DNA of 64,000 nucleotides from Candidatus Marinacidobacterales bacterium (GTDB taxonomy: Bacteria; Acidobacteriota; Vicinamibacteria; Marinacidobacterales; SMYC01). Shown here piece after piece: positions 1 through 64,000 of the stretch. Numbering within the stretch: the stretch's first letter is position 1; every line of letters starts with the position of its first letter. Where the stretch lies: assembly GCA_965224085.1 (NCBI GenBank), contig CBDCYI010000004.1, positions 1,056,001 to 1,120,000 on the forward strand. Direction: 5' to 3'. The notes beneath the pieces were generated by a model. That model saw only the letters and a program-made list of their open reading frames with translations. It was not told where the DNA came from and searched no databases. Both the position numbers and the translations under genes were made by a program.

Positions 1-96
1 CCCGCGAAAACGCGACCATTCGGATGCGAGAAGCGTCGAGGGAAGTACGAAAACGACAAAGACGAAACGAACGAGGCTGTGGCAGCCGAGCGCCAT
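1..96 (-). CDS. 5' end of a secreted PQQ/BamB-like beta-propeller protein (runs off the window edge)
   Basis: AAGGAGG RBS, then ATG at 96: MALGCHSLVRFVFVVFVLPSTLLASEWSRFRG. This is a signal peptide plus the W-x-x-F-R-G start typical of these propellers. Not in the ORF track. Confidence 0.7.
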   Translation of the reverse strand, partial: MALGCHSLVRFVFVVFVLPSTLLASEWSRFRG

Positions 97-127
97 CAGG
101 GCACCCTCCTTTCTCTGGCTGCGCAAT

Positions 128-185
128 CCTACCCCAGAAGGGCCTACCCCAGAAGGGCCTACCCCAGAAGGGCCTACTCCAGAAG
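128..185. repeat. 15-bp tandem repeat CCTACCCCAGAAGGG x3 plus a variant partial copy overlapping the DUF3179 stop codon
   Basis: Units at 128, 143 and 158, and CCTACTCCAGAAG at 173. Confidence 0.95.
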
Positions 186-1121
186 CGTCGTGTCCGGGTT
201 GTTCAAGCTGAAGTTGTACCAAAACGTGTCGAAGCCGGTGAGCGCTTCGACTTTACCGAAACTGCTCGCCTCTGGATCGAAAACAGCGCCCGTCGCTTTT
301 TCCGTCCACGTTCCGTCGCGCTCCTCGAATCCTGCTTCGGAGACGAAAGCATGGGTCGACTGAAACATCGAGCTCCCGCGCTTGCGGAAAAGAAACACGG
401 AGTGGCCGGCTTCGAGTGTTACGGTCTTTCCGTTCTCGAGATCCTTCTGCCGAACGGCATAGGCGACATTGTCCAAGTGGAACGCGAAAATGGGCGCTTT
501 CGTCGCGAGACGATCGTCCTTAGCAACTTGTCCTCGATAGCCTTCGGGGTCGTGGAAATATTGTTGGTAACCGTTGTCAGCGTGCTCTTCACCGTCGACA
601 GAGAGCACGAGTGTGTCGGGGTGCTTCGCGCGCCAATGACGCCACGAAACCCTCTCGCCGACAGGAAGCTCGATGAGCTTGTTCCCGGCCAATTCACCGG
701 CTACGGCCGCGCCTTCCATGATCGACCAGTAGGTATCGGTCTCTTGGTCTTGCATGATAGGCGAGCTGTTCTTGAGCCCGCCAGACGCTTCGAAGTTCAC
801 GGTCTTCCCTGCGTAATCACGGCTGTACACGACAGCCGCATTACCAAGTGGTCACCACACAGCAGCGAAGTTGGTCTCGCCGATTCTGTCGTTGACGATT
901 TCGTGACTGTTCAGCAAGTTGAGGCTGTAAGCGCGCGCTTGCCCGTCGATGACGACGCCGAGAACCCAGGCTCTGGGCGGCAGCTTCGCTTCGGAAGCGG
1001 GCACGTAGGTCGGCTCGCTGATGGCCGCGATCTGCCCACGTGGGATCACGCGCTTGAAGCCTTCGGGCTCCTGGACTCCGACCATCGCCGCCATCGCGCC
1101 GAAAAATGCGACAGGTATCAT
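174..1121 (-). CDS. DUF3179-family selenoprotein (Sec at TGA 854-852)
   Basis: ORFs 852..1172 and 174..830 are in the same frame and separated only by TGA plus 7 sense codons: HEIVND...AAVW-U-PLGNAAVVYSR. DUF3179 motifs present (ARAY, HEIVND, DQETDTYWS, W..W...HPDT, FWY). Start uncertain (ATG 1121 gives a signal-like N-terminus; GTG 1172 is the alternative). Confidence 0.85.
813..844 (-). promoter_or_regulatory. Putative bacterial SECIS hairpin
   Basis: GTAAT-GCGGCTGT-[CGTGT]-ACAGCCGT-G-ATTAC, beginning 7 nt after the UGA, with G in loop position 2. Confidence 0.7.
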
Positions 1122-1287
1122 GTACGTATTGTCGTGAGTCTCGCTCTCTTGCAGGTGTGAACTTGATAACACTTTCGACGAGTTCGAAGCACCCGGCCAT
1201 TTCTTTGACGGCGCTCACCCGGCAAAAGATAATGGGGCCTGCACTTCGGACGAATTCAGGCATCGGTTCACGAAAGCATAAGAAGAC

Positions 1288-3486
1288 ATGTTCAGAAAAA
1301 CTTTTTTCACGATATTCGTGATGTTCACGGGAGGCACGGGGGCGGGATCTTTCGCCGGCTCAGCCAGTGAAGATTGGACGGATTGGCGAGGCCCGGGCCG
1401 AGACGGCCATTCCTCGGAGACCGGCCTTCCCACGAGCTGGTCTCGCGATGGCGACAACCTCGCCTGGCGGGCTCCTTATGGCGGCCGCTCGACGCCCATC
1501 ATTCTCGGCGACCACCTCTATCTGCAAAACGCTGCTGGAGAAGGCGCGAGCCGGCAGGAGCGCATCATGTGCTTCGACGTCGAGACGGGCGAGCTCTTGT
1601 GGGAGCATCGGATCAACATCTACTTGAGCGACGTACCGCCTCACCGCGTAGGCTGGGCCTCCCCGGTCGCGGACGCGACGACGGGCAACCTCTATGTCTA
1701 TACCGTCGGTGGCTCCGTTTACGGGTTCACCGCCGAAGGCGCCATTTTGTGGAAGCGCTCGCTAACGGAAGATTTCGGCCTCATCACGACCCATGGCGGC
1801 CGCACCGCCTCACCAATCATCGATGGCAACCTTCTCATCGTGAGCGGTCTGAGCTCCGGTTGGGGCGAGCAAGCGCGCGGCGGCCAGCGTTTCTTCGCTT
1901 TCGACAAAGCCACGGGGGAAACGCAATGGGTCAGCTCTCCCGGTGGCCGCCCTTATGACACGACCTACGCGCCGCCTGTCATCGCCGACGTCGACGGCGT
2001 GCGACTTCTCATCACGGGCGGCGGCGATGGAGCGATGCACGCGATTGAGCCTCAGACGGGCGAGTCGGTGTGGCGCTTCGAATATTCCAAGCGTGGCATC
2101 AACACCGGCGCTGTCATCAAGGACAACATCGCTATCGTGAGCCAGGGTGAGGAGAACCTTCGCACGAGCCAAATGGGTCTCGTGGCCGCCATCGATGCCA
2201 CCACGCGCGGCACGATCGACGTCGACAGCGCGAAATGGTCCGTGGGCGGCTTTCTCGGGGGCTATTCTTCACCCGTCCTCGACGGCGACCACTTCTACCA
2301 GATCGACAACAGCGCCAACTTAAAGGCGTTCGACGTGGGGAGTGGCGCCGAGGAATGGACCTTGAACCTCGGCACCATCCAGCGAGCGTCCCCGGTTCTC
2401 GCTGACGGCAAGCTCTATGTCGGCACTGTCAACGGCACTTTCTACATTTTGGAGCTTTCGGCCGACGGTGCGTCGATCCTCGACCGAGACGAGCTGACGG
2501 CCGGTGACGAGTTCGAAGAGATTTACGCCTCGGTCGCGATCGCGGATGGCCGCGTCTATCTGGCCTCGGCGCAAGCGCTCTACGCGATCGGCTCGGCGCG
2601 CAAGGAATCGGCGTCCAAGCCGCGTTCCACCGCTCCGAGTGGTTCGCCCGGCGCGCCGGCCTCGGTTCAAGTCGCACCCACGGACGTAACCCTCGAGCCG
2701 GGTGGCACCGTCGAGCTCGAAGCGCGTCTGTTCGACGCGGAAGGACGTTTCGTGCGGGTCGTGCGGATCGGCGAAGCAACGTGGTCGCTCGAAGGTGTGG
2801 ATGGTGCGGTCGATGGCGGGCGCTTCATAGCGGCTGCGGGCAGGGCGCCCCAAGGTGGGAAGATCCACGCGAGTGTAGGCGAGCTATCGGGCTCGGCGCG
2901 CGCGCGCGTGATTCCGCCTCTTCCATGGAGCGAGAATTTTGACGCGCTCGAGAGTGTCCCGCGGCCGTGGATCAACGCGACCGGAAAGTTCGAAATTCGC
3001 GAGGTCAGCGGCGAAAAGGTGCTCGTGAAGAAGGCCGACAATCCCTTTCTACGCCGCGCGCGTGTGTATATCGGGCCTTCGGACTGGTCCGATTACACCG
3101 TGCAAGTGGATGTGTTGGCGACTCGTCAGCGCCGTCAAATGGGACATGCCGGCGTCATCGCGCAGCGTTATCTGTTGATGCTACTCGGAAGTCACCAGCG
3201 ACTCGAGCTGCAGTCGTGGCAGCCCGAGACCGAGCGCACCGCGAAAGTCTCGTTCCCGTGGGAGCCGAACACGTGGTACCGCATGAAGCTCGAAGTCGCG
3301 ACGCTCGACGACGGCTCCGTGCGCGCCCGGGGCAAAGTGTGGCCACGCGGTGAGGCCGAGCCTTCCGAGTGGCATGTCGAGCGGCGCGACGAGAGTCCCA
3401 ACCGTCAAGGGAGTCCCGGCATCTTCGCCGACGCGACACCGACCGAAGTGTTTATCGACAATCTCGAAGTACGAGCCAACGAATGA
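1288..3486 (+). CDS. Secreted PQQ/BamB-like beta-propeller protein with Ig-like and C-terminal beta-sandwich domains
   Basis: Signal peptide, DWTDWRGP start, repeated SP..DG.LY and TGE..W blades. Confidence 0.85.
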   Translation: MFRKTFFTIFVMFTGGTGAGSFAGSASEDWTDWRGPGRDGHSSETGLPTSWSRDGDNLAWRAPYGGRSTPIILGDHLYLQNAAGEGASRQERIMCFDVETGELLWEHRINIYLSDVPPHRVGWASPVADATTGNLYVYTVGGSVYGFTAEGAILWKRSLTEDFGLITTHGGRTASPIIDGNLLIVSGLSSGWGEQARGGQRFFAFDKATGETQWVSSPGGRPYDTTYAPPVIADVDGVRLLITGGGDGAMHAIEPQTGESVWRFEYSKRGINTGAVIKDNIAIVSQGEENLRTSQMGLVAAIDATTRGTIDVDSAKWSVGGFLGGYSSPVLDGDHFYQIDNSANLKAFDVGSGAEEWTLNLGTIQRASPVLADGKLYVGTVNGTFYILELSADGASILDRDELTAGDEFEEIYASVAIADGRVYLASAQALYAIGSARKESASKPRSTAPSGSPGAPASVQVAPTDVTLEPGGTVELEARLFDAEGRFVRVVRIGEATWSLEGVDGAVDGGRFIAAAGRAPQGGKIHASVGELSGSARARVIPPLPWSENFDALESVPRPWINATGKFEIREVSGEKVLVKKADNPFLRRARVYIGPSDWSDYTVQVDVLATRQRRQMGHAGVIAQRYLLMLLGSHQRLELQSWQPETERTAKVSFPWEPNTWYRMKLEVATLDDGSVRARGKVWPRGEAEPSEWHVERRDESPNRQGSPGIFADATPTEVFIDNLEVRANE

Positions 3487-4928
3487 AAGGCAAGACGAGG
3501 AAAAAGCTCGTTTGGGCCACCGCTCTCTCCGTTCTCGCGGCCATGGTCGCACTCAACGTCCACGCCGACGATTCCAAAGACGGTGATTGGACCATGTGGG
3601 GCGGCACCGCCGACCGCAACATGGTGTCCTCGATGACCGGCCTTCCCCTCGAGTGGGATGTCAATGCCGGCACCAACGTGAAATGGATCGCCGCGCTCGG
3701 CTCACAGACCTATGGGAACCCTGTTGTGGCGAACGGCAAAGTGTTTGTCGGAACGAACAATGAGGCGCTTTACGACAAAGAGATGCCGGGCGACAAAGGC
3801 GTTCTCGTCGCGATCAACGAGGCCGACGGTAAATTCCTTTGGCAAATGGTCAGCGACAAGCACCCTGCGGGCCGCGTCAACGATTGGCCGTTCCAAGGCG
3901 TTTGCTCCTCGCCGCTCGTCGATGGCGACGTGCTCTACTACGTCACCAATCGAGGTGAAGTGCTCGCGCTCGACACCGAAGGCTTTGTCGACGGCGAGAA
4001 CGACGGACCGTATCAAGATGAGCAATATAAAAGCCCGCATGACGGGGACATCATCTGGAAGTTCGACATGATGGAAGAGCTCGGCGCCTTCCCACACAAC
4101 ATGTCGAACTCCTCACCCGTGATGTATGGCGATTTGATTTTCGTGAACACTTCGAATGGACACGACGAAAGCCATGTCAACATCCCGTCTCCTATGAGCC
4201 CCGACCTGGTAGCACTCAACAAGAACACGGGCGAGCTCGTGTGGGAGAACAGCCCCGTGGGCGAGGCCATTCTTCACGGGCAATGGTCCTCCGCCGCTGT
4301 CGGTGACCTCGGTGGCGTCGCTCAAGTCGTGATGGGCGAAGGCGATGGCTGGGTACGCGGCTACGTAGCCGAGACCGGTGAAAAGTTGTGGGAGTTCGAC
4401 AGCAACCCGCCCGGGTCTACTTGGCCGAAGACGCGCAACAATATCATTAGTACACCAGTGCTCTACGATGACAAGGTCTATATCGCAAACGGTCAGGACC
4501 CGGAGCACGGCGAAGGGCTGGGCCACTTCTACGCTATCGACGCGACCAAGCGCGGCGACATCACCCAAAGCGGAAGCGTCTGGCACTACGACAAGATCCG
4601 CCGCTCGATCTCGACGCCGGCGATTCATGAGGGCATCATCTACATGCCGGATTTCAGCGGTTTCTTCCATGCGCTGAACGTCGAGACCGGAGAACCGTAC
4701 TGGGTGCACGACACTTTCGCGGCAGTCTGGTCGTCGCCCATGGTCGTCGACGGCAAGATCTATCTCGGCGACGAAGATGGCGATGTCGTCGTGCTCGCCC
4801 CAGGTAAAGAAGAAAAAGTTCTCGTCGAGATGAACCTCGGGAGCTCCGTCTACGGGACAGCGGTTCCCGCGCACGGCGTTTTATACATCGCGAGCCGGAA
4901 TCAGCTGTTCGCGCTCGCCAACGAATAG
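3483..4928 (+). CDS. Secreted PQQ/BamB-like beta-propeller protein
   Basis: ATGA overlap at 3483, signal peptide, DWTMWGG..DRNMVS, LGSQTYGNP, propeller repeats. Confidence 0.85.
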   Translation: MKGKTRKKLVWATALSVLAAMVALNVHADDSKDGDWTMWGGTADRNMVSSMTGLPLEWDVNAGTNVKWIAALGSQTYGNPVVANGKVFVGTNNEALYDKEMPGDKGVLVAINEADGKFLWQMVSDKHPAGRVNDWPFQGVCSSPLVDGDVLYYVTNRGEVLALDTEGFVDGENDGPYQDEQYKSPHDGDIIWKFDMMEELGAFPHNMSNSSPVMYGDLIFVNTSNGHDESHVNIPSPMSPDLVALNKNTGELVWENSPVGEAILHGQWSSAAVGDLGGVAQVVMGEGDGWVRGYVAETGEKLWEFDSNPPGSTWPKTRNNIISTPVLYDDKVYIANGQDPEHGEGLGHFYAIDATKRGDITQSGSVWHYDKIRRSISTPAIHEGIIYMPDFSGFFHALNVETGEPYWVHDTFAAVWSSPMVVDGKIYLGDEDGDVVVLAPGKEEKVLVEMNLGSSVYGTAVPAHGVLYIASRNQLFALANE

Positions 4929-4931
4929 AGC

Positions 4932-6041
4932 GTGGAATCTTTCGAGTACCGGCCCGAGCCGCGGGTAGTGTTCGGCCGCGGCGCTCTTGACCGCCTCGGC
5001 GAGCTCGCGAATGAGCTCGGCTTCGAGCGCACGGTGTTGACGGCCGATCCCGGCCTACGCGCGACCCCACACGTCGATCGCGCCCTCGGCTTGCTCGATC
5101 GCGCCGGTGTCGAAGTCTTCGTCTTCAGCGATTTCGGCGAGAACCCCGATACCGACATGGTCGAGCGCGGACACGTGTTCGCCGCCTCGAAGGACATCGA
5201 CTCGTTCATCGGCCTAGGAGGCGGAAGCTCGATGGACTGTGCCAAGGGCGTGAACTTGCTTCTCACCAATGGCGGGGTCATCCGTGACTATGTCGGCTTC
5301 GCAAAGAACCGAGAGCCGCTTCTGCCTATGATCGGCGTACCGACGACGTCGGGGACCGGAAGCGAGGCGCAATCCTACGCGCTCATCTCGGATGCGAAGA
5401 CTCATGTCAAGATGGCGTGTGATCTCAGAGAACGCTTTCACGTAGCTATCCTGGACCCCGAGCTCACTGTAACCCAGCCGGCGGCCGTCACCGCAACCAC
5501 CGGCTACGATGCCCTTGCCCATGCGGTCGAGACCGCGGTAACGACGAAGAGAAACGCTTTGTCCGATCTCTACTCCCGTGAAGCTTTTCGATTGTTGAAC
5601 GAAAACTACGCTCGCGTCCTCGAAGAGCCCGACGACCTCGAAGCGCGCAGCGCGATGCAGCTCGGCGCTTTCTACGCGGGCGTCGCGATCGAGAACTCGA
5701 TGCTCGGCGCGACCCATGCTTGCGCCAACCCTCTGACCCAACGCTACGGAACCGCGCACGGTCGCGCCATCGCGATGTGCCTGCCGAGCGTGGTGCGCTT
5801 CAACGCGGATGAGGTGGCGCAGGATTACGCGGCACTCCACCAAAGTGGCGAGTCGCTCGCGAGCCGTCTCGAGGAGCTTGCCGAGCTCGGAGGCCTTCCG
5901 CGCCGCCTCCGCGATGAGGGAGTGCCGGAAGAGGATCTTCCGGGCCTCGCCCGTGCGGCAACCAAGCAGTGGACCGGAAACTTCAACCCGCGGCCCTTCG
6001 ACGAAACGGCCGCCCTGGAGATTTACCGATGCGCCTACTGA
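4932..6041 (+). CDS. Iron-containing alcohol dehydrogenase
   Basis: GGGSSMD, PTTSGTGSE, DALAHAVE, LGATHACANP and HG metal-ligand motifs. Confidence 0.93.
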   Translation: MESFEYRPEPRVVFGRGALDRLGELANELGFERTVLTADPGLRATPHVDRALGLLDRAGVEVFVFSDFGENPDTDMVERGHVFAASKDIDSFIGLGGGSSMDCAKGVNLLLTNGGVIRDYVGFAKNREPLLPMIGVPTTSGTGSEAQSYALISDAKTHVKMACDLRERFHVAILDPELTVTQPAAVTATTGYDALAHAVETAVTTKRNALSDLYSREAFRLLNENYARVLEEPDDLEARSAMQLGAFYAGVAIENSMLGATHACANPLTQRYGTAHGRAIAMCLPSVVRFNADEVAQDYAALHQSGESLASRLEELAELGGLPRRLRDEGVPEEDLPGLARAATKQWTGNFNPRPFDETAALEIYRCAY

Positions 6042-7144
6042 TAATCCTCGCATTCCTGGCGGACGCGTCGCAAGAGACCGTTGCCCCGAAAGACACGTGG
6101 AATCAGTTTCGCGGAAGCCCGATGCGCACGGGACGCTCGGCCGCCGAGATCCCCGACGAGCTGAAGCTTCTCTGGAGCTTCGAGGCCGGCTTTTCCATTG
6201 ACTCCTCCGCCGCCATCGTCGACGACGTCGTCTATATGACCGCGCTTCCGGGGCTCGTCGCCGCGCTCGCCCTCGACGACGGCTCGGTCCGCTGGAAGCG
6301 CGATTTCGGTGAAGAGGAAGACCGGTTCGGGGAATCCTCGCCGATGGTGGTCGAGGGCACCGTCTACGTTGGCGACTTGCTCGGCGTCGTGCACGCTTTC
6401 GACGCCGCGAGCGGCGAGACCCGGTGGACATTCGAGACCGACGCGGAAATCAAAGCTTCTCCCGTCGTCATCGGCGACCACTTGCTCGTCTCGTCCTACG
6501 ACGAGCACCTATACGCGCTCGACCGCGAGACGGGCGAGCTTCAGTGGACGTTTGAAAGCCTCGGGCCTCTTCACAGCACGCCCGGATATGACGGCGAGCT
6601 CGTTTACGTGACGGGATGCGATGCCTTGCTACGCGGCATCGATCTCGAAGACGGCACCGAGAAGCTACAGATGGACTCGGGCGCTTATACAGCCTCCTCT
6701 CCGGCTCTAGTCGACGGCATCGCTTATTACGGAACGTTCAACAACGACGTGCTTGCCGTCGATCTGAAAAACAAAAAATATCTCTGGCGCTATGAGCACC
6801 CGACCCGCCACTTCCCTTTCTATTCCTCAGCCGCGGTGGCAAATGGCATCGTCGTCATTGGCGGCCGCGACAAGATCGTGCACGCGATCGATCAAGAAAC
6901 GGGCGCCTCGCTCTGGACCTACCGTACGGGCGCACGTGTCGAGTCCTCCCCTGTCATCGCGGGCAACCGCGCCTATGTCGGCTCCGGCGACGGCCGCTTC
7001 TACGTTTTCGAGCTCACGACCGGCGAGAAAGTGTGGCAGTTCGACGCCGGCGCTCCGTTCGTCGCCTCACCCGCGCTCGCCGATGGACGGGTCGTCATCG
7101 GCTCCCAGGACGGCATTCTCTACGCCTTCGGGGCGCAGAACTGA
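6029..7144 (+). CDS. Secreted BamB/PQQ-like beta-propeller protein
   Basis: ATG 6029 overlaps the ADH end. WNQFRG start and eight SSP...VYVG-type blades. Confidence 0.85.
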   Translation: MRLLIILAFLADASQETVAPKDTWNQFRGSPMRTGRSAAEIPDELKLLWSFEAGFSIDSSAAIVDDVVYMTALPGLVAALALDDGSVRWKRDFGEEEDRFGESSPMVVEGTVYVGDLLGVVHAFDAASGETRWTFETDAEIKASPVVIGDHLLVSSYDEHLYALDRETGELQWTFESLGPLHSTPGYDGELVYVTGCDALLRGIDLEDGTEKLQMDSGAYTASSPALVDGIAYYGTFNNDVLAVDLKNKKYLWRYEHPTRHFPFYSSAAVANGIVVIGGRDKIVHAIDQETGASLWTYRTGARVESSPVIAGNRAYVGSGDGRFYVFELTTGEKVWQFDAGAPFVASPALADGRVVIGSQDGILYAFGAQN

Positions 7145-7313
7145 ATCTGCAGGCTCAGCTGAAGTGACTATTCGGCAAAGGAGTCCCTCCCGTTTTTCAC
7201 GGAGAATCTCGCGCTCGACCGAGACATCCCGTAGGCTAGGGGTGCGCACAGGGGAGGGTGATGACGGACTTTCTAAGAAAACGGAGCGGCATAAGTGCGA
7301 CGGCCGTTCTGGC

Positions 7314-7652
7314 CTGGGACCCAATGTCCCCGAGCCGGTGGCGAGCGATCTGACGGTCGAACCCGCTTCGCCGAGGTACTCCTTTCCTTCGGAATTCCGC
7401 ATCGTCTCCTCACCGATTCTAGGCGCGCTCCACCACGATTACCGCTTGGCACGCGCCGCCTGAGTAGGCGAAGCTCTCAGCGGCCGTCTTCGAGACGTCT
7501 GCACTCCAGGACCGCTTTCCGCGGTACGACCGCACCATCGCGTTCGCGCCGTCGGCAACACATGCGTCGAGCTCATTTTCGTCGGCGCCAGGCGATCGAA
7601 AACCTCCTTCCCGGTGCCCGGCCACCGCATGCTTTTTTTTGCGGACGATAGG
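7314..7652 (+). mobile_element. Isolated 3' end (about 339 bp) of the rve-integrase element at 15456-16850
   Basis: Near-identical to 16512-16850, including the LHHDYRLARAA* coding tail and the terminal TTTTGCGGACGA(T/C)AGG. Confidence 0.92.
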
Positions 7653-7734
7653 TGGCATCACGTCGGCGACTCCAAGATCGGGCTGAGCCACTTGCCGCGC
7701 GTGGCGATCGATCTCGGGCGCATCTACCGGGGGC

Positions 7735-7800
7735 TCAGAGCCGCGCGGCGCCGGTGACGGTGGCGCGGTGGGTCTTCGATTTCAGGTTTTTGTTCTTCAT
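7735..7800 (-). pseudogene. panD: Aspartate 1-decarboxylase 5' remnant
   Basis: ATGA overlap with coaX. MKNKNLKSKTHRATVTGA matches the PanD N-terminus (LKSKIHRATVT), then similarity stops. Confidence 0.8.
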
Positions 7801-8567
7801 TGGTTGAGCTCCTGGGCGATGCGCACCCCCTCCAGAACGAGGTCGGGGTGAACGGCGCTGAAGATCCCGGCCTCGGCGAGGAGACCGGCGAATCCTCCGG
7901 TCCCGACGACCACCGGGGTGGTTGCTTTGAAGCACTCCCTGACGAGCTGGTCCCGGATCTCGCGGATCGCCCCCAAGTGGCCCCAGTAGAGGCCGGCCTG
8001 GATGCTCTCGACGGTCGAACGCCCGCAGATCTGGTCGGGACGGATGATCTCCACCTTGGGGAGGCGGGCGGTGTTTTGCTCGAGGGCGCGCATCGAGATG
8101 CTGAGACCGGGAACGATGACGCCGCCGAGGTACTCGCGCTCGGCATTGACCCCCTCGATGGTGGTGGCGGTGCCGAAGTCGATGATGACCAAATCCTCGC
8201 CCGGGTAGCGGTCGACCGCTCCGACGGCGCAAGCGATACGGTCGGCCCCGACCTCGGCCGGGTTTTTGTAGCGAATCTTGAGGCCGGTCTTTAGGCCGGC
8301 ACGAAGGATAAAGGGCTCGAGGTCGAAGTATCGGCGGCAGGCGTTGACCAGCGAGTGGTTGAGATCGGGCACCACCGAACAGAATCCGACCGCCGACACC
8401 GCCGCCGGATCGTGCCCGTTTTCGCGCACGACCTGCCTGAAGAAGAGACCGAGCTCGTCGGACGAGGCGCCGCGCTGGGTGATCTTTCGAAATCTCGACT
8501 GAAGACCACTGTCGTCGAAGATCCCGCCGTAGATCTGGGAGTTCCCGACATCGAGGCTGAGTTTCAT
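7797..8567 (-). CDS. coaX: Type III pantothenate kinase
   Basis: LDVGNS, SVVP, GADR, DFGTATT, GGVIVPG and GTGG motifs. Confidence 0.95.
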   Translation of the reverse strand: MKLSLDVGNSQIYGGIFDDSGLQSRFRKITQRGASSDELGLFFRQVVRENGHDPAAVSAVGFCSVVPDLNHSLVNACRRYFDLEPFILRAGLKTGLKIRYKNPAEVGADRIACAVGAVDRYPGEDLVIIDFGTATTIEGVNAEREYLGGVIVPGLSISMRALEQNTARLPKVEIIRPDQICGRSTVESIQAGLYWGHLGAIREIRDQLVRECFKATTPVVVGTGGFAGLLAEAGIFSAVHPDLVLEGVRIAQELNQ

Positions 8568-8614
8568 GAAGCATCTCCCTCACCGGCATCGTTGCGGAAT
8601 CTATACCCGGACAT
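8564..8614 (-). pseudogene. 16-codon mini-ORF (MSGYRFRNDAGEGDAS) bridging panC and coaX; probable in-frame deletion remnant
   Basis: Its ATG overlaps the panC 3' end and its TGA overlaps the coaX ATG. Confidence 0.5.
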
Positions 8615-9365
8615 TGTCGATCAACCTCACCTTTCCGAGGCGCACCGCTCCCAGGACGCGGTCGTCCCAGCGCTCGACATAGTCAACTCCGAAGCCGGCC
8701 CGCTCCAGCGCCTCGCGCGTGGCTCCTGGAGCTTTACCACCCGAGAGCACACGATGAAACTCGGGCGCCAGCCGCCGTTCGTCCTCGCTGAGGAGGACGT
8801 TGCGCGAGCTCATCGCCAGGCCGTCTGGCTCGCGCACCACCGGACAGGGCACGATCTCGGTGTCGAGAAAGAACGCCGCCGCCATGTCGCGGACCAGGAC
8901 GTACTGCTGCCAGTCCTTCTCTCCGAAGTAGGCGCGGTCGGGCCGGACGATCGCGAGAAGCTTGAGGACCACAGTTAGGACACCGTCGAAATGGCCGGCA
9001 CGATAGGCGCCCTCGAGCTCGCGGCTGGCGACCGACTCGGTGACCCGAAAGCGGTAGTCGTCGTGGTAGACGGCTTCGCTCGTCGGAAAGACCACGACAT
9101 CGGCGCCGACGCGTTCCACCTTTTGAAGATCGGCCTCGAAGGTCCTCGGGTAGGCTTCGAGGTCGGCGGGGTCGTCGTACTGGGTCGGGTTGACGAAGAT
9201 CGAGACCACTACGCAGTCGTTCTCGGTCCGCGCTCGTTCGATCAGGCTCAGATGTCCGTCGTGGAGCGCACCCATGGTCGGCGCCAATCCGATCGAGCGG
9301 CCCTCCTTGGCAACCTTACGCATCCTCCTGCGCACCTCGGCGATGTCGCGGAACACCTCGGTCAT
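8601..9365 (-). CDS. panC: Pantoate-beta-alanine ligase
   Basis: PTMGALHDGH, SIFVNPTQ, FGEKD, GLAMSSRN, RLIDN. ATGA overlap with panB at 9365. Confidence 0.96.
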   Translation of the reverse strand: MTEVFRDIAEVRRRMRKVAKEGRSIGLAPTMGALHDGHLSLIERARTENDCVVVSIFVNPTQYDDPADLEAYPRTFEADLQKVERVGADVVVFPTSEAVYHDDYRFRVTESVASRELEGAYRAGHFDGVLTVVLKLLAIVRPDRAYFGEKDWQQYVLVRDMAAAFFLDTEIVPCPVVREPDGLAMSSRNVLLSEDERRLAPEFHRVLSGGKAPGATREALERAGFGVDYVERWDDRVLGAVRLGKVRLIDNVRV

Positions 9366-10150
9366 TTGTAGCTCTCTTGAGAGTTGGGGAAGGATCCCGA
9401 GGTGACGTCTTCGTGGTAGGCCTGGACGGCCTCCCGGATCAGGTTCGACCCATCCATCCACGTGCGGACGAACTTGGGTCGGAAGGCGGTGTTGACACCG
9501 AGGAGATCCTGAAGCACCAGCACCTGGCCGCCAACATCGGGTCCGGCGCCGATGCCGATGGTGGTTATCTCGAGTGCCCTGGTGACCTCGGCAGCGACCG
9601 CCGCCGGGACGGCTTCCAGCACCAGCGCGAAGCTCCCGGCCCGCTCGAGCGCGAGCGCCTGCTCCACCAGCGCGGCGGCCTCCCCCTCATCGCGCGCCTG
9701 GACCTTGAATCCGCCCAACTGATGGACCGACTGTGGGGTCAGACCGAGGTGTCCCATGACCGGAACCCCGGACTCGACGATGTGCCGCACCAGCTCGACA
9801 TTGCCGTTGGCGCCCTCGAGCTTGACCGCGTTGGCGCCGGCGTTCATGAGCTTGCCGACGTTGCTCATGGCGACCTCCAGCCCCTTGCGGTAGGACAGGA
9901 AGGGCATATCCCCGATCAGGAACTTCTTCGGCATCCCCCGACGTACCGCGGCCGTGTGCGCGGCCATGGTGTCGATGTCTACCGGCAGGGTGGTGTCGTG
10001 GCCGTAGACCACCATTGCCAGGCTGTCGCCGACGAGCACGCAGTCGATGTCGGTTTCGGCGATCAGCGCAGCGCTCCAGCTGTCATAGCAGGTAACCATC
10101 GAGATGGGCACGCCTTCCCTCTTCTTGTCGACAAAGCTTTGAACGCTCAT
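9362..10150 (-). CDS. panB: 3-methyl-2-oxobutanoate hydroxymethyltransferase
   Basis: LVGDSL, DMPF, VKLEG, GHLGLTPQS and IGIGAG motifs. Confidence 0.97.
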   Translation of the reverse strand: MSVQSFVDKKREGVPISMVTCYDSWSAALIAETDIDCVLVGDSLAMVVYGHDTTLPVDIDTMAAHTAAVRRGMPKKFLIGDMPFLSYRKGLEVAMSNVGKLMNAGANAVKLEGANGNVELVRHIVESGVPVMGHLGLTPQSVHQLGGFKVQARDEGEAAALVEQALALERAGSFALVLEAVPAAVAAEVTRALEITTIGIGAGPDVGGQVLVLQDLLGVNTAFRPKFVRTWMDGSNLIREAVQAYHEDVTSGSFPNSQESYK

Positions 10151-10854
10151 TGTCCCGCCTCCTGCTCGTCGAACGCACCGATGAACGCGCGGTAGACGTC
10201 GTGGTAGGGATCTCCTTCGAGGGCCCGGAGATCGCGTTCGACGGTTCGTCGGTCTCCCCTGGCCAGCGATCCCGTGAGGGCGTCACGGCCGGAAACGGCG
10301 ATGTTGAGCCTCGTCCTCTCCAGGTAGGGCTCGAGCACCTCGCGCGGCAGACCCAGTCGATGCTCGAAATCGTCGAAGGCCTTGGCCCACAGCATGGTGG
10401 TGAAGTTACCCGCGAGAACGCAGAGCGCGTGGTAGAGCGGTTTGAGCTCGGGGTCGATCGACCACGAAGGGTTGCGAAGGGCGGGAAAGACGTCGTGAAA
10501 GCCGAGCCCGCCCTCCTCGACAACAAAGGGCGCGGTCCGGTAGTTCTCGAGGCTGTACAGTTCGGGACCAAAGGTCATCAGCGGATGGAGGCCGTGGGCG
10601 CCCTCGCGCGTCAGGCTTCCCGAAAAGTGCACCGTCGGCCGGTTTCGAAGATCCGGGTGGTCGGCAAGGAACGACGCCAGAGCATCGTCGCTGATCGCCA
10701 AAAGCAGAATATCGGCGACCGCCAAGGCCTCATCGGGCGCCACCGCCTCGCCACGATGCCAGCTGAGAAATGGTTGGGCTTCGAGCTTTAGGTAGCGGGC
10801 CATGTGGGTGGCCAGGCGTCCCCGGCCGATCAGGCCATAGGTGGGCTTTTCCAT
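10147..10854 (-). CDS. panG: Rossmann-like/DUF2520 protein, probable PanG-type ketopantoate reductase
   Basis: IGRGRLA, HFSG, HPLMTF, YHALCV..GNF, LTG.L.RGD. Coupled to panB. Confidence 0.75.
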   Translation of the reverse strand: MEKPTYGLIGRGRLATHMARYLKLEAQPFLSWHRGEAVAPDEALAVADILLLAISDDALASFLADHPDLRNRPTVHFSGSLTREGAHGLHPLMTFGPELYSLENYRTAPFVVEEGGLGFHDVFPALRNPSWSIDPELKPLYHALCVLAGNFTTMLWAKAFDDFEHRLGLPREVLEPYLERTRLNIAVSGRDALTGSLARGDRRTVERDLRALEGDPYHDVYRAFIGAFDEQEAGQ

Positions 10855-10975
10855 GACGGTACCTGTCCTTTAGATCAAGTCCGTGTTTTCGAACAACGGC
10901 GGGTGTTGTACTCGTCACCGTCGCAAGCGATCGATGCGCACCCACGCCTAGGATAGGGGCCCGAGGTGATTGCCG

Positions 10976-11200
10976 TCAAATGGACGTAGAGAGCTTCTCG
11001 AGCGCTGCTCCCAGGCGTTTGACTCCTTCACGAATCACGGGCTCCTCCGGCGAGAACGAGAGTCGGAGATAGCGCAACGCTTCCGCTCCGAAAGCCACAC
11101 CAGGAATCGTGATGAGCCCGGCGCGCTCGACAAGATCGAGCGCGAGCGCCAGACTGTCTCCATTCGGCGCGGCCTCGACAAGCATGTAATAGGCTCCGGG
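10976..11200 (-). pseudogene. C-terminal fragment of a class I/II PLP aminotransferase
   Basis: PGAYY...LITIPGVAFG...YLRLSF...GVKRL, with no N-terminal part. Confidence 0.75.
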
Positions 11201-11415
11201 GAAGAACACCGGGTCGGCTCGCCCGGCCCGTGCCGCACGTGAGCGTGACGGGATCTCCGACTGTTCGGCCTGCCTAATCGAGCTCGAGCGCGAAGAGGTT
11301 GCTGCAAGCACCGCCGCGTTAATCTCGGCGTGACCAACTCCAGCGTCGAAGAGCAACGGGGGAAGACGGGCCGCAAACGTGGCGGTCGCGACGACCGCCA
11401 GTGGTACAATGCAAT

Positions 11416-11625
11416 ATGTCGAAACAAGCGATCCCATTGCGCCGCGACCCAGTGATCGAGGCGTATAAAATGGATGTGGATCGCACTCTCCTGCGAGAAT
11501 CCCTCAAGCTGACGGTCGAGGAACGGCTTCGTGCCCTCATGAAACTTACCGCGAGCGCAGCTCGAGCTGCGCCGGGCAGGCCGAGATGGCCGAAGCGAAT
11601 CCGACCGAGTTTGAGAGCCTACTGA
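11416..11625 (+). pseudogene. Small antitoxin-like protein, apparently frameshifted near 11550
   Basis: DPVIEAYKMDVDRTLLRESLKLTVEERLRAL, a type usually found upstream of nucleotidyltransferases. Confidence 0.55.
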
Positions 11626-11870
11626 AGGCTCTCTCGGAAGCCAACGTTCGTTTCATCATTGTTGGCGGCGTCGCTGCGACGATTCACGGCGCGGTTAGAT
11701 TGACGCAGGACCTCGACATCGTTTACGAGCGTACGGCCGAGAACTTCGAACGTCTCGTGGACGTACTACAGTCCCACGGACCCTATTTGCGCGGCGCTCC
11801 TCCTGGTCTTCCGTTCCGTTGGGATGCAGAAACCATCAGCGCCGGACTCAACTTCACGCTCTCGACCGAT
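11586..11870 (+). pseudogene. Nucleotidyltransferase-fold protein, 3'-truncated
   Basis: FIIVGGVAA..HG..RLT.DLDI...LNFTLST, then similarity is lost. Confidence 0.7.
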
Positions 11871-12252
11871 CACAGACGGAAGCAGTCGTGCGTTGCGCGC
11901 TATATAGATTCAAACCGTTTCGGTTCTGTTCATCGAGAAGTCACTAATGCCTCCGTGATTTCTTGCGGGGAAGTTCGCACATGACCGCGGCCGCCGAAAT
12001 ATTTCGATAACGTCCAAGAAGTAGGGATGGAGAATCGTCGGCAACCGTGGGCCCGCGGCTCGAATCGAAGTCGTCATCGCATCACGTTGGGACTCGAATC
12101 CTCCGCCACCCCATTCTGGTCATCTGCTACCATGTGCCGATTGGACGGGAGCAGTTGCGGCGCAGCGTTGACGACAACACGGAATGGATGGCCCTGGAGC
12201 GCGGCCGCGCGGTCCTGCCCCGCCAGCTCGCTGCGTGGGGCGGAGACGCCGG

Positions 12253-13260
12253 TTGAAGCCGGTCCACCTCTGCTTCCTCGGATGCGGGTTCATCACCCGC
12301 GTGCACAGTCAGCATCTGCAGAAGATGCGCGCCGACGTCGTCTGTAGCTATGCGAGTCGTGATCCTGCGCGCGCGGCGGACTACCAGCGTCAGTTCAGAG
12401 GCGTGGGGCACTACCGAGGCTACGACGAGGCGCTTCGCGATCCTGCTGTCGATGCCGTGGTGGTGGCGCTGCCGACACGCTATCATCTCGAGGTGACGCA
12501 GCAGGCGCTCGAGATGGGGAAGCACGTCCTCGTGGAAAAGCCTGCGTTTCCAAGTCTTGATGACTATCACGCCGTCGTGGAGGCGCGCGAACGGACCGGT
12601 CGCGTCGTACTCGTGGGCGAAAACGATCATTACAAGCCGCTTTGCGTCGAGCTTCGCCGTCTCCTTGCGACTGGCGTCATCGGAGAGCTCGTATTCGGAC
12701 ACTTCGTCACGATCATGAAAAAGCCCAAGTCGGCCGACGACTGGCGGAACGATGAAGAAATGGCCGGCGGTGATGCCTTCTTCGAAGAGGGAATCCATTG
12801 GCTGCACATTGCTGGAAGTTTGGGGCCCCAAATCCGCACCATTCACGGCTATCGGCCGTCTCCTTCCAAATACGGACCGCTCGGCGGAGACGCGCGGCGC
12901 AAGAGCATGCTGGTCTCCTTCCAATACGACACCGGTGCGGTGGGCGCTCTTTATTATTCGCGGGAGATTCCGTCTCTCCTCCGCGGGTTTCGGCTGTCGA
13001 AGCTCTTCGGCCGCGAAGGCATCATCACGTTTGAGTCGAACGGAGCGTTCATTCTGGCGCGTGGTGGAGGTCTGCCCCGATTCAAGCTCTTGCCCGGCTT
13101 CCGGGATATCCGCGGATACCGTGCCATGTACCGCGATTTCGTCGGCGCTATCCGGAACGGTCAAACGCCGGAGATGAGTCTCGAGCGGGCAATGGACGAC
13201 CACCGCTTGATGGACGCGGTGTCCGCGAGCGCGGATTCCATGGAGCTCGCCTGTACGTGA
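12253..13260 (+). CDS. Gfo/Idh/MocA-family oxidoreductase
   Basis: FLGCGFI, GKHVLVEKP, GGDAFFEEGIHW. TTG start overlaps the stop of an upstream fragment. Confidence 0.9.
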   Translation: MKPVHLCFLGCGFITRVHSQHLQKMRADVVCSYASRDPARAADYQRQFRGVGHYRGYDEALRDPAVDAVVVALPTRYHLEVTQQALEMGKHVLVEKPAFPSLDDYHAVVEARERTGRVVLVGENDHYKPLCVELRRLLATGVIGELVFGHFVTIMKKPKSADDWRNDEEMAGGDAFFEEGIHWLHIAGSLGPQIRTIHGYRPSPSKYGPLGGDARRKSMLVSFQYDTGAVGALYYSREIPSLLRGFRLSKLFGREGIITFESNGAFILARGGGLPRFKLLPGFRDIRGYRAMYRDFVGAIRNGQTPEMSLERAMDDHRLMDAVSASADSMELACT

Positions 13261-14774
13261 CCGAGCGCTTCGATATCGTCATCATCGGTAGCGGCACTGG
13301 AGGGGGCACGGTGGCCTACACCCTCGCGGCCACCAGAGCGCGCATTCTGATCGTCGAGCGGGGCGATTTCATTCCCCAGGAAGACGAGAACTGGAGTCCT
13401 CAGGCGGTGTGGGGGGATCTCCGGTATCGAACGACGGAGCGCTGGATCGACCGGCGCGGTCAGGAGTTCGTTCCGTACACGCATTACTGTGTCGGTGGTA
13501 ACTCGAAGTTCTGGGGGGCCGTGCTGTATCGTTTGCGGCGCGAGGATTTCGGCGAGATACGGCATCGGGGCGGCGTTTCACCCGCATGGCCCATTACCTA
13601 CGAGACGATTGCCCCTTACTACGATCGGGCCGAAGAGCTCTATCAGGTCCATGGCCGAGACGGATCCGACCCGACTGAGCCGCCGCGGAAGCCATTCCCG
13701 TACCCACCCGTGGAGCATCAGGGGCGCATCGCCGTCATCGTCGAACGTTTGCGGTCCCTCGGGTTGCATCCGTCGCACCTGCCACTTGGAGTGTTACGCC
13801 CGGGCGAGCCGGACGGCTGCATCCTCTGCAGCACGTGCAACTCGTATCCCTGCAAGATTCGCTCGAAAAGCGACGCCGACGTCTGCTCGGTGACCCCGGC
13901 CATCGCGCACGACAACGTCACACTCTGGACCAACGCCTATACCGAGCGCCTCTTGACCAACGGGAGCGGCGACAAAGTCGTCGCGGCGGAAATCACCCGC
14001 GAAGGACAACGGGTCCGAGTCGAAGCGCCGCTTTTCGTCGTCTCCTGTGGTGCGGTGAACTCTGCCGCTCTACTCTTGCGCTCGAAAAGCGAGGTGCATC
14101 GTGACGGCCTTGCAAACTCGTCAGGTCTCGTCGGGCGCAACTATATGTCCCACGTCGTCACCATGCTCGGCGCCTTCATGCCTCCCAGCCACGACACGAT
14201 GTTTCAGAAGACCGTCGCCATCAACGATTTTTACTTGCGCAGTCCCGATGCCGACTACCCACTCGGACAGCTCCAGTCGCAAGGACGCTCGCACGCCGCC
14301 ATCGCGCGAGCCGCCGGGCCTCCTGGATCCCGCCATGTGCCCACCTGGGCTTACGACGCCTGGTTCGCGCGCGGGGTCGAGTGGCTGGCCATGAGCGAGG
14401 ACTTGCCGAATCCCGACAATCGCGTGAGCCTCACGGCCAACGGCCGCATCCGACTCCAACGGGAGCCGTCGAACGTCGAGGCCCACCACGAGCTCGTCGC
14501 CCTCACCCGACGGTTGCTGCGCAAAGTCGGAGCCTGGTTCGTCATGGCGATCCCAATCGGTGAGTTCAATACCACGCACCAGTGCGGCACCGCGGTCTTC
14601 GGCGCCGATCCGAAAGCGTCGGTGCTCGATCCTTGGTGCCGGTCCCACGACGTCGAGAATTTGTTCGTCGTCGATGCCTCGTTCTTCCCGTCGTCGGCCG
14701 CGGTGAACCCGGCACTCACCATCGCGGCCCAGGCCCTTCGAACGGCCGACCATATCAAGGAAACCTTTTTTTGA
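13257..14774 (+). CDS. GMC-family FAD oxidoreductase
   Basis: IIGSGTGG, VGGNSKFWG, HQCGT, NLFVVDASFFPSS...NPALT. Confidence 0.93.
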   Translation: MTERFDIVIIGSGTGGGTVAYTLAATRARILIVERGDFIPQEDENWSPQAVWGDLRYRTTERWIDRRGQEFVPYTHYCVGGNSKFWGAVLYRLRREDFGEIRHRGGVSPAWPITYETIAPYYDRAEELYQVHGRDGSDPTEPPRKPFPYPPVEHQGRIAVIVERLRSLGLHPSHLPLGVLRPGEPDGCILCSTCNSYPCKIRSKSDADVCSVTPAIAHDNVTLWTNAYTERLLTNGSGDKVVAAEITREGQRVRVEAPLFVVSCGAVNSAALLLRSKSEVHRDGLANSSGLVGRNYMSHVVTMLGAFMPPSHDTMFQKTVAINDFYLRSPDADYPLGQLQSQGRSHAAIARAAGPPGSRHVPTWAYDAWFARGVEWLAMSEDLPNPDNRVSLTANGRIRLQREPSNVEAHHELVALTRRLLRKVGAWFVMAIPIGEFNTTHQCGTAVFGADPKASVLDPWCRSHDVENLFVVDASFFPSSAAVNPALTIAAQALRTADHIKETFF

Positions 14775-14790
14775 GATAAGGCAGGAGCGT

Positions 14791-15303
14791 ATGAAAGCAC
14801 GATCGTTGAGCCACACCGCTATCACGGTAAAGGACTTCGACAAGTTCGTTCAGTTTTACGCCGAGACCTTCGGCTGCCGCCTCGTAGGTGTCTCAGACAG
14901 TGACCCGGTCAAGGTGCGCACTTTCTTCGGCGTCGACGCGGAGGGCGCAAAGTGCAAGATCGGTTGGCTGCGTACCCCGGGTGGCGGCATGCTCGAGATC
15001 TTCGAGTTCACCCCACAGCAGCCGGCGCAGGAAGTGGTGTGGAGCCGGGTGGGGATGACGCATATCAGCTTCGACGTGAAAGACTGTTACAAGTGGCACG
15101 ATGACATGGCGAAGAAGGGAGTGGAGATCGTAAGCGAGGTCGAGAAATCGAAGCACGGGCACACTTTCTTCTTCATGAAAGACTGCGACGGGAATTTGAT
15201 CGAGCTCATCGACTTGAAAATCCGCTACCCGCTCCTCAGACACCTGGGCTGGCTCGGAGGCTGGCTCTTTCGACGTGGAATGTACAAGGAGCACTACGGG
15301 TAG
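14791..15303 (+). CDS. VOC/glyoxalase-family protein
   Basis: HTAITV, LEIFEF, HISF, DCDGNLIEL. AGGAG RBS. Confidence 0.88.
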   Translation: MKARSLSHTAITVKDFDKFVQFYAETFGCRLVGVSDSDPVKVRTFFGVDAEGAKCKIGWLRTPGGGMLEIFEFTPQQPAQEVVWSRVGMTHISFDVKDCYKWHDDMAKKGVEIVSEVEKSKHGHTFFFMKDCDGNLIELIDLKIRYPLLRHLGWLGGWLFRRGMYKEHYG

Positions 15304-15455
15304 AGTACTTCCGATTTGCCATCGAAACTCCCGCGGAGTTCCAAGCGCACTGCGGCGCATAACCGTCTAACGGACCGAGCTCGTGCATCAGAAATCCGCT
15401 ACGGCATCTTCGCCGCCACACCGTCGATTTCGATGTGCCAATCAGGGACTACCAG

Positions 15456-16850
15456 CTGGTGGTCCGCAAAAACTCGATCCGACGTTGATTCCGCAGTTTA
15501 GACCTGCCAGGATCGGCCGTTTCGCGGCGTCCGTCATCGGGCTCGTCGCCTTTGCTTCCGGAAAGGCCCGTTCTTGCGTTTGCTCTCGAAAATTGTGCCC
15601 GTTGTTCTCGACGCCCTTGCGTTCGCCCGCAATCTCCTCCGTTCACGTAGCGCCCTCGCCGCTGAGAATCTCTTTCTCCGGAAACAGCTCACGTTCTTTG
15701 TTGAGCGCGAGCAGACCCCTCGCCGCACAGATAACGCCACTTGGTTCACGATGGCGAGCCTGACGAGGCTGTTCGACTAGAAGAACACCCTCATCGTGGT
15801 GACGCCCGACACGCTCATCCGCTGGCACCGGAAAGGGGTTCGTCTGTTTTGGCGGTGGAAATCTCGACCCAAAGGACGTCCGCACGTGCCAGAAGAGCTC
15901 AAGAAGCTAATCGTCGAGATGGCGATCTCGAACGGCAGCTGGGGTGAGGAGAGGATCACACATGAACTTCTCGTCAAGCTCGGCATCCGCGTGTCGCCGC
16001 GGTGAGAAAGTACATGCCAAATCGAGATGACGGCGGCTCGCGCCATTCGTCTCAGCGCTGGGCGACATTCGTTCGCAATCACGCGAAGGCGATTGTGGCT
16101 GCGGACTTTCTGACGGTCGTCACAGCCCGGTTCTAATTCCTCTACGTCCTCGTCGTGATGGAAGTCGGTACACGCAAGATTATTCAACTGAACGTGACCA
16201 CGCACCCGACCGCGGAGTGCACCTTGCAGCAGTTCCGAGAAGCGATACCGTACAAGCACGATTATCGCTTCGTGATCGTCGACCGAGATACGAAGTTCTC
16301 CGAAGATCGACGCAAGTCCGTGCGAGCGATGGGCGTCAGGGTGTTGAGGACACCAGCATTCGCGCCGCAAGCAAATTCTTACTGCGAGAGGCTGATCGGC
16401 AGCACGCGCCGCGAATGTTTAGACTTCCTTATCCCGCTCTCGGAAAATCACCTTCGTCGAGTTTTAGCGGAATGGCGTGACTACTACAATCAAGCGAGGC
16501 CGCATTCATCGCTGGGACCCAATGTCCCTGAGCCGGTGGCGAGCGATCTGACGGTCGAACCCGCTTCGCCGAGGCACTCCATTCCTTCGGAATTCCGCAT
16601 CGTCTCCTCACCGATTCTAGGCGCGCTCCACCACGATTACCGCTTGGCACGCGCCGCCTGAGTAGGCGAAGCTCTCAGCGGCCGTCTTCGAGACGTCTGC
16701 ACTCCAGGACCGCTTTCCGCGGTACGACCGCACCATCGCGTTCGCGCCGTCGGCAACACATGCGTCGAGCTCATTTTCGTCGGCGCCAGGCGATCGAAAA
16801 CCTCCTTCCCGGTGCCCGGCCACCGCATGCTTTTTTTTGCGGACGACAGG
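15456..16850 (+). mobile_element. Decayed IS-like element with an rve integrase-core transposase pseudogene (15574-16661)
   Basis: Imperfect terminal IRs CTGGTGGTCCGCAAAAA / TTTTTGCGGACGACAGG. ENLFLRKQL, TLIRWHR, DRD, ERLIGSTRRECLD and YYN..RPHSSL motifs. Stops at 15778 and about 16135, frameshift at about 16003. Confidence 0.88.
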
Positions 16851-17250
16851 GCTCGCTTGGTACAGAGCCGATTGTCGTTGTCGAACCGGCAATCCGTGAG
16901 CCGGTTCCTTTATATTCTCGTCGCCGTCGTCGCTCTCGTCCTTCTGATTGCTTGCCTCGACATAACCGGGCTGCTCCTCGTGCGCGCCGGCTCGCGTCAG
17001 AAAGAAATCGCTGTCCGCATGGCGTTGGGTTCCGGCCGCTGGTGCATCATGCGACAGCTCCTGGTGGAAGTGGCGTTGATCTCAGGGCTGGGTTTGCTCG
17101 CGAGCGTTCCGGTGGCCGCTTGGTCCGTGAAGCCTTTGAGTACTGTTTATCTTCCGTTCGAGGTTCCCCTGCATGTGGACGCGACGGTGGACGGTCGCGT
17201 GATGGCTTTTGCGTCGGCTTTAAACTGGCCATTAGCATTTTTTTTTGTCG
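16851..17250 (+). pseudogene. Internal fragment of an ADOP/MacB-like permease abutting the element end
   Basis: LVLLIAC....LLL.R...RQKEIAVRMALG...RQLLVE. Confidence 0.8.
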
Positions 17251-17414
17251 GTCGTCGCACTTGCCGCGAGCTACTTCCCTGCCCACCGTGCCAGCAACGT
17301 CGACCCGGTCTCGGGCCTTCGCTCGGAGTGAGTATAGGGCGAAGTCGCATTTCCTCTTTTGACCGGAAGCGCCACATATTGGTTACAGGTGTACTTATTG
17401 CCACGCTTCGGTTC

Positions 17415-18712
17415 TCAGAACTGAAGGCGCAGGCTCAGCTGGAAGATCCATTCCGTCGCTCGCACCGGAAGGCCAATCGAAGCGCGTGCCGGCCGCTCGC
17501 TGTCGATGCGCATGAGCTCGACGCCGATACGGTGGCTATCGGCGACGCGGACTAGGTAGTCGAAGGTCCACGCGTCTCCGTCTTCGTCGCTCGCGTCCGG
17601 TGCGCGGAAGATGTCGCGGTCGCGCACACGAAATGGCTCGTAGCGTATGGAGAGGCGTTGGCGTCCAAAGGGTGCGGTGAGAAGAACGTACCACGAGCGA
17701 AACGATGCGGTAACCTTGAGCTCGCGCGGTCCACGAAAACCCATATCGGTATCGCCGTCGAGGTATTGGGTGAGTAGCTCCATCTCTCTCGTAGAAACAC
17801 GACGGCGCCGACATTGGCGAAGCGCGTCTTCCATGCATATTGCTTGCCGTCGAAACGGTTCGGAATCCCGCGATTGTCGAAGTAGAGTCCGTTCAGCTGG
17901 AAGAAACGATAGTGCTCCCACGCGAGCGCTCCGTAGTAGCCGGGGCGGTCGTCGATCTCGAAGAGCGGCTCGACCCATGGCGCTTGCTGCTCGAACGCGC
18001 CCCCTGGCTCGAGGGATGGGATGTCCGGTAGCGGCAAGCGATCTCGGTACCCGGTTTGACGATCGTGAAGCGCGAAACCTCGATAGGCCAAGAGGCTTCC
18101 TGTCGGGTCGTTGTTCCAGAAAACGGCGCCCTTGAGCGAAAGCTCGTTTTCGGCACCGACATGGGCCAGAGCGAGCTCGAGTCCCGTCGAGCGTACTTCT
18201 TCGCCAACCCAAGCGTTTATCGCGGAAGGTGTCACCGTATAAAAGGTGGACCAGGCTTCTCCAACATTCTCTAGCGAGATCGGCGGGAAAAAGAGCCCGC
18301 CCTTCACGCGGAGCTCGAGGGGGGGCGCAAAGCTCCAGCGCCAATCAGCGAAGGCCTCGACGAGCCGGATGCGATCCCACCCGTAGCGTCCACCGGGATG
18401 CGCGGGCTCGAGGTCGAGGTTCAATTGCACGTGCGTGACAAGGTTTTCCGTGGGCCTGGTGTCGAAGGCGATGGAAGCTTGCGGGATGCGGAAGAGCGCT
18501 CGACCATCCACGCCGTCGCCTCCGTAGCGCGTTTTACCCAGCTCGGCGTCGAGCCAGCTCGCAGTGCTATCGGCTTGGATGTAGCGAAAGTCCCAAACGG
18601 TGACGAGCTCGATTGCGCGGGTGGTTTGTTCGAAGTAGGCCGGTTCTTCTTGCCCCTCTTGCTCCTGCGCTGCCAGCAGAAGCATCAGAAGAGTCCAAGG
18701 CGAGATCGACAC
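17415..18712 (-). pseudogene. Outer-membrane beta-barrel-like protein with a frameshift at about 17785
   Basis: Signal peptide and amphipathic strands. The frame switches in a GAGAGAGA run to the frame ending ...QLSLRLQF (terminal Phe). Could be a sequencing error. Confidence 0.65.
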
Positions 18713-18790
18713 AACCTATACTAACGCTCTCGTTTCTGCATTGTTGTGCTACGCTCGCATCGTTCGAGAGGAAGCCTCCATTACATGCGA

Positions 18791-20335
18791 ATGCTAAAAC
18801 GCAGAGTTTCACGACGCCACTTCCTGAAGAGCACGGCGGCGGCCGCGCCGGCGCTCTTGATCCGACAAAGTCCCGTACGTTTTTCGACGAACCCCTTTAC
18901 GCTGGGCGTTGCTTCCGGCTACCCTCTTTCGGACGGGTTCGTCATCTGGACGCGCCTTGCTCCCGTGCCGCTCATGGGCGGCGGGATGCCTCCCTCCCCC
19001 GTTCTCGTGGAGTGGGAAGTCGCGAGCGACGACCGCATGAGAAACGTTGTGCGGAACGGTTCCGCGCTCGCCTCGCCGGACTGGGCGCACTCGGTTCACG
19101 TCGAGGTCGAAGGTCTCGAGCCGGACCGCCCTTATTGGTATCGCTTCCACGTCGCTAGCGAAGAGAGTGTCATCGGTCGCTCGCGCACGGCACCGCCACC
19201 GCAGACTAGTCCCGAACGCCTCCGGTTTGCCTTCGCCTCGTGCCAGCATTACGAGAAGGGCTACTACAGTGCCTATCGCCACATGATCGCGGACGAGCTC
19301 GACCTCGTGATCCATCTCGGAGACTACATCTACGAAGAAGACGGTAGCAATGTGCGCGTGCGCTTGCACGCGGCGCCCGAGCCCGTGACCCTCGAGGACT
19401 ACCGGAACCGCTACGCACAGTACAAGAGCGACAAGGATCTTCAAGCGGCGCACGCGGCGGCTCCTTGGCTCGTGACCTGGGACGACCACGAAGTTGACAA
19501 CGACTACGCTGATCTTGCGAGCGAAGAGCTCCATCCCGAAGCGTGGTTTCGCCGCCGCCGCACGGCAGCTTACCACGCGTATTACGAGCATATGCCTCTC
19601 CGACGAAGCGCCGCGCCACTCGGCGAGCATCTGCGTCTCTATACGGAAGTCGCGTATGGCGAGCTTGCGCGCTTTCAAGTGCTCGACGATCGGCAATATC
19701 GATCGCCGCAAGTTTGCCCGCCTCCCGGCGAGGGCGGGTCGAACATCGTCGCGGAGTGTCCCGAGCGGCTCGACCCGAGCTTGACGCTTCTCGGCAAGGC
19801 GCAAGAAGCGTGGCTTCATCGAAATCTCGAACGGTCGACGGCGCGTTGGAACATTCTCGCGCAACAGACGCTAATGGCAGAGCTCGATCGCACACGCGGC
19901 TCCGCGCGCGCGTTCTGGACGGATGGTTGGGACGGCTACCCTGCCGCCCGGTCGCGGTTTCTCGAATTCATTGCCGAGCGTGCGCCAAGAAACCCTCTCG
20001 TCATTGGCGGCGACGTGCACGCGTTCTGGGTGTCTGACCTCAAGGCTGACTTTCGTGACGGGCATGCGAAGACCATCGCGAGCGAGCTCGTCGGAAGCTC
20101 GATCACGTCGTCTTCAGGCTTGACAGACGAGCGTCGCGCCGCGATACAGAAGAACAATCCGCACATCCAATACGGAAACAGCGTTCGGCGCGGCTACGTC
20201 CGCGTAGAGCTCAACACCGAGCGCGCCCAGGCCGACCTTCGCGGCGTCGAGGACGTAACCGATCCCGCATCGGGGATCGAGACCTTGGCTTCTTTCGTGA
20301 TTCAAGACGGCCGGCCGGGACCTCGAAAAATCTAG
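18791..20335 (+). CDS. phoD: Tat-exported alkaline phosphatase D
   Basis: SRRHFL, FTLGVASG, FASCQH, HLGDYIYE, WDDHEVDND, DGWDGY, GGDVH. Confidence 0.94.
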   Translation: MLKRRVSRRHFLKSTAAAAPALLIRQSPVRFSTNPFTLGVASGYPLSDGFVIWTRLAPVPLMGGGMPPSPVLVEWEVASDDRMRNVVRNGSALASPDWAHSVHVEVEGLEPDRPYWYRFHVASEESVIGRSRTAPPPQTSPERLRFAFASCQHYEKGYYSAYRHMIADELDLVIHLGDYIYEEDGSNVRVRLHAAPEPVTLEDYRNRYAQYKSDKDLQAAHAAAPWLVTWDDHEVDNDYADLASEELHPEAWFRRRRTAAYHAYYEHMPLRRSAAPLGEHLRLYTEVAYGELARFQVLDDRQYRSPQVCPPPGEGGSNIVAECPERLDPSLTLLGKAQEAWLHRNLERSTARWNILAQQTLMAELDRTRGSARAFWTDGWDGYPAARSRFLEFIAERAPRNPLVIGGDVHAFWVSDLKADFRDGHAKTIASELVGSSITSSSGLTDERRAAIQKNNPHIQYGNSVRRGYVRVELNTERAQADLRGVEDVTDPASGIETLASFVIQDGRPGPRKI

Positions 20336-21702
20336 TCCGAAGCGCCGCTCATCGTGCGATCGATCGCGGTGCCTTCGAAATAGACTGCCTCGATGTCCCG
20401 CGTGTTTCGGATATCGCTGAGTGGGTCGCCGCGCAAGACGATAAAGCCGGCGGCCGCGCCGGTACGGAGCACGCCGTCGTGTCCGAGCGCCTCCGCGGAA
20501 TTTCGCGTCACGGCCGCGATGGCCTGATGCGCTGTGAGGCCGGCATCCACCAAGAGCGCGATCTCACGGTGCTCGAAATAGCCGGGAAAACGGTTCGTCG
20601 TTCCCGAGTCGGTTCCGAGACCAATCGTGATGCCAGCATCGTGCAGCTTTTTCACGTTCACGAGCGCCGTCTCGTATTGCTCGCGCGTTGCGGCAAGCCC
20701 GGGGTTCGCGCGCGTTTTCTCGACGAAGGCTTCGCTTGTCAACGTCTCGATCAAGACCGCATCGACGGTCTCGCGCATCGCGGACTCTCCGATCCAATCC
20801 GACTGATCGGCATACGCGATGGATGCCTCATGCGCGACGAGCGTTGGAACGTAGCCCACGCCGCGCTCCTGCATCATCGCAATGAGCTCGTCATCGACTT
20901 CCTGGTCGCGGATACTGTGCGCGAGAAAAGAAACGCCGGCGGCCACGAGCGCTTTGGCGTCGTCAAGATAGTAAACGTGCGCGTACACTTTGAGCCCGTG
21001 CTGATTCGCTTCATCGATGGCGGCTCCGTAGAGCTCGGGCGCGATTTTCGGGACGCGGCCCCCGGCGTCGTCCACCCAGACCTTGACGGCGTCGACTTTC
21101 TGCTCGGCGAGCGTGCGCACCGCTTCACAGGCTTGCTCTTCGGTTTCCACTTGCTGCGGCGCTGCGGCAATGGCTTGGATGATGGTGGGCCACCCGCCTA
21201 CGCTCGTCAGTCCCCGCCCCACGGTGTAAAGCTTGGAGCCTCCGGCGCGTCCTTGGCGCTGATCTTCTCGAATCGCGAAAGCCGTATCGCCGACATCGCT
21301 CCCGAGCACGAGAACGGAGCCCACCCCATAATGCGCGTGGCGATCGAGGTCCGCCATGATGGACTTGCGGGTGTAGTTCTCGGCCGCCATACCGTCGCCG
21401 ACGAGGTAGCCGACATGCACGTGAAGCGAGTGAAGAAGCGGCATGATGGTCCGGCCGGTCCAATCGACATGCGAGGCCCCCGCGGGCGCCTCGACGCCGG
21501 CGGCGGGGCCGAGAGCAACGATCTTGCCGCCGTCCACGACCATGCCCGCGTTCTCGATAACGGTCGTTCCATCTCCCACGATGACGTTCATGCCTTGGTA
21601 ATGGCTTGCGGTCGACGCGAGGCCCTCACTGAGGGCAGCCGGCTCTTGGGAAGCGCAGCCGGCGAGGAGCGCGATAGTGAGTAAAGTGATTACGGTCTTC
21701 AT
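20332..21702 (-). CDS. Amidohydrolase-family lipoprotein
   Basis: GGAGG RBS, LLAGC lipobox, HSLHVH, AH, GTDSG, GDPL.DI.NTR. Confidence 0.88.
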   Translation of the reverse strand: MKTVITLLTIALLAGCASQEPAALSEGLASTASHYQGMNVIVGDGTTVIENAGMVVDGGKIVALGPAAGVEAPAGASHVDWTGRTIMPLLHSLHVHVGYLVGDGMAAENYTRKSIMADLDRHAHYGVGSVLVLGSDVGDTAFAIREDQRQGRAGGSKLYTVGRGLTSVGGWPTIIQAIAAAPQQVETEEQACEAVRTLAEQKVDAVKVWVDDAGGRVPKIAPELYGAAIDEANQHGLKVYAHVYYLDDAKALVAAGVSFLAHSIRDQEVDDELIAMMQERGVGYVPTLVAHEASIAYADQSDWIGESAMRETVDAVLIETLTSEAFVEKTRANPGLAATREQYETALVNVKKLHDAGITIGLGTDSGTTNRFPGYFEHREIALLVDAGLTAHQAIAAVTRNSAEALGHDGVLRTGAAAGFIVLRGDPLSDIRNTRDIEAVYFEGTAIDRTMSGASD

Positions 21703-21750
21703 GATCCCTCCGCTTGTGAGGTTCCGGAGTCTACTCGTATACTCCCCATC

Positions 21751-22222
21751 ATGTCGAACAGAAGGCAGTTTTTGAAGACGGTGGGTGGCGCCGGCGCGAG
21801 CTTGGCGTTCGCCCACGTTCCCGCAGCCGCGTCGATGGAGACCGTGCGCACGGGTCTCATCGGCCTTGGCGCCCGCGGCGGATTTCATTTACACCAGCTT
21901 CTGCTCCTCGACGGCGTCGAGGTGAAAGCTTTTTGCGATATCCACGAGCCAACCATGCGCGAGCACATGGACTATTGCGAAGCGCAGGGTGCGCCCCGGC
22001 CTGATGGCTTTGCGCGTGGCGAGTACGACTACCTCCGCATGCTCGAGCGCGAGGACCTCGACATCGTCGTCATCGCGACGCCGTTGCGGTAGCACACGCC
22101 GATGGCCGTCGACGCGATGCAAGCGGGAAAGCACGCGTTCATCGAAGTGCCCGCCGCGATCACCGTCGACGAGGGTTGGGAGCTCGTGGAAACGCAGGAG
22201 CGCACGGGACGCCACTGCATAA
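21751..22222 (+). pseudogene. Tat-type Gfo/Idh/MocA (GH109-like) gene with a nonsense codon and 3' truncation
   Basis: [35 protein letters not shown]...EVPAA, ending after TGRHC. Confidence 0.85.
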
Positions 22223-22263
22223 GGTCGCGAGCCGCTCGGTGTCGTTTCGTGAGGTAACGTCGC

Positions 22264-24681
22264 ATGCTGACGCTCTGGCTTTCGGATTTTCTCCACTCGG
22301 TGCGGACGCTCCGTCGCGAGCCTTTGAGTTCGTTGGCCATCGTTTTGACGCTCGGGCTCGGCCTGGGTGTGAACGCGGCCGTGTTCGGCTTCGTCGAGGC
22401 TGTACTCCTTAGACCTGTTCCCGCGCAGGAGCCGGATCGGCTCGTCGTCCTGTGGGAGAGCAATCCTTCCCGCCGCGGCGATCTCATCGAAGTCTCTCTC
22501 CCGAACTTTTTCGATTGGCGGCAGGACGCACGCGAGCTCGAAGAGATGGCTGCGATGGGAACCCACGACTGGAGCTACGTTCTGCTCGGCGAAGGTGAGC
22601 CCGCAACGGTGCCCTACCGTGCGGTGTCCGCGTCGTTTTTCGATACCGTCCGGGTACCGCCCTTGCTCGGCCGTACGTTCTCACCAGAGGTCGATGTGCC
22701 GGGAGCGCCCCGCGTCATCGTGATCAGCTACGGAATGTGGCAGTCCCGTCTAGGTGGCGACGCAACGGTCATCGGCCGACGATTGCTCTTCGAAGACTTC
22801 ACCGAGCCCGAGTATTTTACGATCGTTGGCGTCATGCCACGATCGTTCCAATTCCCGCTAGGCGCTGAAGCGTGGGTGCCCGCCGGACGGCAACTTTCGG
22901 CCATCGCCGATGCGAACGGTTTCGACGCGCGTACGCGGCGCGGACTAGGTGTTTTCGTCGCGGTGGGACGCCTCGCTCCCGAAAGCTCGTTGGAAGCGGC
23001 TCGAAGCGAGATGAGCGCCGTCGTTGGACGCCTCGCACGCGAACATTTCGCCCAGATCCGTGACGTGGTCATGACCCCGCTCAACGAGTACATCTACGGG
23101 AGCGCGACGGCGTCGTTGACGCTGCTATCCGTCGCCGTGGGGCTCGTGCTCGTCGTGGCGACCGCCAACGTCGCGAGCCTCCTTCTCGCACGCGTTCTCT
23201 CAGGAGGTCGTGCGCTCGCCATCCGGCGCGCGCTCGGAGCATCTCGGGCCGCGCTCGCCAAGCTCGTCATTCTCGACAGCTTCGTCTTGTCCTCTCTCGG
23301 TGCCGCGCTCGGGGTGTGGCTGGCTTACCTTTCGCGTGGAGCTCTCGTTGCGCTGGCGCCCGTCGGGCTGCCTGGTGTTGAAAACGTCGAGCTCGGGGGC
23401 ACCACCATCGCCTTTACGTTCGGCTTGGCCCTCGTGACGACGGCTCTCGTGAGCATAGCACCCGTGCTCAGTCTGTCCGAAGTGCAGCTGCGCGCGCGCT
23501 TATCGTCTGCCCGCACGAGTGGCTTCCTCGTTGCGAGCGAGGTCGCCGCGGCCGCATCGCTTCTAGTTGCGGCCGGATTCATCGTCCAGAGTTTTTGGAA
23601 CTTGAAGAACACCGACTACGGCTTCCGTCCCGCAGGTGTCGTCTCGTTTCTCTTGAGTCCGTCGCGTTACCGCTACGCGGAGGACGAGCAGCAGCGCGCC
23701 TTTTATCGATCGATGCTCGATCAGCTTCGCGGCGTTCCGGGCGCGTTGCATGTCGGCGCGGTACTCGTCCTTCCTTTCAAGCTCGGCACGATCGGCCAAG
23801 ACAGCCGAATTCGAATCGAAGGCCAATCCGACGCCGAGCAGCAAAACAATCCCACCATGAACTACGAAGTCGCTACGCCGGGCTATTTCCGCGCGATGGG
23901 CATTCGTCTCTTGGAGGGTCGAACCTTCCATGATGACGAAAGCTTGGCTGTTGCGATCGTGAGCCGGAGCCTCGCGGATAGGATGTGGCCGAGCGCTTCG
24001 CCTCTCGGCGAACGCATCCAGCTCTCCAATTCCGATGCATGGCTGACAGTTATCGGTGTAGTCGAAGACGTTCGCTATCGCGAGCTTCAAAGAGCACGTC
24101 TAGACGTTTACCCGCACTACCTTCAAACGCCGTTTGTTCCAGGCGGCCTGAACTTCGCCATCCGCACGGAGCGGGACCCCATGGCCCTTTTGACCGACAT
24201 TGCCGCCGCGGTTCATTCTGTAGACGAAGCACAGCCACTCGACAAATTCCACAGGATGGAGTCGGTCATGGCGAGGGAGCTTGCGCCGTGGCGTTTCAAC
24301 GCGTGGATGGTCGGTCTGTTCGCTGCTCTCGCCACCGCTCTCGCGGCGATGGGTATTTTTGCCCTTTTGGCGCGGAGCGTTGTCGAGCGTTCCCGGGAGA
24401 TCGCCGTGCGCATGGCGCTCGGCGCCACGCGCCCGGACGTTATCTGGAGCGTTGTCGCGCGGGCCGCGCGATGGACCTCCGCAGGGCTTGCTCTCGGTTT
24501 CGCCGCGGCCGCGATCGGGTCGCGCCTCGTTACCAACCTCCTATTCGAAGTCGACGCGACGGACCCTTGGTTCTTCGTTTTCGTCTTCGCGTGCATCGCG
24601 GCGGTCGCACTCGTGGCGGCGGTCGTCCCGGCATGGCGTGCTGCGCGCCTCGACGTGATCGAGCTTCTGCGCGCCGATTGA
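22264..24681 (+). CDS. ADOP-type duplicated MacB/FtsX permease
   Basis: LTLGLGLGVNAAVF, PLLGRTF, IVGVMP, REIAVRMALGA, PAWRAARLD. 805 aa. Confidence 0.9.
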   Translation: MLTLWLSDFLHSVRTLRREPLSSLAIVLTLGLGLGVNAAVFGFVEAVLLRPVPAQEPDRLVVLWESNPSRRGDLIEVSLPNFFDWRQDARELEEMAAMGTHDWSYVLLGEGEPATVPYRAVSASFFDTVRVPPLLGRTFSPEVDVPGAPRVIVISYGMWQSRLGGDATVIGRRLLFEDFTEPEYFTIVGVMPRSFQFPLGAEAWVPAGRQLSAIADANGFDARTRRGLGVFVAVGRLAPESSLEAARSEMSAVVGRLAREHFAQIRDVVMTPLNEYIYGSATASLTLLSVAVGLVLVVATANVASLLLARVLSGGRALAIRRALGASRAALAKLVILDSFVLSSLGAALGVWLAYLSRGALVALAPVGLPGVENVELGGTTIAFTFGLALVTTALVSIAPVLSLSEVQLRARLSSARTSGFLVASEVAAAASLLVAAGFIVQSFWNLKNTDYGFRPAGVVSFLLSPSRYRYAEDEQQRAFYRSMLDQLRGVPGALHVGAVLVLPFKLGTIGQDSRIRIEGQSDAEQQNNPTMNYEVATPGYFRAMGIRLLEGRTFHDDESLAVAIVSRSLADRMWPSASPLGERIQLSNSDAWLTVIGVVEDVRYRELQRARLDVYPHYLQTPFVPGGLNFAIRTERDPMALLTDIAAAVHSVDEAQPLDKFHRMESVMARELAPWRFNAWMVGLFAALATALAAMGIFALLARSVVERSREIAVRMALGATRPDVIWSVVARAARWTSAGLALGFAAAAIGSRLVTNLLFEVDATDPWFFVFVFACIAAVALVAAVVPAWRAARLDVIELLRAD

Positions 24682-24724
24682 CGGTCCTTCGACGAGCTCT
24701 TACGATGCTGTAACGGGTGATGTA

Positions 24725-27177
24725 ATGTCGGATTTCCGCGCTGCCTATCGTTCGCTTCGTGCCACGCCTATTGTCACGCTTGCCGTCATCCTCTCACTCG
24801 GTCTAGGCATCGGCGCCAATACGGCCATCTTCTCGCTCGTCGACAGCCTCGTACTGAGAGCTTTGCCGGTTCGAGCGCCCGAGCGCCTCGTCCTCGTCAA
24901 CTACAGTGAGGAGTCGAAGAAAAACTACTGGGCAACCTATCCGGCGTGGGAAGCGATCCGTGACAGGAAGCTCTTCGAAGGTACCCTTGCTTGGTCCGCC
25001 GAGCGCATCGAGGCGATGCACGGTGGTCGAACAGAGTTTATCGATGGCCTCTGGGTGAGTCGCGGGTTCTTCGATGTGCTCGGCGTTACGCCGATGCTCG
25101 GGGGGTGTTTCACGATAAAGACGATCTCGTTCTCGATCCAACGGACAGCGCTGTCGCGGTCATCAGCCACGGGTTCTGGCAGCGACGCTTCGGCGGGGAC
25201 CCGGCAGTAGTTGGGCGATCCATCTCGGTTGAGCGAGTTCCCTTCACCATCATCGGGGTCACGGATCCTAGCTTCTTCGGCACGGACGTCGGTCGCCGCT
25301 TCGAAATCGCGCTTCCCTTGCCGACCATGACGCTCGTCCCGAGCCGCGAACGGAGCCTAGAAAACCCTCCGGGGCTGCGCGTACGCGTCATGGCCAGACT
25401 CGCGGACGGGCAGACCCTCGAGCGTGCGACCCTCGCAATTCAGCAGGCGCAGCCACAGATCCGCGAGGCATCTTTGCCCAGCACTTGGCGAGCACGCTCC
25501 CGTGAAGCCTATATGCGCGATCCGCTAACGGTGATCCCGGCGGCGACGGGCACCTCTTCTCTGCGCAATCGTTACGCAAGCCCGCTCTTCGTGCTCATGG
25601 TCGTGATCGGACTTGTTCTGCTCATCGCCTGTGGCAACGTGGCCAACCTGCTCTTGGCGCGCGCCGCCGGGCGCCGACGCGAGCTCGGAATTCGTGCGGC
25701 ACTGGGCGCATCGCGTCCGCAGCTCGTGCGGCAATTGTTTACAGAGAGCTTGCTCCTAGCGGCTGCCGCCTCTGTGGCGGCGGTGCTGTTTGGTCATTGG
25801 GCAAGTCGCCTTTTGGTGGCGCAAATGTCTACCATCCTTGAAACCGTCTCCCTGGTGCTGCCCATCGACGGGCGCATGCTCGCCGTCACTGCCATGACCG
25901 CTGTGGCGACAGCCGTGGTGTTCGGTGTTGTGCCAGCGTTTCGAGCTACGAGTGCGGATCCGAGCAGGGGGCTGTGGGAGCACGGTTTCGCCGAGCCGAA
26001 ACGTGTCGGGCCGGGCGGGTTGCTGGTCGTGGCCCAGGTTGCTTTGTCGCTCATGCTCATCACCGGGGCTGGGCTATTTGTGCGCACTTTTTCGGAATTT
26101 GCGCATCTCGACCTTGGTTTCGAGCCCCACCGTGTTCTCATGGTCGACGTGGACTTCTCTCGCAACAGGCCCGAGGCGTCGAAAGCGCTGGCGATGTACG
26201 AAAGGCTGTGCGGGGCGGCTCGAACGGCGCCCGGCGTAGCCCACGCCGCGTGCTCTCCGGCAGTACCCATAGGCTTTCGTGCGCTGACCACGGTAATGGA
26301 CGCGCCCGAAGACACCGCTATCCCCGAGCAGGAGCGCGTCGTCCACAAGAATCTGATCACGCCGGAGTGGTTCCAGGCATTTGGCACACGACTACTCGCC
26401 GGTCGCGACTTCAGCTCAATCGACAGAGTGGGCGCACCCCGAGTCGCGATTGTAAACGAGGCTTTCGCAGAGCGATTTCTGAAAACGGCGAACGCCGTGG
26501 GCCGGATCGTGCGGGAAGATCGCCGGGCGAAGGGAAAACTGACTCTAGAGATCGTAGGGGTCGTCGAGAATGCCGTATACCGCTCTGTACGAGAGCCACC
26601 GCCCGCCACCATTTATCTCCCGCTCGCACAAGAAGGCGATGAAAGTCCCTTTCCTTGGTTGAACGTCGTTATACGTCCGTCATCGGGCCCACCGGCCAGC
26701 GTTGTGGCGGGCGTCGTGGGAGCTCTGGCCGCAGTCGACGGGAATCTCAAGCTGACCGTTCGTCCGATGGAAGACCAAGTGAACGCCACCTTCAATCAGG
26801 AGCGCGTGCTAGCCATGGTAGCTGGCGTTTTTGGCGGTCTGGCGCTACTGCTGGCGGCGCTCGGATTGTACGGCGTGATGGCCTACGCGGTTAGTTGTCG
26901 TCGCAGAGAAATCGGTATTCGCATGGCACTCGGGGCAGACTCCCTAGTTCTTGGAAACGTCGCGGGGATGGTGGGTCTCGGCATCGCAGCCGGCGCAGTT
27001 TTGAGCCTATGGGCCACTCAGTTCGTTCAGTCGTTACTGTTCGGACTCCCGGCAAGGGACCCGTTCTCGTTCGCCGGCGCCGCGGCTGTGCTCGTCGTCT
27101 CGGCCGCTGCCGCGAGCTGGCTCCCCGCACGACGGGCTACTCGTGTGGAACCGAGCACCGTTCTCAAGGACGCGTAG
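24725..27177 (+). pseudogene. ADOP-type permease with a frameshift in a G6 run at about 25100
   Basis: N-terminal ORF 24725..25210 (LGIGANTAIFS) continues in the frame of 24991..27177. Short C-terminal deletion. Could be a sequencing error. Confidence 0.8.
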
Positions 27178-27179
27178 CC

Positions 27180-27292
27180 TACCCCTGGGTTTTCGTTTTC
27201 GTCTTCGCCTGCATCGCAGCCTGGCATTCGTCGCTTCTCTCGCTCCCGCATGCCGCCCGCCTCGATCCTATCGAGGTGCTCCCCTCTCATTG
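27180..27292 (+). repeat. Degenerate copy of the 3' end of the 22264-24681 permease
   Basis: TTCGTTTTCGTCTTCGC.TGCATCGC...GCCCGCCTCGA..ATCGAG...ATTGA matches about 24563-24681. Confidence 0.8.
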
Positions 27293-27299
27293 AGCACCT

Positions 27300-27533
27300 G
27301 CGGGCGGAGCCATCGCCGAAGCGATCGACCTGACTGTCTTCGAGCGCAAGAGCGCCATCGCCTCGGGAGGACAGGTGGCGGTGGCCTACCGCGCCGAAGG
27401 CACGTTCAAGAAGAACGGGAACAGCTCTATCGACGAGGGCATGCATCTGTGGACGTTCGGCGCGGACGGAAAGAACGTCGAATATGTGGGCTACGATGAC
27501 ACGGCCGCTGTCCTGAAAGCTTGGACGGGCTGA
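27300..27533 (+). pseudogene. SnoaL/NTF2-like C-terminal fragment
   Basis: IASGGQVAV...GTFKKNG...HLWTF...GK.VEY..YDDTAA, with a frameshift. Confidence 0.55.
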
Positions 27534-28038
27534 GCGCAGCGAGCACTAGCTAGAGCCTGTTGCAAAACGTAACCGCTTTCACCGTTGGTTTCAATCCGCG
27601 TCCAATCGGGCAGCTGACAGATCTGTGATTTGCCGGCGCCAAACGCGCCTGGATCGATCCGCAAGAATTTTCCCAACTATTTTGTATTTGGTCGTTTTTT
27701 TCTTGACTTGTAGCCTAAGGGATGATATTTATTAGGCGTTATAGGGACCGTTACCAGGCAGTCCGCCCTCTTCTACGTCAACTTCTCCAAACAGGCGTCG
27801 CTCATCAAGGATGATCTACTCGAACCCGTCGACACGCTCCTCGAGGACCCCGAGCTGATAGAACTGACGAGAGAATCGCTCGCTGGTCGTTTCCCGCTCT
27901 CACCGCGTACCGGCCGGGTGAGTATCGCGCCTGACCGCTTGCTCCGCAGCTGTGTACTCAAGCACATCAAAGGATGGTCCTTCCGAGTCCTCGAGCGGGA
28001 GATCCGTTCTAGCCTCGTGTATCGGCGCTTCACTAGAA

Positions 28039-28156
28039 CGCTTCGACGACGATTCGATTCCCAACTACTCCACATTCAGTCGCAACTTTTCCCTACTCGC
28101 TTCGACGACGATTCGATTCCCAACTACTCCACATTCAGTCGCAACTTTTCCCTACT
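28039..28156. repeat. Perfect 59-bp tandem duplication inside the transposase
   Basis: CGCTTCGACGACGATTCG...TTTTCCCTACT at 28039 and 28098. Confidence 0.97.
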
Positions 28157-29211
28157 CGGTGATGCGTTCGTAGAGAAAATCCATGCCCGTGTGGTCGCTC
28201 AGGCTCGAGACGAAAAGGTGGCTACGGGACGCAAGTTACGCACGGATACGACGGTAGTGGAGAGCAACATCCATTACCCCACAGATAGCTCACTGCTTGC
28301 CGATGGCATCCGGGTGCTCACCCGTAGTCTGAAGTGTATTGCAAAGGCTTGTGCTCAAGGTGCGCTCAAGGTGGTGGACCACAGCCGATCAACGAAAAAC
28401 AGGCAGCTTGAGATCGACCGCGCCAGCAAGTCGTTCACCGAATCGAGCCAAGTCAAGTTCAAGCAAAGTTATCGCAAGCTCATGGGCACGGCGCGCAGCG
28501 TGGTCCGGCAAGCCGACGAGGTTATTCAGTCGCTCAAGAGCGGAAAGCTTCCGGTCGTGGGTTCGCTGGTGAGCATCATAAGCAATCAGAGCCAACTCGA
28601 ACATTATCTGCCACTGTGCAAAAAGGTGTTAGCTCAGACAAAGGCCCGTGTTTTAGGGGGCCATCGTCACCATCCGGACAAGATCGTCAGCCTGTTCGAG
28701 GAGCATACGGCCGTGATCCGAAAAGGCAAAACATGGAAGCCGACCGAGTTTGGACGACTCGTGCGAATTGATGAGGTGGAGAACGGCATTGTTAGCCACT
28801 ACGAAGTTGCCGCAGGCAATCCGGCGGACCAAACTCAGTGGATGCCCGCGCTGGAGCAACACAAAAAACAGTTCGCTCGTGCGCCGGAGATGGCGACCGC
28901 TGACCGCGGATTCTTTTCGGCAGACAATGAACGCAAGGCCATAGATCTCGGTGTAAAGAAAGTGGTGTTGCCGGCTCGAGGACGACCCTCGAAAAAACGA
29001 GCCAAGGTTCAAAAAAAGCGCTGGTTCCGTCGAGCCCTCAAGTGGCGCGGGGGCGTCGAGTCCCGCATCAGCACCCTCAAGCACCGCTTCGCTATGCTTC
29101 GCGCCACCTACAAGGGCGACCGAGGATTCAAGCGTTACGTCGGGTGGTGCGTTATCAGCCAAAACCTCATATCGATCGCTCGAGTCAAGCGGCGAAGAAA
29201 GGACAGCGAAA

Positions 29212-29557
29212 ATGCCGAACCCTTCATTCCGATCCACGTAAACGTCGGGACCAGCTCCTACAACAGATTCAACAATATGCGCGAAGGGCGATCTTCGGCA
29301 CACCCTCCGAAACCTATCGTACCTGCGGTACGCCCACTTGTCGGTGCCACGGGCCCGGGCCAAAGCATGGCCCTCACCTCTATATCAATTTTCGTGGCAA
29401 GCACGGCAAGACTACCGGCTACTATGTGCCCCAAGCCGCACACAAGCGTATCCGCGAAGGCGTCGCCGCATGGCAGAGCTTGCAGGATTGTCTGCGAGAA
29501 CTCGCGGACATCAACAAGCAAAATACGCTCGACCGTGCCCGACAGGCGCGTTCCTAA
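29212..29557 (+). pseudogene. DUF6788-like Cys/His-rich IS accessory protein, frameshifted at about 29236
   Basis: GT.SETYRTCG.PTCRCH....KHGPHLY...GKT...YVP. The ATG at 29212 is out of frame with the body. Confidence 0.75.
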
Positions 29558-29641
29558 CAAGCAGTACAACCAACGGCCTCACTCCTGTGCTCAAACAAAT
29601 GAACGCCTTGACGCTAAACGGGCTTTTGCAACAGCCTCTAG

Positions 29642-31331
29642 CTAGTTCCTGTCCAGAAACACCATAACTTGTGGTGTACGAGAGGCCTATCGAAGATGTG
29701 GGTATTATACGTTTTCAGTCGGCACCTCGTAGGCTCGGAAGCGAATGAAAATCTTGGACGAAACGAGAGGCGAATCGTCAGCAATCCATGGCTATAAACG
29801 CAGTAAGAGTAATCATTATTATCGTAATAGGTGCCTTGCCATTACCAACAGGTTGCAGGTGATGATGGAACTCCATACGTAGGATTTGAAAGAAGGCAAT
29901 GAGCGCCATGTGCATCGGTCGAGACCAAAGACTCGTTTCAAGAACGAAATGACGCCTTCGATTCCGCAGCGAAATCGCCGTAGGCGTTGATAGACCCAGG
30001 AACTCTTGACCATATCGGTCACCGCGAAGTGAGCCTTGGTAAAGGCAACATCTTCAACTCCCTTGCCTTTGATGGCTTCCAAGTTTGCCTTTGAAGAAAA
30101 CGCGCCATCGTAGGCAACCTGGCGCGGGGCCCGTTCGTAGAGTTCGACTTGACGGTCGATCATGGTTTCCGCGAGAGTTGAATCGGACGGATTCCCATCC
30201 AAGATCACGCAATCCAAAATCATCGAGGACGAGCCACCAGTCAAACACACCTTGTGACCGTAGAGAGTCTCGCGCCGGTCTTTGCGAATAATGTCGGTGT
30301 GTTCTTCGAAGATCGAAACGACCTTTTCCTCCGCAGGCACACGCTCTTCATCAATCACTCTACGCCGAGTTTGGTTGATGACTTTTTCGGTGAGGACGAG
30401 AAAGTGCTTAAAATCCGCGGCGATCTTCTCCGCACTCGCTCGCTTCACCGGCTCGGTCAAGCCGGACTCGTCCAACTGGTCTGCAACGCGTTGAGCGGAG
30501 CGATAGGTTTCTTCCGACACCTTCAGTAGATCTCGATAGACGCGACGCCTTTGTTCCTTATCCTTCGCGTTTAGAACTCCCAGTCGACGTCTCTTCGCTC
30601 GACGCGTTCGATTGCCGAAGACCACTACTGTACCCAGCAGTTCGCGAGTTCGGCACATGAGGCGAGTGAGAACTCGGACGCAGTCATAAAGAAGCTCGGA
30701 GTCCGTAGGAGAATGAATATTCGACTCCACTACCGTGCAGTCCACTCGTACTTTTCTTCCTTTTTCGATCGCGGTCTTCTCGGCAACACTCACCAACTCT
30801 CGGTTGATTTTCTCCAGCGTTTCGAACTTCACGGCTTTGATGTTTGCTGCTAGGGTCGACTTCGACGGGCTCGGCTCTATGATGCCGAGCTGGCAAAACG
30901 TCCGATAGCTTCGAGAGTCTGCCAAGTGAAACGCCAGCTCCCGATAGGTGAACTGATTCAGCTGCTTGACCAACAACGCCCGGAGAACCTGCTCCGCGCT
31001 CATTCCCCCACGACCAACATCGCTCCCTGCCGATGGGGTGACCGACCTCAGGTCTTGCAGTACCAGCTCATTCAGCTTAGGATGGGCATCGAGCAGCGAT
31101 GATATCGTTTCGAGCTCGCGTGCGTGCTCCAGCTCCAGCCAGGGCTCGCGAAGGCTTGGTTGTGGGTTGATCGTTTTTCGCATTTAGGGCTGGTCTCCTT
31201 TGGAGTTAAGTCGTTTAGAATCTGCGTTTTTGTCGACTCGATACTAAACGACACTCCCTCAGAAGGCTAGCCCTAAATTTGCGATTACCCCTTTTTTCTC
31301 AACCTCTTACACCTGTCAGGACGGGTACTAG
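29642..31331 (-). mobile_element. IS element B (ISNCY-like)
   Basis: Imperfect IRs CTAGTTCCTGTCCAGA / TCAGGACGGGTACTAG, directly abutting IS-A. Confidence 0.88.
29819..31183 (-). CDS. ISNCY-like DDE transposase, apparently intact
   Basis: RVDCTVVESNIHSPTDSELL, EKVVSIFEEHT, YGHKV, YDGAF, FRCGIEGVISFLKR. Confidence 0.92.
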   Translation of the reverse strand: MRKTINPQPSLREPWLELEHARELETISSLLDAHPKLNELVLQDLRSVTPSAGSDVGRGGMSAEQVLRALLVKQLNQFTYRELAFHLADSRSYRTFCQLGIIEPSPSKSTLAANIKAVKFETLEKINRELVSVAEKTAIEKGRKVRVDCTVVESNIHSPTDSELLYDCVRVLTRLMCRTRELLGTVVVFGNRTRRAKRRRLGVLNAKDKEQRRRVYRDLLKVSEETYRSAQRVADQLDESGLTEPVKRASAEKIAADFKHFLVLTEKVINQTRRRVIDEERVPAEEKVVSIFEEHTDIIRKDRRETLYGHKVCLTGGSSSMILDCVILDGNPSDSTLAETMIDRQVELYERAPRQVAYDGAFSSKANLEAIKGKGVEDVAFTKAHFAVTDMVKSSWVYQRLRRFRCGIEGVISFLKRVFGLDRCTWRSLPSFKSYVWSSIITCNLLVMARHLLR

Positions 31332-32697
31332 CTAGTCGCCGCGGAGTGCTACCGTCAGGCTCAAACGTGAGGCGCGATGTGCCAGCACGTAAACCGCGGC
31401 GAGCGAGATCACCCTCAGCACCAGTGCGATCGAAGCGAAGGTGAGCGGGTCTCGAGCGCTGATGTCGTAGAGCTGATTCTGTAGCAGGCCGCTCAGGGCG
31501 ACGCCCACGACGAGCCCGAGAGCTAGCCCGACAGCGGTGAGAAGAGCACCTTCGAACAAGATCCCCCACCTCACGTGCCACGGTGTGGCGCCGAGGGCGA
31601 GGCGTATACCAAACTCTTGCACGCGCTGGCCAGCGCTGTAGGAGATGACGCCGTAGAGGCCAATCGCCGCGACCATGACGGCCACGACGGCGAAGATGCC
31701 GAGAAGCGTCAGGGCGAAATGCGTCGGCGCCATCACTGCCGTGAGATAGGCGCTCATCGCGCGCACGCCCTGGACCGGCTGCGCGCGATTGAGCTCGGCG
31801 ACTTCCTTACGGAGCAGGACCCCATGGCCCTTTTGACCGACATTGCCGCCGCGGTTCATTCGGTGGACGAAGCACAGCCGCTCGACAACTTCCGCACGAT
31901 GGAGTCCGTCGTCGCGCGGGAGATCGGACCGTGGCGCTTCAATGCTGCTGAAAAGCTGCCGAGAGTACGGCGAGTTCGCCCCGCGCTTGCGCGAAGTCGG
32001 CGTCTTTTGCGAGGCGCGCTACGACGGTGAAGATGCGCCAGCCGCGGCGAAGCTCGTCGTAGCTACCGCCCCAGGGCACCCACGCCGACAGCTCTTCGGG
32101 AACACCTGCATCCGGAGGCAGGAGCAAGCGGAAACCCTCGGGCATCACCCCGACGACCGTGTGCGGCACGTCGTCCATATCCACGGTCTTGCCGACGATG
32201 TCGCGATCGCCGCCGTAGCGACGCTGCCACAAACCGTGGCTCAGCACGATGACGGTAGGTCCGTTCGGAACGTCTTCGTCGGCGGCGACGAAACGTCCAA
32301 GCGCCGGGCTCACACCGAGGGTCCGCAAGAAGCCTTGCGAAATGAAGCCCATGTCGATCTCTTCAGGATCGGAAGCGTCGTCGGTCAGCGCTGCCGGGCG
32401 GTACCAGATACCGCCGACAGACCTGAAGGCGGTCGTATCGTCGCGATAAGCGACAAGCTCCGGCCCGGAGCTCGCGGGACGAGCGCTATCTTGGCGCGGC
32501 AGCTCGGTGTGAATAACACCGAGTCGGTCAGGCTCTGGATAGGGGAGCGGCTTCAACAACACGCCGTCGATCACCGAAAAGATCGCCACGTTGGCGCCTA
32601 TGCCGAGCGCCAGGGTGGCTACGACGACGAGGGCGAAGCCTGGACGCCGTTTCCAGGAACGAAGGGCGATGCGAAGATCCTGCGCCAGTGTCTCCAT
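31332..32697 (-). pseudogene. ADOP-type permease with its centre deleted (N-part about 31945-32697, C-part 31332 to about 31808)
   Basis: AGGAGA RBS, METLAQDLR..., TLALGIGANVAIFS. C-part GLYGVISY...EFGIRLALGA...ALRGD*. Confidence 0.85.
31809..31945 (+). repeat. Oppositely oriented insert homologous to 24166-24302
   Basis: ACGGAGC.GGACCCCATGGCCCTTTTGACCGACATTGCCGCCGCGGTTCATTC is almost identical; the remainder is more diverged. Confidence 0.9.
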
Positions 32698-32775
32698 GAC
32701 GGTCTCCTGTGAGCGTGCTATCCTGAAAGGGATCCCCCAACAGTCGAATCTACCCAAGCTCTCTCAGGAGGCCCT

Positions 32776-33132
32776 GTGGTCAAGCGGAAAAACTTTCCGG
32801 CGGTTAAAGCACTCTTGTGCATGTTGGTCGTCTCGGTGAGCTGCGGCTTCTTCGCCGAATTCGAGAAGCAAGTCGTCGAAGATATCAAAGATAATCCAGT
32901 GATTCGCAGGCACATCGGAACCATCGACTCCATCGACATCGATTGGTCCAAGACGGGCGAAGAGCCAGGTGAGAACGTGTTCGTTTTCGAGATTAGCGGC
33001 CCTAACGGAGAGGGGACGCTCACGGCGGAGTGCATCACCGTCGACGCCGAGCATGAAGACGTCGTTTCGGGTACGCTGCGTCTTGCATCCGGCAAAGAAT
33101 TCAATTTGTTCCCGATGGCCGGGGACTACTAA
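32776..33132 (+). CDS. Small hypothetical lipoprotein-like protein
   Basis: AGGAGG RBS, hydrophobic N-terminus ending VSC, acidic beta-rich body. Confidence 0.65.
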   Translation: MVKRKNFPAVKALLCMLVVSVSCGFFAEFEKQVVEDIKDNPVIRRHIGTIDSIDIDWSKTGEEPGENVFVFEISGPNGEGTLTAECITVDAEHEDVVSGTLRLASGKEFNLFPMAGDY

Positions 33133-34640
33133 CCCTAATCGCAAAAAAAGAGAGCAAAGTAGCGCGAAAGTATTGACAAAGGAGCCTCTGGGTTTATGTT
33201 TGGAGCGTTGCTTCCAAACAAAACCCCAAACGACCAGAGGCCCCTATAGTGCGCTTGAAACTATCTCGATTTCGCCGGAACTTCAACAAGGATCTTCCGA
33301 TCGAGTTCACAGAGCAGAACCTGAGCTCGTTTGGTGGACTGGAACTGTTTTCACGATATTTGCGCCGGGTTGAGCTAAGCCGCCGGGTAGGAAAGGCGTG
33401 CAGAGGAAAAGGCATTCGGTCGGACTACGGGAGCGTCCGACTGGTTCTGGTGTTGGTTGGGATGCTGCTCGTGGGAGCTCGTCGTCTAGAGCACCTGCAG
33501 TATGTCTGTGATGACCCGATGCTGCTTCGCTTCTGTGGGTTGAGAAGACTACCGAGCCGTCCGACGATCGTGAATTGGCTGAAGCAATTCACGGGAGAGC
33601 GGCTCAAGGGCCTATCGGAGTTGAACGGTGTATTGGTCCACGAGCAGATCGAGCGATTGGGTCTGAACCGTCTGACGGTAGATATGGACGGCACCGTGGT
33701 TCAGGCAGGCAATCAGGTTGGATGGGCGTTTCGAGGATTCAATCCTCATCGCAAGAAGAATAAAAGTTACTACCCTTTGTTCGCTCACCTGGCTCAGACG
33801 GGCCAGATTCTCAAATCCAGAAATCGTCCTGGCAACGTTCACGACTCCAAGGGTGCCGATGCGTTTCTACGGGAGCTGATAGGCGAGCTACGGGGCCAGT
33901 TCGGTCGGTCCCGAAAGCTGGAATTCCGCACGGATGCCGCGTTTTTCAACGAAAAGATTCTCAAGAGGCTAGAGCGCTCCCGAAGCGAGTTCGCGATCAA
34001 GGCTCCGTTCTGGCCGTGGCTCGGCCTAAAGGAGGTCGTCGCTGGGCGCAAGCGATGGCACCGCGTGAGTGACGAAATCGATGGCTTCTCCATCAAACAC
34101 TTCATCGAGCCCTGGAATATCACCGTCCGGATCGCGACCTATCGGAAGCGAGTTCGACATCGAACGCCGAAAAACTTCCAGCTCGACCTGTTTTCTCCAG
34201 ACGACGGCTACTTCGAGTACTCAGCCGTCGCCACCAACAAATCGCTCACCGTCCAACGCCTTTGGTACTTCGCTGCTGGGCGAGGCGGCCAAGAGAAAAC
34301 CTTCGCCGAATTGCGCAGCCAGTTCGCTCTCGACGTCGTGCCCACTAAAAGCTATGCCGCCAATAGCGCCTGGCAACAGTTGAACGTGCTCGCACACAAC
34401 CTGTGTCGCAGCTTTCAGCTCGACACCATCGCCGAAACGAAAGGCATCTCTCGAAAGCGTACATGCACCCATCTGCTGCACACCATCCGCACCATCCGCT
34501 TCCGCATCATCAACAAAGCCGGCCGCCTCGTTCGCGTTAGTGGTCGAAACGCGCTCCGAATGGCCACAAACTCCTCCACTCAGACACTCTTTGAAAGAAT
34601 CGAACTCGCGCTAGCGTCATGAATTATTGTTCAATTAGGG
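33133..34640 (+). mobile_element. IS1380-family element
   Basis: Ends CCCTAAT...ATTAGGG with a 4-bp target duplication CTAA (33129-32 and 34641-44). Confidence 0.93.
33249..34622 (+). CDS. IS1380-family transposase
   Basis: SSFGGL, VDMDGT, YYPL, RPGNVH, RTDAAFF, RGGQE...ELR. Confidence 0.93.
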   Translation: MRLKLSRFRRNFNKDLPIEFTEQNLSSFGGLELFSRYLRRVELSRRVGKACRGKGIRSDYGSVRLVLVLVGMLLVGARRLEHLQYVCDDPMLLRFCGLRRLPSRPTIVNWLKQFTGERLKGLSELNGVLVHEQIERLGLNRLTVDMDGTVVQAGNQVGWAFRGFNPHRKKNKSYYPLFAHLAQTGQILKSRNRPGNVHDSKGADAFLRELIGELRGQFGRSRKLEFRTDAAFFNEKILKRLERSRSEFAIKAPFWPWLGLKEVVAGRKRWHRVSDEIDGFSIKHFIEPWNITVRIATYRKRVRHRTPKNFQLDLFSPDDGYFEYSAVATNKSLTVQRLWYFAAGRGGQEKTFAELRSQFALDVVPTKSYAANSAWQQLNVLAHNLCRSFQLDTIAETKGISRKRTCTHLLHTIRTIRFRIINKAGRLVRVSGRNALRMATNSSTQTLFERIELALAS

Positions 34641-34647
34641 CTAACAA

Positions 34648-35166
34648 CTAGCTCAGGGACTCTGCTCGCGCTTTGCCGTAGCCGCTTCCTTTGTTGGCGA
34701 TCGCGCGCGCAAAGAGGAGCAGCATGCTCAAAAGCCCTGCCCCGAGTCCCACGACGACACCAGCGTCGATGATCCCTCGCCACGGCTGCGGGAGCTGACG
34801 TACGAAGATAACGACGCCGATGATGGCGAAGAGCAAGACCCAGCTCGTGATGAGGACCCTTCGCGGCGCGCGGAAGAGCCCCATACAATAAGGAGCCGCG
34901 AACAACGCTCGGAACCAACCCGGGTTGTCTCCGAGCTCCATCGCCCGCTCTACGACACGTGGCGAAAAGCGCCGGTGGAAACCGCGATAGCCCTCCGCGT
35001 AAGCGTTGAACAACACCCATGCACCAAGAAGGACCCATTGCCAGCTCGTGAGGCTCCCGTCCCCGATCGGCTCGAGGGCGATGGGCGTGAGTTCGACGAG
35101 AGCGCGCAGGATGAAAACTGCGACACCCATCACGCCCCAGCTGGCAATCAAGAGAGAGCGTAGCAA
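34648..35166 (-). CDS. Hypothetical membrane protein
   Basis: Four hydrophobic segments. AYAEGYRGF..RFSPRVV.R and QPWRGIIDAGVV look family-conserved. Start uncertain. Confidence 0.7.
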   Translation of the reverse strand: MLRSLLIASWGVMGVAVFILRALVELTPIALEPIGDGSLTSWQWVLLGAWVLFNAYAEGYRGFHRRFSPRVVERAMELGDNPGWFRALFAAPYCMGLFRAPRRVLITSWVLLFAIIGVVIFVRQLPQPWRGIIDAGVVVGLGAGLLSMLLLFARAIANKGSGYGKARAESLS

Positions 35167-35277
35167 TATCAGTAGCCATTCCCACGAGTAGTTACTTGTG
35201 CGATAGACCTAGATGTTCCTTGCACCATACAATGCCTCCACGATATCTGCCAAAGGCAGGAGGCAACAAACCCAATC

Positions 35278-36453
35278 ATGCATCGACGCGATCTTCTTCG
35301 TTTTCTCGCGGGAAGCCCCTTTTTCGCGGGCTTGCCGCAGCTTCCAGGTGAGAAGACCATCACGTCGCCGGAGGAGGCGTTCAGCGTCTTCGACTTCGAG
35401 CGTGTTGCGCGCGACGTGCTTCCGCCGGCGCATTGGGGCTATCTTGCCACCGGCGTGGATGGCGATCGCACATTGCATGCCAATCGCGAAGGCTTCGACA
35501 AGTTCGGCATTCGAGCGCGGCGCCTCGTCGACGTGCGCGAAGTGGATACGTCGGTCGAGATCTTCGGGACCCGGTGGGAAAAGCCGATCGTGCTCGCACC
35601 GGTCGGAAGCCAAAAAGCGTTTCATCCAGAAGGCGAAGTCGCGGTCGCGCGGGCCGCAAGAAACGGCAGCCATCTCCAAATCCTCTCGACGATGACGACC
35701 GCTTCGGTCGAAGACGTCAACGCCGCGCGCGGTACGCCGGTTTGGTATCAGCTCTATCCCACCGCGAGCTGGGACGTGACCCAAGGACTGCTGTCGCGAG
35801 CGGAGCGCGCCGGCTGTCCCGCTGTTGTCTTGACGGTCGACCTTCCCGTGATCAGCCATCGCGAGACCGCGCAGCGCTTCGCGCGGATGGACGCGCGCGA
35901 TTGCTCCGTCTGCCACGAGACTGGGCCCGTCTATTTCCGGCTCAGACGCAAACCGATGTTCGACGATGTCGACGTCACCGGGCTCACCGATTTTGATGCG
36001 CCAAGCCTCACATGGTCGTTCATCGAGCGTCTGAAGGAGCACACCACGATGAAGGTGCTCATCAAAGGCATCGTGTCACGAGAAGACGCTGCGCTCGCGG
36101 TCGAGCACGGAGCCGATGGGCTCATCGTCTCGAACCACGGCGGCCGTGCAGAGGAGAGCGGCGTTTCTACGATCGAGGTTCTACCCGAAGTGATCGAAGC
36201 GGTGCGCGGACGCATTCCAGTAATTATCGACAGCGGCTTCCGTCGCGGTACGGATATCTTCAAAGCGCTTGCACTCGGAGCGACGGCGGTGGCAGTCGGG
36301 CGCCCCTATATTTGGGGCCTCGCGAGCTTCGGACAAGAGGGCGTGGAGATGGTACTCACGACCTTGTGTCGTGAGCTCGAGCTCGCCATGCGGTTAGCGG
36401 GAGCGACGTCGGTGCGAGCTCTGGACCACTCCTTCGTGCGTCCATCGATTTAG
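35278..36453 (+). CDS. FMN-dependent alpha-hydroxy-acid oxidase/dehydrogenase
   Basis: LAPVG, WYQLY, LTVD, KGI, SNHGGR, DSGFRRGTD, GRP. Twin-arginine-like N-terminus. Confidence 0.93.
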   Translation: MHRRDLLRFLAGSPFFAGLPQLPGEKTITSPEEAFSVFDFERVARDVLPPAHWGYLATGVDGDRTLHANREGFDKFGIRARRLVDVREVDTSVEIFGTRWEKPIVLAPVGSQKAFHPEGEVAVARAARNGSHLQILSTMTTASVEDVNAARGTPVWYQLYPTASWDVTQGLLSRAERAGCPAVVLTVDLPVISHRETAQRFARMDARDCSVCHETGPVYFRLRRKPMFDDVDVTGLTDFDAPSLTWSFIERLKEHTTMKVLIKGIVSREDAALAVEHGADGLIVSNHGGRAEESGVSTIEVLPEVIEAVRGRIPVIIDSGFRRGTDIFKALALGATAVAVGRPYIWGLASFGQEGVEMVLTTLCRELELAMRLAGATSVRALDHSFVRPSI

Positions 36454-36454
36454 T

Positions 36455-36920
36455 TTTAGTGGTGCGACGACACTAGCGGCTTCGGGCAAGCGCCGCGTTG
36501 TTGTCCCGGCACCGTTTTTCGAGCTTCTTGGCGAGGTCGTCGGCCGCCGAGGATTATCGCCGACACGAACACCGAGCTGGCCGTCCGTTTCAGTCGCCGA
36601 TGTGTTGGTAACGCTTTGCCCACTGATCGTCGACTGGCTCGTGCCTTGACCGATCCGCTGACTGTAGACCTCGACGAGGATTTCGGCCTCGTCTTTGTTC
36701 TCGACGACTTGCAGCCAGTCCTTTCGCCTCTTGACCCGGTCTCGGATAGTCTTCGCCGCTTTTTCCGCGTACTCTTGCTCCGGTCCCGATGCGGGAGGGG
36801 TGAGGCCTACCCAATCCAAGGCCACGCTCCAAGTAAGCTGGCGGTTGCGATTCTCGCCAAGCGCCCCCAAAACGGGCGGCTTCCCGGCGCCCGGTCGCTG
36901 AAAGCATCAGCCAAGCTCAT
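36455..36920 (-). pseudogene. Decayed hypothetical protein
   Basis: ATGA-coupled to the deaminase. Internal TAG and frameshifts around a protein-like core (KRRKDWLQVVENKDEAEILVEV). Confidence 0.45.
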
Positions 36921-37387
36921 GGCTGCTTCGGTTGCGAGTAACTACCCATGAGCGCTACGCACTCATCGAGCAGGACCCCTTGCACTATGGAGGGAGGCGT
37001 CCCGAAGCCTTGGATCTCTGGGTCGACGAGGATCGCATACCGCGACGTGACGCCACCGAGCGCCCCCGTTGGCATACCGATGACGACGCGGTCGATCAAC
37101 GAGCGCCGTATCGCATACGAGCAGAGAACACATGGCTCCACGTTCGTGTACACCGTGCATCCGCGCAAGTCGACCATGCCTCTGGCGCGCGCCGCATGGC
37201 GGATGGCAACCACCTCCGCGTGCGCGGTCACGTCCAGGCTCGATTTCGACCCCTAGCGACCTTGGCCAAGGACTCTGCCTTCGAGAACGACAATGGCCCC
37301 CACCGGGACTTCGCCTTCGCTTGCCGCGGCGCGGCCGAGCTCCAGACACTGTCGCATGAGCTCCTCGTCACGTGCTAGCACCGCCAT
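36917..37387 (-). pseudogene. TadA-like nucleoside deaminase with an in-frame TAG at 37255-37253
   Basis: GEVPVGA...GQGR*GSKSSLDVTAHAE...EPCVLC in one frame. GGAGG RBS. Confidence 0.85.
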
Positions 37388-37407
37388 CGAACCTCCACCG
37401 GAAGCTT

Positions 37408-39063
37408 TTAAATCGGTCGATCCGCGCGGGCAGGCTTGATTCCCATGGTCTTGATGCGGGATCTCAGCGTCGAGGCGTTCATACCCAGTAGCTCCGCCGT
37501 GCCGCCTCGACCGGCAATTCTCCAGTTGGTCTGCTCCAGGGCCGCGACGAGATTTTCGCGCTCGATGCGTCTCAGCTCCTCGTAGTTGAGAAGGCTCTTC
37601 CCAGATTTCGATTTGGAGGACGGCGATCCCTCGGAGCGGTGCAGCCGCACCGTCGGTAGGTCGAAATTGAGCTTTCCCGATCGCAAGGTGATCACCGCGC
37701 GCTCGACGATGTTCTGGAGCTCCCGGACGTTGCCGGGCCAATCGTAAGCTTGAAGCATCCGCACATGACTCTGCGTGAGCCTCGGGGCTGGTACGCCTAG
37801 CCGCCGGCAGACGTTCTCCAAGCACATAGCAGCAAGGGCGGGAATGTCTTCGAGGCGCTCGCGAAGCGGCGCCACGGTTATTGGAAAAACGTTCAACCGA
37901 TAGTACAAGTCCTTTCGGAAACGCCCCTCGCTGACGCGCTCTTCCAGATTGCAGTTCGTCGCAGCGATGATTCGAACATCTACCTTGCGGGTGTGGGCTT
38001 CTCCGATACGCTCGAACGTGCCTTCCTGGAGAACGCGTAGCAGTTTGCTCTGAAGCTCCAAAGGAATCTCTGCGATTTCGTCCAGAAGGAGCGTGGCCCG
38101 GTCGGCCAACTGAAAACGCCCCACGCGGTCGCTCACCGCGCCGGTAAACGCTCCTTTTACATGCCCGAAGAACTCGCTCTCGAACAGCTCTCGCGGTATC
38201 GCCCCGCAATTCACTTTTACCATCGCACGCCCCCGGCGCCGGCTTTGTTCGTGAATGGCTCGAGCAATCAGCTCCTTTCCCGTTCCGGATTCTCCGAGAA
38301 TCATGACGGCACTCTCCGTGGGAGCAACCAACTCTATCTGCTCGAGCACCCTTCCGAGTGTCGAGCTCTCCCCGACGATGCCGCCAAAGGCGTGGGCGTT
38401 TTTGACCTCCTGTTGTAAGTATTCGTTCTCGAGCTCCAGCTCCTTCTTCAGCCTCTCGATTTCTTCGAATGCGCGCGCGTTGGCGATTGCCGCAGCGGCG
38501 TGATCGGCGAAGGCGCGCAACCAGAGAAACTCTTGGTCGTCGATGAATGCGCGACGGAAAACGCCCAGAACACCAAGCGTCTCGTCCCTGAAAATCAACG
38601 GATGCCCCGCGAAGCTCGCGATGCTTTCCTTCTTCAACCAGTCGCCGCGAGCGAACCATTCACTATCTCGCGCGGTGTCATGGAGCAGCTTGGATTCCCC
38701 GCTCGAGCCGATCTTGCCGACGTGTCGCACACCGAGCGGGAACCTGCGGTAAGAGCCATCCATGCTGAACCAGTCCGTGCCGCTGTCGGGAGCGACGGCG
38801 CGGGCAGCGCTGGCAACGAGATGAAGGCAGCGCGTTTGGTCCGGGCATTCCGCCCGCGCCGCGCACCCCGCACAGATATCACCTGGCCGAATCAACCAGA
38901 TACGAGCCAGGGCGACCTCGGGAAGTCCCCGCAACCGCTCGACGAGCCGGCTCAAAAGAGCGGGCAGGGCGCGCTCGTGAGCGATGTCGAGGAAGATTTG
39001 CTCGAGCTCCTGGCGCTCGGAGGCGTCGTAGAGGCTCTTGTCCGTCACGCTGAGAGTTTGCAC
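37408..39063 (-). CDS. Sigma54-dependent activator (GAF-AAA+-HTH)
   Basis: GESGTGKE, ESEFFGHVKGAFTGA, LLDEI, DLYYRLNVFP, WPGNVREL. Start uncertain (GTG 39063 or 39048). Confidence 0.94.
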   Translation of the reverse strand: MQTLSVTDKSLYDASERQELEQIFLDIAHERALPALLSRLVERLRGLPEVALARIWLIRPGDICAGCAARAECPDQTRCLHLVASAARAVAPDSGTDWFSMDGSYRRFPLGVRHVGKIGSSGESKLLHDTARDSEWFARGDWLKKESIASFAGHPLIFRDETLGVLGVFRRAFIDDQEFLWLRAFADHAAAAIANARAFEEIERLKKELELENEYLQQEVKNAHAFGGIVGESSTLGRVLEQIELVAPTESAVMILGESGTGKELIARAIHEQSRRRGRAMVKVNCGAIPRELFESEFFGHVKGAFTGAVSDRVGRFQLADRATLLLDEIAEIPLELQSKLLRVLQEGTFERIGEAHTRKVDVRIIAATNCNLEERVSEGRFRKDLYYRLNVFPITVAPLRERLEDIPALAAMCLENVCRRLGVPAPRLTQSHVRMLQAYDWPGNVRELQNIVERAVITLRSGKLNFDLPTVRLHRSEGSPSSKSKSGKSLLNYEELRRIERENLVAALEQTNWRIAGRGGTAELLGMNASTLRSRIKTMGIKPARADRPI

Positions 39064-39083
39064 GACAGAGGGCAAGTTGTCAA

Positions 39084-39114
39084 CGCGAGATTTCGCGAGT
39101 CGCGAGATTTCGCA
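39084..39114. promoter_or_regulatory. Two near-palindromic putative enhancer (UAS) sites
   Basis: CGCGAGATTTCGCG (39084) and CGCGAGATTTCGCA (39101). IHF-like TATCAACGGTTT at 39144. Confidence 0.65.
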
Positions 39115-39171
39115 TTGACCTCTATGCAACATAAATTCCGTTCTATCAACGGTTTCCTCCATTCGCCGGCC

Positions 39172-39187
39172 TGGCCTAGGAATTGCT
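39172..39187 (+). promoter_or_regulatory. Sigma54 -24/-12 promoter
   Basis: TGGC-CTAGGAA-TTGCT has canonical spacing, lies about 43 bp before the hydrolase ATG and is divergent from the activator. Confidence 0.8.
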
Positions 39188-39229
39188 TTTCCGCCTAGTC
39201 AAACGCGCACACTTCGAAAGGAGAATAAA

Positions 39230-40219
39230 ATGAACCCAAGAACAACGACCCGCGTTCTGGCGTCCGTCACCATCTTGCTCGTCACGGCCTCCCTCGTATG
39301 GGTCGGAGCATGGGCCAGCCCGAAGGCTTCCGATTCCGACTTCGATGCTTCCCAGGTCCTGAACAAGACCATGACGATCGATGGGCTGGACATCTTCTAC
39401 CGGGAGGTCGGACCGAAGAACGCCAAGAACGTTCTTCTGCTGCACGGCTTTCCTACTTCATCCCACATGTTTCGCAATTTGCTCCCGGCTCTTGCCGACA
39501 AGTACCACGTCATAGCACCCGACTACCCGGGCTACGGCAACAGCTCGATGCCGAGCGTCGAGGAGTTCGACTACACGTTCGATCGCATGGCCGAGCTCAT
39601 CGAGACGTTCACCGAGAAGCTTGGGCTCGCGACCTACAGCCTTTACTTGATGGACTACGGCGCGCCGATCGGGTTTCGCCTCGCCGCCAAGCATCCAGAA
39701 CGTGTCGACACGCTCATCATTCAGAACGGAAACGCGTACGATGAAGGCCTCCTCGAATTCTGGGACCCCATCAAGGCCTACTGGAAGGATAAGACAACGG
39801 AGAACGGCGATGAGCTCAGGGGATTGCTCACCATCGATGCCACCAAGTGGCAGTACACGCACGGCGTGCGCAACCAGGAAGCCGTAAGCCCGGACAACTG
39901 GAACATCGATCAGCGCTTGCTCGATCGGGAAGGAAACCAGGAGATCCAGCTCGCGATGTTCTATGACTATGGATCCAACCCACCGCTCTATCCGGAATGG
40001 CAAGCTTACTTTCGCACGCACCAGCCGCCCACTCTCTTAACCTGGGGCAAGAACGACCCGATTTTCCCAGAGGAAGGCGCTCATCCGTACAAGCGGGATC
40101 TAAAGAACCTCGAGTTTCACATTCTCGATACCGGCCACTTCGCGCTCGAGGAGGACGGCAAGCTCATCGCGCAGCTGATACGCGATTTCCTAGAGAGGAA
40201 TCTCGACAGCGAAACTTGA
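39230..40219 (+). CDS. Secreted alpha/beta hydrolase (epoxide hydrolase/dehalogenase-like)
   Basis: [24 protein letters not shown] (Asp nucleophile), GHFALE. Confidence 0.92.
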
Positions 40220-40311
40220 CGATTGATGATGAGGCCGAGGCTACGCGGCGACTGCTCTTCCGCCGCGCGGCTCTCGAAGGCTCGAGTGCCCAATCGTAAA
40301 AGAGGTCAACG

Positions 40312-40956
40312 ATGGAAAAGAAAAACACAAAAAGCGCCAAAGTTCTTTCCGTGAACGTCGGCGGTGCCCGTCAGTTCGACTATAACGGCCGAGCAGCCCA
40401 GAGTGCCATCTGGAAGTTCCCCGTCGCGGGGCGCGTCAGAGTCTCCGGCGTCAATCTTGATGGAGACGATCAGGCCGATCGCACAGCCCATGGCGGCCCG
40501 GATAAGGCGGTTTACGCGTACGCGGTCGAGGATTACAAATGGTGGCAGACCCAACTCGATCGTCCCTTACAGCACGCCGAATTCGGAGAGAACCTGACCA
40601 CAGAAGGGATCGACGTGACGAGCGCGCTGATCGGGGAACGCTGGCAGATCGGGAGCGTCCTGCTCGAAGTTTCGGAGCCAAGAGTGCCTTGTTGGCGACT
40701 CGGCGCGCGCATGGGGGATCCGCGCTTTCCACGCCGCTTCACGGCTGCCGGGAGGCCGGGCGCGTACTTGCGGATCCTCGTGGAAGGAGAGCTCGGCGCC
40801 GGCGATGAGATTCGAGTCGTCGCCCGCCCTGCACACGAGCTTTCCATAGGAGATATGTTCCGCATCTACACGCGCGACCGGCAGGAAGCCCATCGCCTTC
40901 TCGCCGTCTCGGAAATTTCGGATGCTTGGACCCGGTGGGCAGAGGACCGAGTCTAG
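40312..40956 (+). CDS. MOSC-domain protein (YiiM-like)
   Basis: GDDQAD..AHGGPDKAVY, FGENLT, PRVPC, GAYLR. Confidence 0.92.
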   Translation: MEKKNTKSAKVLSVNVGGARQFDYNGRAAQSAIWKFPVAGRVRVSGVNLDGDDQADRTAHGGPDKAVYAYAVEDYKWWQTQLDRPLQHAEFGENLTTEGIDVTSALIGERWQIGSVLLEVSEPRVPCWRLGARMGDPRFPRRFTAAGRPGAYLRILVEGELGAGDEIRVVARPAHELSIGDMFRIYTRDRQEAHRLLAVSEISDAWTRWAEDRV

Positions 40957-40984
40957 CGAGCCCCCTGCATGGAGTAGAACAACT

Positions 40985-41330
40985 TCGACGAGCACGGCAA
41001 CGCGGTCGTTAATACCTATACGCTGATGTTCTCCTACGGCTCGGGCGTCGTCATCGACGGCGCAGGCATTCTCATGAACAACAACATGGGAAACTTCACG
41101 CTCCGCCCCGACATCCCGGACGCTTTCGGACTCATGGGAAGCGCCGACAATCAGATCGCGCCGGGGCACCGGCTGGTGAGCTCCATGACACCAGAGATCG
41201 TCTTTCGCGAAGGGAAGCCTTTTCTTCTCACCGGAAGCCCCGGCGGGAGTCGCATCATCACCACCAACCTTCAGCTCATCCTCAATGTCCTCGCTCACGG
41301 AATGAACATCGCCGACGCGCGACCCGTGCG
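40985..41330 (+). pseudogene. ggt: Gamma-glutamyltransferase small-subunit fragment
   Basis: DEHGNAV..TYTL..YGSG, LMNN.M, SSMTP, GSPGGSRIIT. Confidence 0.85.
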
Positions 41331-41457
41331 CAGAACACGATCTATCACAACGCGCGCCGCGCATCGCACGTCGTTCTCCCCATCGTCGAACGCCGAGCGC
41401 CTCGCCACGCGCTTGTGCTCAGTAGTCGATGGCGTAGCTCCATCGTTAGTGGCGTGA

Positions 41458-41700
41458 CTATCTCGCACTGAGGTTCATCGCGCGTCGGCGGATCGCGCGC
41501 AACCACATCCGGCGGATGATCGCGCTCCCGGGATAGATCGCGCGCCAGTATGCGCCAAAACCTCGGCGCGCGGCCGGGCTGTTGGCATACACGCGCGTCT
41601 CGGTGGACACGACCGAACCGCCCGCCCCATCGGATTCGACAAGAAAGTTCATCGCCGCAAATGCGAATCCAGGGGGCATCGGCATCTGAAAGAGTCTCGG
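41458..41700 (-). pseudogene. C-terminal fragment of a conserved hypothetical protein
   Basis: AAMNF...STETRV.....ARR.F..YW..I.PGS.IIRR.WLRAI. Confidence 0.6.
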
Positions 41701-41702
41701 TA

Positions 41703-42002
41703 TCAGTGTCTCGCGCGGACCAGGTGGTGCCATAGCTCGACATCTTTCGGCCGGCATTCGAGCGTTTTGAATCGAGAGAGTTTGGAAAGCGAATCCTTCC
41801 ATGCCAGAGCCACATCGCGCTCCGCATTGCGCTCTAAGAATGTAAAAGTTTCGAGTACCACGGGCACCGAAGTGCGCAGCTTGATTCCATCATCCTTGAG
41901 GGCCAGCCAAATCTCGGACGCCCGCGTGTGCAGCGGGTCACGCGTCAAGGCGAGGGCGATCCAAGCTCCTGAATCGATGAATACCAGCTCGCCCTGCCGC
42001 AT
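41703..42002 (-). pseudogene. PIN-domain (VapC-like) toxin, C-terminally truncated
   Basis: VFIDSGAWIA...DPLH...VVLET. The downstream acidic PIN residues are missing. Confidence 0.75.
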
Positions 42003-42217
42003 CAGGGCTCGTCGTAGATCGTATCGTGTTCCATGGATGAGCGCCGTGGTTCACCATCCCACAGAGCAACGGGCTCATCTGACTCGATGCCAGGTCGCAA
42101 CCAAACCCGGCGAACCGCCTCCCGTACGAGTTCAGCGACGCTGCGACCCGAGCGGTCCGCAGCGGCTCGAAGCGCTTCCAGCTCCTCTTCCCGGAGGTAA
42201 ACCTGTGTTTTAACCAT
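42002..42217 (-). CDS. CopG/RHH antitoxin
   Basis: KTQVYL...GRSVAELVREAV...EHD.IY. TGATG-coupled to the toxin. Confidence 0.85.
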   Translation of the reverse strand: MVKTQVYLREEELEALRAAADRSGRSVAELVREAVRRVWLRPGIESDEPVALWDGEPRRSSMEHDTIYDEP

Positions 42218-42297
42218 ATGTGTCATTTTATTCCAGTAATTGACGTGTATCAATTGCGGTTACTTTCGAGCGTCGTGACGAAGGGCCGCGCACTTCG

Positions 42298-43956
42298 TCA
42301 CTCGGTGTAACCGAGCGCGCGCAGCTGCTCTAGCGCCTCTTCGCTTATGTCGGTCTCGAACTTGTCCTCCCCATCTTTGGTGTTGAGCGTGGTGTCGATG
42401 TCCGCGTAGCGCGGCGCATGCTGCGCGAGCCAGCTACTCTCGAAAATTTGCGCGAGTACCTTCCCGTCCATGTCCAGGGGCACATCCGCTCCGAGCAAGT
42501 GCAGGATCGTCGGTGTGACGTCGAGCACAGTCGAGCCGTGGAAGATTTCCCCGCGGCGCAAGCCTTCCCCCTGGGCGATGAACAAGCCAAAAGGGGCGTG
42601 ATGGCCGCCGCCTTCGATGGGCTGCATCCCATGATCGGAAACGATCACGACGGTGGCGCGTCGCGGGAGTGCTTCGAGGATCTCCTGGAGCCAGCGATCG
42701 ATAAGCATGTACGTCTCGTCCACGATGTCGCGGACCGATTCGGGGCATCCTTCGGGGATGGGCTGTCCGTGGCGCCAGTGGAGCGTCGGGTGCCCCGCGA
42801 CATCGATGGACCGCAGGTAGATCGAGAACATGCCGGCGTCCATCTTCGGGAGGAGCTCGCGAGCGACCCGCAAGTAGTACTCATCCTGGATCAGTATCTT
42901 CTTCAAGACGGATTGCTGTTCGATGAACGGCGGGTTGCACTCTAAGAGGTGAAGACGCTCGAACGTGGGCGCGAGATCGTTGGCGTCAGGAGCCAGGGGG
43001 GCCATCTCTTCGGCAAGCGCTTCCGGCCAGCTCAGCCGGCTGCTCCCGCGGCGTTGCTCGCGGATCCCCATTCGCGACGAGGCGAGGAATCCGTTCACCG
43101 GATAGGCGGGCCACGTGCCCCAATAGCCGACGATCCCGACGGGCACTCCCGCATCTCCGAGAAGACTCCAAAACGGTTTCGCTCGCCAGTGAAGACTCTG
43201 GACTTCCGTGAGCTGTCCCCGCGGCGGGTAGAAACCGCGTCCGAGGTGGTCGCGATGAAGCGCCGGGTCGAGATGAAAGATCTCCTCGCCGGCGCGGTCG
43301 GTGATCGTGAGCCACGAAAGCTCCGCGGCCAGCCTGCGCCCGTCTTTCGCGCGCGCTTGCCGCGCGAAGACGAGCTCGATCGTGTTCCGCACCGGCGCCG
43401 ACGTCACCTCCACCGCGATCTCCTGCCACGCGTCCTCGAGCCGGACCGTGTCCACGGGCTCACCGTTCCAAAGGAACTGTACGCGCTGAGCGCCGGCGTG
43501 GCCGAAAGAGTGCATCCGCATCGTGAGCGTGAGAGGGGCCTGTCCGTGAAGCTCCGGGATCGTCATCGTGGCGCTGGCCGGGTCTTCATCGGCGCCCATC
43601 CACACCGAAGACGTTCCCGGGATCGGCAAGACGAAATCGCGCACGCCGTGCTTTTCCGGGATCTTACCTGTCGCGATCGAGGTCCACACGATCGGCGACC
43701 AGAATCCGCGGCGCAAGTTCTCGCTCATGATCGGCTTCGACGCCCAGGACTGGAGCGGGCCCGAGATGCCGGTACGGATCAGCCGGTCGAACGTCGGGAG
43801 CCGTCCCTCGGCGCGCAGGTCGTCCACAATGTCTAGGCTCGCTCCGTCGAGGCCGACGAACAGAACGAGACGCTCGGGCTCCCCCGGGGCACAGGACATC
43901 ATGCTGAGCACAGCTGCGCATACCACGCCTAGCGCGAATATCCCGCGAATCAGCAT
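42298..43956 (-). CDS. Alkaline-phosphatase-superfamily (type I phosphodiesterase-like) lipoprotein
   Basis: VGLDGA, WTSIATG, SDHG, DVTPTIL, LRALGY. Lipobox-like Cys. Confidence 0.88.
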   Translation of the reverse strand: MLIRGIFALGVVCAAVLSMMSCAPGEPERLVLFVGLDGASLDIVDDLRAEGRLPTFDRLIRTGISGPLQSWASKPIMSENLRRGFWSPIVWTSIATGKIPEKHGVRDFVLPIPGTSSVWMGADEDPASATMTIPELHGQAPLTLTMRMHSFGHAGAQRVQFLWNGEPVDTVRLEDAWQEIAVEVTSAPVRNTIELVFARQARAKDGRRLAAELSWLTITDRAGEEIFHLDPALHRDHLGRGFYPPRGQLTEVQSLHWRAKPFWSLLGDAGVPVGIVGYWGTWPAYPVNGFLASSRMGIREQRRGSSRLSWPEALAEEMAPLAPDANDLAPTFERLHLLECNPPFIEQQSVLKKILIQDEYYLRVARELLPKMDAGMFSIYLRSIDVAGHPTLHWRHGQPIPEGCPESVRDIVDETYMLIDRWLQEILEALPRRATVVIVSDHGMQPIEGGGHHAPFGLFIAQGEGLRRGEIFHGSTVLDVTPTILHLLGADVPLDMDGKVLAQIFESSWLAQHAPRYADIDTTLNTKDGEDKFETDISEEALEQLRALGYTE

Positions 43957-43959
43957 GCT

Positions 43960-44024
43960 CTATCCTACGTGATAAACTCTCTCGCAGCTGCAACCGGACG
44001 TGACACGCCCCTAGCGAGGCCGGT
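43960..44024 (+). repeat. Collapsed paralogous copy of the fdh upstream sequence joined to the Sec-codon region
   Basis: 43960-43985 matches 44951-44976, and 43986-44024 matches 45206-45244. Confidence 0.88.
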
Positions 44025-44279
44025 GGCGCGCTCGCGATCGGTCGCGCGATGGCGATTGTCTCCCAGACCCCAAGGAAATACAGCCACATTTGGCTGGCTC
44101 CGAAGCCAGCAGACGTCTCGTCCGGACGAGATTCTCTCACGACGCTAATGGGTCATTCGTTTTCCCACTCAGCGAGGAGGTTCGACGCCTCGAATCTCGT
44201 CTCTATCTAGTCGTAGGCCCCGCGGAAGCGACCGACGCGTTGACGCGGTCGCCACGTGGCGGTAGATTGGAGGTCGAGG

Positions 44280-44642
44280 TTGGGTTTGATCCAGGTCACA
44301 GTAACTCTAAGGGTTCCGGGTAGCGAGAACGCCGGTTATGAAGCGTTGTTTCTCGTCGACACCGGGGCTACGGACTCGATGGCGCCCGGCTCGGAGCTTC
44401 GCATCGCAGGGATCGAGCCCGTCGGCAAGATGAGCTACGAACTCGCCAACGGAGAGGTCCAGGAGTACCCGTTCGGGCTTGCACAGATCGAGTTTATGGG
44501 AGAAGTCACCGCGGGGCGGGTGGTTTTCGGTCCTTCAGGGACGGAACCCATTCTGGGGGTCACGGCACTAGAATCCGTCGGCATCACGATCGATCCTGCA
44601 AATCGGACCCTGAAACGACACCCGGCGATACCTCTCAAGTGA
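44280..44642 (+). CDS. Clan AA (retropepsin-like) aspartic protease
   Basis: FLVDTGA, ILGVTALE. GGAGG then a TTG start. Confidence 0.85.
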   Translation: MGLIQVTVTLRVPGSENAGYEALFLVDTGATDSMAPGSELRIAGIEPVGKMSYELANGEVQEYPFGLAQIEFMGEVTAGRVVFGPSGTEPILGVTALESVGITIDPANRTLKRHPAIPLK

Positions 44643-44714
44643 GGCCCAGACTTCGCTTGGAGCCCGGGCGCCACAACTTCGGCCACGGTTTCCGCGGCGG
44701 AGGGCGCGGGAGCA

Positions 44715-44870
44715 TTAATTAATGATCGCGTTCAGCGTCTCCGGAACGCTGGGCCCCAGAAACGGAAACGGCCCCGTCAGCAGCTCGTGCAACACGATCC
44801 CGAAGCTGAAGACGTCACTCCGGTTGTCGACATCCTCGCCGCGTGCTTGCTCGGGTGACATGTAAGAGGA
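44715..44870 (-). pseudogene. Ser/Thr kinase fragment (subdomains VIII-IX)
   Basis: YMSPEQARG...[16 protein letters not shown]. Confidence 0.85.
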
Positions 44871-44986
44871 CGGCGCCCACGATCGCGCCGTCCTGGGTCT
44901 CACCAAGAGCGCGCCACGCCTAACGCGAACGCACGGCGAAACAGCGTGCCCTATCCTACGTGATAAACTCTCCCGCGAGGCAAGTT

Positions 44987-46864
44987 ATGGGTAAGAGTTA
45001 CAAACGACTGACTCATCCAATGGTTCGCGACAACGGGTCTCTCCGTCGTGCGAGCTGGGATGAGGCGCTCGAGCGCGCCGCCGCGGGCTTCAAAGACCGC
45101 CGCGGGACGTCCTTCGGGCTTTTTAGCTGCTCCAAGTCGACCAACGAGATGAACTTCATGGCCGAGAAGTTCGCGCGTGTCGTCATGGGCAGTAACAATA
45201 TCGATAGCTGCAACCGCACGTGACACGCTCCTAGCGTCGCCGGTCTGGCGAAAGTGTTCGGAGCGGGCGGGGGTACGAGCTCGTACCGTGAGCTCGAAGA
45301 AACGGATGTCATCATCTTGTGGGGCTCGAACGCCCGCGACGCGCACCCTATCTTTTTTCATCACGTTTTGAAAGGCGTACATAAAGGCGCCAAACTCTAC
45401 ACTATCGATCCGCGCCGGACCAGCTCTGCGCAGTGGGCCGATCTCTGGTTGGGTCTCGATGTCGGCACGGATATCGCCCTCGCGAACGCGGTCGGCCGCG
45501 AGATCATCAAATCCGGTCTCACGCATCGAACTTTCATCGAGAACGCGACGACCGGTTTCGAAGCCTACGAGGCGTTGGTCGAGTCCTATACGCTCGAATA
45601 TGCCGAAGACGTCACGTCCCTTCCGAGGGAAAGCATCCGCGAGCTCGCGCATAGCTACGCGAAAGCGGACCGCGCGCAGCTCTGCTGGACGCTCGGCATC
45701 ACCGAGCATCACAACGCCACCGACAACGTGTGCGCGCTCATCAACCTCGCGCTTCTCACGGGCCATGTGGGCCGGTGGGGCTCCGGGGTCGTGCCTATCC
45801 GCGGCCAGAACAACGTACAGGGTGGAGGCGACATGGGCTCGCTCCCGAACAAGTTCCCCGGCTTCCAAGATGTCGAGAGCCCGGACTCCCAGGCGAAGTT
45901 CCAAAAAGCGTGGGGCGCGCGTCTCCCCGACAAGAACGGTCTGCACCTTACGCTCATGTTCGAGGCCATGGCGCGCGGAGACCTGACGTCGCTCTACGTG
46001 ATTGGCGAGAACCCAGCGCAGTCGGAAGCGGACGTAGGCCATGCGATAAAAGTCCTGGAAGGCCTCGAGCACTTCGTCGTGCAGGACCTCTTTCTCACCA
46101 AGACTGCCGAGCTTGCCGATGTGGTGTTCCCGGCGGCCGCTGCCTGGGCGGAGTCCAAGGGCACGGTGACGAGCAGCGAGCGACGGGTCCAACGGGTGCG
46201 CAAGGCGCTCGACGCGCCGGGCGAAGCGAAAGACGATATCGAGATCATCTGCCGGCTCGCGCAAGCGATGGGCCATGATTGGTCCGTGCCGACGGCCGAA
46301 GAGGCATGGGATGAGCTTCGAAGCCTCTCGCCGTTGCACGCGGGCATGAGCTATGCGCGCCTCGAAGAGCTCGGGGGGCTGCAATGGCCGTGCCCGGACG
46401 AGAGCCATCCCGGTAGCCCGTTCCTTCATGGCCGACTTTGGGAGCGTCCCGCCGGTGGACGTCTCGCGCCTTTTTCGATCGTCGAGCAAGTCCCGCCGGT
46501 CGACAAGCTGACCGACGAGTTCCCGCTTCGTCTCACCACGGGCCGGCGGCTCGACTCTTACAACACGGGTGTCCAGACCGGAAGCTTCGACTCCCCTATC
46601 CGTAATCGCGAGACGCTCGATCTCGCGCCCGCGGACGGGGAGCGCTACGGCGTTCACGAAGGGCAGAACGTTAAGATCACGTCGCGTCGCGGCTCGATCG
46701 AAGCACCGGTACGCTTCGACACGAACTTGAGGCCGGGGCTCGCGTTCCTCACGCTTCATTTCCCCGACGAGGTCGACGTCAACCAGCTCACGATCGAGGC
46801 GTGGGATCCCAAGTCGGGCACTTCGGAGTTCAAAGCCACCGCGATTCGCATCGACGCCACTTAG
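44987..46864 (+). CDS. Selenocysteine formate dehydrogenase, Mo/W-bisPGD catalytic subunit lacking the N-terminal Fe-S region (Sec at 45221-45223)
   Basis: ORFs 44960..45223 and 45254..46864 are in frame: NNIDSCNRT-U-HAPSVAGL. RGQNNVQG, GENP and EFKATA motifs. Confidence 0.94.
45237..45251 (+). promoter_or_regulatory. SECIS hairpin of fdh
   Basis: TCGCC-GGTCT-GGCGA, 13 nt after the UGA. The GGTCT apex resembles the E. coli fdhF SECIS. Confidence 0.8.
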
Positions 46865-46873
46865 GAACCCTTC

Positions 46874-48688
46874 ATGGACCTTCACTTCCTGGACGCCGCT
46901 CCTACGGACGAGGAGCGCGCGGCACTCGACAACTTGCTCGGCCCACCCACCGAGCTCGACGAGCCGGGTGAGGCGCTCGAAGCGCACATCGTACGCGGCG
47001 GACGTCACGCCGCCGAAGCGCGCCGCCATCTTCTGCTCCCAGCTCTGCGTGCTATACAAGGCGGCATCGGTTGGGTCAGCCAAGGTGCTTTGAACTACAT
47101 CTGTCGGCGCCTCATGGTTCCGCCGGCCGAGGCTTACGGTGTCGTGACGTTCTACTCCCTCCTCGCCACCGAGAAGCGCCCGGCGCGCGTGGCGCATGTC
47201 TGCGACGACATCGCGTGTAAGCTTGCGGGCGCGGACGACCTCTGTGCCACGCTCGAGAAAACCTTCGATGCGGGCTCATGGCACCGCAGCCCGTGTCTAG
47301 GCCAATGCGAGCGCGGCCCCGCGGTAATGTTTCAGCTCGCGGGCGATGAAGACTGGGTTCTTACGGCGGCCACAGCGGACGGTGTGCGGCAGGGTCTAGA
47401 AGGTGGGAACGAGCGACCGACGCCCGCGCCATCGACCCCGCAAACCGCCGACCCCCGCGAAGAAGGGCTGCGCATTCTCCGCCGCGTCGGCGTCGCCGAT
47501 CCTACGAGTCTTGACGAGTATCGGGAGCACGGGGGCTACCGAGCGCTCAGGCGGGCGGTGAGCCTTGGCTCCGACGGCATCGTTCGAGAGGTCAAAGATT
47601 CCGGGCTTAGAGGACGTGGCGGCGCTGCCTTCCCGATGGGCATCAAGTGGGACGCGGTCGCAAAAGCGCCCGTGCGCCCGCACTATGTCGTCTGCAACGC
47701 GGACGAGTCGGAGCCCGGGACGTTCAAAGACCGCGTGTTGATGGAAGAGGACCCGTTCGCCATCGTCGAAGCGATGACGATCGCGTGCTTCGCGACCGGC
47801 TCGGAGCGAGGCTACATCTATATACGCGGCGAATATCCTCACGCGACAAAACGCTTGCAAAACGCGATCGATAGCGCCACCCGGCGCGGTTTTCTCGGCG
47901 AGAACGTAATGGGCGAAGGCTTTCGCATCGATCTCGAGATACGGCGAGGGGCCGGCGCCTATATTTGCGGTGAGGAGACCGCGCTCTTCAACTCGATCGA
48001 AGGCTTTCGCGGCGAGCCCCGCAACAAGCCACCCTTCCCGACACAAGTGGGGCTTTTCGGAAAGCCGACCGTCGTCAACAACGTTGAGACACTCGTCAAC
48101 GTGCTCGACATCGTGAGCGATGGCGGCCCGAGCTTCGCATCGATCGGCTCGAAAGACTCGACGGGCTCGAAACTCTTCTGCGTCTCCGGCAATGTTGCCA
48201 AGCCGGGACTCTATGAAGTGCCTTTCGGGACGACGCTCGAGGAGCTTCTCGAAAAAGCTGGCGGTGCTGAGAGGATCCAGTCCATTCTTCTCGGCGGTGC
48301 GGCCGGTTCTTTCGTAAGCCCCGACGAGATCGACGTGCCGCTGACTTTCGAAGGCACGCGCGCGATCGGCGCGTCCCTCGGCTCGGGGGTCGTGATGGTT
48401 TTCGGTGAGCGTGCGAACCTGACGGATATTCTGCTGCGGGTCGCCGAGTTTTTCCGCGACGAGTCGTGCGGGCAATGCGTTCCGTGCCGCGTCGGGACCG
48501 TCCGCGTCGAGGAGGCGCTACACCGCCTCGCGAAAAACGGCGGGCGCCAAAACGGCGAAGTCGAGCTCATTGACGAGCTCGCGCAGGTCATGAAAGACGC
48601 ATCCATTTGCGGCCTGGGCCACACCGCGGCGAGCGCCGTGCAATCGGCTCTGTCGAGGAATCTCTTAGCACCCAAGGATGACGCATGA
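46874..48688 (+). CDS. Fused NuoE/NuoF-like diaphorase subunit (FdsG+FdsB equivalent)
   Basis: CDDIAC/CLGQC 2Fe-2S. GRGGAAFP, NADESEPG, GAYICGEE, ESCGQCVPCR, CGLG. Confidence 0.93.
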   Translation: MDLHFLDAAPTDEERAALDNLLGPPTELDEPGEALEAHIVRGGRHAAEARRHLLLPALRAIQGGIGWVSQGALNYICRRLMVPPAEAYGVVTFYSLLATEKRPARVAHVCDDIACKLAGADDLCATLEKTFDAGSWHRSPCLGQCERGPAVMFQLAGDEDWVLTAATADGVRQGLEGGNERPTPAPSTPQTADPREEGLRILRRVGVADPTSLDEYREHGGYRALRRAVSLGSDGIVREVKDSGLRGRGGAAFPMGIKWDAVAKAPVRPHYVVCNADESEPGTFKDRVLMEEDPFAIVEAMTIACFATGSERGYIYIRGEYPHATKRLQNAIDSATRRGFLGENVMGEGFRIDLEIRRGAGAYICGEETALFNSIEGFRGEPRNKPPFPTQVGLFGKPTVVNNVETLVNVLDIVSDGGPSFASIGSKDSTGSKLFCVSGNVAKPGLYEVPFGTTLEELLEKAGGAERIQSILLGGAAGSFVSPDEIDVPLTFEGTRAIGASLGSGVVMVFGERANLTDILLRVAEFFRDESCGQCVPCRVGTVRVEEALHRLAKNGGRQNGEVELIDELAQVMKDASICGLGHTAASAVQSALSRNLLAPKDDA

Positions 48689-49599
48689 GCGACCGGCTCG
48701 TAGAAATCGAAATCGACGGAGACGCTGTCTCCGTAACCGAAGGGGCGACGCTACTCGACGCTTGCCGCCAAAAAGGCATCGGGACCCCAACCCTCTGCTA
48801 TCTCGAGAACTTGACGCCGGTCAATGCGTGCCGCGTCTGCGTTGTCGAGCTCGAAGGCTCGCGAACCCTCGTTCCGGCTTGTTCGCGCGAGGCAGAGCCC
48901 GACATGAAAATCCAGACGGACAGTGAGCGCGTCCGCCACAGCCGCAAGCTCGTGCTCGAGCTTCTCGCTTCGTCCGTCGACATGTCGCTCGCCACCGACG
49001 AGATCCAAGGATTCATCGAGCGTTACGACGCAAAACCCGAGCGCTTCGGCACCGCGGCGCCGGCAACCGAAGCCGGCGATCGAGACTCCCGACCCACGGG
49101 ACACCATCACGCGCCGTCGGGCGAGCTCGCCGAAACGGTCGCGCAGCCCGTGAAGATCCACGACGAGATGTATGTGCGCGATTACAGCCGCTGCATCCTT
49201 TGCTACAAATGCGTTGAGGCGTGCGGCACCGACGCCCAGAACACGTTTGCCATCGCCGTGGCGGGTCGCGGCTTCGACGCCCGCATCTCGACGGAGTTCA
49301 ACACCCCGCTCGACGATTCCGCCTGTGTTTATTGCGGCAATTGCATCGGCGTCTGTCCGACGGGCGCTCTGATGTTCAAAGCGGAGCACGACCACCGCGA
49401 AGCGGGCACGTGGGACGCGTCGAAGCAGGATGTCACCCGCACCGTGTGCTCGTATTGCGGGGTGGGTTGCAACCTCGAGCTCCACGTCCAGGATAATGCG
49501 ATCGTACGCGTCACTTCACCCCAGGACCACGATGTGACGCACGGCCACTTGTGTATCAAAGGGCGGTTCGGCTGGCAGTTTGTGCAGAATCGCGAATAG
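48685..49599 (+). CDS. Fe-S subunit equivalent to the FdsA/NuoG N-terminus, including the FS0 motif
   Basis: PTLC...ACRVC...AC, CILCYKCVEAC, CVYCGNCIGVCP, C-terminal TVCSYCGVGC...LCIKGRFG. Confidence 0.93.
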   Translation: MSDRLVEIEIDGDAVSVTEGATLLDACRQKGIGTPTLCYLENLTPVNACRVCVVELEGSRTLVPACSREAEPDMKIQTDSERVRHSRKLVLELLASSVDMSLATDEIQGFIERYDAKPERFGTAAPATEAGDRDSRPTGHHHAPSGELAETVAQPVKIHDEMYVRDYSRCILCYKCVEACGTDAQNTFAIAVAGRGFDARISTEFNTPLDDSACVYCGNCIGVCPTGALMFKAEHDHREAGTWDASKQDVTRTVCSYCGVGCNLELHVQDNAIVRVTSPQDHDVTHGHLCIKGRFGWQFVQNRE

Positions 49600-49642
49600 G
49601 TATTGCTAGCAGCAGGAGAATGTTGTCGTCAACGCGCCGCCC

Positions 49643-51961
49643 TCAGTCGACGCCGCCGCTAATCGTGAGGCCGAAAAAGAGCTCGCGTCCGGGCGACGGC
49701 TCGTAGTACCGGCGTCCGAAGGCGTTGGGGATGGTCGAGCCGTTGTAGCGCTCGTCGAACACGTTGTCGATGCCGAGGAAGGGGTGGAGGTCTACCTTCT
49801 TCCACAAGCGAGCGAGTGCAAAGCGAAGGTTTACAACGTGGGAGGCCCAGTTGGACTCCGAGTTGGCATTGTTCACGGCGTAGGCATCCATCCACTCATA
49901 GTTCACGACCGAGCGGAGCCCGAACTCGGTCTCGAAGCTGACCTCCGCGAACAGACGATTGGGCGGTGCGCCGGGCTCCTGATTGCCCGAGAAATCGGCG
50001 TTGTCAGTGACGAATCGCGTGAACTCGAAATCCTGGTACGTGTACGCTAGGCGAGTCTTAACGCTCGGGACCGGGGTCCAGTCCAGAAGAAGCTCGAGAC
50101 CGTTGCGTGTCGACTCGCCGGCGTTCCTGAAGAAGGTCTGCTCGTCCTCCCGCTCGAACTGAATGAGCGTGTTCTTAAGCGTGGCGAAGTATACGGCGAC
50201 GCCGTAGTGCAGCCGTGACTCCGGCACGAGCCCCCGAAGTCCGAACTCGAGGCTCCGCACATCCTCGGGCTCGAGGTCCGTATTGAAGCCGCCTTCGCCC
50301 GTCGGCCGGTTCGACAGCTCGACGGTTGTCGGCGTTTGGTAGGCTGTGGATAAGCTGGCGTACACATTGAGCTCGTCGGTGGCCGCGTAGGTCACACCGG
50401 CCATCGGGCTGAACGCGTCCATCGTTCTGCCACCGGACTGGTCACCGTCACTCAGGAAGAGATCGGTTACCTCGAAGTCGAAGTAGTCGTATCGGATGCC
50501 CGCGGTCACCGTCCATTGCGGCTGTGGTTGGAAGTTCACCTGAGCGAAGGGCCCGAGCGAAAACACCTTCTCGGCCTGGTCGACCAGCTGGCGCCCCTCC
50601 TCCGCCATGCCGTCGTCACCGGCCCCCTCGTTGACGAACTCGACACGATCGTCGTTTTGGGAGGAGGCATCGACACCCGCCGTCCAAGTGACGGGAACCG
50701 TGCCGATTCGAACGGCACCACTGTACTCGGACCGGAAGCCTGAGCCTGTGCGGCCAAGCTGAATGATCCGGAACGGAATCGGATTCACCACGTCCCGCCA
50801 CATACCCCAGCCGCTCGCTCGGAGCGATTGGCCGCCGCCGAAGCGGTGCTCAAAGGCGATGCCGCCTTGGCCCTGGGTAGCACTCTCGCCCCATCCCTGA
50901 GCGATGGCGAGCGACCTGACGCTTTGGGGGTTGTCCATGGCGTCCGATCGCGTCAGCGTGCTCGAGCTCTGGCCAAAAGGGAGGTCGAACAGGTTGAAGA
51001 TGCCCCGGAGCTCGGTCTTTGGAGTCAGCTCTGTACGGATCACTACGTTGGCCTGACGAACCTCCCCGGCGCTGTGCTGGCGGTACCCGTCGGTCGCGAT
51101 GCGGCTCACATCCACCAGGTAGCCGACCCGGCCCGAGGATCCTTGGACTTTGACGGCTTGGCGCTCGTACCCGTAGCTGCCGAACTGGAAGTCCGGTGTG
51201 ATGACGAGCGGACGCGACGGTGGGAACTCTGTACGAAAAGCGACGACTCCTGCTGCGGAGTTCCCATAGAGCACCGAGCTTGGCCCGCGAATGACTTCGA
51301 TCCGTCCGGTGGATCCCAGATTGATGTTCGTCGGCTGCGTCGTTCCATCTGCGGTGGTGAGGGGGATCCCGTCCTGAATGAGCTGAATGCCCGCCATGCC
51401 GAAGCCCCTCGGAAGAGGCGACCGGATGTTGAGCCTGATACCGCCCGTCTTCGAGAAGTCGTGACGGTTCTGAGCGTACACGCCGGGAATGGCCCGGAGG
51501 GTCTCGGCCGGTGTCGCCCTGCGCTGCCCGAACTGGATCTCCTCGCCGGAAACGACGCTTACGGCCTGCGGAACCACGGACAGCGACTGCTCGGCGCGGG
51601 TGACCGTGACGGTCTCGCTGATGGCGGCGATCTGCAGCGTGAGGTCCAACGTTTGGGGCTCGCCCGGCGCGACCGTGACGGTGGCAACCTCGCTGCGAAA
51701 ACCGGGCAACACCGCCTGTAGATCGTAATCGCCACCCTCGAGCCCGGAGAACTCATAGTGTCCCCGGGCGTCGCAGAAGACGGTCGCGACGTTTCCGGTC
51801 TGCAGGTTCTTCGCCGTGATGGTCGCACCAACCAAAACCCCTCCCCGCTCGTCGTGGAGCGTTCCGTTTATTTGGGCCGGTTGTGTCTGAGCGCGTGCCT
51901 TCGGCGTGAGTCCGCACAGCAGCAACCCGCTCAAACACATGGTCACAGAGGCGTAGTTCAT
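49643..51961 (-). CDS. TonB-dependent receptor with an N-terminal carboxypeptidase-regulatory-like domain
   Basis: ETVTVT, RIEVIRGPSSVLYG, NVFDERY...PGR. Confidence 0.92.
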   Translation of the reverse strand: MNYASVTMCLSGLLLCGLTPKARAQTQPAQINGTLHDERGGVLVGATITAKNLQTGNVATVFCDARGHYEFSGLEGGDYDLQAVLPGFRSEVATVTVAPGEPQTLDLTLQIAAISETVTVTRAEQSLSVVPQAVSVVSGEEIQFGQRRATPAETLRAIPGVYAQNRHDFSKTGGIRLNIRSPLPRGFGMAGIQLIQDGIPLTTADGTTQPTNINLGSTGRIEVIRGPSSVLYGNSAAGVVAFRTEFPPSRPLVITPDFQFGSYGYERQAVKVQGSSGRVGYLVDVSRIATDGYRQHSAGEVRQANVVIRTELTPKTELRGIFNLFDLPFGQSSSTLTRSDAMDNPQSVRSLAIAQGWGESATQGQGGIAFEHRFGGGQSLRASGWGMWRDVVNPIPFRIIQLGRTGSGFRSEYSGAVRIGTVPVTWTAGVDASSQNDDRVEFVNEGAGDDGMAEEGRQLVDQAEKVFSLGPFAQVNFQPQPQWTVTAGIRYDYFDFEVTDLFLSDGDQSGGRTMDAFSPMAGVTYAATDELNVYASLSTAYQTPTTVELSNRPTGEGGFNTDLEPEDVRSLEFGLRGLVPESRLHYGVAVYFATLKNTLIQFEREDEQTFFRNAGESTRNGLELLLDWTPVPSVKTRLAYTYQDFEFTRFVTDNADFSGNQEPGAPPNRLFAEVSFETEFGLRSVVNYEWMDAYAVNNANSESNWASHVVNLRFALARLWKKVDLHPFLGIDNVFDERYNGSTIPNAFGRRYYEPSPGRELFFGLTISGGVD

Positions 51962-52257
51962 CTTGATACCTCGAATAAAAGGAAACCGCGGCAGCGAAAA
52001 CGAATTCGTCCGCGAGAGTTCAGACCTCGGCGCCTAATGCCCGCGCTCCTCATACCGCCGACGCTATCGTAGCACTAACCGACCCGCTCTAGAACACTCG
52101 GCCAAAGGTACTTTGTCGGATTGGTGACTCTTTTTCTGCAAGTCGTTCCAAGATCCCATGGCCAACGCCGTAGTGAGAACGCGCTCGCCAGGAACAAGCG
52201 GTTCGGGACGATCCCCTCGAGTCCATTTGGGTTGTAGAGTAATATGCGTCACACTTC

Positions 52258-52524
52258 ATGAGACCGTTGCCGACCGCCGACGTCACTGTCCTCGCAATTT
52301 ACGTTGTCGGCGTGGTTCTGCTCGGCGCGTATTTCGCTCGGCACCGCCGCACTCCCGAAAGCTTTGGCTTTGGAATCGATCAGAGCTACGTGCAGTGCTA
52401 CCACGCTGCGGGCAGCGTAGCGGGTGCGAAGCGCTCGGTGTGGATAGCGGCGAGCCTCTACATCCCCATTGCGCTCGTCTTGTTCGTTACTCGGTGCGCG
52501 GCTTCGACATGGCCACTGACCTGA
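52258..52524 (+). pseudogene. Sodium:solute symporter remnant
   Basis: N-terminal D..VLAIY...GAYF...ESF fused in frame to the internal FGIDQSYVQ.Y..A...AKRS motif. Confidence 0.75.
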
Positions 52525-53483
52525 CGCTCCCGCACCGCTTCCCTCTCGGGATCTTCCCCACGCCGCTCGTCGAGGCGCCCCGTCTGTCGAAAAGGCTGGG
52601 TGGGCCACGCATTTTCATCAAACGCGACGACCTTACAGGGTTTGGATTCGGCGGGAACAAGATCCGCGGGCTCGAGCTCTTTATGGCTCAAGCGATCGCG
52701 CAGGATGCGGATGTGATCGTCACGGGCGCGGGACCTCAATCAAATCACGTGCGCGCTAGCGCAGCTGCGGCACGGGCAGCGGGGCTCGACATCGTTGCTG
52801 TGATGCACGACGCCCGACCCGACCAAGCTCGCGGTAACCTCTTCCTGGACGAGCTGCTCGACGTGGATCTGCGATTTACTGGCGATCCCGACCGCGCGCT
52901 CGTAGACACGCGCATCGACGAGGTGGCCAACGAGCTTCGCGAGAGCGGCCGAAGGCCCTATGTCATCCCGCGCGGCGGTACTAGCGGGCTCGGCGCCGTC
53001 GGCTACATCGAATGCGTGCGCGAGATGCGCGAGCAGCTTCTAGCTCGTGAGCTCTCTCCCACGTGGTTGGTCGTAACGACGGGCGCTTGCGGGACGCATG
53101 CCGGGCTCGTGGCTGGGGCCAAAATCTATCAAGCGCCGTATCGTATCCTCGGAATTACGGTCAGCCGGCCCGTCGCCGAATGCCGACGACGCATTCAGCG
53201 TTTTGCCGTCCTAGCCGCTGAAAATGTCGGCCATACCATCGACGTGGCGGAGGACACGCTATTCGTGCGCGACGGTTTCATTGGCGCTGGGTACGGTATC
53301 CCGACGCTAGAAGGCCACGAGGCGATTCGGCTCGTGGCGCAGACCGAGGGCGTGTTTCTCGATCCGACCTATACGGGAAAGACGATGGCGGGACTCATCG
53401 CCGAGATCGCGTCCAAGCGTCTGGGTCGGAAGGACACGATCGTCTACCTTCACACCGGTGGGGAGCCGGCGTTGTTCGCTTAG
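52509..53483 (+). CDS. D-cysteine desulfhydrase/ACC deaminase-family PLP enzyme
   Basis: PTPL, IKRDDLTG..GGNKIR, QSNH, LDPTYTGK, HTGG. Confidence 0.92.
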   Translation: MATDLTLPHRFPLGIFPTPLVEAPRLSKRLGGPRIFIKRDDLTGFGFGGNKIRGLELFMAQAIAQDADVIVTGAGPQSNHVRASAAAARAAGLDIVAVMHDARPDQARGNLFLDELLDVDLRFTGDPDRALVDTRIDEVANELRESGRRPYVIPRGGTSGLGAVGYIECVREMREQLLARELSPTWLVVTTGACGTHAGLVAGAKIYQAPYRILGITVSRPVAECRRRIQRFAVLAAENVGHTIDVAEDTLFVRDGFIGAGYGIPTLEGHEAIRLVAQTEGVFLDPTYTGKTMAGLIAEIASKRLGRKDTIVYLHTGGEPALFA

Positions 53484-53489
53484 CTTAGA

Positions 53490-53800
53490 CGTTCTAAACA
53501 ATCCGCTGAGCCTGATTGAATGACTCGCTCTCCAGTTCAGCTCCGACGCGTAGCACATCAGCACGATTCCACGCCTTCATGAACGGGTAGCGCTCGGCTA
53601 GCGCCACGTGCTTCTCAGTGCGATCCTGCTCTGCCCTTGAAACGCCCGTTTTCTCTTTGATATCACGTTGCGATCCCGGCTTCCGAGCTGTCCACGTTTT
53701 CCTTTCTTATTGGAAACCTGGCCCACAGCGGGCCAGGTTTCCATTTTAGCCGCTGCCTCTATTGCGTATCTCAGCGAGCCCCTGCCTGCTGGTCGCGCTC
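53490..53800 (-). pseudogene. Frameshifted remnant of a ParB-like HTH protein
   Basis: Pieces LAEIR..EAAAKMETWPAVGQVS and KPGSQRDIKEKTGVSRAEQDRTEKHVALAERYPFM. Family recognition is tentative. Confidence 0.4.
53711..53743. repeat. Perfect 14-bp-arm inverted repeat
   Basis: TGGAAACCTGGCCC-ACAGC-GGGCCAGGTTTCCA. Confidence 0.95.
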
Positions 53801-54251
53801 ACTAAACCCAACGAGCACAATTGCAAGCGGCATGCGAAGCTTCGTACGCCACGTGCAAAAACCCGCCGGCACCGAAGGGCCCTCGAATTACGGGTACACC
53901 TTCGGGCGGGTTTGTCACGGGACCACTTGCGAAGCTTCGCAAGTACGACGAGCGCAATAAGCCAAGCTCGAGCTCGACAAGCTGCTCGGCGCGACGCATG
54001 GCGGCAAGAGCGGCATACGGTACGGCGCTATTGACAGCGAGCACGTAGGCCGCTTGGCTCACGGTATCCATCCTGCGGCTTGAAGCTCAGAAATACGCTT
54101 CTCCATCGTCGCTCTAGCTTCGGGATGATCACGGAGCACTTGCCGGTTAGTCCGGATATATATTTTTTGCCAGGCTTCATAATCGTGCTTGTCGGAGGAT
54201 TTTTGGGAGGCACGCCCCACCGGTTCGCGATAAACTCCCGTCTGCACAGCG

Positions 54252-55559
54252 ATGGGCTTGCTCATTCTCGGTTTATTCAAGCGCGGCTCCCGTGGGCCGA
54301 CCCTTCACGAGGCTGCCCACGCGGGGGACCTCGATGCGGTGTCGAAGCGGCTGGTCGAGGGCGTGAACATCGACGAGCGCGGTCGCGCGCAGGCAACGCC
54401 GTTGATGCTCGCCGCACAAGAGGGCCACGTCGACGTTGTGCGAAAGCTCGTCGAGGCCGGAGCCGAGCCCAACGCGCGTAACCCGCTCGGTGTGACCCCG
54501 ATCGGCTCTGCCGCTTTCGGCGACCATACGAGCGTTGTGCGCTATCTTCTCGAAAACGGTGGCGACGTCGACGCTAAGGATCGCAAATCGACGACCCCTC
54601 TTATGATCGCCAGCCAACACGGCCAGGGCGAAACGGTGCACGTACTCGTGGAAGCTGGCGCGAACCTGGAGGCGCTCAACGATGACGGCCGCACAGCTTT
54701 GACGCTGGCTCTGCTCGAAGGGCACGACGTGATCGTGAACCTCTTGCTCGAGCTCGGAGCGGACGTCGACCTAGCAGACGCCGACGGAACGACGGCGTTG
54801 ATGCTCGCTTCGGAGGCTGGCAACGTCAAGCTTCTACATCGGCTCATCACCGTTTTTAGGGCCGACGTAAACGCTACACGGCAGGACGACACGACCGCGT
54901 TGATGACGGCGGCCTCGGTGGGAAACCGCGCCGTCGTCGACCTCCTACTCGAATCGGGAGCCGACCCGCTGGCGAAAGACCGACATGGGCTCAGCGCGTT
55001 CCTGCGGAGCGCGATGTACGGTCATCTCGATCTCGTAGAGACGATGCTGAGCCACGGCGCGGAGCCCGCCCAGGTCGACCACCTCGGTCGCGACGGGCTG
55101 ATCTTGTCGGCAACGGGAGGGCATGTCGCGCTGGCGCACTTGCTTCTCGAGCATGGCGCTCCTGTCGATTCACAAGCAGAGAATGGAACTACGGCGCTCA
55201 TTGCGGCCGCCCATGGAGGGTACGAGGAGCTCGTCGAGCTTCTTTTGACGCGAGGCGCCGCTGTCGACGTCAAGACACGGCAAGGGGAGACGGCACTCTT
55301 CAAAGCTGCAGAAGAGGGCCGCACCGCTTTCGTCGAGCGGCTCGCCGAGGCGGGCGCTGACGTCAATGTCGCCGACACCCACGGGCGGACGCCACTGACG
55401 ATCGCCGCTCTAAACGCTAATTGCGATCTCATCGAAACACTCCTGCGACGAAACGCGACCCTCGCACCCGCCGAAGCCAAACGACTCACGACCCTCGCTG
55501 AGCAACAAGGGCTCTCGGATGTAGCGGCGTTACTCCGAGACTTACACTCGGCACAGTAA
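54252..55559 (+). CDS. Ankyrin-repeat protein (about 11-12 repeats)
   Basis: Repeated G.TPLM.AA..GH..VV..LL..GADVN units. Confidence 0.95.
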   Translation: MGLLILGLFKRGSRGPTLHEAAHAGDLDAVSKRLVEGVNIDERGRAQATPLMLAAQEGHVDVVRKLVEAGAEPNARNPLGVTPIGSAAFGDHTSVVRYLLENGGDVDAKDRKSTTPLMIASQHGQGETVHVLVEAGANLEALNDDGRTALTLALLEGHDVIVNLLLELGADVDLADADGTTALMLASEAGNVKLLHRLITVFRADVNATRQDDTTALMTAASVGNRAVVDLLLESGADPLAKDRHGLSAFLRSAMYGHLDLVETMLSHGAEPAQVDHLGRDGLILSATGGHVALAHLLLEHGAPVDSQAENGTTALIAAAHGGYEELVELLLTRGAAVDVKTRQGETALFKAAEEGRTAFVERLAEAGADVNVADTHGRTPLTIAALNANCDLIETLLRRNATLAPAEAKRLTTLAEQQGLSDVAALLRDLHSAQ

Positions 55560-55574
55560 AGGAGCTTTAAGCGC

Positions 55575-57770
55575 ATGTCTCATTCTCTGAAGGGAGCGAT
55601 CCTGGGCCTGGGCCTGGCCCTCCTCGTCCTCGGGGGGGCCTCGCCTCTCCAATCTGCGGAAGATTCGAATCTCAAAGGGTTTCTGAAAGATGAGATCGAG
55701 ACGCAACGCGAATGGGAAGAAAAATATCGCTCGATCCCCGAGCCTGCCAATCTTCGCGAGTACATGCGCATCATCACCGAAGAGCCGCACATAGCCGGCC
55801 TACCCGGCAGTAAGAAAGTCGCCGAGTACATCCACGCGCAGTTCAAGTCATGGGGCCTCAACGCGTGGATCGAGGAAACGCAAGCGCTGATGCCGCTCCC
55901 GATCGAACGTCATGTCGAGCTTCTCGAGCCAGACAACTACGTGCTTCTGCTTCGCGAGCCACCCGTCTTGAACGACAAAGACTCTGCTGATGATGGGTCG
56001 CTTCCGACCTACAACGCCTACGCAGCCGACGGAGATGTCACCGGTCAGCTCATCTACGTGAATTACGGGATCCCGGAGGACTACGAAACGCTTCAGTCCA
56101 AAGGCCTCAGTGTAGAAGGCAAAATCGTCATCGCCCTCTACGGCCGAAGCTGGCGCGGCATCAAAGCCAAGCTCGCACAAACCCATGGCGCGATCGCCTG
56201 CCTCATCTATTCCGACCCTCGTGATGACGGCTACTACCAGGGGCAAACTTATCCAGACGGGCCTTATCGCCCCGAGCATGGCGTGCAACGCGGCAGCATC
56301 ATGGATATGCCCGTTCACCCCGGCGACCCACTGAGCCCGGGCTTCGGCGCCAAGACGGATCAAGAACGACTCGAGCTCAGTGAAGCGAAGACGCTCGTCA
56401 AGATCCCGGTTCTTCCCATTTCCTATGGTGACGCGCTCCCTCTGTTGAAAAACTTGCGCGGCGAGGTCGCGCCCGAGGACTGGCGCGGCGCGCTTCCCAT
56501 CACCTACCACATCGGACCGGGGCCGTCGAAAGTGCGCGTAAAGCTCGCGATCGAGTGGAAGAGCCGTCCGCTCTACAACGTCATCGCCAGCATCGACGGG
56601 AGTGTTTATCCCGACCAATGGATCGTCCACGGAAACCATCACGACGCCTGGAACAACGGCGCCACGGACCCGACGAGCGGCAACGTCGCGTTGATGGAGA
56701 CGGCGCGCTCGTTCGCCGAGCTGATGAAGCAAGGATGGAAGCCGAAGCGCACGATCGTCCTCGCGTCCTGGGACGGCGAAGAATGGGGTCTGCTCGGCTC
56801 TACCGAGTGGGCGGAGACACACAAGGAAGAGCTCACCGAGAAAGGTGTGGTGTACATCAATAGCGATAGCAGCGGAAAAGGCTGGCTCGGGATGTCGGGA
56901 AGCCATACGCTCCAAGAGCTCGTCAACGATGTCATCCGCGACATCCCTGACCCCGAGCGCGGGGTCAGTGTTTGGGAGGCAGCACGACGACGGCGGATCG
57001 AGACGGCCGATAGCGATGAAGACCGCGCGGAAATCGAGCAGACCGACGATCTCCGGATCGGGGCGCTCGGCTCTGGCTCCGACTACACTGTATTTCTCGA
57101 CCACCTGACGATGGCGTCCTTGAACCTCGGCTTCGGCGGCGACAGCCCGGGCGGCATCTACCATTCGAACTACGACTCGTTCGATTGGTATACACGTTTC
57201 TCTGACGGGTCTTTCGTTTTTGGCCGCGCCTTGTCGCAAACCATCGGCACCACGATCATGCGGCTCGCGAACGCCACCGTACTCCCGTTCAACTTCACCG
57301 ATCTTTCCGACACGATGAGCCGCTACGTCGAAGAGATCAAACAAGAGCACGAAGAGCGGGAGAACGCGCCAGAGATCGACCTCGCTCCTGTGGAAGCCGC
57401 GCTCGCGAAGCTGAGCGAAGCAGGCGAAGAGTACGAGCGCGCGCTCGAGAAGCTCGCCACGATGAGCTCGAGCGCGGTGCAGTCACAACCCGAGCTCGAG
57501 CGGCTAAACCAGCTTCTCTACACGTCGGAGCGGCGGCTCTCCCACGACGAAGGCCTCCCCGAGCGGGAGTGGTTCCGCCACCAGGTTTACGCGCCGGGCT
57601 TTTATACAGGCTACGGGGTCAAGACGATTCCGGGTATCCGCGAAGGACTGGAAGAAGAAGCGTGGGAAGAAGCGAAATATTACGTCACCGTTGTCTCCCA
57701 GGCACTCTCCGAATTGGTCGCGCAAGTCCAGCAAGAGCGTGCTCTAGTGGATGGCCTAGCGTCGAACTAG
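55575..57770 (+). CDS. Secreted M28 peptidase (glutamate carboxypeptidase II/TfR-like, PA domain)
   Basis: YVNYG, VQRGS, NHHDAW, WDGEEWGLLGSTEW, GSGSDY, YHS.YD. Confidence 0.93.
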   Translation: MSHSLKGAILGLGLALLVLGGASPLQSAEDSNLKGFLKDEIETQREWEEKYRSIPEPANLREYMRIITEEPHIAGLPGSKKVAEYIHAQFKSWGLNAWIEETQALMPLPIERHVELLEPDNYVLLLREPPVLNDKDSADDGSLPTYNAYAADGDVTGQLIYVNYGIPEDYETLQSKGLSVEGKIVIALYGRSWRGIKAKLAQTHGAIACLIYSDPRDDGYYQGQTYPDGPYRPEHGVQRGSIMDMPVHPGDPLSPGFGAKTDQERLELSEAKTLVKIPVLPISYGDALPLLKNLRGEVAPEDWRGALPITYHIGPGPSKVRVKLAIEWKSRPLYNVIASIDGSVYPDQWIVHGNHHDAWNNGATDPTSGNVALMETARSFAELMKQGWKPKRTIVLASWDGEEWGLLGSTEWAETHKEELTEKGVVYINSDSSGKGWLGMSGSHTLQELVNDVIRDIPDPERGVSVWEAARRRRIETADSDEDRAEIEQTDDLRIGALGSGSDYTVFLDHLTMASLNLGFGGDSPGGIYHSNYDSFDWYTRFSDGSFVFGRALSQTIGTTIMRLANATVLPFNFTDLSDTMSRYVEEIKQEHEERENAPEIDLAPVEAALAKLSEAGEEYERALEKLATMSSSAVQSQPELERLNQLLYTSERRLSHDEGLPEREWFRHQVYAPGFYTGYGVKTIPGIREGLEEEAWEEAKYYVTVVSQALSELVAQVQQERALVDGLASN

Positions 57771-57861
57771 CGGGACCATGCGCTAAAATTGCGCTACGCG
57801 GAGATCGGGGCGCTATGCCGACGCACGTCGAAAGGCTGGGGGCACCACCACGGCCACCGCG

Positions 57862-58509
57862 TTATTCGACGGAAAGACCGGTCGGACACGCGACGCCCGT
57901 TCCGCCGAGGCCGCAATAGCCTCCCGGGTTCTTCGCGAGATATTGCTGGTGGTAGTCCTCGGCGTAGTAGAACTCCCGCGCCTGAAGAATCTCCGTCGTG
58001 ATGGGATCGTAGCCAGCCGCGCTCAGCCGCTCTTGGTAGGTTACGAGAGAAGATTCTGCCGCCTGCGCTTGCGCTTTTGAATGGGTATAGATCTCTGAGC
58101 GGTATTGGGTGCCGATATCGTTTCCCTGGCGCATGCCCTGGGTCGGATCGTGGGCCTCCCAAAACACTTTGAGGAGCTCTTCATAGCCGATGACACTCGG
58201 ATCGAACACGACCAAGACGACCTCGTTGTGACCCGTCCGTCCGGAGCAGACTTCGTGATAGGTGGGGTTCGGGGTGGAGCCGCCCGCATAGCCGACCGCG
58301 GTCGTGTGCACGCCATCGATCTCCCAGAAGACTTTCTCGGCTCCCCAAAAACACCCGAAACCGAACATCGCGGTCTCGAACATTTCTGGAAAAGGCGGCT
58401 TCAAAGGATTCCCGTTCACGAAATGCGTGTCCGGAACAGCCATTGGCTCGGCGCGGCCTGGAAGAGCGTCTTCTGGTGTCGGTAGTGTTAGCTTCTTGGT
58501 CAGAAACAT
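57862..58509 (-). CDS. msrA: Peptide methionine sulfoxide reductase A
   Basis: [39 protein letters not shown] before ATG 58509. Confidence 0.96.
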
Positions 58510-58567
58510 CGTGTCCTCCGCACGCCAAGTCTCGCGCGGCGTGCGGAAAGACGCAAGTCTTTCCGGG

Positions 58568-59095
58568 CTATCGAAAGGCCTCTCGCGCTTTGATTTTCGC
58601 GTCGAGGAAGTCCGCTCGCGGGACGTGCAGTAGCTCGGAAATCTTACGGACGAGATATTCCTCGCTCGGCAGAAGCTGCGCATCGGCGAATGCGACACCC
58701 CATAGGTATTGGACGACGGTCTTTTTCTGCTCGGGCGTGTAGTGCCGATCGACGAGGTTCGTGAACTCGTGGATGCGTTTCGACTGTCGCACTTCTTCCT
58801 CGGCGAAACGGACCACGGCAACGGCCTCGTCTTCCATCAGACCAAGAACATCCCGCACCCCCGCCGAGACCGCGTTGAGCTCGTCGGCGCGCAAGTCGAA
58901 GTCACAGCGCGCTACCTCGAGAAGAAGGACGGCCGTCGCGAGTTGGAGCTGGCGGTCCGACACGCGTGGTCGCTTCGCGTCTGCGCCCTCCACTTTCGCG
59001 GCAAGCTGCTCGTCGAAGAAATCCTGGATGGCTCCGAGGAGCGACTCTTTTAGCTTTAGCTCGGCCCGCAACTCGGGCGTGAGAGGTTCGGACAT
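58568..59095 (-). CDS. TerB-family protein
   Basis: [19 protein letters not shown]...[11 protein letters not shown]. Confidence 0.82.
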
Positions 59096-59161
59096 GGTTT
59101 AGTCTGCCGCTTTGAAAGGCTTTCTTTATTGTCACTCTCGAGCTCGGCGCGGTCAACACGC

Positions 59162-62100
59162 CTATTCGGCGCGCAGGTTCGCGAGCAGCGGCGTGCGAAA
59201 GACCGCGGTCATAGCGAGCAACGAGGACAGGAGGCCGCTCACGACGACAGCACCAAGCAGCAGGCCCAAAAAACCGCCGCCGAAGCTACCGCCCCGGGAG
59301 ACGAGCGCAGGTGCTATGGCTACCATTGCGGCGAGACTTCCTGTCAGAAGGCCGAGGAACAAAAGGAGACCGTTCTCCGCGGCGATCATGAGCGAGAAAT
59401 GGCGGTTTTCATAGCCTACGGCTCGCAGAAGCGCGAGCTCGCGCCGCCGCTCGAGCACATTGCGTAGAAGTACGGCCGCGAGCCCAAACGTTCCGAGGAC
59501 CAGCCCCAGTCCTCCTAGCGTTTGGAAAGTGGACAAGTAGGTGTTCTCCACCCGGTGGTAGCCCTCGAGCTTCTCGCTCGTGCTTTGGACGTCGAGCCCG
59601 AAATCCGCGAGGCGGGCTTCGAGAAGCGCGCTCGCTTCGTCAACACTCGCGGGAGGCGTGTCGACGAGGAAGAAGCGAAAACCATCCGCTTCGGGAAAGT
59701 GCGCGAGGAAATTCTCTTCCGAGCTCAGAAGCTCGCTTTGAAAGATGCTATCGGCGAGCGTCGCTACGAGACGTAGCCGAAGGGGAGTCTCCCCTATCCG
59801 TGACAAAACAAAGTCCTCGCCGAGGCCTAGATGGAGCACGTAGGTCATCGAGTTCGCGTCACCGATTACAGGGATGACCGGACCGACGCCGTCGGAAAAG
59901 CTCTTTCGGAGCAATAGCCAGGGATTCGCTTCCTCCTCTGGCGTCTCGGCGAGCGATGCCGAGAAGCGAAAGCGGCCCTCCTCGATGAACGCACCGTTGG
60001 CCGCGAGAAGTCGTGGGTTCTGCGGCCGGTAGAGATTCAAGCAGCTAGCGTCATCTCCGGGACGCAACCGGAAGGTCTGGATTTCCAGGTCGAGTGCGTC
60101 CGGATCCTCCGGATAGGGCAAGTTGGCGGCGTCCCGCCCCTCGAGCGTGTTCGGGTCCCAGTGGAGCGGAAGAAGCGACTCCGCCATGAGCGGATAGCCG
60201 CCACTTCCAGAATCACGGGCGAGGTCCACGGCCCGATCGTTCTTGCGAAACCCGTCGACGGCGACGATGGTAAAGCTCGCGAAAGCAATGAGTGCAACCG
60301 CCGTGAGACTTCGACCCGGGCGGTAGGTCGCGTTCCGGAAGCCGAGCCGTGCCATCGCTCCGGCACCTTGCCCGGAGACGACGCGCTTGGCCTCCGCGTT
60401 CAACGAGAGCCATTGAAACAACAAGAGCGAGACGAGAAGCAGGTTCCCGGCGCCGAAGAATCCTGCGACTTCATTGACGGCGCCCGTTCCTGCGCCCGCG
60501 ACGAGCAGCAAGCCGAGCGCTGTCGCGCTCCATGCGAGCCGTGACGCCCTGCGGGAGCTTCGCAGCTTGGACGCCGCCGTCTCACCACCGGTCTCGCCAG
60601 CGAGCAAGTTTCGCGACGAGATCTTTTCGAGATGACGGAGCGTCCAAGCGATCGCCAAACAAGCAACGCCGACGCCGCCTACGACGCCGATAAACAGCGA
60701 AGCCGCGCTAACGTGAAGCGTTAAAAGGCGCGTTCCAACGGCATCGACCCACCACGTGCGCAATCCGTACATGATGAGCCACCCGTAAGAAACGGCGATG
60801 ACGATACCGACAAGGCCCCCTATCCCCGACAGGACGACGCCTTCGAGCGTGAACAAGCGCCGCACGCGTTGCATGGGAAAGCCGAGCGCAACGAGTGTTC
60901 CGACTTCGCGAAGACGCTGCTCGACAGAAAGCTTGAAGAAAAGCCCCGTGAGCAAAAGCGCGGCGACGACGAGGAAATAGCTGAAATATACGAAGTACTC
61001 ACCGAAGTCGGTCGCACCCTCGGACGCCCGCATGCCGTCGGCCCGCGCTGCAATCACAGAATATCCCAGAGCGAGCGGGTCGAGGCGCGCCCGCAAGCCT
61101 CGCTCGAAGCCCACGGCGTCCTCCGCCTGTAGGCTTACCCGAATCGAGGTCAGCTTTCCCTGACGCACGGGCCAAATTCTTTGCCCGCGCGTGAGACGAA
61201 TGAATGCCTTCGAGCTCGTGCGGTACTCATCCCAATATTCTTCGTCTTTGTCTCGAACGCGCCGAAGGTCGATGGGAAAAGGCGGCTCCCAGTCGCCGAG
61301 ATTATCGGCGCCCGATATGCCCGGATATTCCGGTGCTAGCTCGCGATCGACACCAAAGCCTTCCATCGGGATGACGGCGTCTACGATGAACTCCGCGCTT
61401 TCGGTTACGATAAGGCCATCGTCGCGCCAGAGGTAGTACTCCATCGTCAGCGCGTCGCCGCGTTTCGCCTCGAGATCGGACGCCGCCCATTCGTTGAGCA
61501 CGAGGCTCGGCGAGAGTATCTCTTCGGAAGGCACGAGGCTCTCATAAGTGCGGCTGTCGAGCGCCGTGACGAGAGAATACGGCACTTCCCTCTCGCCGAC
61601 GCGTAGCGTATTCGCGAGATAGGTCAGAATCGAAGTCGTCTCGAGCCCTCGTTCAGCCGCTTCGTCGCGCACTGCCTCAACGACGGGACCGCTCAGCATC
61701 AAAGCGCGCGATTCGATCGCGTAGCCCTCTCCGGAGTCGAGAGCGCGTAGCTTTACGCCCAAGTCCGAAAGCGTGGCCGTCTCCTGAAGCCTTGGCTCTG
61801 CAGCACCGCTCCCTGAGATCAGAATCGTATTGACGGTTCCTTCCTGCCCGAGATCTCTCTGCAAGCGCGACAGCGGCAGAAAAACGGCCTTCACGCTGTC
61901 TTGCTGAGGATAGAGCGAGAACTCGGGCACCGCTGCCGCCTCTTGCGTCAGCCTGAGCGTACGTCCGGTGTTTTCCTTGGAACCGTGGAGCGACCCTCGG
62001 GACACCGCAGAGGGCTGCTCCACCCTCAGCAGCAAAGTATCCCCGTCAGAACTTTCGAGCTCTTCCACGAGGCTCGGCGTCAGAGTGGCGCCGCGCTGGG

Positions 62101-62464
62101 ACAGCGCCGGATCCGCCACGCCGTGAAAGGCCCAAAACCGCGCATCCACTCCATAGACTTGGACATCCGCTCGCCGACGCCCGCTCACTTCATGCGTCAG
62201 CATCCCTTCGAAGGCAATGAGCGGAACGGTGTCAGGGCCCAACTCTTCAGCGAGGGCGTCGCGAAAGAAAGTGTTGGCCACGATAACGCTCTTGGTGTTG
62301 CCTAGACGTGCCAGGAAGAGCTCCCGCAAGCTTCCGCGAACAGAATCCCCTACGAGAAGCGCGCCGGTGAGAACCCCCACCGCGACGGCCACACCGAGCA
62401 CCACTGCAACGTTGGTCCGCCAAAAATACCGAAGGCTGCGCGCGACCAACTGCCCAAACGTCAT
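59162..62464 (-). CDS. 1100-aa FtsX/MacB-type ABC permease
   Basis: [24 protein letters not shown]...[19 protein letters not shown]-coupled to the ATPase. Confidence 0.92.
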
Positions 62465-63120
62465 TCGAGAAGAACTCCGCCCCTGAGCTCCGCGCGCCTT
62501 TTGAAGCGACTCGCGAGCGCTTCACTGTGGGTTACGACGACCAGGATTCGCTCGGCCCGGGCGTCGAGGTCGAGAAGCAAGGAGGCGACGGGTTCCGAGG
62601 TCTCGCCATCTAGATTGCCGGTCGGCTCGTCACAGAGAAGAAGCGTCGGATCGCGGATGAGCGCCCGCGCAATGGCCACACGTTGCTTCTCGCCGCCCGA
62701 GAGCTCCGCCGGGCGATGCGTCAGACGGTCCTTCAGTCCGACTTGATGAACAAGGGCCTCCGCACGCTCGCGGTAAGTGCCACGAGGGGCGACAAGAGTC
62801 GGCGCCAAGACGTTCTCGAGCACGTTGCACTGCGGAAGAAGACAATGATCTTGAAACACAAAACCGATTTTCTCGTTTCGGAATGCCGCGACCGCCTTGT
62901 CGTCGAGCGCGAAGGGGTTTTCGCCATCGAGCTCGACGACGCCCGAGGTGGGCTTGTCGAGCCCGCCGAGCACGAAGAGCAGCGTGCTCTTCCCGCCGCC
63001 CGACGGGCCCATGATGGAGAGAGCGTCGCCGCGCTCGAGCGTGAGCGAGATCCCCTTGAGAACCGCGAGAGGTTCTTTTGGTGTGGGAAAATTCTTGACG
63101 AGCTCCCGTGCTTCGAGCAA
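62461..63120 (-). CDS. LolD/MacB-type ABC ATPase
   Basis: [27 protein letters not shown]. Confidence 0.95.
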
Positions 63121-63132
63121 AACCTCGACCTT

Positions 63133-64000
63133 TCAGGCCTCCTGATAGGCGCGGGCACGAAACAAAAAATCGATGATGTTCCCCTCGTGCGGCTGTAGCC
63201 AGTTGAGACGGATCGTTGGGACGGGACCGACGTTGAGTCGATCGATGTGGACGGCGTCTCGGAGCTGGCTTCGGAAACCCTCGTCCGATGTAATGGCGCT
63301 ACCCACCAACGTGTCGCCAATCGTACCGATCATCTTTTCCTGCGGGCAGTTGACGACGGAGACGAAGGGGAACATATATTCCTGGTTCGCGAGCCAATTA
63401 TCGGGAGACTCACAATGGATGACGGTGGGCCTCAAGTAATCGCACCGTTTATGGGGGACGAGCCGCGCTTCGTCCTCTCCTCGATACTTTCGCGTTACGT
63501 CCTCACTCCCCGCCTCTTCGAGGTGCCGGTCGATTTCATTCGAGATGGCCTCAGCGACACCTGGCACGGTAAAGGCTGCGAGCGCGCTTTCTGGGTCTTC
63601 CGGGGAGCGGGGAGCCACCGGCCCTAGGCGCTCCGCGATGGCTTTTGCTATCTCTTTCGTGTGGCGAGACGCCCAAATGCCGGAGCAGCTGATACAGCTT
63701 CGCCCGCTATTGATCAGTACACTGTCGACCATGACGTCGAGATAGCTCTCCCAGTCGTCCACGACGTCGTCACCGAGCAAAATCTTGCTGAAGCCCGGGC
63801 CGTGTACTTGAACGCGCGGGTCCCCTTTGTAGCGCTCTACCGTTGGTTGGCCGCCGAAGATCATGCTCCTCCTGCAGCTTTTGAGCACCGCGGCACCGAT
63901 GTCCCCGAGGCCCGGATAGATGGAAATCGTTTCCCGAGGCACACCCGCTTCAAAGAAAGCTTCCGCCATCCGATAGGGCGTCCACGGCTCCTGCGGCCCA
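63133..64000 (-). CDS. Divergent aldehyde-dehydrogenase-family protein (5'-partial)
   Basis: EPWTPYR, HGPGFSK, NSGRSCISCS (catalytic Cys), EYMFPF, QPHEGN. The frame is open to the window edge. Confidence 0.85.
   Translation of the reverse strand, partial: GPQEPWTPYRMAEAFFEAGVPRETISIYPGLGDIGAAVLKSCRRSMIFGGQPTVERYKGDPRVQVHGPGFSKILLGDDVVDDWESYLDVMVDSVLINSGRSCISCSGIWASRHTKEIAKAIAERLGPVAPRSPEDPESALAAFTVPGVAEAISNEIDRHLEEAGSEDVTRKYRGEDEARLVPHKRCDYLRPTVIHCESPDNWLANQEYMFPFVSVVNCPQEKMIGTIGDTLVGSAITSDEGFRSQLRDAVHIDRLNVGPVPTIRLNWLQPHEGNIIDFLFRARAYQEA

Follow-up and report, generated by a model that had tools for sequence, protein, structure and literature searches.

A hidden gene in the window, as we call the whole stretch of 64,000 nucleotides analysed here, almost certainly encodes a selenoprotein of the DUF3179 family: comparison with related genes indicates that its in-frame TGA, at 854-852, is decoded as selenocysteine (Sec). 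The frame runs on the minus strand from an ATG (1121-1119) to a TAG (176-174) and comprises 315 codons. Its translation has one internal stop, at residue 90 within AAVW*PLGNAAVVY, and the claim that a single TGA joins two in-frame open reading frames is thus borne out. The read-through product matches Pfam DUF3179 (PF11376) from end to end (residues 46-328 of a longer read-through form, profile positions 2-292 of 292, E = 1e-52), with a score of 179.8 bits against a curated cut-off of 27; DUF3179 was the sole Pfam match, and NCBIfam returned none at E ≤ 0.1. Cys is absent from the protein, which leaves residue 90 as the sole chalcogen. Reading the same interval on the plus strand was rejected, since it yields an antisense open frame without a family match. 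TGA terminates 15 of the 34 ordinary genes in the window; the genetic code is therefore table 11, and an alternative code in which TGA specifies Trp or Gly was rejected on the same ground. The 15-bp tandem repeat that runs over the stop codon is a variable-number repeat, since its closest relative (L004) has about 2 copies where the window has 3.9. The features discussed below are collected in the table.

Table. Features of the DUF3179 locus and of the formate dehydrogenase Sec codon, in window coordinates.
Feature	Position	Strand	Remark
DUF3179 selenoprotein gene, 315 aa with Sec90, no Cys	174..1121	minus	translation, Pfam match
In-frame TGA, predicted Sec90 (W-U-P-L-G-N)	852..854	minus	aligns with first Cys of family C-P-L-C / C-P-L-A
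Bacterial SECIS hairpin as folded here, 13 bp, one bulge	813..844	minus	
Conserved SECIS core, 7-bp upper stem and loop CGUGU (831-827)	820..838	minus	invariant G at 830
Short hydrophobic N-terminus, probable but atypical signal peptide	1071..1121	minus	no Lys/Arg; KD 10-mer 2.04
Repeat 1 (about residues 52-175), possibly Rieske-like beta domain without cluster ligands	597..968	minus	H73-E74, Sec90, N94, E111
Repeat 2 (about residues 208-315), degenerate copy without Cys/Sec	177..500	minus	ends G-F-D-T-F-W-Y
15-bp tandem repeat, 3.9 copies	128..185	.	across stop codon and intergenic stretch
Start of downstream co-directional gene	1..96	minus	BamB-like beta-propeller by L004 orthologue
Divergent genes: three BamB-like beta-propellers and iron alcohol dehydrogenase	1288..7144	plus	
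Sec codon of formate dehydrogenase alpha (C-N-R-T-U-H-A-P; DSCNRT*HAPS)	45221..45223	plus	sign of Sec decoding by the genome

Related proteins and genes mostly have Cys or TGA at this position. From a protein database search we examined the best 120 of 638 matches, and 51 of these span the residue-90 column; it holds Cys in 46 and Ser in 5, the Cys lying in C-P-L-A (44), C-P-L-S (1) or C-P-I-A (1) and never in CxxC. Alignment of the read-through product with its homologues, a check proposed with the original prediction, thus puts the TGA at a Cys column. Another 68 of the best 120 (of 638) start only past the Sec codon, which is where gene calling would truncate a selenoprotein, and 1 is gapped at the column; database entries of the 3' part are separate open reading frames of 208-246 aa. 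GTDB genomes were scanned with the pattern G[FL]DTFWYx[WF], which is selective for the gene's own clade, and the best 80 of 120 relatives were kept. The column is spanned in 79 of these loci and reads TGA in 74, TGC in 2, TGG in 1 and Ser in 2, counts that describe the U/C-P-L-A-N clade and not the whole DUF3179 family. Most TGA relatives are 44-66% identical and several phyla contribute them. The clade members belong to Acidobacteriota (Vicinamibacteria, Thermoanaerobaculia, Holophagae), Calditrichota, KSB1, Deferribacterota, Bacteroidota, Planctomycetota, Gemmatimonadota, Krumholzibacteriota and Pseudomonadota (Gammaproteobacteria), and the nearest GTDB relative belongs to Candidatus Marinacidobacterales (95% over the first segment). 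Two loci depart from the pattern through assembly error or decay: L031 has TGG at the Sec column (10214-10216) with its SECIS loop intact, and the closest relative, L004, carries a one-base frameshift downstream of 10268.

The hairpin that follows the TGA is as described in the original prediction when this one sequence is folded: it starts 7 bases 3' of the codon and has a 13-bp stem with one bulge and a CGUGU loop with G in position 2. The 5-nt loop, its distance of 20 nt from the TGA and the predicted energy of -20.9 kcal/mol all fall within the bSECIS model (loop 3-9 nt, G in position 1-2, 16-37 nt from the UGA, upper stem 4-16 bp, ≤ -7.5 kcal/mol; PMC13188914). Compared with shuffled sequences, the energy has a z of -2.4 to -3.2 in 60- and 47-nt pieces and of -1.2 in a 91-nt piece that includes upstream flank. 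A loose SECIS filter passes 252 of the 1534 TGA triplets in the GC-rich window, among which the DUF3179 TGA ranks 28th by energy. By itself, the hairpin is only moderately unusual and is not decisive.

Conservation among the relatives narrows the element to its upper part. In a 75-row alignment, 89% of the cells of the upper 7-bp stem are paired and 17 carry a compensatory double change; 0 of 500 shuffles reach the observed pairing, in a test that relatedness inflates, and slid controls give 20-53%. Pair 21-31, for instance, is C-G in 62 and U-A in 9 of 73 rows, and the swap turns residue 100 into Ser. Of the 7 core pairs, 5-7 are intact in TGA loci (6-7 in 72 of 75) and 3-5 in six non-TGA genes, a small control. 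The codons of V97, V98 and Y99 form the loop and its closing pairs, and their third positions are constrained. This was measured over 74 TGA genes, counting the window gene but not the frameshifted L004. Of 39 conserved four-fold sites, V98 and V97 vary least at the wobble base (0.81 and 0.93 bits), the runner-up reaching 1.44; of 31 two-fold sites, Y99 varies least, at 0.10 against 0.61 for the one that follows. Two loop types occur among the TGA genes, GUC-GUG-UAC and GU(A/G)-GUC-UAC. The lower 5-6 bp are broken in relatives and the whole stem is only 62% paired, so that the entire 13-bp stem was rejected as the conserved element. TGA and hairpin core tend to occur together in relatives, a check that the original prediction had suggested, and the covariation of the core, the prevalence of TGA and the Cys column jointly argue for a hidden DUF3179 selenoprotein with its own SECIS.

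That the genome decodes Sec is indicated by a second gene. The Sec formate dehydrogenase reported earlier in this window is real, its TGA lying in the sequence DSCNRT*HAPS; gene callers would begin fdhA after that TGA, at 45254. It is part of a split NAD-linked enzyme encoded at 44984-49599 (+), in which the Sec-containing catalytic part comes first, a NuoEF-like gene second, and the 2Fe-2S/4Fe-4S N-terminal part last, as a gene of its own. At 43923-44041 (+), sequence from upstream of fdhA is repeated over 63 nt (84%) and runs directly into a 56-nt copy (79%) of the Sec codon and SECIS start, out of frame with a nearby GTG; an fdh duplicate that suffered an internal deletion seems to have left it behind, and it might conceivably act as a SelB-binding decoy. 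We found no sel genes, tRNA genes or Rfam families within the 64 kb. A tRNA-Sec gene lies 0.2-2.2 kb from the DUF3179 gene in 3 of 56 loci scanned, each time just downstream and on the opposite strand (L009:12573-12669, L022:13122-13218, L026:3947-4045). In L056, around 8490 (-), a hidden Sec-peroxiredoxin (P-K-S-S-T-P-G-U) is divergent from the DUF3179 selenoprotein gene. Elsewhere in the window, at 22264-34622, a run of MacB/FtsX-type ABC permease genes is broken by three DDE transposases.

The protein was also said to have lost its resolving Cys. It has none, and neither Cys nor Thr occurs at +3 after Sec (UxxC/T), G93 of its U-P-L-G being private to the window gene; the clade motif is U-P-L-A, found in 73 of 74 TGA loci, with U-P-L-S in 1. 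In the wider family CxxC is commonest (82 domain matches as against 13 CxxA among the 150 best representatives at 50% identity). A quick, midpoint-rooted tree was made from 92 rows (odd-numbered TGA loci, the non-TGA loci minus one partial, and 51 database proteins) with residue 90 masked. In it a 72-row group contains all Sec forms, 22 of 26 CxxA and all Ser forms, apart from 15 CxxC rows (support 100). Since CxxC is absent from the 51 nearest homologues and the U, CxxA and Ser forms make up one clade, these alignments indicate that the second Cys is missing clade-wide, in Cys forms as well, and that neither the window gene nor the switch to Sec accounts for its loss. In this tree the Sec forms have Cys and Ser forms scattered among them (L063, with TGC, falls within Thermoanaerobaculia TGA genes, and L043 has four Ser proteins next to it), which may point to repeated loss of Sec within the clade. 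A second, distant DUF3179 paralogue with C-P-L-T lies 2.4 kb downstream of the Sec form in L002 (at 12632). Members from Calditrichota, KSB1 and Gammaproteobacteria have an extra Cys pair in repeat 2 (near residues 279 and 290; 26 loci, such as L009, L012, L033 and L049), probably a structural disulfide consistent with export; the window protein does not have it.

The two halves of DUF3179 align as a tandem repeat (hhalign probability 99.9), and the predicted structure is nearly all beta and not thioredoxin-like. The models hint weakly at two tandem Rieske-like domains without cluster ligands: the Rieske C-x-H...C-x-x-H ligands are not present, Sec90 being the sole chalcogen. Foldseek searches of the PDB with two predicted models gave nothing at E ≤ 0.001, neither the protein sequence nor a 74-sequence profile retrieved a relative from the PDB, and the 50 matches listed included no thioredoxin, MsrA or MsrB fold. 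Homology to Rieske domains at the sequence level was rejected as not significant, both for single sequences (best E 0.013) and for a narrow 120-sequence profile, which did not outperform a reversed control. N94 is fixed in 100/95% and E111 in 100/88% of Sec/CxxA rows, and CxxC rows vary at the former site and carry Gly at the latter. Among the 19 Ser rows, H73 (63%), E74 (68%), N94, E111, S113 and G114 fall to 53-68%, as against 99-100% in 73 Sec rows (rows not de-duplicated); D78, R101, D125 and W132 stay at 95-100%. This is the pattern that a catalytic pocket round the chalcogen would show. The N-terminus is hydrophobic in 76 of 79 relatives, with K/R before it in 71 and lipobox-like in 17 by a simple heuristic. 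By analogy with the family, the window protein, whose own N-terminus is short and uncharged, is probably exported.

Neighboring genes, called by a crude longest-ORF rule that may miss short or split genes, revealed no conserved operon or partner across 80 loci. The original prediction correctly placed the gene upstream of one beta-propeller gene and divergent from three more, and saw in this a hint of a functional link. This second part found no support: BamB-like propellers are the next gene on the upstream side in 4 of 69 loci (L001, L003, L004, L063) and on the downstream side in 1 of 73 (L004), and 6 of 80 loci, mostly close kin, have one at any distance examined. Three of the six are the closest relatives, and the arrangement is therefore best described as inherited synteny; the divergent propeller and alcohol dehydrogenase genes are common only to close relatives. 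A sigma-70-like promoter match (10/12) at 1205-1233 (+), in the divergent intergenic region, faces the propeller genes. ECF sigma or zf-HC2 anti-sigma genes are nearby in L009, L012, L014, L017, L020, L022, L023, L026 and L032 and also close in L005, L008, L016, L024 and L053. A thioredoxin-like gene is present in only 3 of 80 loci by the redoxin profile, with two more neighbors by Pfam (L018, L065). In L018 (8831-11641) the DUF3179 gene is flanked by two co-directional genes, one of the AhpC/TSA family immediately upstream and one for a SoxA/TsdA-like cytochrome c immediately downstream. Gene fusions are more telling. A membrane anchor, a TlpA-like WCxxC domain and a C-P-L-C DUF3179 domain are joined in 10 of 26 long representatives scanned (10 of the 150 best), all in the CxxC branch and none in the Sec clade. 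The TlpA-like-domain profile found no further fusion among the other DUF3179 proteins examined, and longer forms of the Sec clade (>552 aa) amounted to one distant match, which is weak evidence. Single fusions to fn3, VWA and an ArsP-type permease were also seen.

We consider it probable, if far from assured, that the protein works outside the cytoplasm as a one-selenol oxidoreductase and is recycled by an external thiol system. In the proposed mechanism, UGA 90 would be recoded as Sec by SelB bound to the in-frame SECIS hairpin, a step to which the comparative evidence points. The product would be a two-repeat, all-beta protein, presumably exported, in which Sec90, at the end of a beta strand in repeat 1, would act as the catalytic nucleophile in a site shaped by H73-E74, N94 and E111. 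The selenolate might attack an oxidised substrate, whether a peroxide, sulfoxide, disulfide or persulfide, and a separate thiol donor would then reduce it again; the likeliest is a thioredoxin of TlpA type that CcdA/DsbD keeps supplied. An outside donor is proposed because there is no resolving Cys, and one of TlpA type because of the fusions in the CxxC branch. The prevalence of CxxC in the wider family, these fusions and the relaxed pocket of the Ser forms favor a redox role, and most characterised selenoproteins are thiol-type oxidoreductases (PMC13188914); the non-thioredoxin fold, the restriction of the TlpA fusions to CxxC relatives, the scarcity of thioredoxin-like genes nearby, the lack of a conserved partner gene and the intact Ser forms in several lineages count against it. 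The exported redox selenoprotein originally envisioned is thus retained as redox-related and as probably exported, the latter on family grounds, its own N-terminus having no basic residue.

Other roles for Sec90 can be imagined. Together with His73/Glu74 it might be a soft ligand for a metal or metalloid, the protein then being an exported one that binds, chaperones or detoxifies. Some selenoproteins that are substrate-binding subunits of ABC transporters have been proposed to work in this way, and in CxxC forms both Cys would take part in holding the metal. H73-E74 and C/U90 are indeed conserved together in all Cys and Sec classes, the scaffold may be Rieske-like, H73 would be a cross-strand neighbor of residue 90 if strands 75-80 and 83-90 of the models (DSSP) form a plain hairpin, and there is the one fusion to an ArsP-type permease. 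However, the U/CxxA clade has one ligand fewer, no metal transporter or resistance gene recurs beside the gene, and TlpA fusions outnumber the permease fusion 10 to 1, making this reading unlikely. Smaller still is the likelihood that Sec, Cys or Ser serves as a hydrolytic or group-transfer nucleophile activated by His73, in an exported hydrolase or transferase. Ser at the column in 5 of 51 close homologues (best 120 of 638) and 2 of 79 loci, together with the adjoining His-Glu pair, would fit such chemistry, but Ser forms lose His73/Glu74 rather than keep them, CxxC spacing and thioredoxin fusions favor redox chemistry, and no hydrolase fold appeared among the structure matches. We attach an equally low probability to the protein being a client, that is, a ligand-binding or sensory envelope protein with Sec/Cys as a redox switch and perhaps ECF sigma/anti-sigma or beta-propeller partners. 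An ECF sigma/zf-HC2 cluster accompanies 22 of 80 loci (adjacent in a nine-genome clade, within about 2 kb in a few others) and propellers flank the gene in the window; yet the orientation and distance of the ECF genes vary, propellers are confined to the few loci counted above, and genes for ECF sigmas and for BamB-like propellers abound in these phyla. Finally, that the TGA is a true stop in a pseudogene or split gene, or Trp/Gly under another code, is scarcely tenable: the separate 3' entries in databases, the TGG of L031 and the frameshift of L004 would agree with it, but the TGA occupies the Cys column in 74 of 79 genomes with both sides fully conserved, the SECIS covaries and TGA ends ordinary genes of the window.

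Extending the one-selenol oxidoreductase reading to the family gives a broader picture, which is tentative and, taken as one joint proposal, doubtful. DUF3179 would be an unrecognised family of extracytoplasmic repair or detoxifying reductases that arose from a duplicated Rieske domain by loss of the cluster and gain of a Cys/Sec active site on another hairpin, and that serves as terminal acceptor of a CcdA/DsbD-TlpA chain, in parallel to MsrAB. The U-P-L-A-N clade would be its one-selenol version; Sec would be the ancestral state, Cys and Ser forms would have arisen several times, and the clade would rank among the more common hidden selenoproteins in marine and sediment Acidobacteriota, Calditrichota and KSB1. 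The family is large, its profile matching 11,409 clusters (50% identity) at E ≤ 0.001. Because Sec marks the reactive site exactly and the fusions name a likely electron donor, two proteins and a set of oxidised substrates would suffice to test DUF3179. Gene calls systematically reduce the Sec clade to the 208-246 aa fragment, and selenium use is therefore under-counted in the protein sets of aerobic or host-associated Acidobacteriota and of Calditrichota/KSB1.

Sec forms of DUF3179 are not new, as the original prediction had surmised. A DUF3179 selenoprotein with the motif UxxC/T stands among predicted families in two reviews that credit Zhang and Gladyshev 2007 (PMC9312934; PMC13188914); the accessible text of that paper (PMC1976440) does not use the name DUF3179, and by elimination the family is OS_HP1, whose motif is given as UxxC (PMC2398784). 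GenBank applies the name 'DUF3179 domain-containing (seleno)protein' to Cys members of the present clade. Since the family is already listed, the Sec call itself will not surprise a specialist. BSepDB was built by iterated tblastn with all known families over 64,762 genomes (PMC13326102); it probably holds many of these genes and may already include the U-P-L-A-N clade. The accessible text on deep-Sep makes no mention of DUF3179 (PMC12013277), and one DUF3179 locus is listed as membrane-localised (PMC9230427). Searches of the literature for DUF3179/PF11376 found no function, fold, U-x-x-A motif or localisation for Sec-DUF3179, and the literature and PDB searched contained no measured activity, structure or Se incorporation for any DUF3179. 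The U/C-P-L-A-N clade, mostly Sec-encoded and without a second Cys, was not found in print, and the repeat plus Rieske-like architecture and the TlpA fusions are likewise additions to the literature searched.

The window gene resembles the listed DUF3179 selenoprotein in its Pfam family, in the Sec column, which is the first Cys of C-P-L-C, and in a SECIS directly 3' of the UGA. It differs from the listed UxxC/T proteins in being of the U-P-L-A/G-N type and in belonging to a clade of its own with fixed N94 and E111; and whereas the listed DUF3179 is from a deltaproteobacterial symbiont, this clade is found in Acidobacteriota, Calditrichota, KSB1 and others, the listed representatives being compared by description only. 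In fold, the closest likeness suggested by the models is a weak one, to the Rieske [2Fe-2S] ferredoxin fold (3dqy, 2qpz, 3gce) and cluster-less NirD (3c0d, 4aiv). Pneumococcal Etrx1/2 and MsrAB2 form an extracytoplasmic chain from CcdA/DsbD through a TlpA-type thioredoxin to MsrAB (PMC3914529). The DUF3179 fusions parallel that chain in joining an anchored WCxxC TlpA-like domain to a Cys-dependent terminal domain outside the cytoplasm; unlike it, they end in DUF3179, which neither Pfam nor fold relates to MsrA/MsrB, and they belong to the CxxC branch only. The window protein also does not have the thioredoxin-family profile (Prx, Trx, Grx, GPx) with a UxxC/TxxU motif. In 1-Cys peroxiredoxins, Sec-peroxiredoxins and monothiol Msr, a single reactive chalcogen is recycled by an outside reductant. 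The Sec form of DUF3179, without their thioredoxin fold or PxxxTxxU, is like such 1-Cys/1-Sec peroxidases and reductases in having a single reactive chalcogen.
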